A stretch of DNA of 52,297 bases from NCBI GenBank assembly GCA_964649185.1, contig CAZYOO010000004.1, forward strand, positions 1 to 52,297, read 5' to 3'. This DNA comes from an uncultured Dehalococcoidales bacterium. Its GTDB lineage: Bacteria; Chloroflexota; Dehalococcoidia; E44-bin15. Under the pieces are notes generated by a model. It saw nothing but the letters and a program-made list of their open reading frames with translations. It was not told where the DNA came from and did not search any database. This document shows positions 1 to 52,297 of the stretch, in pieces. Every line of letters begins with the position of its first letter. Position 1 is the first letter of the stretch. The position numbers and the translations under genes are program-made.

Positions 1-70
1 AGTCGGGCAATGACAAGGGAAATGGGGCTCCAGAAGGTTAACAAATAGAAAAAGCCCGTGGAGGGATCAA

Positions 71-481
71 ATGAGAAGGAAGCAGATATCCGTATTCATA
101 GAGAACCAGCCGGGGCACCTTCAGTCTATCCTCGAAGCCCTGGAGAAGGAAAAGGTGAGCATACTCGCCCTGTCGGTAAGCGATACCGCGGAGTTCGGCA
201 TAGTCCGCATGATAGTGGACGATGCGGACAAAGGGTTACAGCACATCCGCCAGGCTGGCTTCACCGCAAGGGTTGACGCATTGCTCAGCTACAACATCCC
301 CGACGTTCCGGGCGGGCTCCTGAACAGTGTCGTCACCCCCCTGTCCGCAGCCGGCATCAACATCAAGTACTTCTACGCCTACATCGAGCGCGGGGCCGAT
401 AGTAAGGCCACGGTCGTTTTCAAACCCAGCGACATCGACAAGGCGGAGGAGATACTCAAGGCGCAGCTGGCCGGCAAGTGA
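71..481 (+). CDS. ACT domain-containing protein (two ACT-like halves)
   Basis: 136-aa ORF with a GGAGGG SD just upstream. It has the 'ISVFIENQPGHLQSILEAL' and 'DVPGGLLNSVVTPLSAAGINI' segments typical of small tandem-ACT regulators. Confidence 0.75.
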   Translation: MRRKQISVFIENQPGHLQSILEALEKEKVSILALSVSDTAEFGIVRMIVDDADKGLQHIRQAGFTARVDALLSYNIPDVPGGLLNSVVTPLSAAGINIKYFYAYIERGADSKATVVFKPSDIDKAEEILKAQLAGK

Positions 482-534
482 GTCTCCACCTCAAACCGAA
501 CATGACAGAATTGCACCTGTCGTAAGGTCATATC

Positions 535-1242
535 ATGGTCTCCAATAACCTGCTTTTTAATGAAGACCAAGCGAAAACTCCTGACGAAATAAGAGAGCTA
601 ATCGCTGGGTTTCGATATAAAGAAGCAGTCCAAGAAATAATCGAGAAGTCTAACAGATTGTTGGATAGCGATGGAGAAGTATTTCTTGCATGTACAGCCC
701 GCATACTATCTAATTTCGGAATGACCAGAGCTGGTCCTTTCAAAGGCGTAGGAATAACAAGGTCGGGGAATATCAAAGGGAGAGAAATCCTCGTCCAGTG
801 CTGGAGTGAAATCGGAGACGACTTGATAGAGATACGTAGATCGGTGATAAACAGCGGGTATTCCAGGGACAGATTCCTCTTGGAATTGAGCAAGCGAGAA
901 TTTGACATATTGATAGCGCAAATCTGGGTAATGACTAAAAGGCTACTACCACTCACTATGGGGAAAACGTCTTATGGTCTGGTCGGAGCTAGTAAAATTC
1001 TGTTTGCGGTTCTGCCTGAGATTGTTCTGCCGGTAGACAGCCAACAATGGTTGCAGCTATTCAAAACAGTCGATATCGGAGATATTATTAAACGGATGAG
1101 GAGTGATATTCAACAATGGGAAGACATTACGCACCGCAGCCTTAACGAGGTGGATAATTCAAGAATACTCACCACGCTCCCATCTGTATACAATGTTATC
1201 ACAATGAATGCCAGACAGGAAAAAGCTATTCCAAATCACTGA
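535..1242 (+). CDS. hypothetical protein, AT-rich orphan
   Basis: Clean 235-aa ORF. Composition is clearly atypical: 41 G+C in nt 601-700 versus 64 in nt 301-400. I recognise no family motif with confidence. Confidence 0.6.
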   Translation: MVSNNLLFNEDQAKTPDEIRELIAGFRYKEAVQEIIEKSNRLLDSDGEVFLACTARILSNFGMTRAGPFKGVGITRSGNIKGREILVQCWSEIGDDLIEIRRSVINSGYSRDRFLLELSKREFDILIAQIWVMTKRLLPLTMGKTSYGLVGASKILFAVLPEIVLPVDSQQWLQLFKTVDIGDIIKRMRSDIQQWEDITHRSLNEVDNSRILTTLPSVYNVITMNARQEKAIPNH

Positions 1243-1275
1243 AGTCCGGTGCAACTCTAGCGAACCCCTCCACCA

Positions 1276-2463
1276 CTACCCTAACCCAAACTCCTCCGCG
1301 ACTTTCTTGAACCCCGCCAGCGACCCTTCAAGCACCCGGTCATCCACGCAGTAAGATATGCGGAAATAGCCGGGGGCGCCGAAACCCTTGCCCGGCACCA
1401 CCAGCACGTTGTGCTTCTGCAGTTCAGCAACAAAGCTCACATCATCGTCCATCGGCGACTTGGGGAACATGTAAAATGCCCCCTCAGGCTTGACCATAGA
1501 GTATCCCATCCCCTTAAGGCTGCCGTACAGGAAGTCCCGCTTCTGCTCGTAATCCTTTATGTCAACGGATGTGTCCTGCAACACCCTGACCACATTCTGC
1601 ATCAGCGCCGGCGCGTTCACGAAGCCGAGGGTGCGGTTACAGAACACCATGCCGTTCACCAGCTCCGCCCTGCCGTCGTAGCTGGGGCTTACCGCGATGT
1701 ATCCGATGCGCTCGCCCGGCAAGGCTAAGTCTTTCGAGTAGGAGGTGGCGATAATACTGCGGGGATGGAATTTAAACACGTAAGGGCAATCCACCCCGTC
1801 GTACACCAGCTTGCGATAGATATCATCGCTGATGAGGAATATCTCGCTCCCGTATTCCCGTTCCTTCTTGGCCAGCAACTCGCCGATGCCCGCCAGGACA
1901 TCGCGCCCGTAGACCGCGCCGGTGGGGTTGTTGGGCGAGTTTATCACCACCGCCCGGGTTCGAGGGGTTATGCACTTATCCAGAGCCTTCAGATCAGGTT
2001 GAAACCGCTCGTCCGTTTGCGCGATCTGCGGCACCCCCCAGGCGTTATCGATGTAATAAACGTATTCCACGAAGTACGGGGCGAATATGATGACCTCATC
2101 GCCGGCATTAAGGATCGTCTTCAATGTTACGTTAAGCGCGCCGGCGGCGCCGCAGGTCATCACTATCTCGTTCAGGGTGAACGGCAGGCCAGTCGCAGCG
2201 CAGAGGTGCCCGGCGACCGCGGAGCGGGTCTCCGGGTAACCGGCATTGGGCATGTAGCGGTGCATCCCTGCCTGCGGCTGCTCAACCCAGCGCCGTAGCT
2301 CATCGTGGAACGCCTGCGGCGGCTCCATCACCGGATTGCCCAGCGTCAAATCGAAGACGTTGCTCTCGCCGTACTTCTGCTTGAGGGCGATCCCCTCCTC
2401 GAACATCTTCCTGATCCAGCCGCCCCCCGCCATCTGCTGTTTCAACTTTTCAGAAATCGCCAT
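1276..2463 (-). CDS. pyridoxal-phosphate-dependent aminotransferase, class I/II (aspartate/aromatic type)
   Basis: Carries the 'VINSPNNPTG' and 'SYSKDLALPGERIGY' (PLP lysine) motifs. I placed the start at the internal ATG 2463 (MAISEK...), which is preceded by GGGAGG; the ORF extends to 2514. Confidence 0.9.
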   Translation of the reverse strand: MAISEKLKQQMAGGGWIRKMFEEGIALKQKYGESNVFDLTLGNPVMEPPQAFHDELRRWVEQPQAGMHRYMPNAGYPETRSAVAGHLCAATGLPFTLNEIVMTCGAAGALNVTLKTILNAGDEVIIFAPYFVEYVYYIDNAWGVPQIAQTDERFQPDLKALDKCITPRTRAVVINSPNNPTGAVYGRDVLAGIGELLAKKEREYGSEIFLISDDIYRKLVYDGVDCPYVFKFHPRSIIATSYSKDLALPGERIGYIAVSPSYDGRAELVNGMVFCNRTLGFVNAPALMQNVVRVLQDTSVDIKDYEQKRDFLYGSLKGMGYSMVKPEGAFYMFPKSPMDDDVSFVAELQKHNVLVVPGKGFGAPGYFRISYCVDDRVLEGSLAGFKKVAEEFGLG

Positions 2464-2531
2464 GGACTGTAACCTCCCGATGCTTGATGGGCACCGATTC
2501 AATGGCTCTATCAAGTCACCCCGGACGGGGC

Positions 2532-3551
2532 TTAAATATATCTGCCGACAGCCTCGGCTATAGGCCTCAGCTCCGCCATCAGCCGTTCGAAGTTGGGGAT
2601 GGTCAGCGCCTGCAAGCTATCCACCAGGGCCTCCTGCGGGTTGGGGTGGACCTCTATCAGCAACCCGTCAGCACCAGCCGCGATGGCCGCCTTGGCGATG
2701 CTCGGCACATACGCGAAGTGCCCCGATGCGTGGCTGGGATCCACTATTATCGGCAGGTGGCTGATCTGCTTGACCACCGAGATCGAACTGATGTCCAGCG
2801 AGAACCTGACGCTGTCCTCGAAGGTCCTGATCCCGCGCTCGCACAGTATCACCCGCCGATTGCCCTCGGCCAGCAGATAATCGGCTGCGGTGAGCCACTC
2901 TGATACGGTGGCAGACAGGCCTCGTTTCAACAGTATGGGGTGCCGCAGCTTGCTCAGCTCCTTCAACAGTGCGAAGTTCTGCATGTTGCGAGCACCGACC
3001 TGCAGTATGTCTGCGTGCTCGGCGATCATCTTAATATGCGGGGTGTCGAGCACCTCGGTGATGACAGGCATGCCGACATCAGACTTTACCTTCGACAGTA
3101 GCTTCAAGCCATCCTCCTCCAAGCCCTGGAAGCTGAACGGCGATGTGCGCGGCTTGAATGCACCTCCCCGGACGATCGCAGCCCCGCACTCCTTGACCCC
3201 CTTGGCCGTCTCCATCAGCTGCTCCTCGCTCTCCACGGCACACGGGCCGGCCATCACTATCACCCGCTGCCCGCCGATCTCGACACCGGAAACGTTCACC
3301 TTGCTCGCCCTGGGGTGGAACTCCCTGGAGGCCAGCTTATACGGTTTCATCACCCGGGTTACGCTCTCCACGCCCGGCAGAACGGCGAACACGTCCGTCT
3401 GCACCTTACCGGTATTGCCCCCCAAGATGGCCACCACCGTCTTCTCGGTGCCCAGGTTCAATTGCACCTCGAAGCCGTAGGAGTGAGCCCGTTCCACCAC
3501 GTGTTCGACCTGTTCTTCGGTAGCGCCTTTGCTCATCTCAACGATCATCAC
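2532..3551 (-). CDS. aroF: 3-deoxy-7-phosphoheptulonate (DAHP) synthase, type I-beta with N-terminal ferredoxin-like regulatory domain
   Basis: Carries the 'MAGPCAVESEEQ', 'AFKPRTSPFSFQG' and 'IIVDPSHASG' motifs. The ~70-aa N-terminal extension matches Thermotoga-type DAHPS. Start is GTG 3551 or ATG 3548, after GGTGAGG. Confidence 0.9.
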   Translation of the reverse strand: MMIVEMSKGATEEQVEHVVERAHSYGFEVQLNLGTEKTVVAILGGNTGKVQTDVFAVLPGVESVTRVMKPYKLASREFHPRASKVNVSGVEIGGQRVIVMAGPCAVESEEQLMETAKGVKECGAAIVRGGAFKPRTSPFSFQGLEEDGLKLLSKVKSDVGMPVITEVLDTPHIKMIAEHADILQVGARNMQNFALLKELSKLRHPILLKRGLSATVSEWLTAADYLLAEGNRRVILCERGIRTFEDSVRFSLDISSISVVKQISHLPIIVDPSHASGHFAYVPSIAKAAIAAGADGLLIEVHPNPQEALVDSLQALTIPNFERLMAELRPIAEAVGRYI

Positions 3552-3611
3552 TTAGTACCTCACCAGTGTTATATCCAGCACATATGCCGCATTCTGCCAC
3601 GCCAATCCATA

Positions 3612-4016
3612 TCAAGCCCTGGGTCCCATCGATACCGTGGCCCCGCTTGCGCGGGCGATCACCTTGCCTTCGGAATCGCTGACCGTCATCTCGGATGCTC
3701 CCACCCGCTTGCCGGCGCGGATGATCCTGGACTCCGCGTAGATGGTCTCACCTACCGGCGCCGCTGACAGGAAATGGATGTTCATCTGTATCGCAACATG
3801 GATGTTGTCCATCGTGTTGCAGGCACAGCCGAAGGCCTGATCCAGCAACGTTGCTATGATGCCCCCATGTATCATGTTATCCCAGTTCAGGAACTCCTCC
3901 CTCAATTCGAGCTTCACCTTGGCGTAGCCCTCAGACAGTTCCTCAAGCTTCATGCCCAGGAACATGGCGCACGGTGACTCATCGAATTTCCTGCGCAACT
4001 GCTCGATATCTGCCAT
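3612..4016 (-). CDS. PaaI-family hotdog-fold thioesterase
   Basis: 'NMIHGGIIATLLDQAFGCA' is the PaaI/4HBT signature. I placed the start at ATG 4016 (MADIEQ...), preceded by AGGAGA; the longer ORF to 4109 has no SD. Confidence 0.8.
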   Translation of the reverse strand: MADIEQLRRKFDESPCAMFLGMKLEELSEGYAKVKLELREEFLNWDNMIHGGIIATLLDQAFGCACNTMDNIHVAIQMNIHFLSAAPVGETIYAESRIIRAGKRVGASEMTVSDSEGKVIARASGATVSMGPRA

Positions 4017-4062
4017 CCGTTGTTCTCCTGATTCAAAACGTTTGTATTCCCCACATAGCAAG

Positions 4063-4091
4063 ATTGTAGCAACAAAGGGACACCACCGCAA
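4063..4091 (-). promoter_or_regulatory. candidate sigma-70 promoter for the thioesterase gene
   Basis: On the minus strand: TTGCGG (4086-4091), 17-nt spacer, TACAAT (4063-4068). Confidence 0.35.
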
Positions 4092-4174
4092 CTGTGTTGA
4101 TCCCGTCACCCGAAAATACCGCCCTCACCCATGTTTGTCGACACGATCGACCAGACTATTATCAGACGCCTCCC

Positions 4175-4206
4175 GAAAAGAAAAGCGGGGAGGCAAACCT
4201 CCCCGC
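4175..4206 (-). terminator. intrinsic terminator after the thiolase gene
   Basis: The minus strand reads GCGGGGAGG-TTTG-CCTCCCCGC followed by TTTTCTTTTC. It lies 49 nt downstream of the thiolase stop. Confidence 0.55.
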
Positions 4207-4254
4207 CATCTGTCACGGTCGCCTATTGCCGACGGTGAGCGCAGCAGGCAGCCT

Positions 4255-5424
4255 CTACAAACCAACCAGGCAGACGCTGACCACCGGCGCGTACGGCTCG
4301 TTCCCCATGTTGTGGGCCAGGCCCAGCTTGGGGTCTTTGATCTGGCGCTTGTCCGCCCTGCCCTGCAGCTGGAGGTACAGCTCGTATATCATCCTGATGC
4401 CGGAGGCGCCGATGGGGTGCCCGAAGCACTTCAGCCCCCCGTCGGGCTGCACCGGCAGCGCGCCGTCGAGCTGGAACGTGCCCGCCTCGATATCCTCCTT
4501 CACCTTCCCCCGTGGGCTGAACTGCATGTCCTCCATAGTAACCGCCTCGGTGATGGAGAAACAATCGTGCACCTCCGCCATGCTCACTTCCTTGCGCGGA
4601 TCCTTCACCCCTGCCTCTTTATAGGCGGCGATGCCGGCGCGGTAAGCCTCCTCCACGTGTGTATAGTCGAAGTCGGATGTCATCCGCCCCGAGGTAGGGC
4701 TGGCGCTAATCTGGAGGGACTTTATATATACCGGGTCGGGGCGGAACTTCTTGGCCATATCGGCGCGGCACAGCACGGCGGCCGAGCCACCGTCGGACAC
4801 GCCGCAGCAGTCGAACAGCCCCAGCGGCCAGGCGATGAGAGGCGCGTTCAACACCTGCTCGATGGTCAGCTCCCGCCGCAGGTGCGCCTTGGGGTTGAGC
4901 ATCCCGTTCTTGTGGCTCTTGACCGATATCTTGGCCAGCATGGTCTTGCCCTCCTCGGGGCTCAGCCCGTAGCGGTCGAAGTACCTGGTGGCCATGATGG
5001 CGAACACCCCGGGCATGCTCGACTGGTAATGCGTGTTGGTGCGGTTCTCCATGCCCGGCAGACCGCTCATGCCCTCATCCTTCAGCTTCTCGAAGCCCAC
5101 CGCCAGACATACATCGTAGATGCCGGCGGCGATGGCATAGGCCGCACCCCTGATGGCCTCATGCCCCGAGCCGCAGGCGTTCTCCACCCGGGTAACCGGG
5201 ATATACTGCAGCTTCAGCGGCTCGCTCAGTGCCCGGCCGCCGTTGCCGCTGAACAGGGTACCGACCCACGCCGCCTCGATGTCCTTGGACTCGACACCGG
5301 CGTCCTGGTATGCCTCGCTGACCGCATCGATGATCAGGTCGCTGGGGCCCCTGCCCCACAGCTCACCGAACTTGGTGCAGCCCATACCTACTATTGCAAC
5401 TCTATCTTTAATACTTCCTGACAT
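4255..5424 (-). CDS. thiolase (SCP-x / archaeal-type acetyl-CoA C-acetyltransferase family), catalytic residues present
   Basis: 'RVAIVGMGCTKFG' N-terminus, 'VENACGSGHEAI' (nucleophilic Cys) and 'CFGHPIGASGIRM' (His). AGGAGG SD is present. It starts 12 nt after the stop of the upstream HMGCS-like gene. Confidence 0.9.
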   Translation of the reverse strand: MSGSIKDRVAIVGMGCTKFGELWGRGPSDLIIDAVSEAYQDAGVESKDIEAAWVGTLFSGNGGRALSEPLKLQYIPVTRVENACGSGHEAIRGAAYAIAAGIYDVCLAVGFEKLKDEGMSGLPGMENRTNTHYQSSMPGVFAIMATRYFDRYGLSPEEGKTMLAKISVKSHKNGMLNPKAHLRRELTIEQVLNAPLIAWPLGLFDCCGVSDGGSAAVLCRADMAKKFRPDPVYIKSLQISASPTSGRMTSDFDYTHVEEAYRAGIAAYKEAGVKDPRKEVSMAEVHDCFSITEAVTMEDMQFSPRGKVKEDIEAGTFQLDGALPVQPDGGLKCFGHPIGASGIRMIYELYLQLQGRADKRQIKDPKLGLAHNMGNEPYAPVVSVCLVGL

Positions 5425-5436
5425 CTTTTGCCTCCT

Positions 5437-6885
5437 TTAAAACCTCACCGGCCGGACTTTCCAGAAGTAGTTGGTGAGCCCCCGGTCGGACTGCAGCTTC
5501 CTGAAGGTCAACTCGACCTTCGTTCCCACCTTGATCTCATCGGGATCACGATCGGTGAGGTCGAAGAATGCCCTGCCGCCGCCCTCGAACTCTACCAGCA
5601 CCACGGATGCCGGCGGGTCCACCACCGGAGCCAATTGGTCGTGGGTATAGCTGAAGACCGTGGCCGTCTTCCCCACAAAGCAGTAGTCATCGAAATCATC
5701 CTGCGATTGACACTTGGCGCAGACCCTGATGGGCGGGGTGCTCATCGCGCCGTTGTCGTATTGCGGCGTGCCGCACTTCCGGCACTTCACGCCCCACAGA
5801 CCGAGCAATACCTTTCTGTCGCGCCAGTTGGCGGACAGGCGAATATGCTGTTTCTCAGGGCGCCTGGCGGCCTCGATGGGTATGGCATCGCGCCATTTGA
5901 GCAGGCTTGCATAGTTGCTGAATGATTTCTTGACCAGCATGTGCTGGGTTACGCCGCGCCGTTCGGGGAGCTTCTTTATCGCGTCGGTCACCTGGAACAC
6001 GAAGGCATCAGCACCGTTAGCACAGCCCACGAAGAGGATCTTGTCCCCGGGCTTGGCTGTCTCCAGTGCGGCCGCCAGCATCATCGGCGCCATCGCGCTG
6101 CCGGTCATCCCCACATTCAGGAAGAAGCCGAACGGGTCCTGCACCTGCTCCGCAGTAAATCCCATCTGCGCCACCACTTTCCCGTGCCTGCGGGCGTCCC
6201 CCGGGGGATCGAACACCACCTTGGCCAGGTCGCCCGCCTTGAGGCCGCATTTATCCAGAATCTTAGTGATGATCTGCGGGACTATCTTGGAGTAGCCCTC
6301 GTCCATCGTCATGCGGTCTTCCCACGAGCGCACGAAGCTATCGCTCTCGGACCTCCACGTGGCGGCCAGGTCATCGGACAGGGAGCAGTACTCCACGACC
6401 TCTGCTATGACTTTATCCTTGCCTATCAGGAATGCAGCCGCGCCGTCGCCCAGCGATTGCTCAGCCATGCCGGCAGGTGCCCCCACGCGGCAATCGGATA
6501 CCGCCACCAGAACGCTGCCGGCCGCGCCGGCCTTGACCGCATCCAGCGCCATCGCCATCGCCGTCGTGCCGCAGCGCAACGTCGCACCGACATCGGCGGT
6601 ACGGATGTCATCGCGCATGTTGAGCGCCAGGCCCATCGTGGTAGCGCTCGATTTCTCCTTATAGGGCGCCGTGGTGGTGGCGAAGTACAGGCCGTCTACT
6701 TTCTGCGGATCGAAGTCCTTGAGGCAGTTCATCGAGGCCTCCACGGCCATGGTAACGCTGTCCTCATCGAAGTACGCTACCGACCTCTCCCCGGGGATGG
6801 CGAAAAACTCCCAGGCTTTCAGGAACTGCTGCCGGTCTAACCGGTGCCACGGGATGTAGGCGCCATACGATGTTATTCCTATCAT
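5437..6885 (-). CDS. HMG-CoA synthase-fold condensing enzyme fused to a C-terminal DUF35 (Zn-ribbon + OB-fold) domain
   Basis: The N-terminal body has 'IGITSYGAYIP', 'FDEDSVTMA' and 'ATLRCGTTAMAMA'. The C-terminal ~135 aa have 'CRKCGTPQ...VCAKC' plus an OB-like segment. ATG 6885 has AGGAG at a 6-nt spacing; the alternative ATG 6891 abuts the SD. Confidence 0.85.
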   Translation of the reverse strand: MIGITSYGAYIPWHRLDRQQFLKAWEFFAIPGERSVAYFDEDSVTMAVEASMNCLKDFDPQKVDGLYFATTTAPYKEKSSATTMGLALNMRDDIRTADVGATLRCGTTAMAMALDAVKAGAAGSVLVAVSDCRVGAPAGMAEQSLGDGAAAFLIGKDKVIAEVVEYCSLSDDLAATWRSESDSFVRSWEDRMTMDEGYSKIVPQIITKILDKCGLKAGDLAKVVFDPPGDARRHGKVVAQMGFTAEQVQDPFGFFLNVGMTGSAMAPMMLAAALETAKPGDKILFVGCANGADAFVFQVTDAIKKLPERRGVTQHMLVKKSFSNYASLLKWRDAIPIEAARRPEKQHIRLSANWRDRKVLLGLWGVKCRKCGTPQYDNGAMSTPPIRVCAKCQSQDDFDDYCFVGKTATVFSYTHDQLAPVVDPPASVVLVEFEGGGRAFFDLTDRDPDEIKVGTKVELTFRKLQSDRGLTNYFWKVRPVRF

Positions 6886-6926
6886 TCGCATCTCCTGTTT
6901 ATTTTCGGGCTTAGCCCCAAGCGGTT

Positions 6927-6956
6927 ATTATGCTTGAATTACGTTAGGGATGTCAA
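6927..6956 (-). promoter_or_regulatory. candidate promoter of the HMGCS-DUF35/thiolase operon
   Basis: On the minus strand: TTGACA (6951-6956), 18-nt spacer, CATAAT (6927-6932). Confidence 0.4.
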
Positions 6957-7074
6957 GCTCTGGGCGAGTCGGAACCCGAATCACGCGCGATATGTCGGAG
7001 GCCAATCTAAAGCACTCGTAATTGGGGAAATGTGAGTGATTTTACTTAATTCTAATCGCGTTTATACCATAAGC

Positions 7075-7103
7075 CTTGACAGCCGGCTTGCGGTTGGGAT
7101 AAC
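7075..7103 (+). promoter_or_regulatory. candidate promoter of the thiolase-fold/DUF35 operon
   Basis: TTGACA (7075-7080), 17-nt spacer, ATAACA (7098-7103). This would give a leader of roughly 135 nt before ATG 7244. Confidence 0.4.
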
Positions 7104-7243
7104 ATAGCTGTAGTGTCTAGCGGGACAATACCAATCAGGTGAACGGAATACAACGGGCTGGCGTTTCTGTTGAGGCGTGAGCCCGCTCTTTGTGCATAAG
7201 ACGCTTGAAATATAGATGGCAACGCCTGAGGAAGGAGACACAT

Positions 7244-8389
7244 ATGGCAGAAAGAGTGGCAATTGTGGCCGTGGCCCAGACGAAGTACGCCGCCTGCAGG
7301 GCCGACGTCAACGAGGAGGAGTTGGCCTACGAGGCCATAAAGCAGGTGCTGGATGAGACCGGCGTCACCCTGTCCGAGATCGGGTCTGCCGTCACCTGCT
7401 CGCAGGACTTCTGGGACGGCAGGACCATATCCAGCATGAACATTCAGCACGTTGTGGGAGCGCATTTAAGCCATGAGGACAATATCTCCGAGGACGGGCT
7501 GAACGCCGTCTATGCCGCCATGGCTCAGATCCTCTCCGGACATCACGACCTTATCCTGCTCGAAGCCCACACCAAGGAATCCCAGGCCGACAAGAGCCTG
7601 ATCGAGAACGCCGCCCTGGACCCCATCTTCATGCGGCAGCTGGGGCTGGATTTCACATCGGCAGCGGCGATGCAGGCTAAGAGATACATGTACAAATACG
7701 GTATAACGCCGGAGCAATGTGCCAAAGTCGTAGTTCGCAACCGCGCCAATGCAAGGAACAACCCGCTGGCTCAGGAGCCGCTGGACCTCACCGTGGACGA
7801 TGTCCTCGGCTCCAGGATGGTCATCTCCCCTATCAGGCTGCTTGATATGAAGCCCATATCGGACGGCGCCTGCGCCATGATAATGGCATCCGAGTCCAGG
7901 GCTAAGAAACTGACCAAGAAGCCGGTATGGATACTGGGCGCTTCCAACAGCTACGAGGCGCATTACCTCGGAGACCGCGACCTGGCCGATTGCGATGCCC
8001 TGACGCAGGCCGCGAAGAAGGCCTACAGCATGGCCGGCATCGGCAATCCGGTTAAAGAGCTTGACGTCGCTGAGATTTCAACCGAGTACTCCTACCAGGA
8101 GCCGCTGTGGCTGGAGGGGCTCGGTTTCTGCGACCGTGGTCAGGGCGGGAAGCTGGTGGAATCCGGCACCGTTAAGATGGGAGGCAGGCTCCCGCTCAAC
8201 CCGTCGGGCGGGGTGCTGGCGGGCAACCCCAACGGTGTGGCCGGGATGGCGCGCGTCATCGAGGCGACGCTGCAGTTACGCGGCGAGGCGGGTGACCGGC
8301 AGGTGAAGAGAGCCAAGACGGCGCTGGCCCACGGATACACCGGGATGTGCGGGCAGCATCAGGCGGTTATGATACTGGGCAACATGTAG
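7244..8389 (+). CDS. thiolase-fold protein lacking canonical Cys/His (paralogue A)
   Basis: The overall SCP-x thiolase pattern is present ('RVAIVAVAQTKY', 'LNPSGGVLAG', 'LQLRGEAGDRQV'). However, 'NISEDG' replaces 'NACGSG' and 'GNPNGVAG' replaces 'GHPIGASG'. ATG 7244 follows GGAAGGAG. Confidence 0.85.
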   Translation: MAERVAIVAVAQTKYAACRADVNEEELAYEAIKQVLDETGVTLSEIGSAVTCSQDFWDGRTISSMNIQHVVGAHLSHEDNISEDGLNAVYAAMAQILSGHHDLILLEAHTKESQADKSLIENAALDPIFMRQLGLDFTSAAAMQAKRYMYKYGITPEQCAKVVVRNRANARNNPLAQEPLDLTVDDVLGSRMVISPIRLLDMKPISDGACAMIMASESRAKKLTKKPVWILGASNSYEAHYLGDRDLADCDALTQAAKKAYSMAGIGNPVKELDVAEISTEYSYQEPLWLEGLGFCDRGQGGKLVESGTVKMGGRLPLNPSGGVLAGNPNGVAGMARVIEATLQLRGEAGDRQVKRAKTALAHGYTGMCGQHQAVMILGNM

Positions 8390-8401
8390 TCGGAGGAAGA
8401 T

Positions 8402-9571
8402 ATGGCGAACAGAGTAGCTATAGTAGGCATAGGACAGACGCATCACACCAGCCAAAGGAACGACGTAAACCAGCCGGAGATGGTGGGCGAGGCGGTCAGG
8501 GCAGCACTGGCCGACGCCAACCTGAGCATCAAGGACATCGAGTCCATGTTCTTCGGCAATATGGAGACCTTCGAGGGCATATTCCTGCCCGACCACGGGA
8601 TGGCTGCCGAGGTCGGGGCCATCGGAAAGCCGGGGTTCAAGGTCAACACCGGCGGCACCACCGGCGGCTCGGTGGTCGTCGAAGCCTTCAGCATGGTGGC
8701 CTCCGGCCTCTTCGATGTGGCCATGGCCATCGGTTTCGAGAAGCAGGACTGTGGCGACACTACCGCAGCCATAACCGCAGCCGCCGTGCCGAACTGGGCC
8801 AAGGGGGCCGCCACCGGCGCCATCGGCGAGTTCGCCAAGCAGGCGCTGGCCTATATGAAGACCTCCGGGGCCAAGGAGGAGCACGCCGCTATGGTGCGGC
8901 TCAAGGCCGACAAGGGCGCCTGCCGCAACGAAAATGCCCACCTGCGTTTGGGGCTGAAGAGCATCGACGAGGTGATGCAGTCGCCCTATCTGGTATGGCC
9001 GCTGAGGCTGATGGACTTCTGTCCCCAGTCCTGCGGCGCCTGCGTGCTGATACTGGCCTCGGAGAAGAAGGCCAGGAAGATCCACAAGAAGCCGGTCTGG
9101 CTGGTTGATTACGAGGTGGTGCACCAGGAGCCGTTCCGCGCCGGAGTGTTCGGCGACCCCACCGGTGAGGAGACCTACACCCAGCACGTGGCCTGCGAGA
9201 AGATATACAAGCGTAACAATATAACCGATGTGAGGAAGCAGGTAGACCTGGCGGAGATCTACGAGCCTTCCAACTGGGAGGAGATGAACCTCTATGAGCA
9301 CCTCCACTTCTGCGGCGATGGTGAAGGGTGGAAGCTCATCGAGAAGGGGATAACCGAGATAGAGGGCGAGTTCCCGGTGAACTGCTCCGGCGGCGTGATA
9401 GCCACCAACCCCATCGGCGCCACCCCCGTCATCCGCGTCGCTGAAGCCGCGCTCCAGGTCCGGGGCGATGCCGGCGAGCATCAGGCCACGCGGGACGTCA
9501 AGACGGCCATCGCCACCGCCCTCGGTGGCCCCAACTGGACGGCGATGTTCCTGCTCAAGAGGTCGGTATAG
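8402..9571 (+). CDS. thiolase-fold protein lacking canonical Cys/His (paralogue B)
   Basis: Carries 'RVAIVGIGQTHH', 'AMAIGFEKQ' and 'VNCSGGVIAT'. 'NTGGTTGG' replaces 'NACGSG' and 'TNPIGATP' replaces 'GHPIGASG'. A GGAGGAAG SD is present. Confidence 0.85.
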   Translation: MANRVAIVGIGQTHHTSQRNDVNQPEMVGEAVRAALADANLSIKDIESMFFGNMETFEGIFLPDHGMAAEVGAIGKPGFKVNTGGTTGGSVVVEAFSMVASGLFDVAMAIGFEKQDCGDTTAAITAAAVPNWAKGAATGAIGEFAKQALAYMKTSGAKEEHAAMVRLKADKGACRNENAHLRLGLKSIDEVMQSPYLVWPLRLMDFCPQSCGACVLILASEKKARKIHKKPVWLVDYEVVHQEPFRAGVFGDPTGEETYTQHVACEKIYKRNNITDVRKQVDLAEIYEPSNWEEMNLYEHLHFCGDGEGWKLIEKGITEIEGEFPVNCSGGVIATNPIGATPVIRVAEAALQVRGDAGEHQATRDVKTAIATALGGPNWTAMFLLKRSV

Positions 9572-9582
9572 GAGGCAATGAT

Positions 9583-10059
9583 ATGGCGAAAGAACCGGAA
9601 TATATCCGCATAGCGTACAAAGCGCCACGGCCATACGACTGGTCAACGGGCAAGTACCTGGGCAAGGTCTATGCCGAGGCCAAGGAGAACAAGAAGCTGG
9701 TGGGGAACCGATGCCCCAAATGCCAGTACATCTGGCTGCCGCCGACGCCGGTCTGCCCCAAGTGCAAGGTGGACATGGGTTGGGACTGGGCCGAGCTGCC
9801 CCAGACGGGCACCGTTTACCAGTACACCTACCTTGTCTACCCGCTGTGGGACCCGCACTACGGGGAGAAGTGGGCCAACCCCTACCCTTCGGCCACCATC
9901 CTGCTGGACAACGGCACCTTCTACCGCCATTTCCTGGAAGAGAAGGACCGGGAGAAGCTGAAGGAGGGGATGCGGGTGCAGGCAGTGTGGAAAGAGGACT
10001 ACAACGAGCGCGGACAGGGCGTGCAGGACATACTTTACTTCAGGACTATCGAGGAGTAG
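9583..10059 (+). CDS. DUF35 family Zn-ribbon/OB-fold protein (paralogue A)
   Basis: 'CPKCQYIWLPPTPVCPKC' four-Cys ribbon followed by an OB-like 'GTVYQYTYL...MRVQAVW' segment. Confidence 0.85.
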   Translation: MAKEPEYIRIAYKAPRPYDWSTGKYLGKVYAEAKENKKLVGNRCPKCQYIWLPPTPVCPKCKVDMGWDWAELPQTGTVYQYTYLVYPLWDPHYGEKWANPYPSATILLDNGTFYRHFLEEKDREKLKEGMRVQAVWKEDYNERGQGVQDILYFRTIEE

Positions 10060-10071
10060 GAGGGCAAAGAG

Positions 10072-10551
10072 ATGCAGATGGTAACCGAGAAACTGGAAGG
10101 CATGGACGTCTGGCTGTACCACGGCCAGATATATATACCGAACACGTATTCCGCCGGCGCGGTGGGAAGCAGGTTCCTGACGACATTGAGGGACAAAGGG
10201 ATGATCCTTGGCATGCGTTGTTCCAAATGCAACCGCGTCTATGTCCCCGCCAGGTCGGTCTGTACGGAATGCTTCGCCCAGATCGATGAATGGGTGGAGG
10301 TCGGCGACAAGGGCACCGTGCTGACATATTCCATCGACTACGAGACCAAGCCTGTAATGCAGCCGGTGGAACCCCCGGTCGTGTACGCGGTAATACAACT
10401 GGACGGCGCCGACAGCGGGTTCGCGCACATGCTGGGCGAGGTCGAACCGGAGAAGCTTTCGATCGGCATGAGGGTTCAGGCGGTCTTCAAGCCCAAGAGA
10501 GAGCGTGTAGCCAGCATCCTGGACATCAGGTACTTCAAACCTATATCCTAG
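10072..10551 (+). CDS. DUF35 family Zn-ribbon/OB-fold protein (paralogue B)
   Basis: 'CSKCNRVYVPARSVCTEC' ribbon followed by 'GTVLTYSI...MRVQAVFKP'. Confidence 0.85.
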   Translation: MQMVTEKLEGMDVWLYHGQIYIPNTYSAGAVGSRFLTTLRDKGMILGMRCSKCNRVYVPARSVCTECFAQIDEWVEVGDKGTVLTYSIDYETKPVMQPVEPPVVYAVIQLDGADSGFAHMLGEVEPEKLSIGMRVQAVFKPKRERVASILDIRYFKPIS

Positions 10552-10737
10552 TTCTACACGGATGCTCCAGTTGCCCGTACGCCCTCCCGGCATCGATTTT
10601 CAGTTGTTGCCGCCATCCCGTTGATGGTCCGATACCGGTTTTAAGCCATCCTATCTTCTCACCGTTAGAATCCAGCGATGACCGCTACCCCCATGGAGAC
10701 GGTCTCCGCGTATTCCTGGCTCGACACCGCAAACGTA

Positions 10738-10802
10738 TTGACAAAGTTTTTCACCGCATATATTATTCTATTGTATTTTTTTAATGTATGTTATGCTATA
10801 AT
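10738..10802 (+). promoter_or_regulatory. AT-rich promoter region upstream of the multi-PAS kinase (two candidate promoters)
   Basis: First candidate: TTGACA (10738-10743), 17-nt spacer, TATTAT (10761-10766). Second candidate: an extended -10, TGcTATAAT, ending at 10802. Confidence 0.4.
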
Positions 10803-10870
10803 ATGCTATGATGATACTGTTCACCGTCCGCATCTAAGCCCCCGGACAGTATCACCAGGAGGGTGTGGAG

Positions 10871-13800
10871 ATGAGCACAATAAAGGGCAACCAGAAACGT
10901 CGCCGTTCCAGCAGCAAGGCTCAAGACAGTGTAGCTGCTACAACAGGGGAATATAAGGACCCCGGCCAGGCCCTGCTGCAAGCTATCGAGCCGCTGCGCC
11001 CCCTGCTAAACATGATCAAGGATGCTATTGTCATCTCCGACATGCAGGGCACCATAATGGAAGTAAACGATAAGGCGCTGCAGATCAGTAAGTGCAGCAG
11101 AAAGGATTTCATCGGGCGAAATGCTATCGAAATCATCGCCGATAAAGACCGTCAGGCCGCAATAGACAGCCTGATGAAACAGATGGAAGGCGGCACTCCG
11201 GAGATGACGGAATGCACCTTTGTCGCAACGGACGGCTCCGAGATAGAGGTGGACTTCAGCTCTTCCTTCATCAACGACAGCTCTGGTAAACCCGTGGGTA
11301 CCATCACCATCTGCAGGGATATCACCCAGCGCAAACGGATGGAGGCGGACCTGGAGAAAGCGGCGGAGAAGCTGCAGATCATCATTGAGTCCATCGGGGA
11401 CATGCTCTTCATCACCGATCTCGATCTCAACATCGTCAATGTGAATGAGGCCGCCCTTCGTGCGCTGGGCTACGGCAGTGAGGACGAGCTGGTCGGCAAG
11501 AGCGCCACAGCCCCAATCGCGGAAAAGGACCGCGCCCGGATCACAGTTTACATGGGCAAGGCCCTAGCGGGGAAGGAGAGTGGCCACACCACGGAATACA
11601 CCCTGGTATCCTCCGACGGTAAGGAGTTCGATGTGGAGGCCAACACCGAGATATTGCACGACTGCACCGGCATGACGGTGGGCCTGATCATCACCGCACG
11701 CGATATAAGTGAGCGCAAACGCATGCAGGAAGAGATTAAAAAATCCGCAGAGAAACTCAACTCCGTACTAGAGTCTATGAGTGATGGCGTCATTGTCCTC
11801 GATATATTCGGCAATATCACCGATGCGAATGATACCGCGGTCCACATGTTCGAGTACAGCAGTAAGCAAGAACTCATCGGTAAAAACGCCATGGACACCA
11901 TCACCGAGCGAGACCGCCAGAAGTGCGCCGACGCCATATCACAATCGTTGGAGACGGGGAAGACCCCCGGCGTATTGGAATTCGCGATGGCAACCTCGAC
12001 CGGGAGGGAGTTCGATGCTGAACTGGCAACCTCTATTCTGCATGATAGTCAAGGCAACCTCACCGGCTTTGTCGGCGTTATCAGAAACATAACCGAGCGC
12101 AAGCGCATGCAGGCTGAGCTGGAGAAATCGGCGGAGAAGCTGCGCACCGTTATCGAGTCCATCGGTGATATGCTTTTCATCACCGATATGGACCTTAAGT
12201 TGACCAATGTAAACGATGCCGCCGCCCGCCTGCTGGGTTATGCCGACAGGGAGGAGATGATAGGTAAAAATGCCCTGGACCCAGTGGTTGCAAAGGACCG
12301 CGCCAGGGTCGCCGTCGATATGGCCAAGGCGCTCAGCGGCCAGGACGGCTCCGAGATAATGGAGTACACCATGCTCTCCGCAGGCGGCACGGAGCTGGAA
12401 GTGGAGTCGAATACCGAGATACTGAGAGACTGCTCAGGGCAGACCGTCGGCCTCATCATCACCACCCGTGACGTCACCGAGCGCAGGCGCATGCAGGAGG
12501 CGGTGAGGGCATCGGAGGAGAAGCTACGCACCATGTTCAACTCCATAAAAGACGGCATCGTCGTTACCGACACGATGGGCAGTATCATAGAAGGCAATGA
12601 CGCGGCATTCCACATGGCCGGATATGACAGCCTGGAAGAGATCAGCGGCAAGAATCCGGTTGAATTTATATCAGAGAGGGACCGCCCCAGTCTGGTGGAA
12701 GAGCTGACCAAGTTCCTGGAGACAGGACAGGCTGCCGAGCACCTGGAGTACACCATGATTAAAAAGGACGGGGCTGAGTTCGATATAGAACTGAATATCT
12801 CCGCCCTGCATGATGCCGGTGGCAACATAACCGGTTTCATCGCGGTGGAGCGCGATATCACCGAGCGCAAGCGCATGCAGGAGGAGCTGCGAAAGACCGC
12901 GGAGAAGATGCGCATCATGTTTGATTCCATCAAGGATGCGGTCATCGTCTCTGACATGAGCGGGGCAATCCTGGAAGTGAACGATGCGGCGCTCCAGATA
13001 AGCGGCTGGACCAGGGAGGAATTCGCCGGCAAGAATGCGGTAGAGGTTTTGGCAGAGAAGGACCGCGCCGCTGCCGTAGAGAGCATCATGAAGCAGGCTG
13101 AAGGCGAACTGGCCATGGAGTCGGCGGAGTGCACTTTCATTCTGAGTGAAGGCAAGGAGCTTGAAGTGGACTTCACTGCTGCCCTGATGAGGGATGCAGA
13201 AGGTAATCCAATAGGGACGGTGACCGTAGCCAGGGACATCACCGAGCGTAAACGCATGCAGGAGGAGCTGCTCAAGACCGCGGAGAAGCTGCGCATCATG
13301 TTCGAGACCATAGGTGATATGTTCATCCTTACCGATATGGAACTGAACATCGTGAACGTTAACGAGGCAGCGGCCCGCCTGCTGGGCTACAAGCACGAGG
13401 AGGAACTGGCCGGCAAGGCCGTCGCCGATTTCATACTTGAAAAGACCCGTGACACTGCAGTGAAAACCATGAAAAAGACCCTCAAGACCAAAGAGGGCAG
13501 CGGCACGTCGACAGTGGAGTTCAAGTTCGTCTCCGCAGAGGGAAATGAATTCGACGTCGAGGCCACCACCGACCTGCTCCGCGACTGCTCCGGCAAGCCA
13601 TCAGGCCTCATCGTAACCGCCCGCGACGTAACCGAGCGTAAACAGATGCAGGAGGAACTGCGCAAGACGGTAGATAAGCTTAATATCCTGTTCGAGTCGA
13701 TAGCTGATGGTATTGTCGTCGCCGATATGAGCGGGACCATTATCGAGACCAACGAGGCCGCTGTCCGCATAGCTGGTTTCGGCAGCAAAGATGAGGTCCT

Positions 13801-16696
13801 CGGCAGGAATGGCCTCGATTTCATCGCTGAAGAGGACCGGGAGCGGGTGGCTAACGACCTAGCCAAGGCGCTGTTCGAAGGCTCGCCCGTCAGCATATCG
13901 CAGTATTCGATCAATTCAGCCGACGGCCGCAAGATAGACCTGGAAGTTCATACCTCCATGATGCGCGATGGCGAGAACAACCCGGTGGGCTTCATAGTGG
14001 TGGAACGGGACATCACCGAGCGCAAGCAGATGCAGGAGGAGATCCGCAACACCGCAGAGAAGCTGCGGGTGATTTTCGAGGCTATCAAAGACGGCGTCAT
14101 CCTCATCGATACCGAGGGCAAGGTCGTTGACGTTAACCCGGGTGTCCTCCGTCTGGCGGGGTTCGACAGCAAGGATGAGCTCATCGGCATTGACGCCATG
14201 CAGTTCATCCCTGAAGCAGAGCGTGAGCAAGTGATAAACGAGATGATGAAATCGCTGGCGGAAGGCACCGCTATTGAAAACGTCGAGTACAAGCTTTTGC
14301 GCAAGGACGGCAGCACCTTCGACTGCGAGATGAGCACCGCCATGTTGAAGGATGCCGACGGGAACCCCACAGGGTTCGTGGCCGTGGAACGGGACGTCAC
14401 CGAGCGCAAGCGCATGCAGGAAGAACTGCGCAAGACGGCGGAGAAGCTGCGCATTATGTTCGAGACCATCGGTGACATGTTCGTCCTCACCGACATGGAG
14501 CTGAACATCATCAACGCCAACGAGGCTGCCGCCCGGCTGCTGGGCTACAGCAGCAACGTGGAACTCGCCGGCAAAAGCGTCACCGAGCTCATCGCGGGCA
14601 AGGACCGTGCTGCGGCCACCAAAGCCATGAAAAAGACCCTTGCCACAAAGACCGGGAGCGGGACATCTAACCTAGAGTGTACACTCATAACTACCTCAGG
14701 GAAAGAGTTCTATGTAGAGGCCACCACCGACCTCCTCCGCGACTGCTCCGGCATGCCGTCCGGGCTCATCATCACCGCCCGCGACGTTACTGAGGGCAAG
14801 CGCATGATTCAAGCGTTACGCGACTCCGAAGAGAAGAAGCGCCTCATATTCGAGGCGCTCAGGGACGGGATCATGGTCGTCGACCTGCAGGGCGTTGTAA
14901 TAGAGACGAATCCAATAGCGGCCAGCATGCTTGGATATACAAAGGGTGAGCTCATAGGCAAGAGCACCCTCGATTTCGTTGCCAAAGAGGATCAGGAGAA
15001 AGCCATCGAGAATGCTATCAAGCTGGTTAGCGTCGGCGTGGCCGATGACTACATCGACTACTCCACGCTGAAGCTGGTGAAAAAGGACGGCGGCCTGACT
15101 GAAGTCGAACACAGCACCGGCCTGATGCGTGACAGCAGCGGCAAACCGGTCGCCGTCATCGGCATATCACACGATATCACCGAACGCAGGCGCATGGAGA
15201 AGGAGTTGATAGAATCCGCGGAGAAGCTTAAGAGCATATTCGCGTCGATCAAGGACCCGGTCATCATCTCCGATATGTCGGGAACTATACTGGACGTCAA
15301 CGATGCGGCGCTCCGCGTCAGCGGCTGGCCCAGGGAGAAGTGGGTCGGCACCAATGCACTGGAGGTCGTCCACGAGAAAGACCGCCAGGCGGTAGTGGAG
15401 AGCCTGATGAAACAGATGGAGGAGGGGCCCAGCGACGATCTGACGGAGTGCACCTTCGTCGTCGGCGATGGCCGAGAGCTGGAGGTAGACTTCAGCTCCT
15501 CTTTGATACACGATAGCTCCGGCCAGCCCATCGGCACCGTCACCGTGGCGCGGGACATCACCGAGCGCAAGCGTGCTGAGAGAGCGATACGGGAGTCCGA
15601 GGAGAAGCTGCGCGCCATGTTTGACTCCGTAAGGGACGGCATACTGGTCATCGACCTCGAGGGCAATTTCAGGGAATTCAACGAAGCGACGATGAACATG
15701 ACCGGATACAGCAGGGAGGAACTGGCTGGCAAGAGCGCTTTAGATTTCATCGTGGAGGAAGACCGCGAGAAGGTCGTGGCCGACCTGAGCCAGACCCTGA
15801 CCGACAAGCATACCCAGACGCTGACATCATATCGGCTGCTGGCCAAGGGAAACCGGGGCTTCGACGCCGAACTCAGCAGCGGCATGATGCTCGACAGCGA
15901 GGGCAATCCCACCGCCCTCATCGGGATCATGAGAGATGTAACCGAGCGCAAACGGATGGAGGAGAAACTGGTCAAGATCAAGGAGGATCTGGAGCGCTCC
16001 AACCGGGAGCTGGAGCAGTTCGCCTACGTGGCATCGCATGACCTGCAGGAGCCGCTGCGCATGGTATCCAGCTACCTGAAGCTGCTGGAGCGGCGCTCAA
16101 AGGACAAGCTCGACTCCGAGGCGCAGGAATTCATCGACTTCGCCGTGGACGGGTCAACCCGCATGGCGGCCATGATCCAGGCACTGCTGACATATTCGCG
16201 AGTCGGTACGCGCGGGAAACCCTTCGAACCCACCGAATCTGAGGATATCCTCCGCAAAGCGCTATCGAACCTGCAGATAGCCATCGAGGAGAAGGGCGCG
16301 GTGGTGACCCATGACCCGCTGCCTACCATCGTTGCCGACAGCACCCAGATGCTCCAACTGTTCCAGAACCTGATCGGCAACGGCCTCAAGTTCCAGGACA
16401 ACAAGCGGCCGGAGGTCCACGTCTCGGTGGAAGACCGGGGCGAGGACTGGGTCTTCTCCTTCCGCGATAACGGGATCGGGATCGATCCTAAATACAAGGA
16501 GCGCATATTCGTCATCTTCGAGCGGCTGCACGGCAAGGGCGAGTACAAGGGCACCGGCATCGGGCTTGCGGTGTGCAAGAAGATAGTGGAACGCCACGGT
16601 GGGCGGATATGGGTGGATTCAACGCCAGGCAACGGCGCAACGTTCTATTTCACAATGCCCAAGGAGAGAAAGGAGTCCGACGATGCAGGGAAATGA
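10871..16696 (+). CDS. soluble sensor histidine kinase with 13 tandem PAS domains, HisKA and HATPase_c
   Basis: Thirteen ~125-130-aa PAS units are each closed by an 'RD(I/V)[15 protein letters not shown]' linker. These are followed by '[18 protein letters not shown]' (H-box) and by N/G boxes ('NLIGNGLKF', 'DNGIGI', 'GTGIGLA'). I see no hydrophobic TM segment. ATG 10871 lies 7 nt after AGGAGGG; the ORF opens at GTG 10865. Confidence 0.9.
10985..15965 (+). repeat. in-frame tandem array of 13 PAS-coding modules (period 372-390 nt)
   Basis: The linker motif recurs near 11326, 11698, 12083, 12467, 12851, 13232, 13621, 14007, 14390, 14779, 15170, 15551 and 15932. Confidence 0.85.
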
Positions 16697-17129
16697 GAGG
16701 GGCAGCGCCGTTAAAATCCTGCTGGTCGAGGACAACCCCGGCGATGTCCGCCTTACGCAGGAGGCGCTCAAGGAGAGCAAGATGCTCAACGAACTCTATG
16801 TGGCCGAGGACGGGGTCGAAGCCCTGGAATTTCTCAACCGTGAGGGCAAGTATTCCGACGCGCCACATCCCGACCTTATCCTGCTCGATCTGAACCTGCC
16901 GAAGAAGGACGGCAGGGAGCTGCTGGAAGAGATCAAGGCTGACGAAAAGCTCATGCGCATCCCGGTAGTGGTGCTCACCACCTCCAAGGCGCAAGAGGAC
17001 ATCTACCGCATGTATGAACAGCACGCCAACTGCTATATCACCAAGCCCATCGACCTGGACCAGTTCATCGAGGTGGTAAAGTCCATCGATAACTTCTGGC
17101 TGACCATCGTGAAACTCCCCCCTGAATAA
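16683..17129 (+). CDS. stand-alone response regulator receiver (CheY/Rcp1-like, no output domain)
   Basis: Carries '[12 protein letters not shown]', '[15 protein letters not shown]' (phospho-Asp) and 'VVVLTTS...YITKP'. ATG 16683 follows AAGGAG and overlaps the kinase stop by 14 nt. Confidence 0.9.
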
Positions 17130-17261
17130 ACTCGATATCATCAGCATGGTACTCTGCACAGCTTCCACAAAGAAGGAAATGGAACGCGATATCTATCGCA
17201 TCTGCCGCTGCCTGATATCGCACAACTGCCATATGCAGCGATGGTCATCTCGGTTGACCAC

Positions 17262-17290
17262 CGCTCTCGGATACTGTAGACTAGGATTGC
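17262..17290 (+). promoter_or_regulatory. candidate promoter of the OYE/acyl-CoA synthetase unit
   Basis: TTGACC (17262-17267), 17-nt spacer, TAGACT (17285-17290). Confidence 0.4.
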
Positions 17291-17318
17291 CCTCCAGAAT
17301 CACCTAAAAGGGACTCGA

Positions 17319-19244
17319 ATGGATAAATTCGCCGCGATATTCCAGCCCGGCAGCATTGGCAGCCTGAAGCTCGAAAACAGGCTCATCATGAACGCCATGG
17401 GCACCGTGCTCACCGACGGGCAGAGCAACCCCACCCAGCGTACATACGACTACTATGCGGCGAGGGCGCGCGGCGGGGCCGGCCTTATCACCACCCAGTG
17501 CATGGCGGTAAGCCGGGATGCGGCAACGCCGTGGGAGCTGGCCATCTACGATGACAGCTTCATCCCCGGCCTGAAAAACATTGCCGAAACCATCCACCAG
17601 AACGGGAGCAAGGTCTCGGTTCAATTGATGCACTACGGCCTGCTGATCACGTTCGGCGGCTTCATCCCCGAGGGCATGACCGTCAAGGTGCCGTCGATAA
17701 CCTCCTGGCTCAAGCCCGGCAAGCCATATACCGAGATCAGCGAACAGGATATCGACCGCTACGTTGAGGATTTCGCCCAGGCGGCGCGACGGGTTAAACG
17801 GGCGGGCGCCGACGCTGTCGAGCTGCATGCCTGTCACGGCTGTCTGGTAAGCACCTTCATGTCCCCCATCACCAACCGCCGCACCGACCTCTACGGCGGC
17901 AGCGTTGAGAACCGGGCGCGTTTCGCCCGGCGCATCGTAGAGCGTATAAAGGAGGTCACCGGCAAAGGCTTCCCGCTGATAGTGAAGATCAACGCCACCG
18001 ACGATCTCGACGGCGGCATCACCATCGATGAGGCCATGCAACAAGCGCAGATACTGGAGCAGGCGGGCGCCGATGCCATCAGCGTATCCTCCGGGCTGGA
18101 GTTCTGGGCTTCACTGAGCATACCGCCCTATCCCTACCCGGAGGGGCCCATGGTGCCGCTGGCGGAGAAGATCAAAGAAGCGGTCTCAATACCGGTTTCC
18201 GTCGCCGGCAAGATCAGCCCCGAGCTGGGCGAGAGGTTGGTGAGCGACCACAGGATGGACTTCATCGGCATGGGGCGACCCCTGCTCGCCGACCCCGAAC
18301 TCCCCAATAAGCTCCGCGACGGACGAGTCGAGGAGGTCCGCTGGTGCGTGTACTGCAACAACTGCATCAGGACCGATCCCGGGCTTGGCCCCTGCTCGGT
18401 CAACCCCTCCCTGTACCGCGAAGGCAAGTATCCCTTCCCGCCTACAAACACCCCGAAGAAGGTGATGGTGGTCGGCGGCGGATTAGCCGGCATGCAGGCC
18501 GCACTGCTGCTGGCCCGGCGCGGACACTACGTGACCCTGTACGAGAGGAACAGCGAGCTGGGGGGGCAGTGGAACATAGCCGCATCTCAGCCGGGCAAGG
18601 AACACTATTCCCGGTTCACCACCTATCTCAAGCAGGCCCTATCCAAAGAGGGGGTCCCGGTTAAAATGGGAGTGGTCATCAACAGGGAGAAGGTCATCGA
18701 GCTTCAGCCTGATGCCGTGGTTATCGCTACCGGCGCTTCTCCCGCAGTCCTCAACATCCCCGGGGCCTCGGGACGGAACGTGGTGCAGGCCAACGATGTT
18801 ATCACCGGCAAGGCCAAGGCCACGGGCAAGGTGGTTGTCATCGGTGGGCGGTTCATCGGCATGGAGGTAGCTATAATGCTTGCCGAGCAGGGGCAAGCGG
18901 TAAGCCTGGCCACGCTGAGGGGGCTGGGGCAGAACGGGAGCAAGCTCGAGGGCATGACCTTCCGCAGCCTGGTGAGACGGCTCATCGAGCTGCGCGTCCC
19001 GCTGTACATCCACACCGCGGCGGTGGAGATCACCGACGACAAGGTGGTTATCGGCTGGGGGGACGATATCTTCAGCCTGCCCGCCGACACGGTCATCATG
19101 GCCGTCGGCGCCCGGCCCAACGACAGCCTCGCCCGCGAACTGGATGACGTCGTGCCCGAGGTCTACACCATCGGCGACTGTGATGCCCCCCGCGATGCGG
19201 CAGCCGCAACCTACCAGGCAGCCAGGCTGGCAGCCAAGATATGA
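17319..19244 (+). CDS. Old-Yellow-Enzyme family NADH:flavin oxidoreductase fused to FAD/NAD(P)-binding domain (2,4-dienoyl-CoA reductase / enoate reductase type)
   Basis: N-terminal OYE TIM barrel ('ELHACHGCLVSTFMSP'), a 'CVYCNNCI...C' 4Fe-4S motif, and a 'VMVVGGGLAGMQAAL' Rossmann motif. Confidence 0.9.
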   Translation: MDKFAAIFQPGSIGSLKLENRLIMNAMGTVLTDGQSNPTQRTYDYYAARARGGAGLITTQCMAVSRDAATPWELAIYDDSFIPGLKNIAETIHQNGSKVSVQLMHYGLLITFGGFIPEGMTVKVPSITSWLKPGKPYTEISEQDIDRYVEDFAQAARRVKRAGADAVELHACHGCLVSTFMSPITNRRTDLYGGSVENRARFARRIVERIKEVTGKGFPLIVKINATDDLDGGITIDEAMQQAQILEQAGADAISVSSGLEFWASLSIPPYPYPEGPMVPLAEKIKEAVSIPVSVAGKISPELGERLVSDHRMDFIGMGRPLLADPELPNKLRDGRVEEVRWCVYCNNCIRTDPGLGPCSVNPSLYREGKYPFPPTNTPKKVMVVGGGLAGMQAALLLARRGHYVTLYERNSELGGQWNIAASQPGKEHYSRFTTYLKQALSKEGVPVKMGVVINREKVIELQPDAVVIATGASPAVLNIPGASGRNVVQANDVITGKAKATGKVVVIGGRFIGMEVAIMLAEQGQAVSLATLRGLGQNGSKLEGMTFRSLVRRLIELRVPLYIHTAAVEITDDKVVIGWGDDIFSLPADTVIMAVGARPNDSLARELDDVVPEVYTIGDCDAPRDAAAATYQAARLAAKI

Positions 19245-19260
19245 ACTGAAATCCAGTGAA

Positions 19261-20676
19261 ATGACGTCACTCGAGTATATATTCCACCCCCGCTCCATAG
19301 CGCTGGTCGGTGCGAGCGATAACGCCTTCAACCCGGCCACCATCATGTTCCTGGAGCCGCTGAAGAAGTTCGGGTATACGGGCGATATATTCCCGGTCAA
19401 CCCCAACGCCTCCACGGTGTCCGGCCTGACCGCCTACCCCACGGTCAGGGACATCCCCGGGCCGGTGGACCACGTCATCTGCGCCATTCCTGCATCTTCG
19501 ACACGCCAGCTGCTGGAGGACTGCATCGCCAAGGGGGTGAAGGTATTCCACATGTATACCTCCGGCTTTTCCGAGATCGGCGTCCACGACATGGGCAGGC
19601 TGCAGGACGAGCTGGTCCAGATCGCCCGAAAGGGCGGCATCCGCATCATCGGCCCCAACTGCATGGGCCTCTACTACCCCAAGCTGGGCATCTCCTTCTG
19701 CCCCACCTTCCCCGAGGAGTCGGGTTCGGTGGGCCTCATCGCCCAGAGCGGGAGCTACTCCCTGCTGGTCACCATCGGCGCGGCCAGCCGGGGGGTGCGC
19801 TTCAGCAAGGTGGTAAGCTACGGTAACGCCAGCGACATCAATGAATGCGATCTGCTGGAGTATCTGGCCGATGACCCGGAGACCGACATCATCGCCGGTT
19901 ATATCGAGGGGACCAGCGACGGTCACCGCCTGAAAAAGGTGCTGGCCGAAGCAGCGGGGAAGAAACCGGTGATCCTGGTCAAGAAGGGGGGCACCGCTGC
20001 CGGCACCCGCGGCGCCAGCTCCCACACCGGGGCGCTGGCCGGCGACGACAAGGTGTGGGACGCACTGATACGGCAATCCGGCGCGATCCGCGTCCCCGAC
20101 CTGGAGCAGATGATCGACCTGCTGGTGACCTTCCAGTTCATGCCGCTGCCCCAAGGTAAGGACGCCGTGGTTATCGGCATCGGCGGCGGCCCCAGCGTGC
20201 GTGCCGCCGATGACTGCGAGCGAGGCGGGCTAAAGCTCCCGCCGATCCCCGAAGATATGGTAGCCGAGCTCAGGCGCTATGCGCCCACCGCCGGCAGCAT
20301 GCTGCGTAATCCGGTGGACGTGGGCAAGATGCATATAGACTGGGATCCCGTCATCAAAACCTTCACCGACTGGGGCCAGACCGATATGTTCATCTGGCAG
20401 ATCGCCCCCGACATCGAGCCGTTCGAAGAAAACAGCTTCATAAGGCAGTTCTGCATCGACCAGCGAGCCCGCTTCCTGCAGGAGTTCATCAAGTCGGGCA
20501 AACCCCTCGCCGTGGCGGTTCACACGGCGGAGAGCCGCTTCGCCCTCAGCATCCTGGACATCACCCGCAATGAATGCGTGAAGCATAAGGTGCCTTTCTA
20601 CACCTCCGTTTACAGCGCGGCGCGGGCCATCAGCCAGTTCATAGACTGGAACCGGCGCCACAGCGGGCTGCCGTAG
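19261..20676 (+). CDS. NDP-forming acyl-CoA synthetase, alpha-type subunit (CoA-binding + ligase-CoA domains)
   Basis: 'PRSIALVGASDN' CoA-binding start, 'IIGPNCMG' and an 'ASSHTGALAG' phosphohistidine loop. Start is at ATG 19261; the ORF opens earlier inside the preceding gene. Confidence 0.8.
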   Translation: MTSLEYIFHPRSIALVGASDNAFNPATIMFLEPLKKFGYTGDIFPVNPNASTVSGLTAYPTVRDIPGPVDHVICAIPASSTRQLLEDCIAKGVKVFHMYTSGFSEIGVHDMGRLQDELVQIARKGGIRIIGPNCMGLYYPKLGISFCPTFPEESGSVGLIAQSGSYSLLVTIGAASRGVRFSKVVSYGNASDINECDLLEYLADDPETDIIAGYIEGTSDGHRLKKVLAEAAGKKPVILVKKGGTAAGTRGASSHTGALAGDDKVWDALIRQSGAIRVPDLEQMIDLLVTFQFMPLPQGKDAVVIGIGGGPSVRAADDCERGGLKLPPIPEDMVAELRRYAPTAGSMLRNPVDVGKMHIDWDPVIKTFTDWGQTDMFIWQIAPDIEPFEENSFIRQFCIDQRARFLQEFIKSGKPLAVAVHTAESRFALSILDITRNECVKHKVPFYTSVYSAARAISQFIDWNRRHSGLP

Positions 20677-20804
20677 TGCCGCCAAATCGGCATCGATACG
20701 ATGCCATCGAAGGGCATAGCGCCTTTCCATAGCCATTCAATTGCCCTATAATAAGCACCGTCGGATAGCGAGCGCAACGACCGGCTTTTTCAGGAGAACC
20801 GCAT

Positions 20805-21437
20805 ATGACAGCAGACATCAGCGCATCGATTGTAGAGCTTGACCGTGAAGCGGCCCTTGCCACCGTGAAAGAGCGGGCGGTAGGCGGCGCCGACCCCGTG
20901 CTGCTACTCGACGAGTGCCGCCGGGGGATGACCATCGTCGGCGAGAGGTTCCAGGCAGGCGACTACTTCCTCGCCGAGTTGATGCTGTCCGCCGAGATCT
21001 TCAAGGGAGCGGTATCTATCCTTGAGCCCTTCCTATCACGAGCGCGACCGACGAAACCCCTCGGTACAATCGTGCTCGCCACCCTGAAAGGTGACATCCA
21101 CGACCTGGGCAAGAACATCTTCGCTACCCTGCTCAAGTCTCAGGGCTTCGCCGTCCACGATCTCGGCGTGGATGCCGATCCGGCCATGGTTGTAGATAAG
21201 GTGAGAGAGATGTCCCCCGACTTCGTCGGCTTCTCCGCTCTGATCACCAGCACCTTCGACAGCATGAAACAGGCCTCGGAGCTGCTCCGTGAGGCCGGCC
21301 TCAGGGAGCGATTCAAGCTCATGATCGGCGGCGGGGTCACCACCCCCATGGTCAGGGACTATGTGGGGGCCGATTTCCAGACCACCGACGCCACCGAGGG
21401 CGTCTCCTACTGCATCAACGTCATCGGAGGCAAATGA
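20805..21437 (+). CDS. cobalamin-binding corrinoid protein (MtaC/MtbC-like methyltransferase cognate protein)
   Basis: N-terminal helical cap plus a Rossmann domain with the 'GDIHDLGKN' (DxHxxG), 'SALIT' (SxL) and 'MIGGG' motifs. Confidence 0.9.
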   Translation: MTADISASIVELDREAALATVKERAVGGADPVLLLDECRRGMTIVGERFQAGDYFLAELMLSAEIFKGAVSILEPFLSRARPTKPLGTIVLATLKGDIHDLGKNIFATLLKSQGFAVHDLGVDADPAMVVDKVREMSPDFVGFSALITSTFDSMKQASELLREAGLRERFKLMIGGGVTTPMVRDYVGADFQTTDATEGVSYCINVIGGK

Positions 21438-21438
21438 T

Positions 21439-22596
21439 ATGGCTGTCGAGACCATGTCCTCCGCGGAGCGGGTGAGTGCCGCGGTCCGGCTTGAAAAGCC
21501 CGACCGCGTACCCATCGCCATCCTGGCCACCGCCGCCCCCTTCGCCACCATCGCCGGCATCAGCAATGCCGAATTCTACGCCGATCCCCGGCGGGCGAAC
21601 GAGATAATATTTCAGGTGTTCGACGAATTCGGCGGCTGGGACCTGGACCTAGGCAGCCTGGTAGGCAACGACACCTCCATGACCAAGACGGTCATGTCGC
21701 TGGCCCTCGGCCTGAAGCTCAAATACCCCGGCCTGGACCTGCCCGACGACTATCCCTATCAGGCGTTCGAGGATGAGGTGCTGAAACCCGAGGACTACGA
21801 CACCATCGCCGATATAGGATGGGTCAAGTTCATGACCGATGATTTCATCTTCCGCATCCTCGATATCACGCCGACGAAACTCAACGACACCCTGACCGCC
21901 ATGATCCCCATCTTCTTCAAAGGCAAGGCGGACTGGGCCCAGCGCGGAGTGGTCACCATGTACCCGCCCTCACCCTTCACCTGCCACCCCTTCTTCAGGC
22001 TTTCCCTGGGCCGCTCAATGGTCAGGTTCACCGAGGATCTCTACTACCACCCCGATATGGTGGAGCGGGCGCTGAAGACCATGACCCGCGAGTTCATCGA
22101 TACCACCATTAACGGCAGCAAGATGTTCGGCAACGACATCACGCTGCTGGTCGAGGAGCGTGCCGGCGGCTTCTTCTATCCCCCCAGGATATTCGAGCGC
22201 TTCTGGTGGCCTTATACTAAGGAGATTGTCGATGCCCTGTGGTCAGAGGGGATCGTCACCTGGTTCCACCTGGATACCAGCTGGGACAAGAATATCCCCT
22301 ATTTCAAACAGCTGCCGCGCGGCTCGGCGGTGCTGGCCCTGGACGGCACCAGCGACATCTTCGCCGCCAAGGAGGTGCTGCGCGACCACCTGTGCCTCAG
22401 CGGCGATGTGCAGGCCTCCCTGCTGTCGCTGGGGAAGCCGGAAGAGGTGCAGGCCTACTGCCGGAAGCTCATCGACGAGGTCGGCGGGGATGGCGGGTTC
22501 TTCCTCTCATCCGGCTGCGAACTGCCCGCCGCCATCAAGCCGGAGAACCTGCGGGCGATGCTGCACACCGGCAAGACCTACGAGCTATCCAGGTAA
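21439..22596 (+). CDS. uroporphyrinogen-decarboxylase (URO-D) family methyltransferase (MtaA/O-demethylase MT-I-like)
   Basis: 'SSAERVSAAVRLEKPDRVPI' is a typical MtaA/URO-D-family N-terminus, and 'FFLSSGCELP' lies near the C-terminus. ATG 21439 starts 1 nt after the corrinoid-protein stop. Confidence 0.8.
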   Translation: MAVETMSSAERVSAAVRLEKPDRVPIAILATAAPFATIAGISNAEFYADPRRANEIIFQVFDEFGGWDLDLGSLVGNDTSMTKTVMSLALGLKLKYPGLDLPDDYPYQAFEDEVLKPEDYDTIADIGWVKFMTDDFIFRILDITPTKLNDTLTAMIPIFFKGKADWAQRGVVTMYPPSPFTCHPFFRLSLGRSMVRFTEDLYYHPDMVERALKTMTREFIDTTINGSKMFGNDITLLVEERAGGFFYPPRIFERFWWPYTKEIVDALWSEGIVTWFHLDTSWDKNIPYFKQLPRGSAVLALDGTSDIFAAKEVLRDHLCLSGDVQASLLSLGKPEEVQAYCRKLIDEVGGDGGFFLSSGCELPAAIKPENLRAMLHTGKTYELSR

Positions 22597-22598
22597 CG

Positions 22599-24233
22599 AT
22601 GCGATATACGGTCGATTTCCAGCCCATAGGGCGCCGCGGCCAGTGCCCCGCCGACGAATCGCTATTGGAGGCGGCGCACCGGCTGGGGGTTGAGCTGGTG
22701 AGTTTGTGCGGCGGCAAGGGCACCTGTACTCGCTGCAAGGTGCAGGTAGTCGATGGCGAAGTGTCACCGCCGACCAAAGGTGAGGAAGAAGCGCTATCAC
22801 CCCAAGAACTGAAGGACGGCTACCGCCTCGCCTGCCAGACATACCCCCGCAGCGACTGCAGGCTGCACGTGCCCTCCGCATCGCTGACCGCCCCGCAGCG
22901 CACCCAGGTGGACGGGCTGGAGGTCCCCGTCACCCCCGACCCGCCGGTGTTCCATGACCATCCCGAGCTTCTGACACAATCCCGCAACGACCGCCGTCTC
23001 GGGATGGCCCTCGATGTCGGCACCACCAAGCTGGCCGCATACATCGTCGACCTGGACAGCGGCCGTACTATCGCCTCCAGCGGCGGGATGAACCCCCAGA
23101 TTTCCCACGGTGAGGACGTCATCGCCCGACTGGTGTATGCCCGGGAGTCGCCGGCGCATGCGCAGAGGCTGCACGATACAGTGGTAGAGGCTCTCAACGG
23201 CTTAGCCACCGAGGCCTGTGCCGACATAGGAGCCGAACCGCAGGAGGTACTGGAGGCGGTGGCGGTGGGCAACACCGCCATGCACCACCTGCTGCTGAAT
23301 CTGCCCATCGAGCGCCTGGCGGTGTCCCCCTTTACCCCGGCTGTCGAGGAAGCGATGGACGTGCCAGCCGCCGATATCGGCCTGCGCATCGCCCCCGGCG
23401 CCTATCTGCACACGCTGCCCAACATCGCCGGCTTCGTCGGCGCCGACCACGTTGCCATGCTGCTGGCCACCGGGGTTACACGATCGACACATACCGCGCT
23501 GGCGCTGGACATCGGTACCAACACCGAGGTCTCGCTGGTGAAGGACAACAGGGCATCCTGCGTCTCGTGCGCCTCCGGCCCCGCATTCGAAGGGGCCCAT
23601 ATCAAGTTCGGCATGCGGGCGGCGCCCGGCGCTATCGAGCGCCTGGAGATCGACGGGGACGCGGTCCGTTACCAGACCATCGGCGGCGCTGCCCCCGCCG
23701 GCATATGCGGCTCCGGCATACTGGATGCCCTGTCCCAGCTGTATCGAAACGGCATCGTCAACAGCAGGGGCAGGATGGGCGAATACACCCGGGTGCGAGA
23801 TGCCGACGGCCAGCGAGAGTTCGTGCTGGTCAACGAGGAGGAACGCGGAGGCCAGCCAGCGATAACGATAACCCAGGGCGACGTGCGTCAGCTTCAGCTG
23901 GCCAAGGGGGCCATACGTACCGGCATCGATGTCCTGCTGCGGTCGGCAGGCTGCGCCGATGCGGAACTGGATGAAGTGGTCATCGCCGGGGCCTTCGGAA
24001 GCTACATCGACATCGACAGCGCGACGCTGATCGGGATGCTGCCGCCGCTGCCCGCGGACAGGTTCCGCCAGGTAGGAAACGCCGCCGGCACCGGGGCCCG
24101 CCTGGCCCTGATCTCACGGGACAAGCGAAACGAGGCCGCTGCGATAGCCGATAGTGTTCGTTATGTAGAGCTGAGCACCTATCCCGACTTCATGAAGGCC
24201 TTCGTTCATGCGACGCGCATCGGACAGGATTAA
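22599..24233 (+). CDS. corrinoid reductive activase (RACo/RamA-like; 2Fe-2S ferredoxin + ASKHA ATPase domain)
   Basis: N-terminal 'CGGKGTCTRCKV...ACQT' plant-type 2Fe-2S motif. The C-terminal sugar-kinase/actin-like ATPase has 'LALDIGTNTE' and 'ICGSGILD'. ATG 22599 is 2 nt after the methyltransferase stop. Confidence 0.85.
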   Translation: MRYTVDFQPIGRRGQCPADESLLEAAHRLGVELVSLCGGKGTCTRCKVQVVDGEVSPPTKGEEEALSPQELKDGYRLACQTYPRSDCRLHVPSASLTAPQRTQVDGLEVPVTPDPPVFHDHPELLTQSRNDRRLGMALDVGTTKLAAYIVDLDSGRTIASSGGMNPQISHGEDVIARLVYARESPAHAQRLHDTVVEALNGLATEACADIGAEPQEVLEAVAVGNTAMHHLLLNLPIERLAVSPFTPAVEEAMDVPAADIGLRIAPGAYLHTLPNIAGFVGADHVAMLLATGVTRSTHTALALDIGTNTEVSLVKDNRASCVSCASGPAFEGAHIKFGMRAAPGAIERLEIDGDAVRYQTIGGAAPAGICGSGILDALSQLYRNGIVNSRGRMGEYTRVRDADGQREFVLVNEEERGGQPAITITQGDVRQLQLAKGAIRTGIDVLLRSAGCADAELDEVVIAGAFGSYIDIDSATLIGMLPPLPADRFRQVGNAAGTGARLALISRDKRNEAAAIADSVRYVELSTYPDFMKAFVHATRIGQD

Positions 24234-25639
24234 GCCCTCTCGAACTCCAATCGCAGAACCCGTTTGGTGGCATCGGTGACCTTCGCCCCCTCCGCAATGC
24301 GCCAGCCTACCACCCAGACGATGCCGTCGGGTGAGCACACCAGCGGAATGCGGCCGCGCCACGAACGGGGAATCCTGGCATCCACCATGAAATCCTGCAG
24401 GCTCTTGCTCCCCTCCATGCCCAGCGGGCGGAAACGGTCGCCGGGCTTCCTGGCACGGACGCTCAGATCCCTTCCAACGGCATCCAGATCGAGATGCGCC
24501 ACATAGCCCCCCGCTTTGCCGTCGGCCGATGCGGCGAGGCTGGCTCTTATCCGCCATCCGAGGATCGCCGTTTCGCCGGGGACAGCGATCCTATACTGAT
24601 GCTCGATGGTGTGGAAAGGACAAGCCTCGGCGGCACCGCTGGAAAGCAGGCAGTCCCGGTACCCCACAGAGAATGAAAGCCCGCGTGGCAGGACGATCCT
24701 TCTGCCGGCCGGCGCGGATAGCGCCTGCACTATCTTATCGATATGCACCGCCTGAACGTCTACCAGATCGCCCAGGACCGCCGCGATGGCCCGCCGCAGT
24801 AGATGTCGCTGCACTGCCGGGTGGCAACCCGACAGCTCTTCGGAATCGATCAGCAGTCCGTTGGGCTGCACCGTGACCACGCTGTCCCATATCCCGGACA
24901 CCTCATCGTCTATGAACGATACCGCGCCAGCGGCGGCGTCGGCGGTGCGCAATAGTGCCGCATCCACGTTCCTGTTGTAACGTTTCAGTGCCGGCACAAG
25001 CTCGTGCCGCACCCGGTTCCGCGTATGGTCGAGTGAAAAATTGGAAATATCGATGCGGGGATTCAAATCGAACTCGCGGCAGTACCCCTCCGTCTGCTCC
25101 CTGCTGACCTCCAGCAGCGGCCTAATCACCTCCAACCGGTTGCCGCCGGCCGTGCGTAACGAGGTAATCGGCATCATCCCCCTCAACCCCGTCAGCCCCG
25201 TGCCCCGCAGCAGGTTCATAAGGATGGTCTCAACCTGGTCGTCACGAGTGTGTCCTAAAGCGATACGCTCAGCGCCGACATCCCGCGCCACCCGGGCGAA
25301 GAAAGCGAAACGCACCTCCCTGGCCGCCTCCTCTATCGACAGCCGCCGCCCCTGCCGGTGAGCAGCCACATCCGCGCGCTCTACCGTGGCCGGGATGCTC
25401 AGACTCGACGCTAACCGCGAGACGTAGGCGGCGTCGCCATCGGAATCTGCCCCCCGCAGCATGTGATCGAGGTGCGCCACATGCAGGACTAACCCCATGC
25501 CTTCCCTGAGGTGATTCAGGAGGTGAAGCAGGCATACCGAGTCCGGCCCCCCGGATACGCCGATAAGCAGTGTCTCGCCGCTGACGATTAATCCGTTCTC
25601 CTGGATGAAGCGAAGCACACGCTGTTTAAGATCATCCAT
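24230..25639 (-). CDS. tilS: tRNA(Ile)-lysidine synthase
   Basis: 'VSGGPDSVCLLHLL' PP-loop and 'LGHTRDDQVETILMNLLRG', with a full-length C-terminal domain. Confidence 0.9.
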   Translation of the reverse strand: MDDLKQRVLRFIQENGLIVSGETLLIGVSGGPDSVCLLHLLNHLREGMGLVLHVAHLDHMLRGADSDGDAAYVSRLASSLSIPATVERADVAAHRQGRRLSIEEAAREVRFAFFARVARDVGAERIALGHTRDDQVETILMNLLRGTGLTGLRGMMPITSLRTAGGNRLEVIRPLLEVSREQTEGYCREFDLNPRIDISNFSLDHTRNRVRHELVPALKRYNRNVDAALLRTADAAAGAVSFIDDEVSGIWDSVVTVQPNGLLIDSEELSGCHPAVQRHLLRRAIAAVLGDLVDVQAVHIDKIVQALSAPAGRRIVLPRGLSFSVGYRDCLLSSGAAEACPFHTIEHQYRIAVPGETAILGWRIRASLAASADGKAGGYVAHLDLDAVGRDLSVRARKPGDRFRPLGMEGSKSLQDFMVDARIPRSWRGRIPLVCSPDGIVWVVGWRIAEGAKVTDATKRVLRLEFERA

Positions 25640-25667
25640 CTAGCGACCGCCGTCAGCGACTTGTCGA

Positions 25668-26276
25668 TTACATCTCCACCAAATGGCAGGTGTCATTGAA
25701 CCCGACAAGGGAGGTCACGCTCCCCTTGAAATCGAGCGTGTTAATTGAGGCCAGGCCGAGCCTCAGCCGCCTGAAATCCGCCAGCGGCATCCCCAGAACA
25801 GTGGTTAAGATGCTGAGGATGGTCAGCGTATGGCTCACCATTATCACCGTGCTGTCGGGGTGATCGCCGACGACCCTGGTCACCACCGACCATGCCCTTA
25901 GCTGCAGTTCGCCCATAGTCTCCCCACCCGGCATCCTCAGCGTGTCCGTCCCCCTTACCCATGCTTCCCAGAAGTCCCCGTAGCGCCGCACGACCTCCTC
26001 TATGGCGATTCCGTCGAGCTCCCCTGCATCCACCTCCTTCAACGCATCATCGATCACCACTTCCAGGCCGTGCCGTTCAGCGATTGCGCTGGCGGTCTCG
26101 ACGGCGCGCCTCAGGGGGCTGGAGTAAATCGCATCTATCTTTTCCTCCCCCAGCGCCCGCGCCAGCAGCGCCACCTGACGATGCCCGTCCGGGGTTAAAC
26201 CGATCTCGGTATGCCCCACGATACGGTTCTCCCGGTTCCACTGCGTCTCGCCGTGCCGAACCAGCATAAGTCTCAT
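25668..26276 (-). CDS. histidine phosphatase family protein (phosphoglycerate mutase / alpha-ribazole phosphatase-like)
   Basis: 'LVRHGETQWN' RHG motif and 'VSHTLTI' second His. Confidence 0.85.
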   Translation of the reverse strand: MRLMLVRHGETQWNRENRIVGHTEIGLTPDGHRQVALLARALGEEKIDAIYSSPLRRAVETASAIAERHGLEVVIDDALKEVDAGELDGIAIEEVVRRYGDFWEAWVRGTDTLRMPGGETMGELQLRAWSVVTRVVGDHPDSTVIMVSHTLTILSILTTVLGMPLADFRRLRLGLASINTLDFKGSVTSLVGFNDTCHLVEM

Positions 26277-26302
26277 AATACGTCAAACACTTAGAGGCGT
26301 GA

Positions 26303-26947
26303 TTAACCCGCCAATATCAATCGCGTGCGGTGGATCGATCTGGGCCTGCCGGTAAACCCCAGAGCCATGGTCACCTGCTCCGCCCGCCCCGTGGCCTCGC
26401 TGCCGGTGCGCAGACACATGCCTATCACGCACCCCGCCCCCCGCCACTCGACGAGCCACAGGCTGTCAACCAGAGCCCGCAGGTCATACTGCCGGACCTC
26501 GCCGTCCCGCCGGTGCTGCCAGGAGAAATGGTCATTACCCATAAATGATTCGATGGCCTGCCGCACATCAGCCTCGCTCTTGTCGGTCTCCAGCTCCACC
26601 CGGTACTCCGCCTGCCTCACCTGGGATTGCAGCGACGGCAGTTTGGGTGACACCTGGTCGACCCCGATTATGCCCATCCCGGCGGGCATCTGTTCCGATA
26701 CCGCCTTCATCAAGAAATACGGGGATATCGTCTTGCGCAGGAATAGATCCATCAGCTCCCCGTTGCTGGTCACGCCGATGGGCAGCGGGGCGGCGATGGA
26801 GATCTTGGGATGAGGGCTGAAGCCTTGGGAATAGGCGAGTGGGATATCAGCGCGGCGCAAAGCCCGCTCCCACAGCCTCATGATATCCAGATGGGACAGG
26901 TACTTGACCTCACCACCCCGCGAAAAGGTGACTCGCAGCCGCTGCAC
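26303..26947 (-). CDS. DUF2344 / radical-SAM-associated (TIGR03936-like) protein
   Basis: 'KYLSHLDIMRLWERALRRADIPLAYSQGFSPHPKIS' is characteristic of that family. No radical SAM partner is adjacent. Confidence 0.7.
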   Translation of the reverse strand: MQRLRVTFSRGGEVKYLSHLDIMRLWERALRRADIPLAYSQGFSPHPKISIAAPLPIGVTSNGELMDLFLRKTISPYFLMKAVSEQMPAGMGIIGVDQVSPKLPSLQSQVRQAEYRVELETDKSEADVRQAIESFMGNDHFSWQHRRDGEVRQYDLRALVDSLWLVEWRGAGCVIGMCLRTGSEATGRAEQVTMALGFTGRPRSIHRTRLILAG

Positions 26948-26948
26948 A

Positions 26949-28202
26949 TCACTCCTTGGTCACCAGTATCTTCTCGATCCTCTGCTCCCGCATCTGGGTA
27001 ATCGCTATCTTCAGGCTGCCGTATTTAATCTGCTCCCCCTCCTGCGGGATATGGCCCAGGAGATCCAACATAAAGCCGGCCACAGTGTCGTATTCACCGA
27101 GAGGAAGCTCAAGCCCCAGTTCCTCATTGGCTTCGTCCACCCGCATACCGCCGTCTATCTGAACCGTCTTATCGTCGATGACCTCGAAATCCTTATCCAC
27201 CTGAACCAGCTCATCGCCCATCTCACCCACGATCTCGCTCGCCAGCTGCTCCAGAGTAACGATGCCTGTTAAAACACCGTACTCGTCGACAACCATCACC
27301 ATATTGTAACCGTCGGACTGCATCTCGGTGAAGAGCTGGGCGATCCGTTTAGTCTCGGGGACGAATGTCGCCGGCCGCACCAGATCGTCGATCGCGCCAT
27401 TCTTCTCCAGGTTGCCCTGGGCCTGCGCCATCAGCACATCCTTTATCGACAGCACCCCTATCACATTATCGACGTTCTCGCGGTAGACCGGGAACCGCGT
27501 GTGAGGGTGGTCCGCATATATGCCTAGGAAATCAGCTAGCTTGGTGCCCTGCTCCATCCAGATGACCTCCGGGCGCGGTGTCATCACCGTACGCACCGTT
27601 CTATCCCCGAACACGAACACTTTGCACAACAACTGGGCTTCCGACTCCTCCACCGTTCCCTCGTCCCTGCCCACAGAGATCATGCTGCGTATCTCCTCCT
27701 CGCTCACCAGGGTTTGAGGCATCTTGTCCCTGCCGCCGGCGATCCTGGTCCCCAACCAGCTCAAAGCGCTGGCGATGGGGGAAAAGATTAAACTGATAAC
27801 CTGAAGCGGATACACGTATATCAGGGCCATCTTCTCGCTATGCCTCAGTGCTATCGTCTTCGGCGTCACCTCGGCGAAGATCAGCAGGATGATAGTGACC
27901 ACAATGGTAGCTATCAGGATGCCCAGATCCCCTTCCCATATCGTCACCGCCAACGCCGTGCCCACTGAAGCAGCGGCGACATTGACCAGATTGTTGCCCA
28001 GCAGGATTGTGGCGAGGAGCTTCTCGGGGCGCTCCATGATCTTTTCGACCCTGCTCGCCCCGTGCACGCCGTTCTCCACCAGATGCCGCAACCGTGTCTT
28101 GGACAAGCCGACGAAGGCGGTTTCCGCGCTCGAGAAGAAAGCAGAGGCCCCGACACAGAGGAAAAGAAGTACCAAGTATACAGTACTAGTGCCATCCATC
28201 AA
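26949..28202 (-). CDS. CNNM/CorC-type hemolysin family protein (DUF21-CBS pair-CorC_HlyC)
   Basis: N-terminal TM helices ('VYLVLLFLCVGASAFFSSAETA'), a CBS pair and a CorC_HlyC tail ('VDEANEELGLELP...DTVAGF'). Confidence 0.9.
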   Translation of the reverse strand: MMDGTSTVYLVLLFLCVGASAFFSSAETAFVGLSKTRLRHLVENGVHGASRVEKIMERPEKLLATILLGNNLVNVAAASVGTALAVTIWEGDLGILIATIVVTIILLIFAEVTPKTIALRHSEKMALIYVYPLQVISLIFSPIASALSWLGTRIAGGRDKMPQTLVSEEEIRSMISVGRDEGTVEESEAQLLCKVFVFGDRTVRTVMTPRPEVIWMEQGTKLADFLGIYADHPHTRFPVYRENVDNVIGVLSIKDVLMAQAQGNLEKNGAIDDLVRPATFVPETKRIAQLFTEMQSDGYNMVMVVDEYGVLTGIVTLEQLASEIVGEMGDELVQVDKDFEVIDDKTVQIDGGMRVDEANEELGLELPLGEYDTVAGFMLDLLGHIPQEGEQIKYGSLKIAITQMREQRIEKILVTKE

Positions 28203-28341
28203 CGGCTCCCCCCTGTTTCGTCATCCCTCAAGATCGCTGTCCCCTCCAATAATATCATCGGCTATGGATACTGTCAAAAGGCCTGCCGATTTTCAGCTTC
28301 GTTTCGAGGCACTATAGAAGCGGCGAAGGCCGATGTAACGA

Positions 28342-28371
28342 TTTACACCACCCATCGACATTTGCTATATT
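28342..28371 (+). promoter_or_regulatory. candidate tsaD promoter, near-leaderless
   Basis: TTTACA (28342-28347), 18-nt spacer, TATATT (28366-28371). Only 13 nt separate the -10 from ATG 28385, and no SD is visible. Confidence 0.35.
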
Positions 28372-28384
28372 TAATCGGGCTCAA

Positions 28385-29410
28385 ATGCTAATACTGGGTA
28401 TCGAGACTTCCTGCGACGAAACGGCGGCGGCCGTGGTTCGTGATGGGCGGGAGATCCGCTCCAATATCGTCGCTTCACAGGTGGATATCCATTCCCGCTA
28501 CGGTGGCATCGTCCCCGAGGTGGCCTCCCGGCAGCACCTGCTCACCATTGTCCCCATCATCACTGAAGCCATGTCCCGTGCCGGCGCGCGCTGGAACGAC
28601 CTGGATGCCATTGCGGTCACCTGCGGGCCCGGCCTCGCCGGCTCCCTCCTCGTCGGGGTCAACACCGCCAAGGCGATCGCCCTGTCTCACCGCCTGCCGA
28701 TCATCGGGGTCAACCACATCGAGGGGCATATCTATGCCAACTGGCTGGAGGGAAGGTCTCCGCAATTCCCCGCGCTGTGCCTCATCGTATCCGGCGGGCA
28801 CAGCGACCTGCTGCTGATGCGTGGGCACGGGGATTATCAACTGCTTGGCAGAACGCGGGATGACGCCGCCGGTGAGGCCTTCGATAAGGTGGCCCGCATA
28901 CTGGGTCTGGGCTACCCCGGCGGTCCCGCCATAGAGCAGGCTTCCCGTCAAGGCTCCGGCATTCACCATACGCTGCCCCGCGCCTGGCTTAAAGGCTGCG
29001 ACGATTTCAGCTTCAGCGGGCTGAAGACCGCATCGCTGCGCCTCATAACTGAAATGGACCTGGCAGGCCGCGAGGAAATCGGCCGTACCGGGGGCGCATG
29101 CACCAAAAGCGATATCGCCGCCAGCTTCCAGGAGGCGGTGGTCGATGTTCTGGTCACTAAAACCGTATCGGCAGCCAGAAGGCTGCAAGCCCGCAACATC
29201 CTGCTGTGCGGCGGCGTGGCTGCCAACAGCGCTCTGCGGTCGGAATTAACCCGGCGTTCGCCCATACCCACGCTCATCCCCGGCCCCGCCCTCTGCACCG
29301 ACAACGCCGCCATGATAGCATCCTGCTCCTATTTCCATCTTACCTCCGGGAATCACTCGGACTGGAACCTCGATGTCAGCCCCAGCCTCAGATTGACTCA
29401 ATCTGCCTGA
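28385..29410 (+). CDS. tsaD: tRNA N6-adenosine threonylcarbamoyltransferase
   Basis: '[16 protein letters not shown]', 'GVNHIEGHI' and 'VSGGHS' motifs. Confidence 0.95.
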
Positions 29411-29552
29411 CGGCGTATTTACGAGTTTGGGCGAGCTTTATAGAGATTGCACACAGCATTATCGTTACTATATCCCTATATATTCGTTTATATCCACTCC
29501 ATTTAACCTATCGCCTGTTGCGACATTTGGCATTTTGATATAACATACTTAA

Positions 29553-29579
29553 TTAGCACTCTAACATCGAGACTGCTAA
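29553..29579 (+). promoter_or_regulatory. CIRCE operator (HrcA binding site)
   Basis: TTAGCACTC-N9-GACTGCTAA has one mismatch to the consensus TTAGCACTC-N9-GAGTGCTAA. It lies 18 nt upstream of the groES start. Candidate promoter hexamers lie at 29518-29555. Confidence 0.85.
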
Positions 29580-29596
29580 AAAGGAGGGAGGTAAAA

Positions 29597-29893
29597 GTGG
29601 CACAGAAGTTACAGCCATTGGCAGATCGGGTGATAGTAAAACCGATGGAACAGGAGGAGGTGAGCAAGGGGGGTATCATATTGCCCGATACCGCTAAAGA
29701 GAAACCTCAGAAGGGCGAGGTCATCGCGGTAGGGCCGGGCAGGCTGGACGACTCCGGCAAGAGGGTCGCCCCGGAGGTGAAGAAGGGCGACAAGGTCATC
29801 TACCAGAAGTATGCCGGGACCGAGCTCAAGCAGGATAAGGATGAATATCTGATCCTGAGAGAGAGCGATATCCTGGCGATAATCACTAAATAA
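29597..29893 (+). CDS. groES: co-chaperonin GroES
   Basis: 98 aa with '[12 protein letters not shown]' and '[22 protein letters not shown]'. GTG start after GGAGGGAGG. Confidence 0.95.
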
Positions 29894-29902
29894 GGAGGGG
29901 AA

Positions 29903-31513
<1,611 letters not shown>

Positions 31514-31535
31514 TATAAAGCCTTTGTATAGCGTA

Positions 31536-31572
31536 ATGCAGCTACGGCCGAACGGCCGTAGCTGCATTTTTC
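31536..31572 (+). terminator. intrinsic terminator after groEL (potentially bidirectional, between convergent genes)
   Basis: Perfect 15-bp stem ATGCAGCTACGGCCG-AA-CGGCCGTAGCTGCAT followed by TTTTCG. Confidence 0.8.
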
Positions 31573-31584
31573 GTTCCACCGCCT

Positions 31585-32847
31585 CTATATCTTCAGCAGC
31601 CCGATTAGTCTGTCCTCGTCCACCACCGGGCCCACGACGGCCAGATTAAGCCTCTCCGTAACCAGGATCTGCTCAGCCACCCTGTTCAAAGCCTGCGCAT
31701 CTATGGCATCCACGATGGACAGCACCTCCTCCACGGGACGGAACTGCCCCACAAGCACCTCCTGACCCCCCACCCATCCCGCCACGCTCCGCGTATCCTC
31801 CATGCTCAGCAGCAGGCGCCCCTTCACCATCTCCTTGGCCTTCTCGATCTCAGCCGCCGGGATGGCCTGTTTCATGCGAACCAGTTCATCCACGATAGCG
31901 GATATGGTGTCGGCCGCATTCCGCGGGTCCACACCGGCATAGATGATGACGTCGCCGGAGTCTAGAAAATACTGCGAATAGCTGTGTATATCGTAGGCCA
32001 GGCCCCTTCTCTCCCGTATCTCCAGATTCAGACGGCTGCTCATCCCGCCACCGAGGATGATATTCAGCAGGTCCAGGTTGAATCGGTCCGGGTGAGCGAA
32101 TGAGAGGCCGCGTACCGCCAGACACAGGTGGGACTGCTCGGTATCCCGCCTCTCGATGCGGAGGAAAGGCTCTGCCTGCCTGTCGTCAGCAGGCACAGGC
32201 GTTCTGGGAGATGTCACCCCCCAATCGCCGAATGCCCTCTCTATATGAGATAAAACCTCGTCCTGCCCGATATCGCCGGCGACGCTTACCACGGCACTGC
32301 CGGGGCCGTACTGGCAATCCATATAATCCAGCAGCATACGGCGACTGATGTTGCTCACCGTCTCCCTGGTGCCTACGATCTCACGCCCCAGCGGCTGGCC
32401 GGGCCAGACCACCTCATCTATCAGGCGGTTCACCCTGTCCTGAGGCGAATCCATGCTCTCGTTCAGCTCCTCTATGATAACCTGGCGCTCCCGCTCTATG
32501 TCTTGATCTTCGAATTTGGAGCAGCGTATCATATCTGCCAGCAGGTCGAGTGCGCGGGCGAAATGCTGCCTCGCCATCTTACACCAGTATATAGTGAACT
32601 CCTTATCCGTCCCCCCGTTCAGCAACCCCCCGACGCCATCGACGGTCTCGGCTATCTCTTTAGCCGTGGGGCGACGTTGCGTGCCCTTGAAACACAGATG
32701 CTCGATGAAGTGTGAGCACCCAGCCTCATCCTCCCTCTCGTATCGTGAGCCGGAGCTGACGAAGACCGCAACGCTGACCGCCTTGGTATGCGGCATACGG
32801 GTGCTGATGACCCGAAGCCCGTTCCCAATAACAGTTTTGTGATGCAT
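31585..32847 (-). CDS. M16 family (insulinase/pitrilysin-like) zinc peptidase
   Basis: 'CSHFIEHLCFKG' HxxEH zinc motif. I placed the start at ATG 32847 because a promoter (32864-32892) lies inside the longer ORF. Confidence 0.85.
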   Translation of the reverse strand: MHHKTVIGNGLRVISTRMPHTKAVSVAVFVSSGSRYEREDEAGCSHFIEHLCFKGTQRRPTAKEIAETVDGVGGLLNGGTDKEFTIYWCKMARQHFARALDLLADMIRCSKFEDQDIERERQVIIEELNESMDSPQDRVNRLIDEVVWPGQPLGREIVGTRETVSNISRRMLLDYMDCQYGPGSAVVSVAGDIGQDEVLSHIERAFGDWGVTSPRTPVPADDRQAEPFLRIERRDTEQSHLCLAVRGLSFAHPDRFNLDLLNIILGGGMSSRLNLEIRERRGLAYDIHSYSQYFLDSGDVIIYAGVDPRNAADTISAIVDELVRMKQAIPAAEIEKAKEMVKGRLLLSMEDTRSVAGWVGGQEVLVGQFRPVEEVLSIVDAIDAQALNRVAEQILVTERLNLAVVGPVVDEDRLIGLLKI

Positions 32848-32863
32848 ACAGTACCTCAGGCAA

Positions 32864-32892
32864 ATTCTAGTTGCCCGCCGCATCGCTGTCAA
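32864..32892 (-). promoter_or_regulatory. candidate promoter of the M16 peptidase gene
   Basis: On the minus strand: TTGACA (32887-32892), 17-nt spacer, TAGAAT (32864-32869). Confidence 0.45.
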
Positions 32893-32935
32893 ATACACCC
32901 CTGCCCTAAGCCGGGGCGGCTGCGATAGCGTTTTG

Positions 32936-32964
32936 TTGACTTTGCAAAGTCCAATTGCTAATAT
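32936..32964 (+). promoter_or_regulatory. candidate promoter of the MBL-hydrolase/lysA unit
   Basis: TTGACT (32936-32941), 17-nt spacer, TAATAT (32959-32964). Confidence 0.45.
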
Positions 32965-32983
32965 GAACTAACAGGAAGCTGCA

Positions 32984-33793
32984 ATGGAGATCGCCCCCGG
33001 TATACATGACGTGCCTATCGGCCTTGAATCTGCGATGGGGTTCCTCGCCCCCAAGGTCTATCTCGTAGCCGGCAGTGAGGCAGCCGTTATCGACTCGGCA
33101 TACGGCGACAATAAGTGCACCGCCAGGCTGATACGGTACCTGGGCGAGTTCCCGCAGCTTCAGCTTGCATATATAGTAATAACCCATGCCCACCCCGACC
33201 ATATCAGCGGCGCTACGGGGATAAAGAGAGGGACCGGCGCCGATATCGTGCTGCACTCGGCGGAAAAAACCGACATACCGGTAGACCAGGTGGTAGAGAA
33301 CGGCGACATCATCTCCCTGGGCGGGATCGAACTGGAGGTAGTGCACACCCCGGGCCACAATCCGGGCCACATCTGCCTGTATATAAGGCGGGAGAAGATA
33401 ATGTTTACCGGAGACCACGTCCTGTCCAGCAGCACCACCGCGCTGCAGCCGCCATGGGGCGACATGTCACAATACATCGCATCCCTGAGGAAGCTCCTCG
33501 ATTACGATATCGAGCTGATGCTGCCGTCTCACGGCCCACCGGTGACGGAGCCGCGGCAGCGGGTTGAGCAGCTGATCCGGCATCGCCTGGAGCGGGAAGA
33601 GCAGGTAGTCGGCCTGTTGCGGCAGGGCAAGGACACGATAAAGGAGATGGTAGGCCAGATGTACCCCGAGCTCACCGGCTTCCTTCGCGCCGTGGCCAAG
33701 GGGCAGATATCGGCCCACCTGGTGAAGCTGGAGCAGGAAGGGAAGGTATCGGTGAGCGTCAACGGCAGTGACACCCGTTACCGGATGAAGTAA
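32984..33793 (+). CDS. MBL-fold metallo-hydrolase
   Basis: 'ITHAHPDHISG' HxHxDH motif and 'HTPGHNPGH'. Confidence 0.85.
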   Translation: MEIAPGIHDVPIGLESAMGFLAPKVYLVAGSEAAVIDSAYGDNKCTARLIRYLGEFPQLQLAYIVITHAHPDHISGATGIKRGTGADIVLHSAEKTDIPVDQVVENGDIISLGGIELEVVHTPGHNPGHICLYIRREKIMFTGDHVLSSSTTALQPPWGDMSQYIASLRKLLDYDIELMLPSHGPPVTEPRQRVEQLIRHRLEREEQVVGLLRQGKDTIKEMVGQMYPELTGFLRAVAKGQISAHLVKLEQEGKVSVSVNGSDTRYRMK

Positions 33794-33795
33794 TC

Positions 33796-35112
33796 ATGAG
33801 GGGGAGAGGGCATTTGACGCTATTCCCGCGAACCGCCACGGTGGCAGGGAATCACCTCATTATCGGCGGGTGCGATACGGTTGATTTGGCCGGCGAGTTC
33901 GGCACGCCGCTCTACGTGTTCGATGAGACGACCCTGAGGCAGAGATGCGCCGATTATCGCGACGGATTCAATAAGCGATATCCGGACAGCCTGGTTTGCT
34001 ACGCCTGCAAGGCCTTCATCAACCGCGCCCTGGCTCGCATCTTCGACGAGGAGGGCTTGGGGCTGGACGTGGTATCCGGCGGTGAGCTGGCGATTGCCCG
34101 TTCGGCGGGCTTCCCCATGGGGCGAGTGTATTTCAACGGCAATAACAAGTCCCGCGATGAGCTGGAGGCGGCGATAGGGTCGGGGGTGGGATGCATCGTG
34201 GTTGACAGCTTCCATGAGCTAAAGATGCTCGGTGATATCGTCCCCGGCAGCAGCAGTGAAAAACCGCTGAAAATCCTCATCCGCATCTCGCCGGGGATCG
34301 ACCCCCATACCCATGCCCACCTGAAGACCGGGCTGGTCGACAGCAAGTTCGGCTTCCCCCTGCCCCATGCCGAGGAAGCGATCGTCGAGGCCATAGCATC
34401 CCCGGGGCTCGACCTTGCCGGCCTGCACTACCACATCGGCTCGCAGATACTGGAGCTGGCGCCGTTCGGGCAGGCGGCGGGTCTGGTGCTCGACTTCGCT
34501 GCCGACATGGCAAGCAAACACGGCTTCGAGCTCAAAGAGCTGAGCATCGGCGGCGGCCTGGGCATAGCATACAGCGAGGGGCAACAGCCGCCCGCTGTGG
34601 ATACGTTCGCTGAAACCATAGCCGGTATCATTACTACAAAGTGTGACGAGTTCGGCATTCGACCGCCGTGTCTCATCGTCGAGCCGGGCAGGTCCGTTGT
34701 CGGTCAGGCCGGGGTGGCCCTTTACACCGTGGGCGCTGCTAAAGGGATCGAAGGTGTTCGTAAATACGTCTCCGTGGATGGCGGCATGGGGGATAACATA
34801 CGCCCCGCCCTCTACGGTGCCGAGTATGATGCCGTCGTCGCCAGCAATGTGGAAGGCACCAATAGCGAGAGGGTCACGCTGGCGGGGAAGTTCTGCGAAT
34901 CGGGGGACATACTCATCAGGGATGTCGAGTTGCCGGCACTGTCGCCCGGCGACATCATAGCCCTGCCCTGCTGCGGGGCTTACTGCCTGTCCCTGGCATC
35001 GAACTATAACTCCTCGCCAAGGCCAGCCATCGTCCTAGTCGGGGATGGCGCGGCGCGGCTTATCCGCCGCCGAGAGACCTATGAAGACCTGATGCGGTGC
35101 GACCTGGTTTGA
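33796..35112 (+). CDS. lysA: diaminopimelate decarboxylase
   Basis: Carries 'GTPLYVFDE', 'YACKAF' (PLP Lys), 'EPGRSVVG' and 'CESGD'. Confidence 0.9.
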   Translation: MRGRGHLTLFPRTATVAGNHLIIGGCDTVDLAGEFGTPLYVFDETTLRQRCADYRDGFNKRYPDSLVCYACKAFINRALARIFDEEGLGLDVVSGGELAIARSAGFPMGRVYFNGNNKSRDELEAAIGSGVGCIVVDSFHELKMLGDIVPGSSSEKPLKILIRISPGIDPHTHAHLKTGLVDSKFGFPLPHAEEAIVEAIASPGLDLAGLHYHIGSQILELAPFGQAAGLVLDFAADMASKHGFELKELSIGGGLGIAYSEGQQPPAVDTFAETIAGIITTKCDEFGIRPPCLIVEPGRSVVGQAGVALYTVGAAKGIEGVRKYVSVDGGMGDNIRPALYGAEYDAVVASNVEGTNSERVTLAGKFCESGDILIRDVELPALSPGDIIALPCCGAYCLSLASNYNSSPRPAIVLVGDGAARLIRRRETYEDLMRCDLV

Positions 35113-35181
35113 ATGCAGTACGTCTCAATCCAACAGCGTCAGCGATGAAGTATAACGAATTGAAATGTTGAGGTATCATCC

Positions 35182-36180
35182 ATGTGGCAGGTAGTGGGGC
35201 ACGAAACGGCCCTCGCCCTTCTCCAGAACAGCCTGAAGAGCGATAGGCTATCTCACGCCTACCTGTTCCTCGGACCCTGGAGCGTGGGCAAGATGACCCT
35301 CGCCTTGAATTTAGCCCAGGTCTTGAATTGCGTAACGGGGGAGGCAGAGCAGCCCTGCGGCTCGTGTCCCCAGTGCCGGCGCATCGTCAGCCGGATACAC
35401 GCCGACGTCCAGATACTTGAGCCTAACGGGCGGACGGAGATCGGCATCGACCAGATCCGAGACCTGGAGCAGTCCGCCACCCTTAGACCCTTCGAGGGCA
35501 GAACCCGGGTGTTCATAATCGACGGCGCTGAGAGGCTTTCACTGGAGGCAGCGAACTCCCTGCTCAAGACGCTTGAGGAGCCGCCGCCCTACGTCCAGCT
35601 GATATTGCTCGCCTCCAACGAGCGGCTGCTGCTGCCGACGGTGCTGTCGCGCTGCCACAAGCTGGAGCTGAGGCCGGTGCCGACGGCCAAGGTGGAACAG
35701 GCCCTCATCCAGCGCTGGAACGTAGCACCGGAGCAGGCCGGCCTGCTGGCGAGGCTCTCGGCAGGCTGTCCCGGCTGGGCGGTGCGGGCCTCGCGTGACG
35801 ACAGCATCCTCAGCGAGCGCACCTCCAGGCTCAATGATCTGCAACAGCTCGCCGCCCAGGGGCGGTCATCACGCTTCGCCTATGCCAACGACCTGGCGAA
35901 CCAGTTCACCAGGGACCGGCCGACGGCCGTGGACATATTGAACTTGTGGTCCTGCTGGTGGCGTGATATCATGCTGACCAAGGAAGGGTGTATTGAGTTC
36001 ATCACCAATGCAGATCAGAAACACGCCCTGTCGCTTGAGGCGGCCCGATACCAACTCCCGCAGATCAAGGGCTTCATCGATAGCCTGGCGGACGCCGCCC
36101 GCGCGCTGGGGCAGAATTCCAACCCCCGTTTGGTGCTGGAAGTTCTCATGCTGAATATACCCGAACCGGTAAGGGGATGA
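35182..36180 (+). CDS. holB: DNA polymerase III delta-prime subunit
   Basis: 'HAYLFLGPWSVGKMTLA' degenerate Walker A, a 'CGSCPQCRR' Zn module, 'NSLLKTLEEPP' and 'TVLSRC'. Confidence 0.85.
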   Translation: MWQVVGHETALALLQNSLKSDRLSHAYLFLGPWSVGKMTLALNLAQVLNCVTGEAEQPCGSCPQCRRIVSRIHADVQILEPNGRTEIGIDQIRDLEQSATLRPFEGRTRVFIIDGAERLSLEAANSLLKTLEEPPPYVQLILLASNERLLLPTVLSRCHKLELRPVPTAKVEQALIQRWNVAPEQAGLLARLSAGCPGWAVRASRDDSILSERTSRLNDLQQLAAQGRSSRFAYANDLANQFTRDRPTAVDILNLWSCWWRDIMLTKEGCIEFITNADQKHALSLEAARYQLPQIKGFIDSLADAARALGQNSNPRLVLEVLMLNIPEPVRG

Positions 36181-36190
36181 ACATATAGAC

Positions 36191-37018
36191 ATGTCTGAAG
36201 TAGTCGGGATAAGATTCAAAACAGCGGGCAAGATATATCACTTCGACCCCGTCGGTATCGATCTGGAGGTAGGCGATTACGTCGTTCTCGACACGGGACG
36301 CGGCCCCGAGTTGGGCCGTGTCGTTGTCGCTCCCAAACAGGTGGCTGACAACGAGATAACGGAGCCGTTGAAGCCGGTGATGCGCAAGGCCGGGGAGGAA
36401 GACCTGAGCAAAAGCAGCGATGCCGCCCCCAAGGAGCAGAAAATCCTGGAACGGTGCCGCGAGGTAAGCGCCAAGCTCGGATTGCCGATGAAATTCATCT
36501 CAGCGAGCTATAACCTGGACTACAGCCGGGTCACCATATGCTTCAGCGCCGAGGGGCGGATCGATTTCCGCGACCTCCTCAAGGAGCTCACCTCCACCGC
36601 CAAGAGCCGCATCGAGCTGCGTCAGGTGGGGCCCCGCGATGAGGCGAAGATCGTCGGCGGATACGGGAGGTGCGGCCTCCCCCTCTGCTGCACCACCCAC
36701 CTTTCCGAGTTCACCCCGGTCTCGATAAGGATGGCCAAGGAGCAGGACCTGCCGTTGAACCCGGTAAAGATATCCGGCATCTGCGGCAGGCTGCTCTGCT
36801 GCCTGGGGTATGAAAGCGCCCAGTACCACAACCTCAAGGAGAATCTGCCCCCTGCCGGCCAGCAGGTGAATACCCCTAACGGCACTGCCACTGTGATAGG
36901 CGGGAACCCGTTGAAACAGACGGTGCTGGTGAAGTTCGAGAGCGAGGCCACTGCGGAGCTCCCCGTCAGCGACATCAGACGGCAGGGGAAACGGCCGAAC
37001 AGGAAGAGGGGGGGTTAA
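36191..37018 (+). CDS. PSP1 domain protein (YaaT/RicT-like)
   Basis: 'VGIRFKTAGKIYHFD' and the Cys-rich 'GRCGLPLCC...CGRLLCCLGYE'. The holB-yaaT synteny matches that in Firmicutes. Confidence 0.85.
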   Translation: MSEVVGIRFKTAGKIYHFDPVGIDLEVGDYVVLDTGRGPELGRVVVAPKQVADNEITEPLKPVMRKAGEEDLSKSSDAAPKEQKILERCREVSAKLGLPMKFISASYNLDYSRVTICFSAEGRIDFRDLLKELTSTAKSRIELRQVGPRDEAKIVGGYGRCGLPLCCTTHLSEFTPVSIRMAKEQDLPLNPVKISGICGRLLCCLGYESAQYHNLKENLPPAGQQVNTPNGTATVIGGNPLKQTVLVKFESEATAELPVSDIRRQGKRPNRKRGG

Positions 37019-37539
37019 TCCCCCGCGCCTGTCTGCTGCAGGGGAAGGAATTTCTGCCACCCGTTGTGCTTCTGGATATACTCGTACGGGACGTAGTAGC
37101 CGCTCACATAGGGGGCAAACGGCTCGTGGATTAGCCTCATCCCGGCCTCTTCGGGGGTATGGCCCGCCTTGCGGCTGTTGCATCGGCTGCAGGCGCTCAC
37201 CACGTTCTCCCATATATGCCTGCCGCCACGGTGGCGCGGCAATACATGATCCAGTGTTAGATGCTTGGTCTCCAGGCCGCAATACTGGCAGGTGTATTTG
37301 TCGCGGTGGAACACCTCGCGGCGACTCAGCTTCTTCTGCTGACGGGGGCGCCTGATCAGGTATACCAGACGTATCACCGAAGGCTGAGGCACTTCCCCGC
37401 TGCCGGTATGGATCACCCCGGAGCCGTTCTCCAGCATCTCCGCCTTGCCCTGCATTACCATGACCACCGCCCGCCGCACCCTGGCCACATTGAGCGGCTC
37501 GTAGTTCTGGTTCAGCACCAAAACAGGCGAATTAACCAT
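37015..37539 (-). CDS. HNH endonuclease
   Basis: 'CQYCG...LTLDHVLPRHRGG...N(x)VSACSRCNSRK' HNH motif. Confidence 0.85.
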   Translation of the reverse strand: MVNSPVLVLNQNYEPLNVARVRRAVVMVMQGKAEMLENGSGVIHTGSGEVPQPSVIRLVYLIRRPRQQKKLSRREVFHRDKYTCQYCGLETKHLTLDHVLPRHRGGRHIWENVVSACSRCNSRKAGHTPEEAGMRLIHEPFAPYVSGYYVPYEYIQKHNGWQKFLPLQQTGAGD

Positions 37540-37545
37540 CGACCA

Positions 37546-38382
37546 CTAACTTCCCTTTTTCCCCGGCCCGGATCTGTAATCGGGGGCCATGATATTGCAC
37601 GGGGTGCAAAGGCCGGTGTCAGCGAGGCGTGAGCCTATCCGGGGTTCCATATCATCCAATGACAGACACGTAGTTATTACCGTAGGGATACGCTCATTAT
37701 AGCGATAATTGATCACCTGGTATATCTTCTCGTGAGCCCACGGGGTGCTCGCCTGCTCGCCGAAATCATCCAGTATGAGAAGCGGCGCCATTCTGACCCT
37801 CTCGAAGAGCTCGTCATACGTTGTCCTGCTTTCCGGCATGAAGCTGGAGCGCAGATGATCCAGAAAGTCGGGAACGAAAACGAAAAGCACCGGTTCGCCC
37901 TTCCGCAGCCGGTAGTTACCGATGGCGGCAGCCAGATGTGTCTTCCCGCAACCGTTGGAACCCATCAGTACCAGCCAGCCATCCGGCTCCTTGGCGAACT
38001 TCCGGGCCGTCCTGAAGACCCGCTCCAGATTCTCCCGCTCTTCGGTTGGGAGATTGACCCTTTTACAGTCGAAATTATCGAAGGTCATGTTACGCAACAA
38101 CTTCGAATTCAAGTCACCGCTGCCACGCCTGAGGCGCAACGTGCGACTTTCCCCGGTCTCTCTCCCGGAACACTGACAGGGGACTAACCTGGTGAAATCA
38201 GGGGCACCTGAAGAGAGTGTGGGATGAACGAAGCCCGCCCCCTTGCAGACAGGACACCCCTCACCCTCGGAGGCAGCCTCGATCTCCTCAGCGCTTAACG
38301 ACGTGTCCGTATTTGCCTTTGATGTACTTGTCCCTATCCGCTTTAGAACCTCGCCCAGGCTCTCCATGGCCCTTTCCTTCAC
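37546..38382 (-). CDS. DnaI/DnaC-like AAA+ helicase-loader ATPase with N-terminal Zn-ribbon
   Basis: 'CPVCKGAGF...VPCQC', Walker A 'GSNGCGKTHLAAA' and Walker B 'LLILDDFG'. Start is ATG 38382 or 38367; both overlap the upstream gene. Confidence 0.8.
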   Translation of the reverse strand: MKERAMESLGEVLKRIGTSTSKANTDTSLSAEEIEAASEGEGCPVCKGAGFVHPTLSSGAPDFTRLVPCQCSGRETGESRTLRLRRGSGDLNSKLLRNMTFDNFDCKRVNLPTEERENLERVFRTARKFAKEPDGWLVLMGSNGCGKTHLAAAIGNYRLRKGEPVLFVFVPDFLDHLRSSFMPESRTTYDELFERVRMAPLLILDDFGEQASTPWAHEKIYQVINYRYNERIPTVITTCLSLDDMEPRIGSRLADTGLCTPCNIMAPDYRSGPGKKGS

Positions 38383-38980
38383 TTTCCCAGCGTTTCAATA
38401 TGGCTTCGATATACCTCCAGTTGCGCTTGTTCAGGCTCACCGCTTCTTTGAAAGCGTCCTCGATCCAGCTTTGCGGATACCGCTTCTCGGCATCCTTGAG
38501 CTCCTCGGCGATCATGGGGCTCAGCATCCCGATATTTTCCTCGTACAGGGCGAAGATATTGGGTCGCTCCCCGTTCATATTGAAAGGTTCGCCGCCGGGC
38601 AACAGGCCGATATCTATCTCGCCGCTCTCGATCTTGGACCGCGCCTCCCTATCGCTCTGCGTGTTCAGTAAATAGAGCTCCACCGGCCTGCCCTCGCTCT
38701 CCATTGCCAGGCGCAGTATCACCCCCCGGCGCACAGCCCGGTCCAGACCGCTGCGCAGGGCGCTTTCACCGCCGACACCCCGCATCAGCGCCCTGTCGGC
38801 GACCAGATCACGACCGGTAATGTAGCGCGGATACCCCTTCCTCTCATAGAGAATGTACAGGAGGTGTATCGTTACTTTCAATTCAGCCAGGTCATCTATC
38901 TGGGGAAGAAGCTGGCTGAAGAATACCCTGGGTATTCCCCCAAAGCGAGCGTCCTCGGGAAAACCAGCGAAGGCTCTCAT
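38288..38980 (-). CDS. DnaD-domain replication protein
   Basis: The C-terminal 'IFALYEENIGMLSPMIAEELKDAEKRYPQSWIEDAFKEAV...NWRYIEAILKRW' is DnaD/replisome-organiser-like. Its ATG overlaps the dnaB stop (ATGA). Confidence 0.75.
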   Translation of the reverse strand: MRAFAGFPEDARFGGIPRVFFSQLLPQIDDLAELKVTIHLLYILYERKGYPRYITGRDLVADRALMRGVGGESALRSGLDRAVRRGVILRLAMESEGRPVELYLLNTQSDREARSKIESGEIDIGLLPGGEPFNMNGERPNIFALYEENIGMLSPMIAEELKDAEKRYPQSWIEDAFKEAVSLNKRNWRYIEAILKRWESEGKGHGEPGRGSKADRDKYIKGKYGHVVKR

Positions 38981-40329
38981 GCCGTCCGCTCCACCTCATA
39001 ATCGGCGAATTTCACCGTTTTCTCGATGAAGCGCAGCTTCCCCTCGCCGATGGGACCGTTGCGGTGCTTGGCGATGATGATATCGGCCACCCCACGGGGG
39101 TACTTCTCCCCGGGGTGATCCTTATCCCATTCATCCTCCTTGACATACTTGTCCTCCCGCGAGATGAAGATGACCACATCGGCGTCCTGCTCAATAGATC
39201 CGCTCTCCCTGAGGTCGGAAAGCTGGGGCTTGTGGGAAGAACGCCACTCTATAGCTCTGGAGAGCTGAGAGACGGCGATCAGGGGCACGTTGAGCTCACG
39301 GGCCAGCTCTTTAAGCGATCGAGATATCTCGGTGATCTCCTGCACCCTATTCTCCCTGCCGTCCCCCCGCAGAAGCTGCAGGTAATCGACTATTATCAGG
39401 TCGATGCCGCGCTCGAAATCGAGCTGCCTCGCCTTCGATTTCATCTCCGTGACCCTCAATGCGGGTGAATCGTCGATGAATATCGGCGCTTCCGACAGTA
39501 TGCCCGTAGCCTCCATCAGCCGCTCGCTCTCCGCATCCGATCCCTTCCCCTGACGCAAACGGTGAGAGTCCACACCCGCCTCGCTGGAGAGCAGCCGCTG
39601 CACCAGCTGGTCCCGCGACATCTCCACGCTGAATATGGCCACGCGAGCCTTCTGGTTGACCGCGGCATTCCTGGCGATGCTCAGGGCGAGGCTGGTCTTG
39701 CCCAGACTGGGCCTGGCGGCGAGTACGATCATGTCGGAGCGCCTCAAACCGCCCAGCAGGTCGTCCAGCGCCCTGAAACCGGTGTACACTACTTCACCCT
39801 CGAAGGGGCTGCTCTCCTCGGCATCCTCGAAGTAACGGTGGAGGAGTTCACGTATGGGCACGAAGTCCCACGGCCGCTGCCCCCTGCGCAGCTTCAGCAG
39901 CACGTTCTCCGCCCTGCTGAGGGCATCTTCTACGTCCGGACCGCCCTCGTAGCCGATGGCCTCGATCTGAACCGCCGCGCTAATCAAACGGCGCATAACT
40001 GACATGCGGTGCACTATCTGCGCGTAGTGCTCAACATGCACCGAGGTGGCCACATTGGATACCACATGGCTGAGATAGGCGGCACCTCCTATCGCCTCAA
40101 GGCGCTCCTGCTGGCTCAAATCATGCGCCACCGTAACTTGGTCTATGGCCTCGTTCCTATCATACAACCGGCAGCAGGCGGCATAAACCCACTGGTTCTT
40201 CTCGCGGTAGAAGTCCTCCGGCTTGAGGAATGTGGCGATCCTGAATATAGCGCCGCCGTCTATTAGCAGGGCGCCCAGCACCGCTTCCTCGGCCTCGATA
40301 TCGTGGGGCGGCAACCTATCGGTGGACAT
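38977..40329 (-). CDS. dnaB: replicative DNA helicase
   Basis: 'PPHDIEAEEAVLGALL', Walker A 'ARPSLGKTSLAL', 'IIVDYLQL' and 'SQLSR'. Confidence 0.95.
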   Translation of the reverse strand: MSTDRLPPHDIEAEEAVLGALLIDGGAIFRIATFLKPEDFYREKNQWVYAACCRLYDRNEAIDQVTVAHDLSQQERLEAIGGAAYLSHVVSNVATSVHVEHYAQIVHRMSVMRRLISAAVQIEAIGYEGGPDVEDALSRAENVLLKLRRGQRPWDFVPIRELLHRYFEDAEESSPFEGEVVYTGFRALDDLLGGLRRSDMIVLAARPSLGKTSLALSIARNAAVNQKARVAIFSVEMSRDQLVQRLLSSEAGVDSHRLRQGKGSDAESERLMEATGILSEAPIFIDDSPALRVTEMKSKARQLDFERGIDLIIVDYLQLLRGDGRENRVQEITEISRSLKELARELNVPLIAVSQLSRAIEWRSSHKPQLSDLRESGSIEQDADVVIFISREDKYVKEDEWDKDHPGEKYPRGVADIIIAKHRNGPIGEGKLRFIEKTVKFADYEVERTA

Positions 40330-40343
40330 AGCCCGTCACTCTG

Positions 40344-41012
40344 CTATGATGAATCTCTTGGTGTATCCCCGGCAACTTCGTCCGTCTGCGGTGCGGATGA
40401 TTCCACAGGGGCATCCGCATTGTCACCGTCAGCAGCCTCTACAGACTCCGCGACAGCAGCCTCTGCCGTATCTAAATCTGGCTCAGATTCCATATCCCTT
40501 TTCTTGGCCTTCTTCTGGTCCTTGGCAACAGGCTCGTCATCCTGCTCCGCTACCCGGCCCTCCATGCCCTCAGCGATCACGATGACCTTTAACGCCGGGG
40601 TCAAATCCCTCGATAACTTCACCGTGACCTCGTACTCGCCCAGCTGGTGAATCGGCTCGGGCAGCTCGACCTTGCGTTTATCGATATCGTGTCCGATGAG
40701 GCGCTGCGTTTCTTCGGCGATGTCCGCGCTGGTGACCGAGCCGTACAGGCGTCCCTTATCGCCCGCCTTGGCCTTAATGCTGACCTCGAGACCATCCAGA
40801 ATGCCGGCCAGCCCCTGCATCTCAGCATTGAGCGCCTCGTGCCGCCGCTCCTCTGCCTGGCGGTACTCATCGGCACGCTTCAGCCCGTCCGCTGAGGCTA
40901 ACTCGGCCAACCCCTTCGGCAGAAGGTAATTGCGCCCGTATCCATCGGCCACATCTTTGACCTCCCCCGCTGTGCCGAGCCGGTCCACATCACGTATTAA
41001 GATGACTCTCAT
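40344..41012 (-). CDS. rplI: 50S ribosomal protein L9 with ~70-aa acidic C-terminal extension
   Basis: 'MRVILIRDVDRLGTAGEVKDVADGYGRNYLLPKGLA'. The protein is 222 aa, versus about 150 aa for a typical L9. Confidence 0.9.
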   Translation of the reverse strand: MRVILIRDVDRLGTAGEVKDVADGYGRNYLLPKGLAELASADGLKRADEYRQAEERRHEALNAEMQGLAGILDGLEVSIKAKAGDKGRLYGSVTSADIAEETQRLIGHDIDKRKVELPEPIHQLGEYEVTVKLSRDLTPALKVIVIAEGMEGRVAEQDDEPVAKDQKKAKKRDMESEPDLDTAEAAVAESVEAADGDNADAPVESSAPQTDEVAGDTPRDSS

Positions 41013-41044
41013 AAATTCTCCTTAAACGGGGTCTGAATGACCAT

Positions 41045-41073
41045 ATTATAATCCACCATGATGGTATCCACAA
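41045..41073 (-). promoter_or_regulatory. candidate rplI-dnaB promoter
   Basis: On the minus strand: TTGTGG (41068-41073), 17-nt spacer, TATAAT (41045-41050). Confidence 0.45.
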
Positions 41074-41140
41074 GGACACCCGCCCTTACCGTTCCACTTA
41101 GTGCCGGACGATGCGCACCGCACCGAACACGGTGCTGTCT

Positions 41141-41177
41141 AAAACACGAAGGCCCGACTATCATGGACGGTCGGGCC
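41141..41177 (-). terminator. possible terminator after yqeY-like gene
   Basis: The minus strand reads GGCCCGAC-N11-GTCGGGCC followed by TTCGTGTTTT. The U-tract is weak. Confidence 0.35.
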
Positions 41178-41201
41178 GACCCGGTTATCGATCTAACGGT
41201 G

Positions 41202-41657
41202 CTACATCCCAGCCAGCAATTCGGTAACCGCCTCGTTCACCGCTTGACCGTCCGCCTTGCCCTTCACCTGAGGCATCAGCTGGCCCATCACCTTCCCTTT
41301 TTCGGCCGGCCCCCTGGCGCCGACCTGTTCTATCACCTGCCTCGCCAGCGACCGTATCTCTTCACGGCTCATCTGCTGTGGCAGATATTCCATCAGTATG
41401 GCGAGCTCTTCCTCGTTCCTGTCTACCAGGTCCTGCCGCTTGCCCTTGGCGAACTCAGTGATGCTCTCGCGATGCTGCTTCGCCTCCCGGGTGAGCACCT
41501 CGATTACGCCGGCGTCGTCCAGTGCGGCGCGCTTATCGATCTCGGCATTCTTGATCCCGGCCACCACCAGCCTCAGTACTGTCATACGCGCCTTATCGCC
41601 GCTCTTCTGCGCCTGCCTCAGATCTGCCGATATCCTCTCCTTCAGCATCATCGCCAC
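41202..41657 (-). CDS. GatB/YqeY domain-containing protein
   Basis: Carries 'LKERISADLRQAQKSGDK', 'LRLVVAGIKNAEID' and 'EELAILMEYLPQQMS'. The classic rpsU-yqeY pairing is present. Confidence 0.85.
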   Translation of the reverse strand: MAMMLKERISADLRQAQKSGDKARMTVLRLVVAGIKNAEIDKRAALDDAGVIEVLTREAKQHRESITEFAKGKRQDLVDRNEEELAILMEYLPQQMSREEIRSLARQVIEQVGARGPAEKGKVMGQLMPQVKGKADGQAVNEAVTELLAGM

Positions 41658-41671
41658 CTGGTACAGGGTCC

Positions 41672-41854
41672 TCAGCTATTGCGGACGCTCTTGCGCCTTT
41701 TTGCCGCTTCTTTCTTCTTGCGCGTGGTGCACGGCTTCTCGAAATACTCCCTTCGCCTAAATTCGGAGAGTATACCGGCCTGCTGCACCTTGCGATTGAA
41801 CCGCCTGAGAAGGTTATCGAAGCTCTCGCTTTCCTCAAGCCTTACCTCAGCCAC
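41672..41854 (-). CDS. rpsU: 30S ribosomal protein S21
   Basis: 60 aa with 'ESFDNLLRRFNRKVQQAGILSEFRRREYFEKP'. GTG start after AGGAAAGGGGGG. Confidence 0.9.
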   Translation of the reverse strand: MAEVRLEESESFDNLLRRFNRKVQQAGILSEFRRREYFEKPCTTRKKKEAAKRRKSVRNS

Positions 41855-41890
41855 ACAATCCCCCCTTTCCTACCGTGCGATGTCGTCAGT

Positions 41891-41919
41891 ATTCTAGCCA
41901 CCCGCCGTTTAAGTGTCAA
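41891..41919 (-). promoter_or_regulatory. candidate rpsU promoter
   Basis: On the minus strand: TTGACA (41914-41919), 17-nt spacer, TAGAAT (41891-41896). Confidence 0.5.
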
Positions 41920-41928
41920 GTGAAAAGG

Positions 41929-42051
41929 CTTTTCGGCAGTGGCATATTTTCCGCAGCCGCGTGCGCGACAAGTATCGTCTGCGCTGAGGCGTTTCACTTC
42001 CGTGTTCGGGATGGGAACGGGTGGGGCCACCTCGCTCAAACCACCGAAAAG
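41929..42051 (-). rRNA. rrf: 5S ribosomal RNA
   Basis: The minus strand reads CTTTTCGGTGG...GGTGGCCCCACCCGTTCCCATCCCGAACACGGAAGTGAAACGCCTCAGCGC...CCACTGCCGAAAAG. The central block is near-identical to the universal bacterial 5S loop C / helix III core (E. coli: CCCAUGCCGAACUCAGAAGUGAAACGCC). The two ends pair as helix I. Confidence 0.85.
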
Positions 42052-42060
42052 CCATGAAGT

Positions 42061-42089
42061 ATTCTAGCAGAAACATATATCGGTGTAAA
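42061..42089 (-). promoter_or_regulatory. candidate dedicated 5S rRNA promoter
   Basis: On the minus strand: TTTACA (42084-42089), 17-nt spacer, TAGAAT (42061-42066). The -10 ends 9 nt before the predicted 5S 5' end. Confidence 0.55.
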
Positions 42090-42102
42090 GTGCTTATAAG
42101 CC

Positions 42103-42132
42103 TTAACATCAAGATTGACGTAATGTTATAAT
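42103..42132 (+). promoter_or_regulatory. candidate promoter of the NuoE/NuoF-like operon
   Basis: TTAACA (42103-42108), 18-nt spacer, TATAAT (42127-42132). It sits back-to-back with the 5S promoter. Confidence 0.5.
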
Positions 42133-42179
42133 AATCCACAGGTTCAAAAATCTTCGAGCGTCTTTTTAGAATACATCCC

Positions 42180-42686
42180 ATGTCAGAAGAGGCAGAGATA
42201 AAACGGCAGACACATCGCATCCTTGAGTCACACCCTAGGGAACGAGTTAAGCTCATCCGCATCTTGCAGGAAACGCAGGTCAAGCTCGGTTATCTGCCGC
42301 GGGAGGCGATGCAGGAGATAGCCGGTTACCTGCGGATTCCGGCCAGCGAGGTGTATTCCGTAGCCACTTTCTATAACCAGTTCCGCTTTATCCCCCCGGG
42401 CAGGCATCAGATAAAGGTGTGCCTGGGGACGGCATGCCAGATCAAGGGCGGAAAGATCATCCTAGAATCGTGGGAGCGGGAGCTGGATATCAAAGAGGGT
42501 GAGACCAGCGCTGACCGGGAGTTCAGCCTGGAACGGGTGGCCTGCGTCGGCTGCTGCGCCATGGCCCCGGTGACGGTGGTGGATGAGCGGGTGGAGGGTA
42601 ACGTATCGCCGACCCGGGTCAAGGGGGTCCTCCTCGCCTTTGACCTCGAGAGAAGAAAGGGAAATGGCAAAGAAGAACCCGAATAA
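42180..42686 (+). CDS. NuoE/HydC-like thioredoxin-fold [2Fe-2S] protein
   Basis: The 'CLGTACQIKGG' and 'ACVGCCAMAP' motifs give the four Cys of the NuoE-type cluster. Confidence 0.9.
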   Translation: MSEEAEIKRQTHRILESHPRERVKLIRILQETQVKLGYLPREAMQEIAGYLRIPASEVYSVATFYNQFRFIPPGRHQIKVCLGTACQIKGGKIILESWERELDIKEGETSADREFSLERVACVGCCAMAPVTVVDERVEGNVSPTRVKGVLLAFDLERRKGNGKEEPE

Positions 42687-44613
42687 ATCTCCACAGGCGA
42701 CCTTCGAACATCTTCGGCAGCGAGCGGTGTCCGATTGGGAGTCATGGGTGAACAACCCAAAACCCCGTATCACTATCGGCACCGCTACCTGCGGCCGGGC
42801 GGCCGGCGCGATGGAAACCCTGGACGCCCTCCGGCAGGAGCTTGCGGACAAACACGTCGATGCCGAGCTGAGCCAGGTGGGGTGCATGGGCTACTGCTAC
42901 GCCGACCCGTATGTGGTCGTCTCCAAGCCGGGCAATCCCCCCATCTGCTACGGCTATGTCACACCGGGGGTGGCCTCAAGGCTCATCTCCGATTACATCC
43001 TGGGAGATGACCCATGCTTCGAATTCGCCCTCGGCGCCCTCGAGGAGAACGACCTGATACCATCGATATTCGACCAGCCCAGATTCCAGTACGAGAAACG
43101 CATCATCCTGCGCCGCTGCGGCCACATAGATCCCGAGGAAATCAATCAGTACATAGCTAACGACGGTTACGCCGCGCTGGCCAAGGCGCTTCAGCTTGAG
43201 CCCGGTGATATCATCTCTGAAATCGACCGCTCAGGCCTCAGGGGGCGCGGCGGCGCCGGCTTCCCCACCGGCGAGAAGTTCAACATATGCCGCTCCGCCG
43301 GAAACTCCACCAAGTATGTGATATGCAACGCCGACGAGGGAGACCCCGGCGCCTTCATGGACCGCGCTATCATCGAGAGCGACCCGCACTCCGTTATCGA
43401 AGGCATGATCATCGCCGCCTACGCCGTGGGCGCCCACAACGGCTACATCTACGTGCGCATCGAGTATCCCCTGGCCGTCGAACGGATCATGACGGCGATC
43501 CAACAGGCCAGGGAGCTCGGCCTGCTCGGCGATAACATATTGAACAGCGGCTTCAGCTTCGACATCGAGGTGGTGCGCGGCTCGGGCGCGTTCGTCTGCG
43601 GCGAGGAAACGGCGATGATCGCATCTCTCGAGGGCAAACGGGGATGGCCCCATCACCGCCCCCCCTTCCCCGCCACCGAAGGACTGTGGGGACAGCCGAC
43701 CCTGATCGACAACGTCAAGACGCTGGCATACCTGTCGCCGATACTGGCCAACGGGGCGGACTGGTTCGCCGATATAGGCACCGACACATCCAAAGGCACC
43801 GCCGTCTTCGCCCTGGCGGGAAAGGTGCTGAACACCGGCCTAACCGAGGTCCCCATGGGCACCACACTGCGGCAGGTCATCTTCGACGTCGGCGGCGGCA
43901 TCCCCAACGGCCGCAGATTCAAAGCGGTGCAGATCGGGGGCCCATCCGGGGGCTGCATACCGGAGAGCCTGCTGGACCTGCCCATCGACTTCGATTCCCT
44001 CACCGGCGCCGGAGCAATGATGGGTTCCGGGGGCATGGTGATCCTCGACGAGGATAATTGCATGGTGGACACCGCTCGCTATTTCCTCGACTTCACCCGC
44101 CACGAATCGTGCGGCAAGTGCACCTTCTGCCGCCTTGGCACGGCGCAGATGCTGGACGTCCTCGAAGACATCACTGTGGGCAAGGGCAAGCCGGAGCACC
44201 TGCCGCTCCTCGAGGGGGTGGCAGCCGATATCAGGGAGGGGTCGCTGTGCGGCCTGGGCAAGACCGCGCCGAACCCGGTGCTGACCACCCTGCGATATTT
44301 CAAGGACGAGTATGCCGCCCATATCGAGGAGAAACGCTGCCCGGCCAGGGTCTGCGAGGCGCTGACCGCATTCTACATCGTCCCCCAGAGATGCGAGCGT
44401 TCCTGCGATGCCTGCGTCGGCACCTGCCCCACCGATGCCATCTTCAGCGGCAGGAAGGGAATCAAGGTCATCGATCAGGACAAATGCGTGAAGTGCGGCA
44501 CCTGCGTCACCGCATGCCCGCCTCAGTATCACGCCATAGACAGGATCTCCCCGCTCAGCGAACTGCCGCCAGCGGAGCCGAGGCCTGCGGATATTAAGAA
44601 GGACGATGAGTGA
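42664..44613 (+). CDS. NuoF/HydB-like NAD(P)H-binding flavoprotein with N-terminal 2Fe-2S domain and C-terminal 2x[4Fe-4S] domain
   Basis: 'GLRGRGGAGFPTGEKF' FMN/NADH site, 'ESCGKCTFCRLG' N3 cluster, and C-terminal 'CDACVGTCP' / 'CVKCGTCVTACP'. ATG 42664 overlaps the upstream gene by 23 nt. Confidence 0.9.
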   Translation: MAKKNPNKSPQATFEHLRQRAVSDWESWVNNPKPRITIGTATCGRAAGAMETLDALRQELADKHVDAELSQVGCMGYCYADPYVVVSKPGNPPICYGYVTPGVASRLISDYILGDDPCFEFALGALEENDLIPSIFDQPRFQYEKRIILRRCGHIDPEEINQYIANDGYAALAKALQLEPGDIISEIDRSGLRGRGGAGFPTGEKFNICRSAGNSTKYVICNADEGDPGAFMDRAIIESDPHSVIEGMIIAAYAVGAHNGYIYVRIEYPLAVERIMTAIQQARELGLLGDNILNSGFSFDIEVVRGSGAFVCGEETAMIASLEGKRGWPHHRPPFPATEGLWGQPTLIDNVKTLAYLSPILANGADWFADIGTDTSKGTAVFALAGKVLNTGLTEVPMGTTLRQVIFDVGGGIPNGRRFKAVQIGGPSGGCIPESLLDLPIDFDSLTGAGAMMGSGGMVILDEDNCMVDTARYFLDFTRHESCGKCTFCRLGTAQMLDVLEDITVGKGKPEHLPLLEGVAADIREGSLCGLGKTAPNPVLTTLRYFKDEYAAHIEEKRCPARVCEALTAFYIVPQRCERSCDACVGTCPTDAIFSGRKGIKVIDQDKCVKCGTCVTACPPQYHAIDRISPLSELPPAEPRPADIKKDDE

Positions 44614-45262
44614 AAATACTGTGCATCTGACCATTGACGGACAGCCCGTCGAGGCGAAGCGGGGGCAGAAGGTGCTGTTCGCCGCGCTCGATGCCGGCAT
44701 ACACATCCCCAACCTGTGCGCCATACGCGATGCCAAGCCTCATACCGGCTGCCGCATGTGTTTCGTGGAGATCGAGGGGCGCAGCAGACCGGTTACATCC
44801 TGCACCGAAGAGGTGGCAGAGGGCATGGTGGTGCGTACCGACACCGACCGTGTCCGCCGCCTGCAGCGCACGGCACTGGAATTGATCCTGGCATCGCATC
44901 CAACCGACTGCGCCAACTGCCCGGCCAACGGCAACTGCGATCTGCAACGCAATGCGGCATTCCTCAAGGTCAAGCTCAAGCCCAAGCGTTTCCGCGCCAA
45001 GTATCGCGATCTGCCGATCGACGACAGCCACCCTAATATATTGCTCAACCCCAGTAAGTGCATCGTGTGCGGGAAGTGCATATGGGCCTGCCTGGAGCAG
45101 CGGGGCATAGGGGCACTGAACTACGCCTTCCGCGGCGACCGGACGGTGGTCGTGCCCTTCGGAGGCGACCGTCTGGTCGACACCGACTGCGACGGCTGCG
45201 GCCTGTGCGCCGACATCTGCCCGGCGGCGGCCATCGTCCGAAAGCAACCACAGTCAAAATAG
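44606..45262 (+). CDS. FeS-cluster-only NuoG/HydA N-terminal-like protein (2Fe-2S + His-ligated 4Fe-4S + 2x4Fe-4S), no catalytic domain
   Basis: Carries 'C-x10-C-x2-C-x13-C' (LCAIRD...CRMCFVEI...SC), 'HPTDCANCPANGNC', 'CIVCGKCIWAC' and 'CDGCGLCADICP'. It ends at 218 aa with TAG. Confidence 0.85.
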   Translation: MSENTVHLTIDGQPVEAKRGQKVLFAALDAGIHIPNLCAIRDAKPHTGCRMCFVEIEGRSRPVTSCTEEVAEGMVVRTDTDRVRRLQRTALELILASHPTDCANCPANGNCDLQRNAAFLKVKLKPKRFRAKYRDLPIDDSHPNILLNPSKCIVCGKCIWACLEQRGIGALNYAFRGDRTVVVPFGGDRLVDTDCDGCGLCADICPAAAIVRKQPQSK

Positions 45263-45272
45263 ACAGGCGACT

Positions 45273-46082
45273 ATGGATATACCGGCCGCAGAATGGAACG
45301 CCGCCATCCCGATCAGGAGGGCCCGCCGCCAGTACGGCCTGACGCAGCTTGCCCCCGACACGATTGCCCGCATCAGGGACATCTGCCGCGGATTCGTACC
45401 CTTTGCCGGGGCGCATGCCGAGCTGGTGACCGAATCCGCCGATGCGGTCCTCGGCGGCATTAGAGGCAGCTACGGCATCATCAAAGGTGCCGGCGCCTTC
45501 ATCGCCTTCATCGGCGATATCGATGACCCACACGTACAGGAGAAGGTCGGTTATACGGGCGAAGGTATCGTATTGGAGGCCACGACCATGGGGCTGGCCA
45601 CCTGCTGGGTGGCCGGCTCGTTTCGCCGCAAGGCCGCTTCAGCGGCTGTCGGATTGGCTCGAAACGAAAAAATAATAGCGGTCACTCCCATCGGCTATGC
45701 CCCTGACAGTTTCACGTTCGGAGAGAAACTGCTGCCGGCTGTGGCCCGCGCTCACAGGCGCAAACCCCTGCCAGAGCTGACCTTCGGCATGGAAGAAAGC
45801 GCATGGCCCCGGTGGATGCGGGCGGGGCTGGAGTCCGCCAGGCTGGCCCCTTCTGCATACAACCGACAGCCGTGGCGCTTCCACCTGGAGCCGAACAGCA
45901 TTACCGTATCGGTGGATAGCACCGGGCGCGAATTTACCTTCTCCAAGCGACTCGACTGCGGCATCGCCATGCTGCACATCGAGGTCGCCGCCCTCGACTG
46001 CGGCGTGCGCGGCAGGTGGGAATTTCTCGAATCGCCGCAGGTGGCCCGGCTCACCGTGCCGCCCGAAACAGGCCGGCCCTAG
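45273..46082 (+). CDS. nitroreductase-fold protein (TM1586-like family)
   Basis: Carries 'IRRARRQY', 'GLATCWVAGSF' and 'APSAYNRQPWRF'. Confidence 0.75.
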   Translation: MDIPAAEWNAAIPIRRARRQYGLTQLAPDTIARIRDICRGFVPFAGAHAELVTESADAVLGGIRGSYGIIKGAGAFIAFIGDIDDPHVQEKVGYTGEGIVLEATTMGLATCWVAGSFRRKAASAAVGLARNEKIIAVTPIGYAPDSFTFGEKLLPAVARAHRRKPLPELTFGMEESAWPRWMRAGLESARLAPSAYNRQPWRFHLEPNSITVSVDSTGREFTFSKRLDCGIAMLHIEVAALDCGVRGRWEFLESPQVARLTVPPETGRP

Positions 46083-46238
46083 CGCCGAACCGAGCGTCAG
46101 TAGCTATCCCCGGAACCGTCACGCCGACCGGTGGCAGCCCCGTCAGACCCCTATCCTTCAGCCGCCTTTTTCGTTATATCCATAAATAGGATATAATTAG
46201 CACCGGGTATCATCCGAACGTGATTTTGAGGTTATCCG

Positions 46239-46784
46239 GTGCATAGTGAAGAGGAGCTGGTACGTCGGGCACAGCAGGGAGATACGGAGGCTTTCGCCCT
46301 GCTGTGTGAGGCGCACTTCGACAGGATATACCGGTACGTGGCGCTGAAGGTCAGAAACCGGGCCGACGCCGAGGACCTGACCCAGCAAGCGTTCCTTAAG
46401 GCCACCGAGGCCATCGGTTCCTACCGCTGGAAGGGGCTGCCGTTCGCCTCCTGGCTGTTCAGGATCGCCCATAACCAGGTTGTCGATCACTTCAGGAAGG
46501 TGAGCAAGGAAGGAGAAGTGCCGCTGGACGAGGCGATAACCGTAGCGCCCGATGATCCGGCATCGATAACCGAGCAGCGGATGACGGTGGCGCAACTGGC
46601 GGCAGCGTGCGACCAGCTCTCGGAGGCGCAGCGGGAGGTCATATACCTGCGCTTCGGCAGCGAGCTCTCGATCGCCGAGACCGCCGTCGTGATGGGCAAG
46701 AGGCAGGGCGCCATCAAGGCGCTGCAGCACGACGCCGTGGTTAAACTGCGGCGGATAGTATTTCAGGAAGATACAGGAAAATGA
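46239..46784 (+). CDS. ECF-type RNA polymerase sigma factor
   Basis: Region 2 has 'FALLCEAHFDRIYRYV...AEDLTQQAF' and region 4 has 'LSEAQREVIYLRFGSELSIAETAVVMGKRQGAIKALQHDA'. GTG start. Confidence 0.9.
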   Translation: MHSEEELVRRAQQGDTEAFALLCEAHFDRIYRYVALKVRNRADAEDLTQQAFLKATEAIGSYRWKGLPFASWLFRIAHNQVVDHFRKVSKEGEVPLDEAITVAPDDPASITEQRMTVAQLAAACDQLSEAQREVIYLRFGSELSIAETAVVMGKRQGAIKALQHDAVVKLRRIVFQEDTGK

Positions 46785-47689
46785 TGAACAGAGGGTTCAA
46801 GCGGATACTCAGCGAGTGCATCGATGCGCTGCTCGAGGGGGAGAGCCTGGAGCAGTGCCTGCAGCGCTACCCGCAGCATGCGGAGCGCCTCGAGCCCCTG
46901 CTGCGCGCGGCCATATCCGCACGCGAGGCCACGCAAGCCATACAACCGCCTCCCCAGCTCAAGGCGCGGGTCACCGACATGGTGCAGTCGCAGATGGAGG
47001 CCCGGCAGCGCCGGATCAGGGCCAACCACGTGTCCTTCTTCGACTGGATGCCGCAGTGGGCCAGCATGGGCATAGTGGCAGTGCTGACCGTCATCTTCTG
47101 CGGTGGCTGCGTCTTCGCCGCCTCCTCCGGCAGCAGTCCCGGGGACATCCTGTACCCGGTGAAGCTCGCCTTCGAGGACATACAGCTGGCCTTCACCTTC
47201 TCCGAAACGGGGAAGGCTAACCTGCACGCCGACCTCGCCAGCCGCCGCATCACGGAGATGGAGCGCATGGCATCCGACATCGACTCCACCAGCATCGAGA
47301 CCCTCACCTCGGACCTCCAGGAACACCTGCAGGGCGTGGAGCAGTTGGCGGTGTCCATCGCGCAGAATGAGCAACAGCAGGACGGCGACGGCGAACTGGA
47401 ACAGCTGGAGCAAAACCTGAGGCGCAACTATTTCAAGGACACCGACCTCACCATCAGCGCCGAGGCCAAGGCGCCTCCCGAAGCCAAAGACGATATCGCC
47501 GTCGCCCGGACGACGATGTGGACCAGCTACAAGGCGGTGTTCAACACCATCGAGACGCAGCGCGGTGCCCGTCGGCCGGTCCTGCCCACGCCAACACCGA
47601 CGACAACACCCACCGCGAGCGCCAGCATCAACGCCACCGCGACACCCGACGCCATCATAAATACATCGCAGCCGGAGGTACTGCCCTAA
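46781..47689 (+). CDS. putative membrane-anchored anti-sigma factor-like protein
   Basis: The start overlaps the sigma stop (ATGATGA). There is an N-terminal helical segment, one TM helix ('MGIVAVLTVIFCGGCVFAA'), a coiled extracytoplasmic part and a Pro/Thr-rich tail. Confidence 0.55.
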   Translation: MMNRGFKRILSECIDALLEGESLEQCLQRYPQHAERLEPLLRAAISAREATQAIQPPPQLKARVTDMVQSQMEARQRRIRANHVSFFDWMPQWASMGIVAVLTVIFCGGCVFAASSGSSPGDILYPVKLAFEDIQLAFTFSETGKANLHADLASRRITEMERMASDIDSTSIETLTSDLQEHLQGVEQLAVSIAQNEQQQDGDGELEQLEQNLRRNYFKDTDLTISAEAKAPPEAKDDIAVARTTMWTSYKAVFNTIETQRGARRPVLPTPTPTTTPTASASINATATPDAIINTSQPEVLP

Positions 47690-47771
47690 CCTTTTGGCCG
47701 CCGTGTCGTTATAGTTAGTTAAAAGGCCCATGAAGAGAGCCTGCCTTAACAGCAGGTTCTTTCGTCTTCAA

Positions 47772-48197
47772 TCAGACACGCTCCCAGATTAGATACCCCG
47801 TTTTCTGCTTCTCGTCGCGCGGGTCGGGGTCAGTGCTCAGGTACAGCCGGTTGCCCTCGAACCTGAAGTTCCGCTTCTGGTCCTTGCCTACCCAGTTGGG
47901 AAACAGGCACACATCCACATGATGCACCACCTTACCTCCCTGTACCTCGTACCTGCCGGCGTAGGATATGTATTTGTCGACGGCGGCGACCTTCTCCTCC
48001 GCCGTACCCTGTTTGAGCTCCCGCGCCTCGAACCGGGGGCGGTCCGGCGCCATCATCGCTACCGACACGTGACCGTCACCGGTATACATCAAACGACCCT
48101 CCGGCCCCTCCCCCCAGGGGTATATAACCTTCCCGTCCGCGCTCCTTACTTCGTACGATACCAGCTTCCACGTGCCTGTAAACGAATCGCTAACCAT
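47772..48197 (-). CDS. lipocalin-like domain protein
   Basis: The 'FTGTWKLVSYE...G...YPWGE.PEGRLMYTGDGHVSV' pattern is typical of the bacterial lipocalin-like family. Confidence 0.65.
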   Translation of the reverse strand: MVSDSFTGTWKLVSYEVRSADGKVIYPWGEGPEGRLMYTGDGHVSVAMMAPDRPRFEARELKQGTAEEKVAAVDKYISYAGRYEVQGGKVVHHVDVCLFPNWVGKDQKRNFRFEGNRLYLSTDPDPRDEKQKTGYLIWERV

Positions 48198-48295
48198 CTA
48201 CTGCTCCATTCTATAGAAAGGATTATTCCCTCATCCGCGCCGATCTCAGATTACGGGATTATATGCCACAAGAGAGCGAAAATCAAGCGTGCAAC

Positions 48296-48323
48296 TTGAC
48301 AGACAGCGAAAAGGGTATATAAT
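48296..48323 (+). promoter_or_regulatory. candidate promoter of the PD40 propeller gene
   Basis: TTGACA (48296-48301), 16-nt spacer, TATAAT (48318-48323). Confidence 0.45.
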
Positions 48324-48354
48324 GCGCTTGCACAGACATAACAGGAGGTGGGTC

Positions 48355-49419
48355 ATGCGCAGAAACTGGCAGATGACGGCAGCGGCTATCATCATCTCCG
48401 CGCTGGCGCTGGCGCCGGCGGCGTGCGGTGGGGGCGGCGGCGCTCAGCCGACAGCGACACCGACGGTAGCCCCCACACAGACGGCGGCGCCGACGCAGGG
48501 CAAGATAATGTTCCTCTCCAACCGCTGGATGGAGCTGGGCAACTGGGAAATCTACACCATGAACGACGACGGCACCAACCCGAAGAACATCACCAACGAT
48601 AACAAGCAGTACCGCGACTGGGCCCCCATGTGGTCGCCGGACGGTTCCAAAATAGCATTCATTTCCTACCGCATAAACGCCTACGGCATATACACCATGA
48701 ACCCCGACGGCACCCAGCAGACCAAGATCGTCGAGGTCACCGGGGAGGAAGACTATCCCATCTGGTCGCCGGACGGCAGGAAGATACTGTTCACCACCTA
48801 CCGCGACGTCACCAACGGCATGATGGTGGTTGACCACGACGGCCTGAACCTGAAGCGGATCTCATCTGAGAAGGACAAGCAGCCGGTGTGGTCCCCGGAC
48901 GGCACCAGGATCGCCTGCTCCTCCCTTCGCGACGGCAAGCGGGGGATAGTGGTGATGAACGCCGATGGCTCCAACCCGCAGATTCTCACCAATACCGGCG
49001 AGGAATATCCCCAGTGGTCGCCGGACAGCTCCGGGATAGTGTTCCTGTCCAACCGCGACGGCAACTGGGAGATATACACCATGAACTCCGACGGATCGAA
49101 TGAACAGCGGCTCACCACCAACACCATAGATGAGGCCGAGCCGACATGGTCACCGGACGGCTCCAGGATCGCCTTCTCGGCCAACCGCGGCGGCAAGTGG
49201 GAGCTGTGGGTGATGAACGCCGACGGCAGCGGGCAGAAGCTGCTCTCCGCCCAGAAGGATTCACAGCCGGCATGGTCCCCCGACGGAACCACCATCGCCT
49301 TCACCACTTATCGCGATGGCGATGCCGAGATATTCACCATCAAGCCTGACGGCACCGCAGAAACCAGGCTCACCGACAACCTGCACTATACCGACTACTA
49401 CCCCACATGGTCACCGTGA
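48355..49419 (+). CDS. TolB-like PD40/WD40-like beta-propeller repeat protein, probable lipoprotein
   Basis: Seven 'P.WSPDG..I.F' PD40 repeats. The signal sequence ends 'ALAPAAC'. ATG 48355 is 6 nt after AGGAGG; the ORF opens at 48289. Confidence 0.85.
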   Translation: MRRNWQMTAAAIIISALALAPAACGGGGGAQPTATPTVAPTQTAAPTQGKIMFLSNRWMELGNWEIYTMNDDGTNPKNITNDNKQYRDWAPMWSPDGSKIAFISYRINAYGIYTMNPDGTQQTKIVEVTGEEDYPIWSPDGRKILFTTYRDVTNGMMVVDHDGLNLKRISSEKDKQPVWSPDGTRIACSSLRDGKRGIVVMNADGSNPQILTNTGEEYPQWSPDSSGIVFLSNRDGNWEIYTMNSDGSNEQRLTTNTIDEAEPTWSPDGSRIAFSANRGGKWELWVMNADGSGQKLLSAQKDSQPAWSPDGTTIAFTTYRDGDAEIFTIKPDGTAETRLTDNLHYTDYYPTWSP

Positions 49420-49450
49420 CCGGCAATCGCCGGGTTGATAAGATAAGAAA

Positions 49451-49482
49451 GGGCTGGGGACGCACCCCGGCCCTTCACTTTT
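49451..49482 (+). terminator. intrinsic terminator after the propeller gene
   Basis: GGGCTGGGG-ACGCA-CCCCGGCCC stem followed by TTCACTTTT. Confidence 0.6.
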
Positions 49483-49795
49483 GCGCGGCGCGCCCTGCAA
49501 GAGGCCATCACGAGCGACCGGCGTGACGGTGTACTCCCAGGCTTATTGCTGATGGCTGCACGATAACTGGCCTGGAGCGGTGATTTACCTGCGTGCTTCG
49601 CCTCACATCGAAGCAGGGCAACCTTCCAGGCCACCGCCCGTTCGGTCGGGTATTGCTATATTATACCCTGGGGGGGTATAATATAATCGGTCGAAGCGCC
49701 GCCGCCAGTTGCTCGAACCATGTCATACGAATCATTGTATCATGTCACGTCCGGTCCACAGATAGCGATAAACACACACAGAAAGGGAGAACCAT

Positions 49796-50515
49796 ATGCA
49801 TGCGACGATCCAAAAATCTATCGACGAGATAGCGGGTTATTTCAAGCCCGGAGAGAAGGTGTTCATCGTCGGCTGCGACAACTGCGCCGCCAAATGTCAC
49901 TCGGGGGGTATCCCCGAGACTGAGGAGATGGCGAACCGGTTGAAGCAGAAAGGGGTGAACGTAATCGGGTGGTGCGTACCCCAGCCTAAAGGGATATCTC
50001 TGTGCAAGCTCTCAAACACTAAGAAGGTGCTGGAGGAGGAGTACGGCGAGCAGGTCAAGGCAGCGGACTCATTCCTGGTTCTAGCCTGCGGGCAGGGGTT
50101 TCACACCGTGATGGATGCCACCGACGGCGGTATGGTCCACCCCGGCTGCGATACCATCTTCGGCGGCGAGACCGTGACCGACAACTTCATCACCGAGTAT
50201 TGCTCCCTGTGCGGCGAATGCGTGGTGGAGTACACCGGGGGCCTGTGCCCGGTCACGCTCTGCGCCAAGAGCCTGCTCAATGGCCCCTGCGGCGGGGCGA
50301 AGGACGGCAAGTGCGAGGTGGATCGTGATCGCGATTGCGGCTGGCAGCTGATATACGATCGGCTCAAGGCGCTCGGCCGCCTGCAGGAGATGGATATATA
50401 CCGCGAGCCCAAGAACAATTCGCGCTGGAGCCGGCCGCGCTCCCTCACCATCGGCGATTGGGAAGCGACCTTCAAATCTCTCGGCGGAGAGAGTAAGATC
50501 TCCAGCCGCGGTTAG
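49796..50515 (+). CDS. metV: MetV-like protein (methylene-THF reductase C-terminal-domain family, Cys-rich)
   Basis: 'CSLCGECVVEYTGGLCPVTLCAKSLLNGPCGGAKDGKCE' is characteristic of this family. It lies immediately upstream of metF, as in acetogen-type metVF. Confidence 0.8.
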   Translation: MHATIQKSIDEIAGYFKPGEKVFIVGCDNCAAKCHSGGIPETEEMANRLKQKGVNVIGWCVPQPKGISLCKLSNTKKVLEEEYGEQVKAADSFLVLACGQGFHTVMDATDGGMVHPGCDTIFGGETVTDNFITEYCSLCGECVVEYTGGLCPVTLCAKSLLNGPCGGAKDGKCEVDRDRDCGWQLIYDRLKALGRLQEMDIYREPKNNSRWSRPRSLTIGDWEATFKSLGGESKISSRG

Positions 50516-50553
50516 TCCGGCATCAAATCTGAACGAGGAGTTAGAAGGATACT

Positions 50554-51432
50554 ATGAGCAGATTAAAAGAGGCGCTGAAAAGCGGGAAATTCGTGGTCAC
50601 CGGGGAGATCGGCCCGCCCAAGGGGGTGAAGCTGGATCAATGCCTGCATGATGCCGACCTGTTGCGGGATCATGTAACCGCCATAAATGTAACTGATCTG
50701 CAGAGCGCAGTCCTGCGCATCGGCTCGCTGGCGGTGTCCAGCCGATTGATCGAGCGAGGGCTGGAGCCGGTCTTCCAGCTTACCTGCCGCGACCGCAACC
50801 GGCTGGCACTGCAGTCAGACCTGCTGAGTGCCTGGACTTTGGGCATAGAGAATGTGCTGTGCCTCACCGGCGACCATCCCGTCCTCGGCGATCATACCGA
50901 AGCCAAGCCCGTCTATGATCTCGATTCCGTGCAGTTGCTCAAGGGGGCCAGCACACTGAACCAGGGCCGCGATATGGCGAGCCATGACCTCGATAGCAAT
51001 CCGGACTTCTTCCTGGGTGCGGTGGTCACACCGGCCGCCGAACCGCTGGAGCCGCAGATTATCAAGATGAAGAAGAAGATTGACGCGGGGGCCATGTTCT
51101 TCCAGACCCAGGCCATCTACGAGCCGGAGAAATTCGAGAGCTTCATGAAGCAGGTGCAGGGCTTCAAGGTGCCGGTCATCGCCGGGATCGTGGTGCTCAA
51201 GGGCGCCGCCATGGCCAAATTCATGAATGCGAACGTAGCCGGCATCAGCGTGCCGGACAGCATCATCAAGGAGATGGAAGACACCAAGAAGGAAGACCGC
51301 AAGAAGAAGGCGGTGGAGATCACCGTCCGCATCATTAAACAGGTCCAGCCGCTCTGCCAGGGGGTACACATCATGCCGCTGGGATGGGACGAGCTTGTGC
51401 CGGAGATCATCAGCGAGGCGGGACTCAGCTAG
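50554..51432 (+). CDS. metF: 5,10-methylenetetrahydrofolate reductase
   Basis: Carries 'FVVTGEIGPPKG', 'AINVTD', 'LTCRDRN', 'NVLCLTGD' and 'MFFQTQAIYE'. Confidence 0.9.
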   Translation: MSRLKEALKSGKFVVTGEIGPPKGVKLDQCLHDADLLRDHVTAINVTDLQSAVLRIGSLAVSSRLIERGLEPVFQLTCRDRNRLALQSDLLSAWTLGIENVLCLTGDHPVLGDHTEAKPVYDLDSVQLLKGASTLNQGRDMASHDLDSNPDFFLGAVVTPAAEPLEPQIIKMKKKIDAGAMFFQTQAIYEPEKFESFMKQVQGFKVPVIAGIVVLKGAAMAKFMNANVAGISVPDSIIKEMEDTKKEDRKKKAVEITVRIIKQVQPLCQGVHIMPLGWDELVPEIISEAGLS

Positions 51433-51535
51433 TAAGCATGGTTAGCGGGACTCCGTTTCGGCGGTAAAGGCGATATCGGGTCGAGTTATCGTCGGGCGGA
51501 GGCATTAGCCCCCTGCTCTGGCGAACAAGTTAATA

Positions 51536-51769
51536 TCAATACATGGGAGCGCTGGGCGCAAGCCGCTTCCCGGAGAGTTCCCGGAGGAGGATATCCTCCT
51601 TGCCGTGATGTGTCCTGTCGGCATAGGTCTTGAGGAAGTCGACGGCTGAATCGATAATGAGCGGGTTCGCCTCTTTCCCGCCACTGATGCCACCCAGTTC
51701 CCGCTCCATCAACCGCACCATCCGCTCGATGAGCCTGTGCTCTCTCATCAAGGGGCCGATCGGTTTCAT
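51536..51769 (-). CDS. hemerythrin-like (HHE cation-binding) protein, N-terminal fragment only
   Basis: 'MKPIGPLMREHRLIERM...YADRTHHGKEDILLRELS' matches the first helix pair of ~190-aa hemerythrin-domain proteins. The ORF stops after 77 aa, and only ~100 nt remain before the metF 3' end. Confidence 0.5.
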   Translation of the reverse strand: MKPIGPLMREHRLIERMVRLMERELGGISGGKEANPLIIDSAVDFLKTYADRTHHGKEDILLRELSGKRLAPSAPMY

Positions 51770-51775
51770 GCGATG

Positions 51776-52087
51776 CTACTCCTGACCCTCTTGCGACCAA
51801 TCCTGCATCATCTGCTTTATCCGCTGTGCCAGATTGGGGTCCGAGCGCAGCCGGTCGATGAACACCGGACACCCCTCAAGCAGGGAATTCTGAGCCGCTG
51901 TTGCCATGCTGGACAGGAGTTGTGACATCCCGTAAGCGGCCCCCGGCACTGAGCCGCCGGGCATGGAAGATTCCATCTGCCTCCTCAAATCCTCCTCTGT
52001 TACCCGTATGGGCAGCACGCAATTCTTGTACCAGGGGCAGGACTTGCACTGTATCAGTCCCTGCGCCTCATCGAAAACATCACCCAT
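51776..52087 (-). CDS. hypothetical small Cys-containing protein
   Basis: 103-aa ORF with 'CKSCPWYKNC' and 'GCPVF'. ATG 52087 is 5 nt after GGGAGGG. It is 6 nt upstream of the hemerythrin fragment. Confidence 0.5.
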   Translation of the reverse strand: MGDVFDEAQGLIQCKSCPWYKNCVLPIRVTEEDLRRQMESSMPGGSVPGAAYGMSQLLSSMATAAQNSLLEGCPVFIDRLRSDPNLAQRIKQMMQDWSQEGQE

Positions 52088-52222
52088 AAACACCCTCCCT
52101 GTCTAAAGATAACCTTCTTATAGCATTTTATATCGCGTTATAGGTGGGTATGTCAATCAAAGAGGGATACGGGATTCATCAGTGCTCCCCGAGAACTTGC
52201 TGTATTGTTCACGAACTGATTG

Positions 52223-52297
52223 TCTAACAATCATGGGCTACAAGCGCTTCCAGTATCACCTGCGCCGCGCGCTTGTCCAGCGGCTCGTTGTTGTTGC
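52223..52297 (-). CDS. 3' end of a CDS running off the window (possibly YqgF/RuvX-like; weak)
   Basis: The minus-strand frame reads ...NNNEPLDKRAAQVILEALVAHDC*. The 'DK.AA..IL' tail resembles YqgF C-termini. Only 24 codons are visible. Confidence 0.3.

What the first reader, a model, noticed from the sequence alone, without database searches (positions are those of the whole stretch)
7244..10551. Two thiolase-fold paralogues lacking the catalytic Cys and His, plus two DUF35 paralogues: a possible four-subunit non-thiolase complex
Seen by aligning the three thiolase-fold proteins in this window by eye. The canonical enzyme has 'VENACGSGHEAIRGAAYAIAAG'. Paralogue B has 'VNTGGTTGGSVVVEAFSMVASG' (Cys replaced by Gly/Thr). 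Paralogue A has 'EDNISEDGLNAVYAAMAQILSG' (Cys replaced by Ser). At the His motif, 'CFGHPIGASG' becomes 'LAGNPNGVAG' in A and 'IATNPIGATP' in B (His replaced by Asn). Both are followed by two distinct DUF35 genes with intact four-Cys ribbons. All four genes are separated by only 11-12 nt, which suggests a single operon. This operon is divergent from the HMGCS-DUF35/thiolase operon, so three thiolase folds, three DUF35 modules and one HMGCS fold sit within 6.3 kb. Established knowledge: Ltp2-type steroid side-chain retro-aldolases are thiolase-fold proteins without the catalytic cysteines and require a DUF35 partner. Inference: this could be a heteromeric (A/B plus two DUF35) aldolase-like or scaffolding complex acting on an acyl-CoA. 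I do not know of a characterised system with a double pair like this.
Basis: partly seen in the sequence, partly recalled or inferred. Interest (0 to 1): 0.8.

Follow-up and report, generated by a model that had tools for sequence, protein, structure and literature searches.

The report
Four-gene cysteine-less thiolase-fold/DUF35 aldolase-like operon
Four tightly packed genes encode two thiolase-like proteins that have lost the thiolase catalytic residues plus two small DUF35 partner proteins; this is a widespread but uncharacterised relative, in anaerobes, of the actinobacterial Ltp3-Ltp4 "aldol-lyase" pair, and it most likely cuts C-C bonds by a retro-aldol reaction rather than by thiolysis.

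Summary
Genes A (7244-8389), B (8402-9571), D1 (9583-10059) and D2 (10072-10551) form one operon with 11-12 nt gaps. HMMER and MAFFT alignments put Ser82/Gly85 at the nucleophilic Cys, STEY/YEPS at the HDCF motif, and Asn328/Asn336 at the GHP His. Neither protein can be a thiolase.

The A-B-DUF35 order recurs in 62 of 72 related genome loci, with both DUF35 genes called in 49. Most are Dehalococcoidia; a few are Bathyarchaeia, Actinomycetota and Desulfobacterota.

The double pair does have a known relative. B falls with actinobacterial Ltp3-like proteins (97% bootstrap) and A with Ltp4-like proteins (99%). In Actinobacteria these sit beside an "OB-fold" protein, the Rv3521 type, which is two fused DUF35 modules. 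Ltp3-Ltp4 is a genetically defined, proposed heteromeric aldol-lyase.

B keeps an invariant Tyr at the position of the catalytic base of the Ltp2 and Sal aldolases, plus an invariant Asn. The corresponding positions in A vary between orthologues.

My best reading is a D1·A·B·D2 retro-aldolase acting on a 3-hydroxyacyl-CoA, with B catalytic and A a partner. The activity and the substrate are inferred, not shown. It is a new variant of a known kind, of moderate interest.

The parts
7076..7105 (+). Sigma-70-like promoter match (TTGACA, 18 nt spacer, TAACAT) in the 352-bp divergent intergenic region upstream of gene A
   Evidence: Consensus scan only, 10 of 12 positions matched. This is not evidence of function.
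7244..8389 (+). Gene A. A 381-aa thiolase-fold protein in the Ltp4-like clade and the probable non-catalytic partner subunit. It has Ser82 at the Cys-nucleophile column in a loop 3 residues shorter, S279-T-E281-Y282 at HDCF, and Asn328 at the GHP His.
   Evidence: Pfam Thiolase_N + Thiolase_C_1. HMMER alignment to 6hsj and 4yzo. Motif columns. Clade with Ltp4-like proteins at 99/100 bootstrap. All three catalytic positions vary among orthologues. RBS GGAAGGAGA lies 5 nt upstream of the ATG.
8402..9571 (+). Gene B. A 389-aa thiolase-fold protein in the Ltp3-like clade and the probable catalytic (retro-aldolase) subunit. It has Gly85 at the nucleophile column, Tyr287-Glu-Pro289-Ser at HDCF, and Asn336 at the GHP His.
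   Evidence: Pfam. HMMER alignment to 7yvy and 6hsj. Y287, P289 and N336 are conserved at 95% or more in 21 non-redundant family members, including the Ltp3-like proteins. Clade with Ltp3-like proteins at 97/100 bootstrap. Best NCBIfam match is PRK08313 at 343 bits, below the cut-off of 514.
9583..10059 (+). Gene D1. A 158-aa DUF35 protein with a zinc ribbon (CPKC-x10-CPKC) and an OB fold.
   Evidence: Pfam zf-ChsH2 + OB_ChsH2_C. Best PDB match is ChsH2(DUF35) of the Ltp2 aldolase complex, 6ok1_B, E 2.3e-9. The ribbon is intact in 54 of 62 orthologues.
10072..10551 (+). Gene D2. A 159-aa DUF35 protein with a zinc ribbon (CSKC-x10-CTEC) and an OB fold. It is 33% identical to D1.
   Evidence: Pfam. 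Best PDB matches are SSO2064 (3irb, E 3.7e-14) and the DUF35 of the archaeal thiolase/HMGCS complex (6esq_E, E 3.2e-12). The ribbon is intact in 49 of 49 orthologues.

Best explanation
The four genes encode one heteromeric enzyme of the thiolase-fold/DUF35 aldolase kind. It is a distant, split-gene relative of the actinobacterial Rv3521 (tandem DUF35)-Ltp4-Ltp3 set.

**Proposed assembly (inferred).** A and B form the obligate thiolase-type dimer as a pseudo-symmetric heterodimer. Each subunit is capped by its own DUF35 protein, giving D1·A·B·D2. This copies the DUF35-Sal-Sal-DUF35 (alpha-beta-beta-alpha) arrangement solved for Sal.

**Proposed chemistry (inferred).** Retro-aldol cleavage of a 3-hydroxyacyl-CoA into a ketone or aldehyde plus acetyl- or propionyl-CoA, with no covalent acyl-enzyme intermediate.
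- In B, Tyr287 removes the proton from the 3-hydroxyl. It aligns with Ltp2 Tyr294 and Sal Tyr302.
- Gly85 replaces the nucleophilic Cys, as in Sal.
- Asn336, at the position of the thiolase His, helps stabilise the thioester enolate.
- The proton donor to the enolate is not identified.
- A has variable residues at all three former catalytic positions and a shortened nucleophile loop. It is most likely a catalytically inert partner that completes the dimer and shapes a larger substrate cleft.

**Substrate.** Unknown. In relatives, the gene context points to a CoA-activated, probably branched or bulky, carboxylic acid that is processed by acyl-CoA dehydrogenase, then MaoC hydratase, then this enzyme.

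**Shown here.** Loss of the catalytic residues, operon conservation, clade membership, residue conservation and gene context.

**Inferred.** Complex formation, stoichiometry, aldolase activity and the roles of individual residues.
For: 1. **Not a thiolase.** The nucleophilic Cys, the HDCF Cys and the GHP His are all absent from both proteins.
2. **One functional unit.**
   - The A-B-DUF35 order and orientation are kept in 62 loci, and both DUF35 genes are called in 49. Median gaps are 11-12.5 nt, across Dehalococcoidia, Bathyarchaeia, Actinomycetota and Desulfobacterota.
   - In Actinobacteria the two DUF35 modules are fused into one protein encoded next to the thiolase-fold pair.
3. **Homology to Ltp3 and Ltp4.**
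   - The closest annotated relatives of B, at 37-39% identity, are the second thiolase-fold gene of an OB-fold/PRK07937/PRK08313 triplet.
   - In Tsukamurella this triplet is syntenic with M. tuberculosis Rv3520c-Rv3523.
   - NJ bootstrap support is 99 for A + Ltp4-like, 97 for B + Ltp3-like, and 84 for both together.
   - Ltp3-Ltp4 is described as a heteromeric aldol-lyase for C24-branched sterol side chains (PMC6678751).
4. **Aldolase-type residues in B.**
   - Tyr287 lies in the column of Ltp2 Tyr294 and Sal Tyr302, and Gly85 in the column of the Sal Gly.
   - Tyr, Pro and Asn are at least 95% conserved in the family.
   - The signature recurs in 31 of the 107 full-length 50%-identity representatives that I examined.
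5. **A's corresponding positions vary** between orthologues.
6. **Gene context in 55 loci.**
   - CoA-transferases are present in 33, acyl-CoA dehydrogenases in 24 and MaoC-type hydratase pairs in 22.
   - An SDR-type dehydrogenase cluster was seen in only 2 loci.
   - True Ltp2 orthologues are adjacent in 7 loci.
7. **DUF35 partners.**
   - D1's best solved relative is the DUF35 domain of the Ltp2 aldolase complex.
   - In Sal, the DUF35 zinc finger shapes the substrate cleft (PMC12329534 abstract).
Against: - No member of the A, B, Ltp3 or Ltp4 clades has a published enzyme assay or structure in the literature I could search. The aldol-lyase role of Ltp3-Ltp4 rests on genetics and pathway logic.
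- B lacks the second catalytic residue of both characterised aldolases. It has Pro289 where Sal has the essential Cys304, and Pro337 where Ltp2 has Tyr344.
- A and B lie outside the Ltp2/Sal clade, which has 100% bootstrap support. They score below the NCBIfam cut-offs of PRK08313 and PRK07937.
- Overall, A is as conserved as B. Within Dehalococcoidia it keeps invariant Glu281 and Tyr282, so it may not be inert.
- In this window there is no acyl-CoA dehydrogenase or hydratase next to the operon.
- The AlphaFold2 models were poor, with pLDDT 67.8 and 57.1. The fold search did not discriminate aldolases from thiolases.
- The heteromeric assembly could not be modelled with the tools available.
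Confidence: 0.6

Rival explanations
1. The same complex works in the biosynthetic direction. It would catalyse an aldol-type addition of an acyl-CoA enolate to a ketone or aldehyde, cooperating with the neighbouring thiolase and HMGCS-like::DUF35 operon to build a branched hydroxyacyl-CoA.
For: - Aldol reactions are reversible.
- In this window the operon is divergent from a thiolase/HMGCS-like operon and has no catabolic neighbours.
- The HMGCS-like and thiolase genes recur upstream in 5 loci.
Against: - The association with HMGCS holds in only 5 of 55 loci.
- The dominant neighbours elsewhere are catabolic: CoA-transferases, acyl-CoA dehydrogenases and hydratases.
- The nearest genetically studied relatives, Ltp3 and Ltp4, are catabolic.
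Confidence: 0.12
2. The complex catalyses a different non-thiolytic reaction on an acyl-CoA. Examples are decarboxylation of a malonyl- or 3-carboxyacyl-CoA (as weakly seen for the thiolase-like protein TbSLP), hydrolysis, or isomerisation. The conserved Tyr and Asn would act only as an enolate-stabilising site.
For: - The Tyr/Asn pair could stabilise any thioester enolate.
- B lacks the acid residues of Ltp2 and Sal.
- TbSLP, which has the related YDCF motif, shows slow malonyl-CoA decarboxylation (PMC12329534).
- No biochemistry exists for this clade.
Against: - The authors of the Sal paper themselves argue that TbSLP is more likely an aldolase.
- The context of dehydrogenase plus hydratase, with SDR-type dehydrogenases rare, fits a 3-hydroxyacyl-CoA substrate.
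Confidence: 0.15
3. A, B, D1 and D2 are catalytically dead scaffold or regulatory subunits that organise or regulate the adjacent canonical thiolase and HMGCS-like enzyme.
For: - DUF35 proteins do scaffold thiolase/HMGCS in archaea and a fatty-acid synthase complex in Sulfolobus.
- Both A and B lack the thiolase catalytic residues.
Against: - The block is conserved independently of the HMGCS and thiolase genes. They are adjacent in only 5 of 55 loci.
- The HMGCS-like protein already carries its own fused DUF35.
- B keeps an invariant set of polar residues at active-site positions across phyla. That is not expected of a pure scaffold.
Confidence: 0.08
4. A or B is still a thiolase or acyltransferase that uses an unconventional nucleophile, such as Ser82 of A.
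For: A has Ser at the nucleophile column. So does the solved thiolase-like protein ST0096 (4yzo).
Against: - Ser82 is replaced by Ala, Cys or Thr in close orthologues.
- The His and the acid/base Cys are also missing.
- B has Gly-Gly at that site.
Confidence: 0.03

Closest known systems
Actinobacterial Ltp3-Ltp4 with the adjacent Rv3521-type protein (M. tuberculosis Rv3521-Rv3523; Rhodococcus rhodochrous ltp3/ltp4)
   Same: - Two adjacent thiolase-fold paralogues without the catalytic Cys, plus two DUF35 modules.
- B groups with Ltp3-like proteins (97% bootstrap) and shares the Gly / Tyr-x-Pro / Asn-Pro signature.
- A groups with Ltp4-like proteins (99% bootstrap) and shares the shortened nucleophile loop.
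- Described as a heteromeric aldol-lyase.
   Different: - Only 28-39% identity, and below the NCBIfam cut-offs.
- Here the DUF35 modules are two separate genes downstream, not one fused gene upstream.
- Both zinc ribbons are intact here. The N-terminal module of the fused protein has none.
- The hosts are anaerobic Dehalococcoidia and others, not aerobic sterol degraders.
- There is no sterol-catabolic context in the window.
Ltp2-ChsH2(DUF35) steroid side-chain aldolase (Thermomonospora curvata, PDB 6OK1)
   Same: - Thiolase fold without catalytic cysteines and dependent on a DUF35 partner.
- B has a Tyr in the column of the catalytic base Tyr294.
- D1's best solved relative is ChsH2(DUF35).
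   Different: - Ltp2 is a homodimer.
- Its catalytic acid Tyr344 has no equivalent in A or B.
- A and B lie outside the Ltp2/Sal clade.
- True Ltp2 orthologues exist as separate genes in related loci.
Sal-Shy(DUF35) bile-acid aldolase (Comamonas testosteroni, PDB 9MYR)
   Same: - Gly at the nucleophile column.
- Tyr at the first position of the HDCF-equivalent motif.
- A central dimer flanked by two DUF35 domains.
   Different: - Sal needs Cys304 (motif YDCY), where B has Pro.
- Sal is a homodimer.
- Its DUF35 is a domain of the hydratase.
[quoted passage not shown]
   Same: SCP2-type thiolase fold combined with a zinc-ribbon/OB DUF35 subunit. They are hit by A, B and D2 in PDB searches.
   Different: - In the sequences inspected here, the canonical thiolases of the window and of related loci and the solved SCP2-type thiolases 6hsj and 7yvy keep the nucleophilic Cys and the GHP His.
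- BbsB and the 6ESQ thiolase are characterised as true thiolases (established knowledge; their motifs were not inspected here).
- The window's own copy of this kind is the neighbouring thiolase (4255-5424) with the HMGCS-like::DUF35 fusion (5437-6891).
PhlACB / MucABC multi-component acyltransferases
   Same: Hetero-oligomers of two different thiolase-superfamily proteins plus a DUF35 (PhlB) subunit.
   Different: - PhlC keeps a catalytic Cys (from my own knowledge of that system).
- PhlA is KAS III-like, not an SCP2-type paralogue.
- There is only one kind of DUF35 subunit.
- The similarity is remote (E 1e-12 to 1e-20).

Membership tests
SCP2-type / archaeal-type thiolase (acetyl-CoA C-acyltransferase) | Nucleophilic Cys in the N-terminal domain (NxC[GS][ST]G loop) | tested here: not met
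   A has Ser82, which is not conserved and sits in a loop 3 residues shorter. B has Gly85. The window's canonical thiolase has Cys84.
SCP2-type / archaeal-type thiolase (acetyl-CoA C-acyltransferase) | Catalytic His of the G-H-P motif and acid/base Cys of the H-D-C-F motif | tested here: not met
   A has GNP and STEY. B has TNP and YEPS.
Ltp2-type steroid aldolase | Catalytic base Tyr294 (YDHF motif) | tested here: inconclusive
   B has Tyr287 in that column and it is invariant in its family. A has Ser279 there.
Ltp2-type steroid aldolase | Catalytic acid Tyr344 (GEAY motif) | tested here: not met
   A and B have Asn-Pro in that stretch. True Ltp2 orthologues in related loci keep GEAY.
Ltp2-type steroid aldolase | Phylogenetic placement within the Ltp2/Sal clade | tested here: not met
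   The Ltp2+Sal+4u4e clade has 100/100 bootstrap support and excludes A and B.
Sal-type bile-acid aldolase | Tyr302 and Cys304 catalytic dyad (YDCY), with Gly at the thiolase nucleophile position | tested here: not met
   B has the Tyr and the Gly, but Pro289 in place of the essential Cys. A has none of the three.
Ltp3/Ltp4 heteromeric pair (with tandem-DUF35 partner) | Two adjacent Cys-less thiolase-fold paralogues encoded with two DUF35 modules | tested here: met
   Window genes A-B-D1-D2. The actinobacterial loci L073 and L074 have an OB-fold protein with two OB_ChsH2_C stretches, followed by PRK07937 and PRK08313 proteins.
Ltp3/Ltp4 heteromeric pair (with tandem-DUF35 partner) | Clade membership and shared signature residues | tested here: met
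   A + Ltp4-like 99/100 and B + Ltp3-like 97/100. B and the Ltp3-like proteins share Gly / Tyr-x-Pro / Asn-Pro. The tree is neighbour-joining only.
Ltp3/Ltp4 heteromeric pair (with tandem-DUF35 partner) | Score above the curated NCBIfam cut-offs (PRK08313 for Ltp3-like, PRK07937 for Ltp4-like) | tested here: not met
   B scores 343 bits against a cut-off of 514. A scores 184 bits on PRK07937 against a cut-off of 419. The actinobacterial proteins score 550-734 bits.
Ltp3/Ltp4 heteromeric pair (with tandem-DUF35 partner) | Role in removing the C24 branch of sterol side chains; aldol-lyase activity | not testable with these tools
   Only genetics and pathway proposals exist for Ltp3/Ltp4. There is no sterol-catabolic gene context in the window.
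DUF35 (zf-ChsH2 + OB_ChsH2_C) | N-terminal four-Cys zinc ribbon followed by an OB fold | tested here: met
   Both Pfam domains score above cut-off in D1 and D2. CxxC-x10-CxxC is present in both.

The most novel reading that the evidence does not exclude
The A-B-D1-D2 module is a widespread, oxygen-independent four-subunit retro-aldolase. It would let anaerobes (Dehalococcoidia, Bathyarchaeia, Desulfobacterota) get past the beta-oxidation block at tertiary or bulky 3-hydroxyacyl-CoAs from branched, isoprenoid, alicyclic or steroid-like acids.

It would have only one active site per heterodimer, in B, and a degenerate partner, A, that enlarges the cleft. This is the thiolase-fold counterpart of heteromeric steroid hydratases such as ChsH1-ChsH2, which use a catalytically inert partner.

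If so, it would also define the unknown biochemistry of Ltp3-Ltp4/Rv3521 in mycobacteria.
Probability: 0.3. Interest if true: 0.7.

Novelty: new variant of a known kind. Interest (0 to 1): 0.55.

Why it matters
- **Annotation.** Homologues of A and B are named 'acetyl-CoA C-acetyltransferase' or 'thiolase family protein' in public resources. They lack every thiolase catalytic residue. Metabolic reconstructions of Dehalococcoidia and Bathyarchaeia that count them as beta-oxidation or mevalonate thiolases are therefore probably wrong.
- **Link to mycobacteria.** The comparison ties this module to Ltp3-Ltp4. It also identifies the Rv3521-type 'hypothetical / OB-fold nucleic-acid-binding' protein as a tandem DUF35 and the likely missing partner of Ltp3-Ltp4. 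That gives a concrete, testable design for reconstituting an enzyme that has only genetic support so far.
- **Carbon cycling.** If the retro-aldol function is confirmed, the module would mark a C-C cleavage step for branched or bulky organic acids in anoxic sediments.

Tried and rejected
- **AlphaFold2 models.**
  - I modelled A and B from alignments of 47-48 homologues that were all at least 74% identical. The models were mediocre, with pLDDT 67.8 and 57.1.
  - Foldseek on the A model returned all SCP2-type thiolases, aldolases and PhlC at TM about 0.65, with no discrimination. I did not run it on B.
  - No coordinates are returned and no multimer prediction is offered. Active-site geometry and the D1·A·B·D2 assembly therefore could not be tested.
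- **DUF35 phylogeny.** It did not resolve which actinobacterial module corresponds to D1 or D2. No grouping recurred in 100 bootstraps.
- **Fusion evidence.** I searched the long representatives for A-B or B-DUF35 fusions. The three long proteins were a probable frameshift, a Lys-rich tail and a canonical thiolase-SCP2 fusion.
- **First gene-calling attempt.** Choosing the longest ORF picked antisense ORFs in this GC-rich DNA. I replaced it with a codon-usage score.
- **First tree attempt.** The first Biopython tree run timed out.
- **Literature.**
  - Searches for a characterised double pair in anaerobes or Dehalococcoidia found nothing.
  - The archaeal fatty-acid synthase paper describes single ketothiolase/DUF35 pairs only.
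  - The original Ltp3/Ltp4 paper (Wilbrink 2012) is not held.
- **Ser82 as a nucleophile.** Considered and rejected, because it is not conserved.
- **HMGCS/thiolase operon as an obligate partner.** Considered and rejected, because it is adjacent in only 5 of 55 loci.

Full report
**1. What is in the sequence**

The region holds four same-strand ORFs:
- A: 7244-8389, 381 aa.
- B: 8402-9571, 389 aa.
- D1: 9583-10059, 158 aa.
- D2: 10072-10551, 159 aa.

The gaps between them are 12, 11 and 12 nt. The start of A at 7244 is supported by a GGAAGGAGA ribosome-binding site and by the uniform 381-aa length of its homologues.

In Pfam, A and B are Thiolase_N + Thiolase_C_1, and D1 and D2 are zf-ChsH2 + OB_ChsH2_C, which together make up DUF35. 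A and B are 32% identical, and each is about 28% identical to the window's canonical thiolase. D1 and D2 are 33% identical.

On the opposite strand, across a 352-bp intergenic region, lie three more genes:
- An HMG-CoA-synthase-like protein with a C-terminal DUF35 (5437-6891).
- A canonical SCP2-type thiolase (4255-5424).
- A 4HBT thioesterase (3612-4109).

**2. Are the catalytic residues really missing?**

Yes.

| Protein | Nucleophile position | HDCF motif | GHP motif |
|---|---|---|---|
| Canonical thiolase | Cys84 | His286-Asp-Cys288-Phe | His336 |
| A | Ser82, in a loop 3 residues shorter | Ser279-Thr-Glu281-Tyr282 | Asn328 |
| B | Gly85 | Tyr287-Glu-Pro289-Ser | Asn336 |

Ser82 of A is not a replacement nucleophile, because even close orthologues have Ala, Cys or Thr there.

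**3. Is it a conserved unit?**

A and B each have more than 120 database clusters at 74-98% identity. Where these are named, they come from Dehalococcoidia or Chloroflexota MAGs, and they are annotated as 'acetyl-CoA C-acetyltransferase' or 'thiolase family protein'.

A scan of one genome per species returned 72 loci. In 62 of them A, B and a DUF35 gene are adjacent in the same order and orientation. Both DUF35 genes are called in 49 loci. Most of the remaining loci are cut by contig ends. Median gaps are 11-12.5 nt.

Most loci are from Dehalococcoidia. The block also occurs in MAGs labelled Bathyarchaeia (L052, L063), Actinomycetota (L064) and Desulfobacterota/Syntrophaceae (L066, L069-L071). 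Some genomes carry two or three copies.

The zinc ribbon is intact in 54 of 62 D1 orthologues and in 49 of 49 D2 orthologues.

**4. What is it related to?**

*The actinobacterial relatives.*
- A tblastn search of B against annotated plasmids found its best matches, at 37-39% identity, in actinobacterial loci.
- Each of these loci has a 309-339-aa 'OB-fold nucleic acid binding domain-containing protein' followed by two 'thiolase domain-containing proteins'.
- The OB-fold protein contains two DUF35 OB modules and one zinc ribbon.
- The first thiolase-fold protein passes NCBIfam PRK07937 ('lipid-transfer protein') and matches A best. The second passes PRK08313 and matches B best.
- In Tsukamurella the neighbours are an F420-dependent oxidoreductase, a nitronate monooxygenase, a crotonase, an AMP-binding ligase, a P450 and a steroid thiolase. 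This reproduces the M. tuberculosis Rv3515c-Rv3523 region, where Rv3521 is followed by ltp4 (Rv3522) and ltp3 (Rv3523).

*Tree.* A neighbour-joining tree with 100 bootstraps gave the following support:

| Clade | Bootstrap support |
|---|---|
| A + Ltp4-like | 99 |
| B + Ltp3-like | 97 |
| A and B clades together | 84 |
| Ltp2 + Sal + 4u4e (separate clade) | 100 |

*Literature.*
- Ltp3 and Ltp4 are essential for degrading C24-branched sterol side chains in Rhodococcus rhodochrous (Wilbrink 2012, cited).
- A review describes them as a heteromeric aldol-lyase that cleaves the C24-C25 bond (PMC6678751).
- I found no enzyme assay or structure for them.
- Rv3521 is still called a hypothetical protein that 'could bind DNA' (PMC9782250).

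The 'double pair' therefore has a known but uncharacterised relative. In that relative the two DUF35 modules are fused.

**5. Which residues matter?**

The Sal paper equates four motifs (PMC12329534):
- HDCF in SCP2 thiolases.
- YDHF in Ltp2, where Tyr294 is the base and Tyr344 the acid.
- YDCY in Sal, where Tyr302 is the base, Cys304 the acid, and Gly occupies the nucleophile position.
- YDCF in TbSLP.

I verified the Ltp2 positions from an HMMER alignment of 6ok1 with a Dehalococcoidia Ltp2 orthologue.

*B.*
- B and all its relatives, including the Ltp3-like proteins, have Gly at the nucleophile column, Tyr at the first HDCF position, Pro at the third, and Asn at the GHP His.
- Y287, P289 and N336 are at least 95% conserved in 21 non-redundant sequences.
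- The same signature is found in 31 of the 107 full-length 50%-identity representatives most similar to B. Canonical Cys/His/His proteins appear only from about rank 47.
- B therefore keeps the aldolase base Tyr. It has neither Sal's Cys nor Ltp2's second Tyr.

*A.*
- In the A clade all three positions vary between orthologues: S/C/M/Y/H/T, then E/P/R/C/Y/K/H/D, then N/C/T/V/I/H/A.
- Within Dehalococcoidia, however, Glu281 and Tyr282 are invariant.
- Overall, A is as conserved as B.

**6. Gene context**

Among 55 related loci with at least four flanking genes, the neighbours within six genes are as follows:

| Neighbour | Loci (of 55) |
|---|---|
| CoA-transferases | 33 |
| CrtI/amine-oxidase-like FAD oxidoreductases | 28 |
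| Acyl-CoA dehydrogenases | 24 |
| MaoC-type hydratase pairs (FAS1_DH_region + MaoC_dehydratas) | 22 |
| Crotonases | 15 |
| Zn-alcohol dehydrogenases | 8 |
| Nitronate-monooxygenase-family proteins | 8 |
| HMGCS-like::DUF35 | 5 |

An SDR-type dehydrogenase cluster appeared in only 2 loci.

In seven loci the block is followed by a second block: Ltp2-like, DUF35, paralogue, DUF35.
- Its first member is a true Ltp2 orthologue (6ok1_A, E 2.9e-129) that keeps YDAF and GEAY.
- Its second member lacks the catalytic tyrosines, with DDSY and EGH in their place.

The pattern of dehydrogenase, then MaoC hydratase, then a Cys-less thiolase-fold/DUF35 protein copies the logic of the steroid igr operon (ChsE1-E2, ChsH1-H2, Ltp2).

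In this window itself those neighbours are absent. The operon lies between the HMGCS/thiolase operon and a 1943-aa PAS-repeat histidine kinase with a response regulator.

**7. Most likely mechanism**

This section is inference. A and B form a pseudo-symmetric thiolase-type heterodimer. Each subunit binds one DUF35 protein, as in the solved DUF35-Sal-Sal-DUF35 complex, where the zinc finger shapes the substrate cleft.

B is the catalytic subunit for retro-aldol cleavage of a 3-hydroxyacyl-CoA:
- Tyr287 acts as the base on the 3-hydroxyl.
- Asn336, and probably backbone amides around Gly85, stabilise the thioester enolate.
- The proton donor is unknown.

A is probably an inert partner that enlarges or shapes the cleft. 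This follows the precedent of steroid side-chain hydratases that need a catalytically inert partner domain (title of PMC11321319). I cannot exclude that A is also catalytic in this lineage. The substrate is unknown.

**8. Rival explanations**

Four alternatives are scored in their own sections:
- A biosynthetic aldol role together with the HMGCS/thiolase operon.
- A different enolate chemistry, such as decarboxylation or hydrolysis.
- A pure scaffold.
- An unconventional thiolase.

**9. Limits**

- There is no biochemistry for any member of the A/B/Ltp3/Ltp4 clades.
- The tree is neighbour-joining, built on 51 sequences, and the PDB references were transcribed from HMMER output.
- The equation of the plasmid genes with Ltp3 and Ltp4 rests on synteny, NCBIfam families and protein lengths, not on direct comparison with the M. 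tuberculosis sequences.
- The structure models were poor and no multimer modelling was possible.
- The taxon labels of the MAGs are those of the depositors.

**10. Verdict**

The aldolase-like heteromer reading is the best supported, but it is not proven. The system is not unprecedented. It is a divergent, split-gene, anaerobe-borne variant of the Ltp3-Ltp4/tandem-DUF35 set. Its biochemistry is unknown and its public annotation as a thiolase is probably wrong.

Noticed in passing
window 3612-6891 (- strand): An operon of a 4HBT thioesterase, a canonical SCP2-type thiolase (Cys84, HDCF, GHP), and an HMG-CoA-synthase-like protein with a C-terminal DUF35 fused to it. The HMGCS-like protein scores 225.5 bits on NCBIfam PRK04262, just under the cut-off of 244. 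This looks like a bacterial, fused version of the archaeal thiolase/HMGCS/DUF35 channelling complex. It lies next to the A-B-D1-D2 block in only 5 of 55 related loci.
   Followed up: partly
L013 15592-18867; also L011, L015, L016, L022, L027, L030: A few kb downstream of the A-B-D1-D2 block in several Dehalococcoidia MAGs lies a second Cys-less pair. The first gene is a true Ltp2 orthologue (6ok1_A, E 2.9e-129, keeping YDAF and GEAY) followed by a DUF35 gene. The second is a paralogue lacking both catalytic tyrosines (DDSY/EGH), followed by another DUF35 gene. This suggests heteromeric Ltp2-type aldolases and steroid-like side-chain catabolism in Dehalococcoidia.
   Followed up: partly
L073 5925-6944; L074 5996-6925 (actinobacterial plasmids): The Rv3521-type 'OB-fold nucleic acid binding domain-containing protein' encoded upstream of the ltp4/ltp3-like genes is a tandem DUF35. 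Pfam finds two OB_ChsH2_C stretches, and only the second module has the zinc ribbon. The literature still treats Rv3521 as a hypothetical protein that might bind DNA.
   Followed up: yes
homologues P0005-P0240 of window 7244-9571: JGI names most homologues of A and B 'acetyl-CoA C-acetyltransferase', and NCBI names them 'thiolase family protein'. The family lacks all thiolase catalytic residues, so these names are probably misleading for metabolic reconstructions.
   Followed up: partly
window 10865-16696 (+) and the following response-regulator gene (called at 19441-19887 of locus L075, which holds the same DNA): A 1943-aa histidine kinase made of many tandem PAS modules, with more than 60 Pfam PAS-type hits on record. 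It is followed by a response regulator and then by a 641-aa Oxidored_FMN + Pyr_redox_2 (old-yellow-enzyme / dienoyl-CoA-reductase-like) protein at 17319-19244.
   Followed up: no
L066 11154-12320; L070 11153-12319; L071 4014-5180: In the Desulfobacterota versions, the B-like subunit has a Cys one residue before the nucleophile column (ETCGSTG), while it keeps Tyr (YNPF) and Asn (TNP). An alignment shift of one position would place a Cys at the nucleophile site, so these may differ functionally from the window's B, which has Gly-Gly there.
   Followed up: no
PDB 4yzo (ST0096, Sulfolobus tokodaii), best PDB sequence match of window 7244-8389: This solved 'thiolase-like protein' also has Ser at the nucleophile column and HDMA instead of HDCF, but it keeps GHP. 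It is another thiolase-fold protein that lacks the thiolase cysteines.
   Followed up: no
window 8276-9646 (- strand): A 456-aa antisense ORF overlaps gene B and is longer than B itself. It is an artefact of the GC-rich coding strand: the codon-usage score favours B, and B has the homologues and the Pfam domains.
   Followed up: yes
L018, L020, L051 (one MAG, CAZWIP01); L070 1287-5286 and 10001-13248: Some genomes carry two or three diverged copies of the whole four-gene block, and in L070 two copies lie 6 kb apart. This suggests several substrate-specific versions per organism.
   Followed up: no
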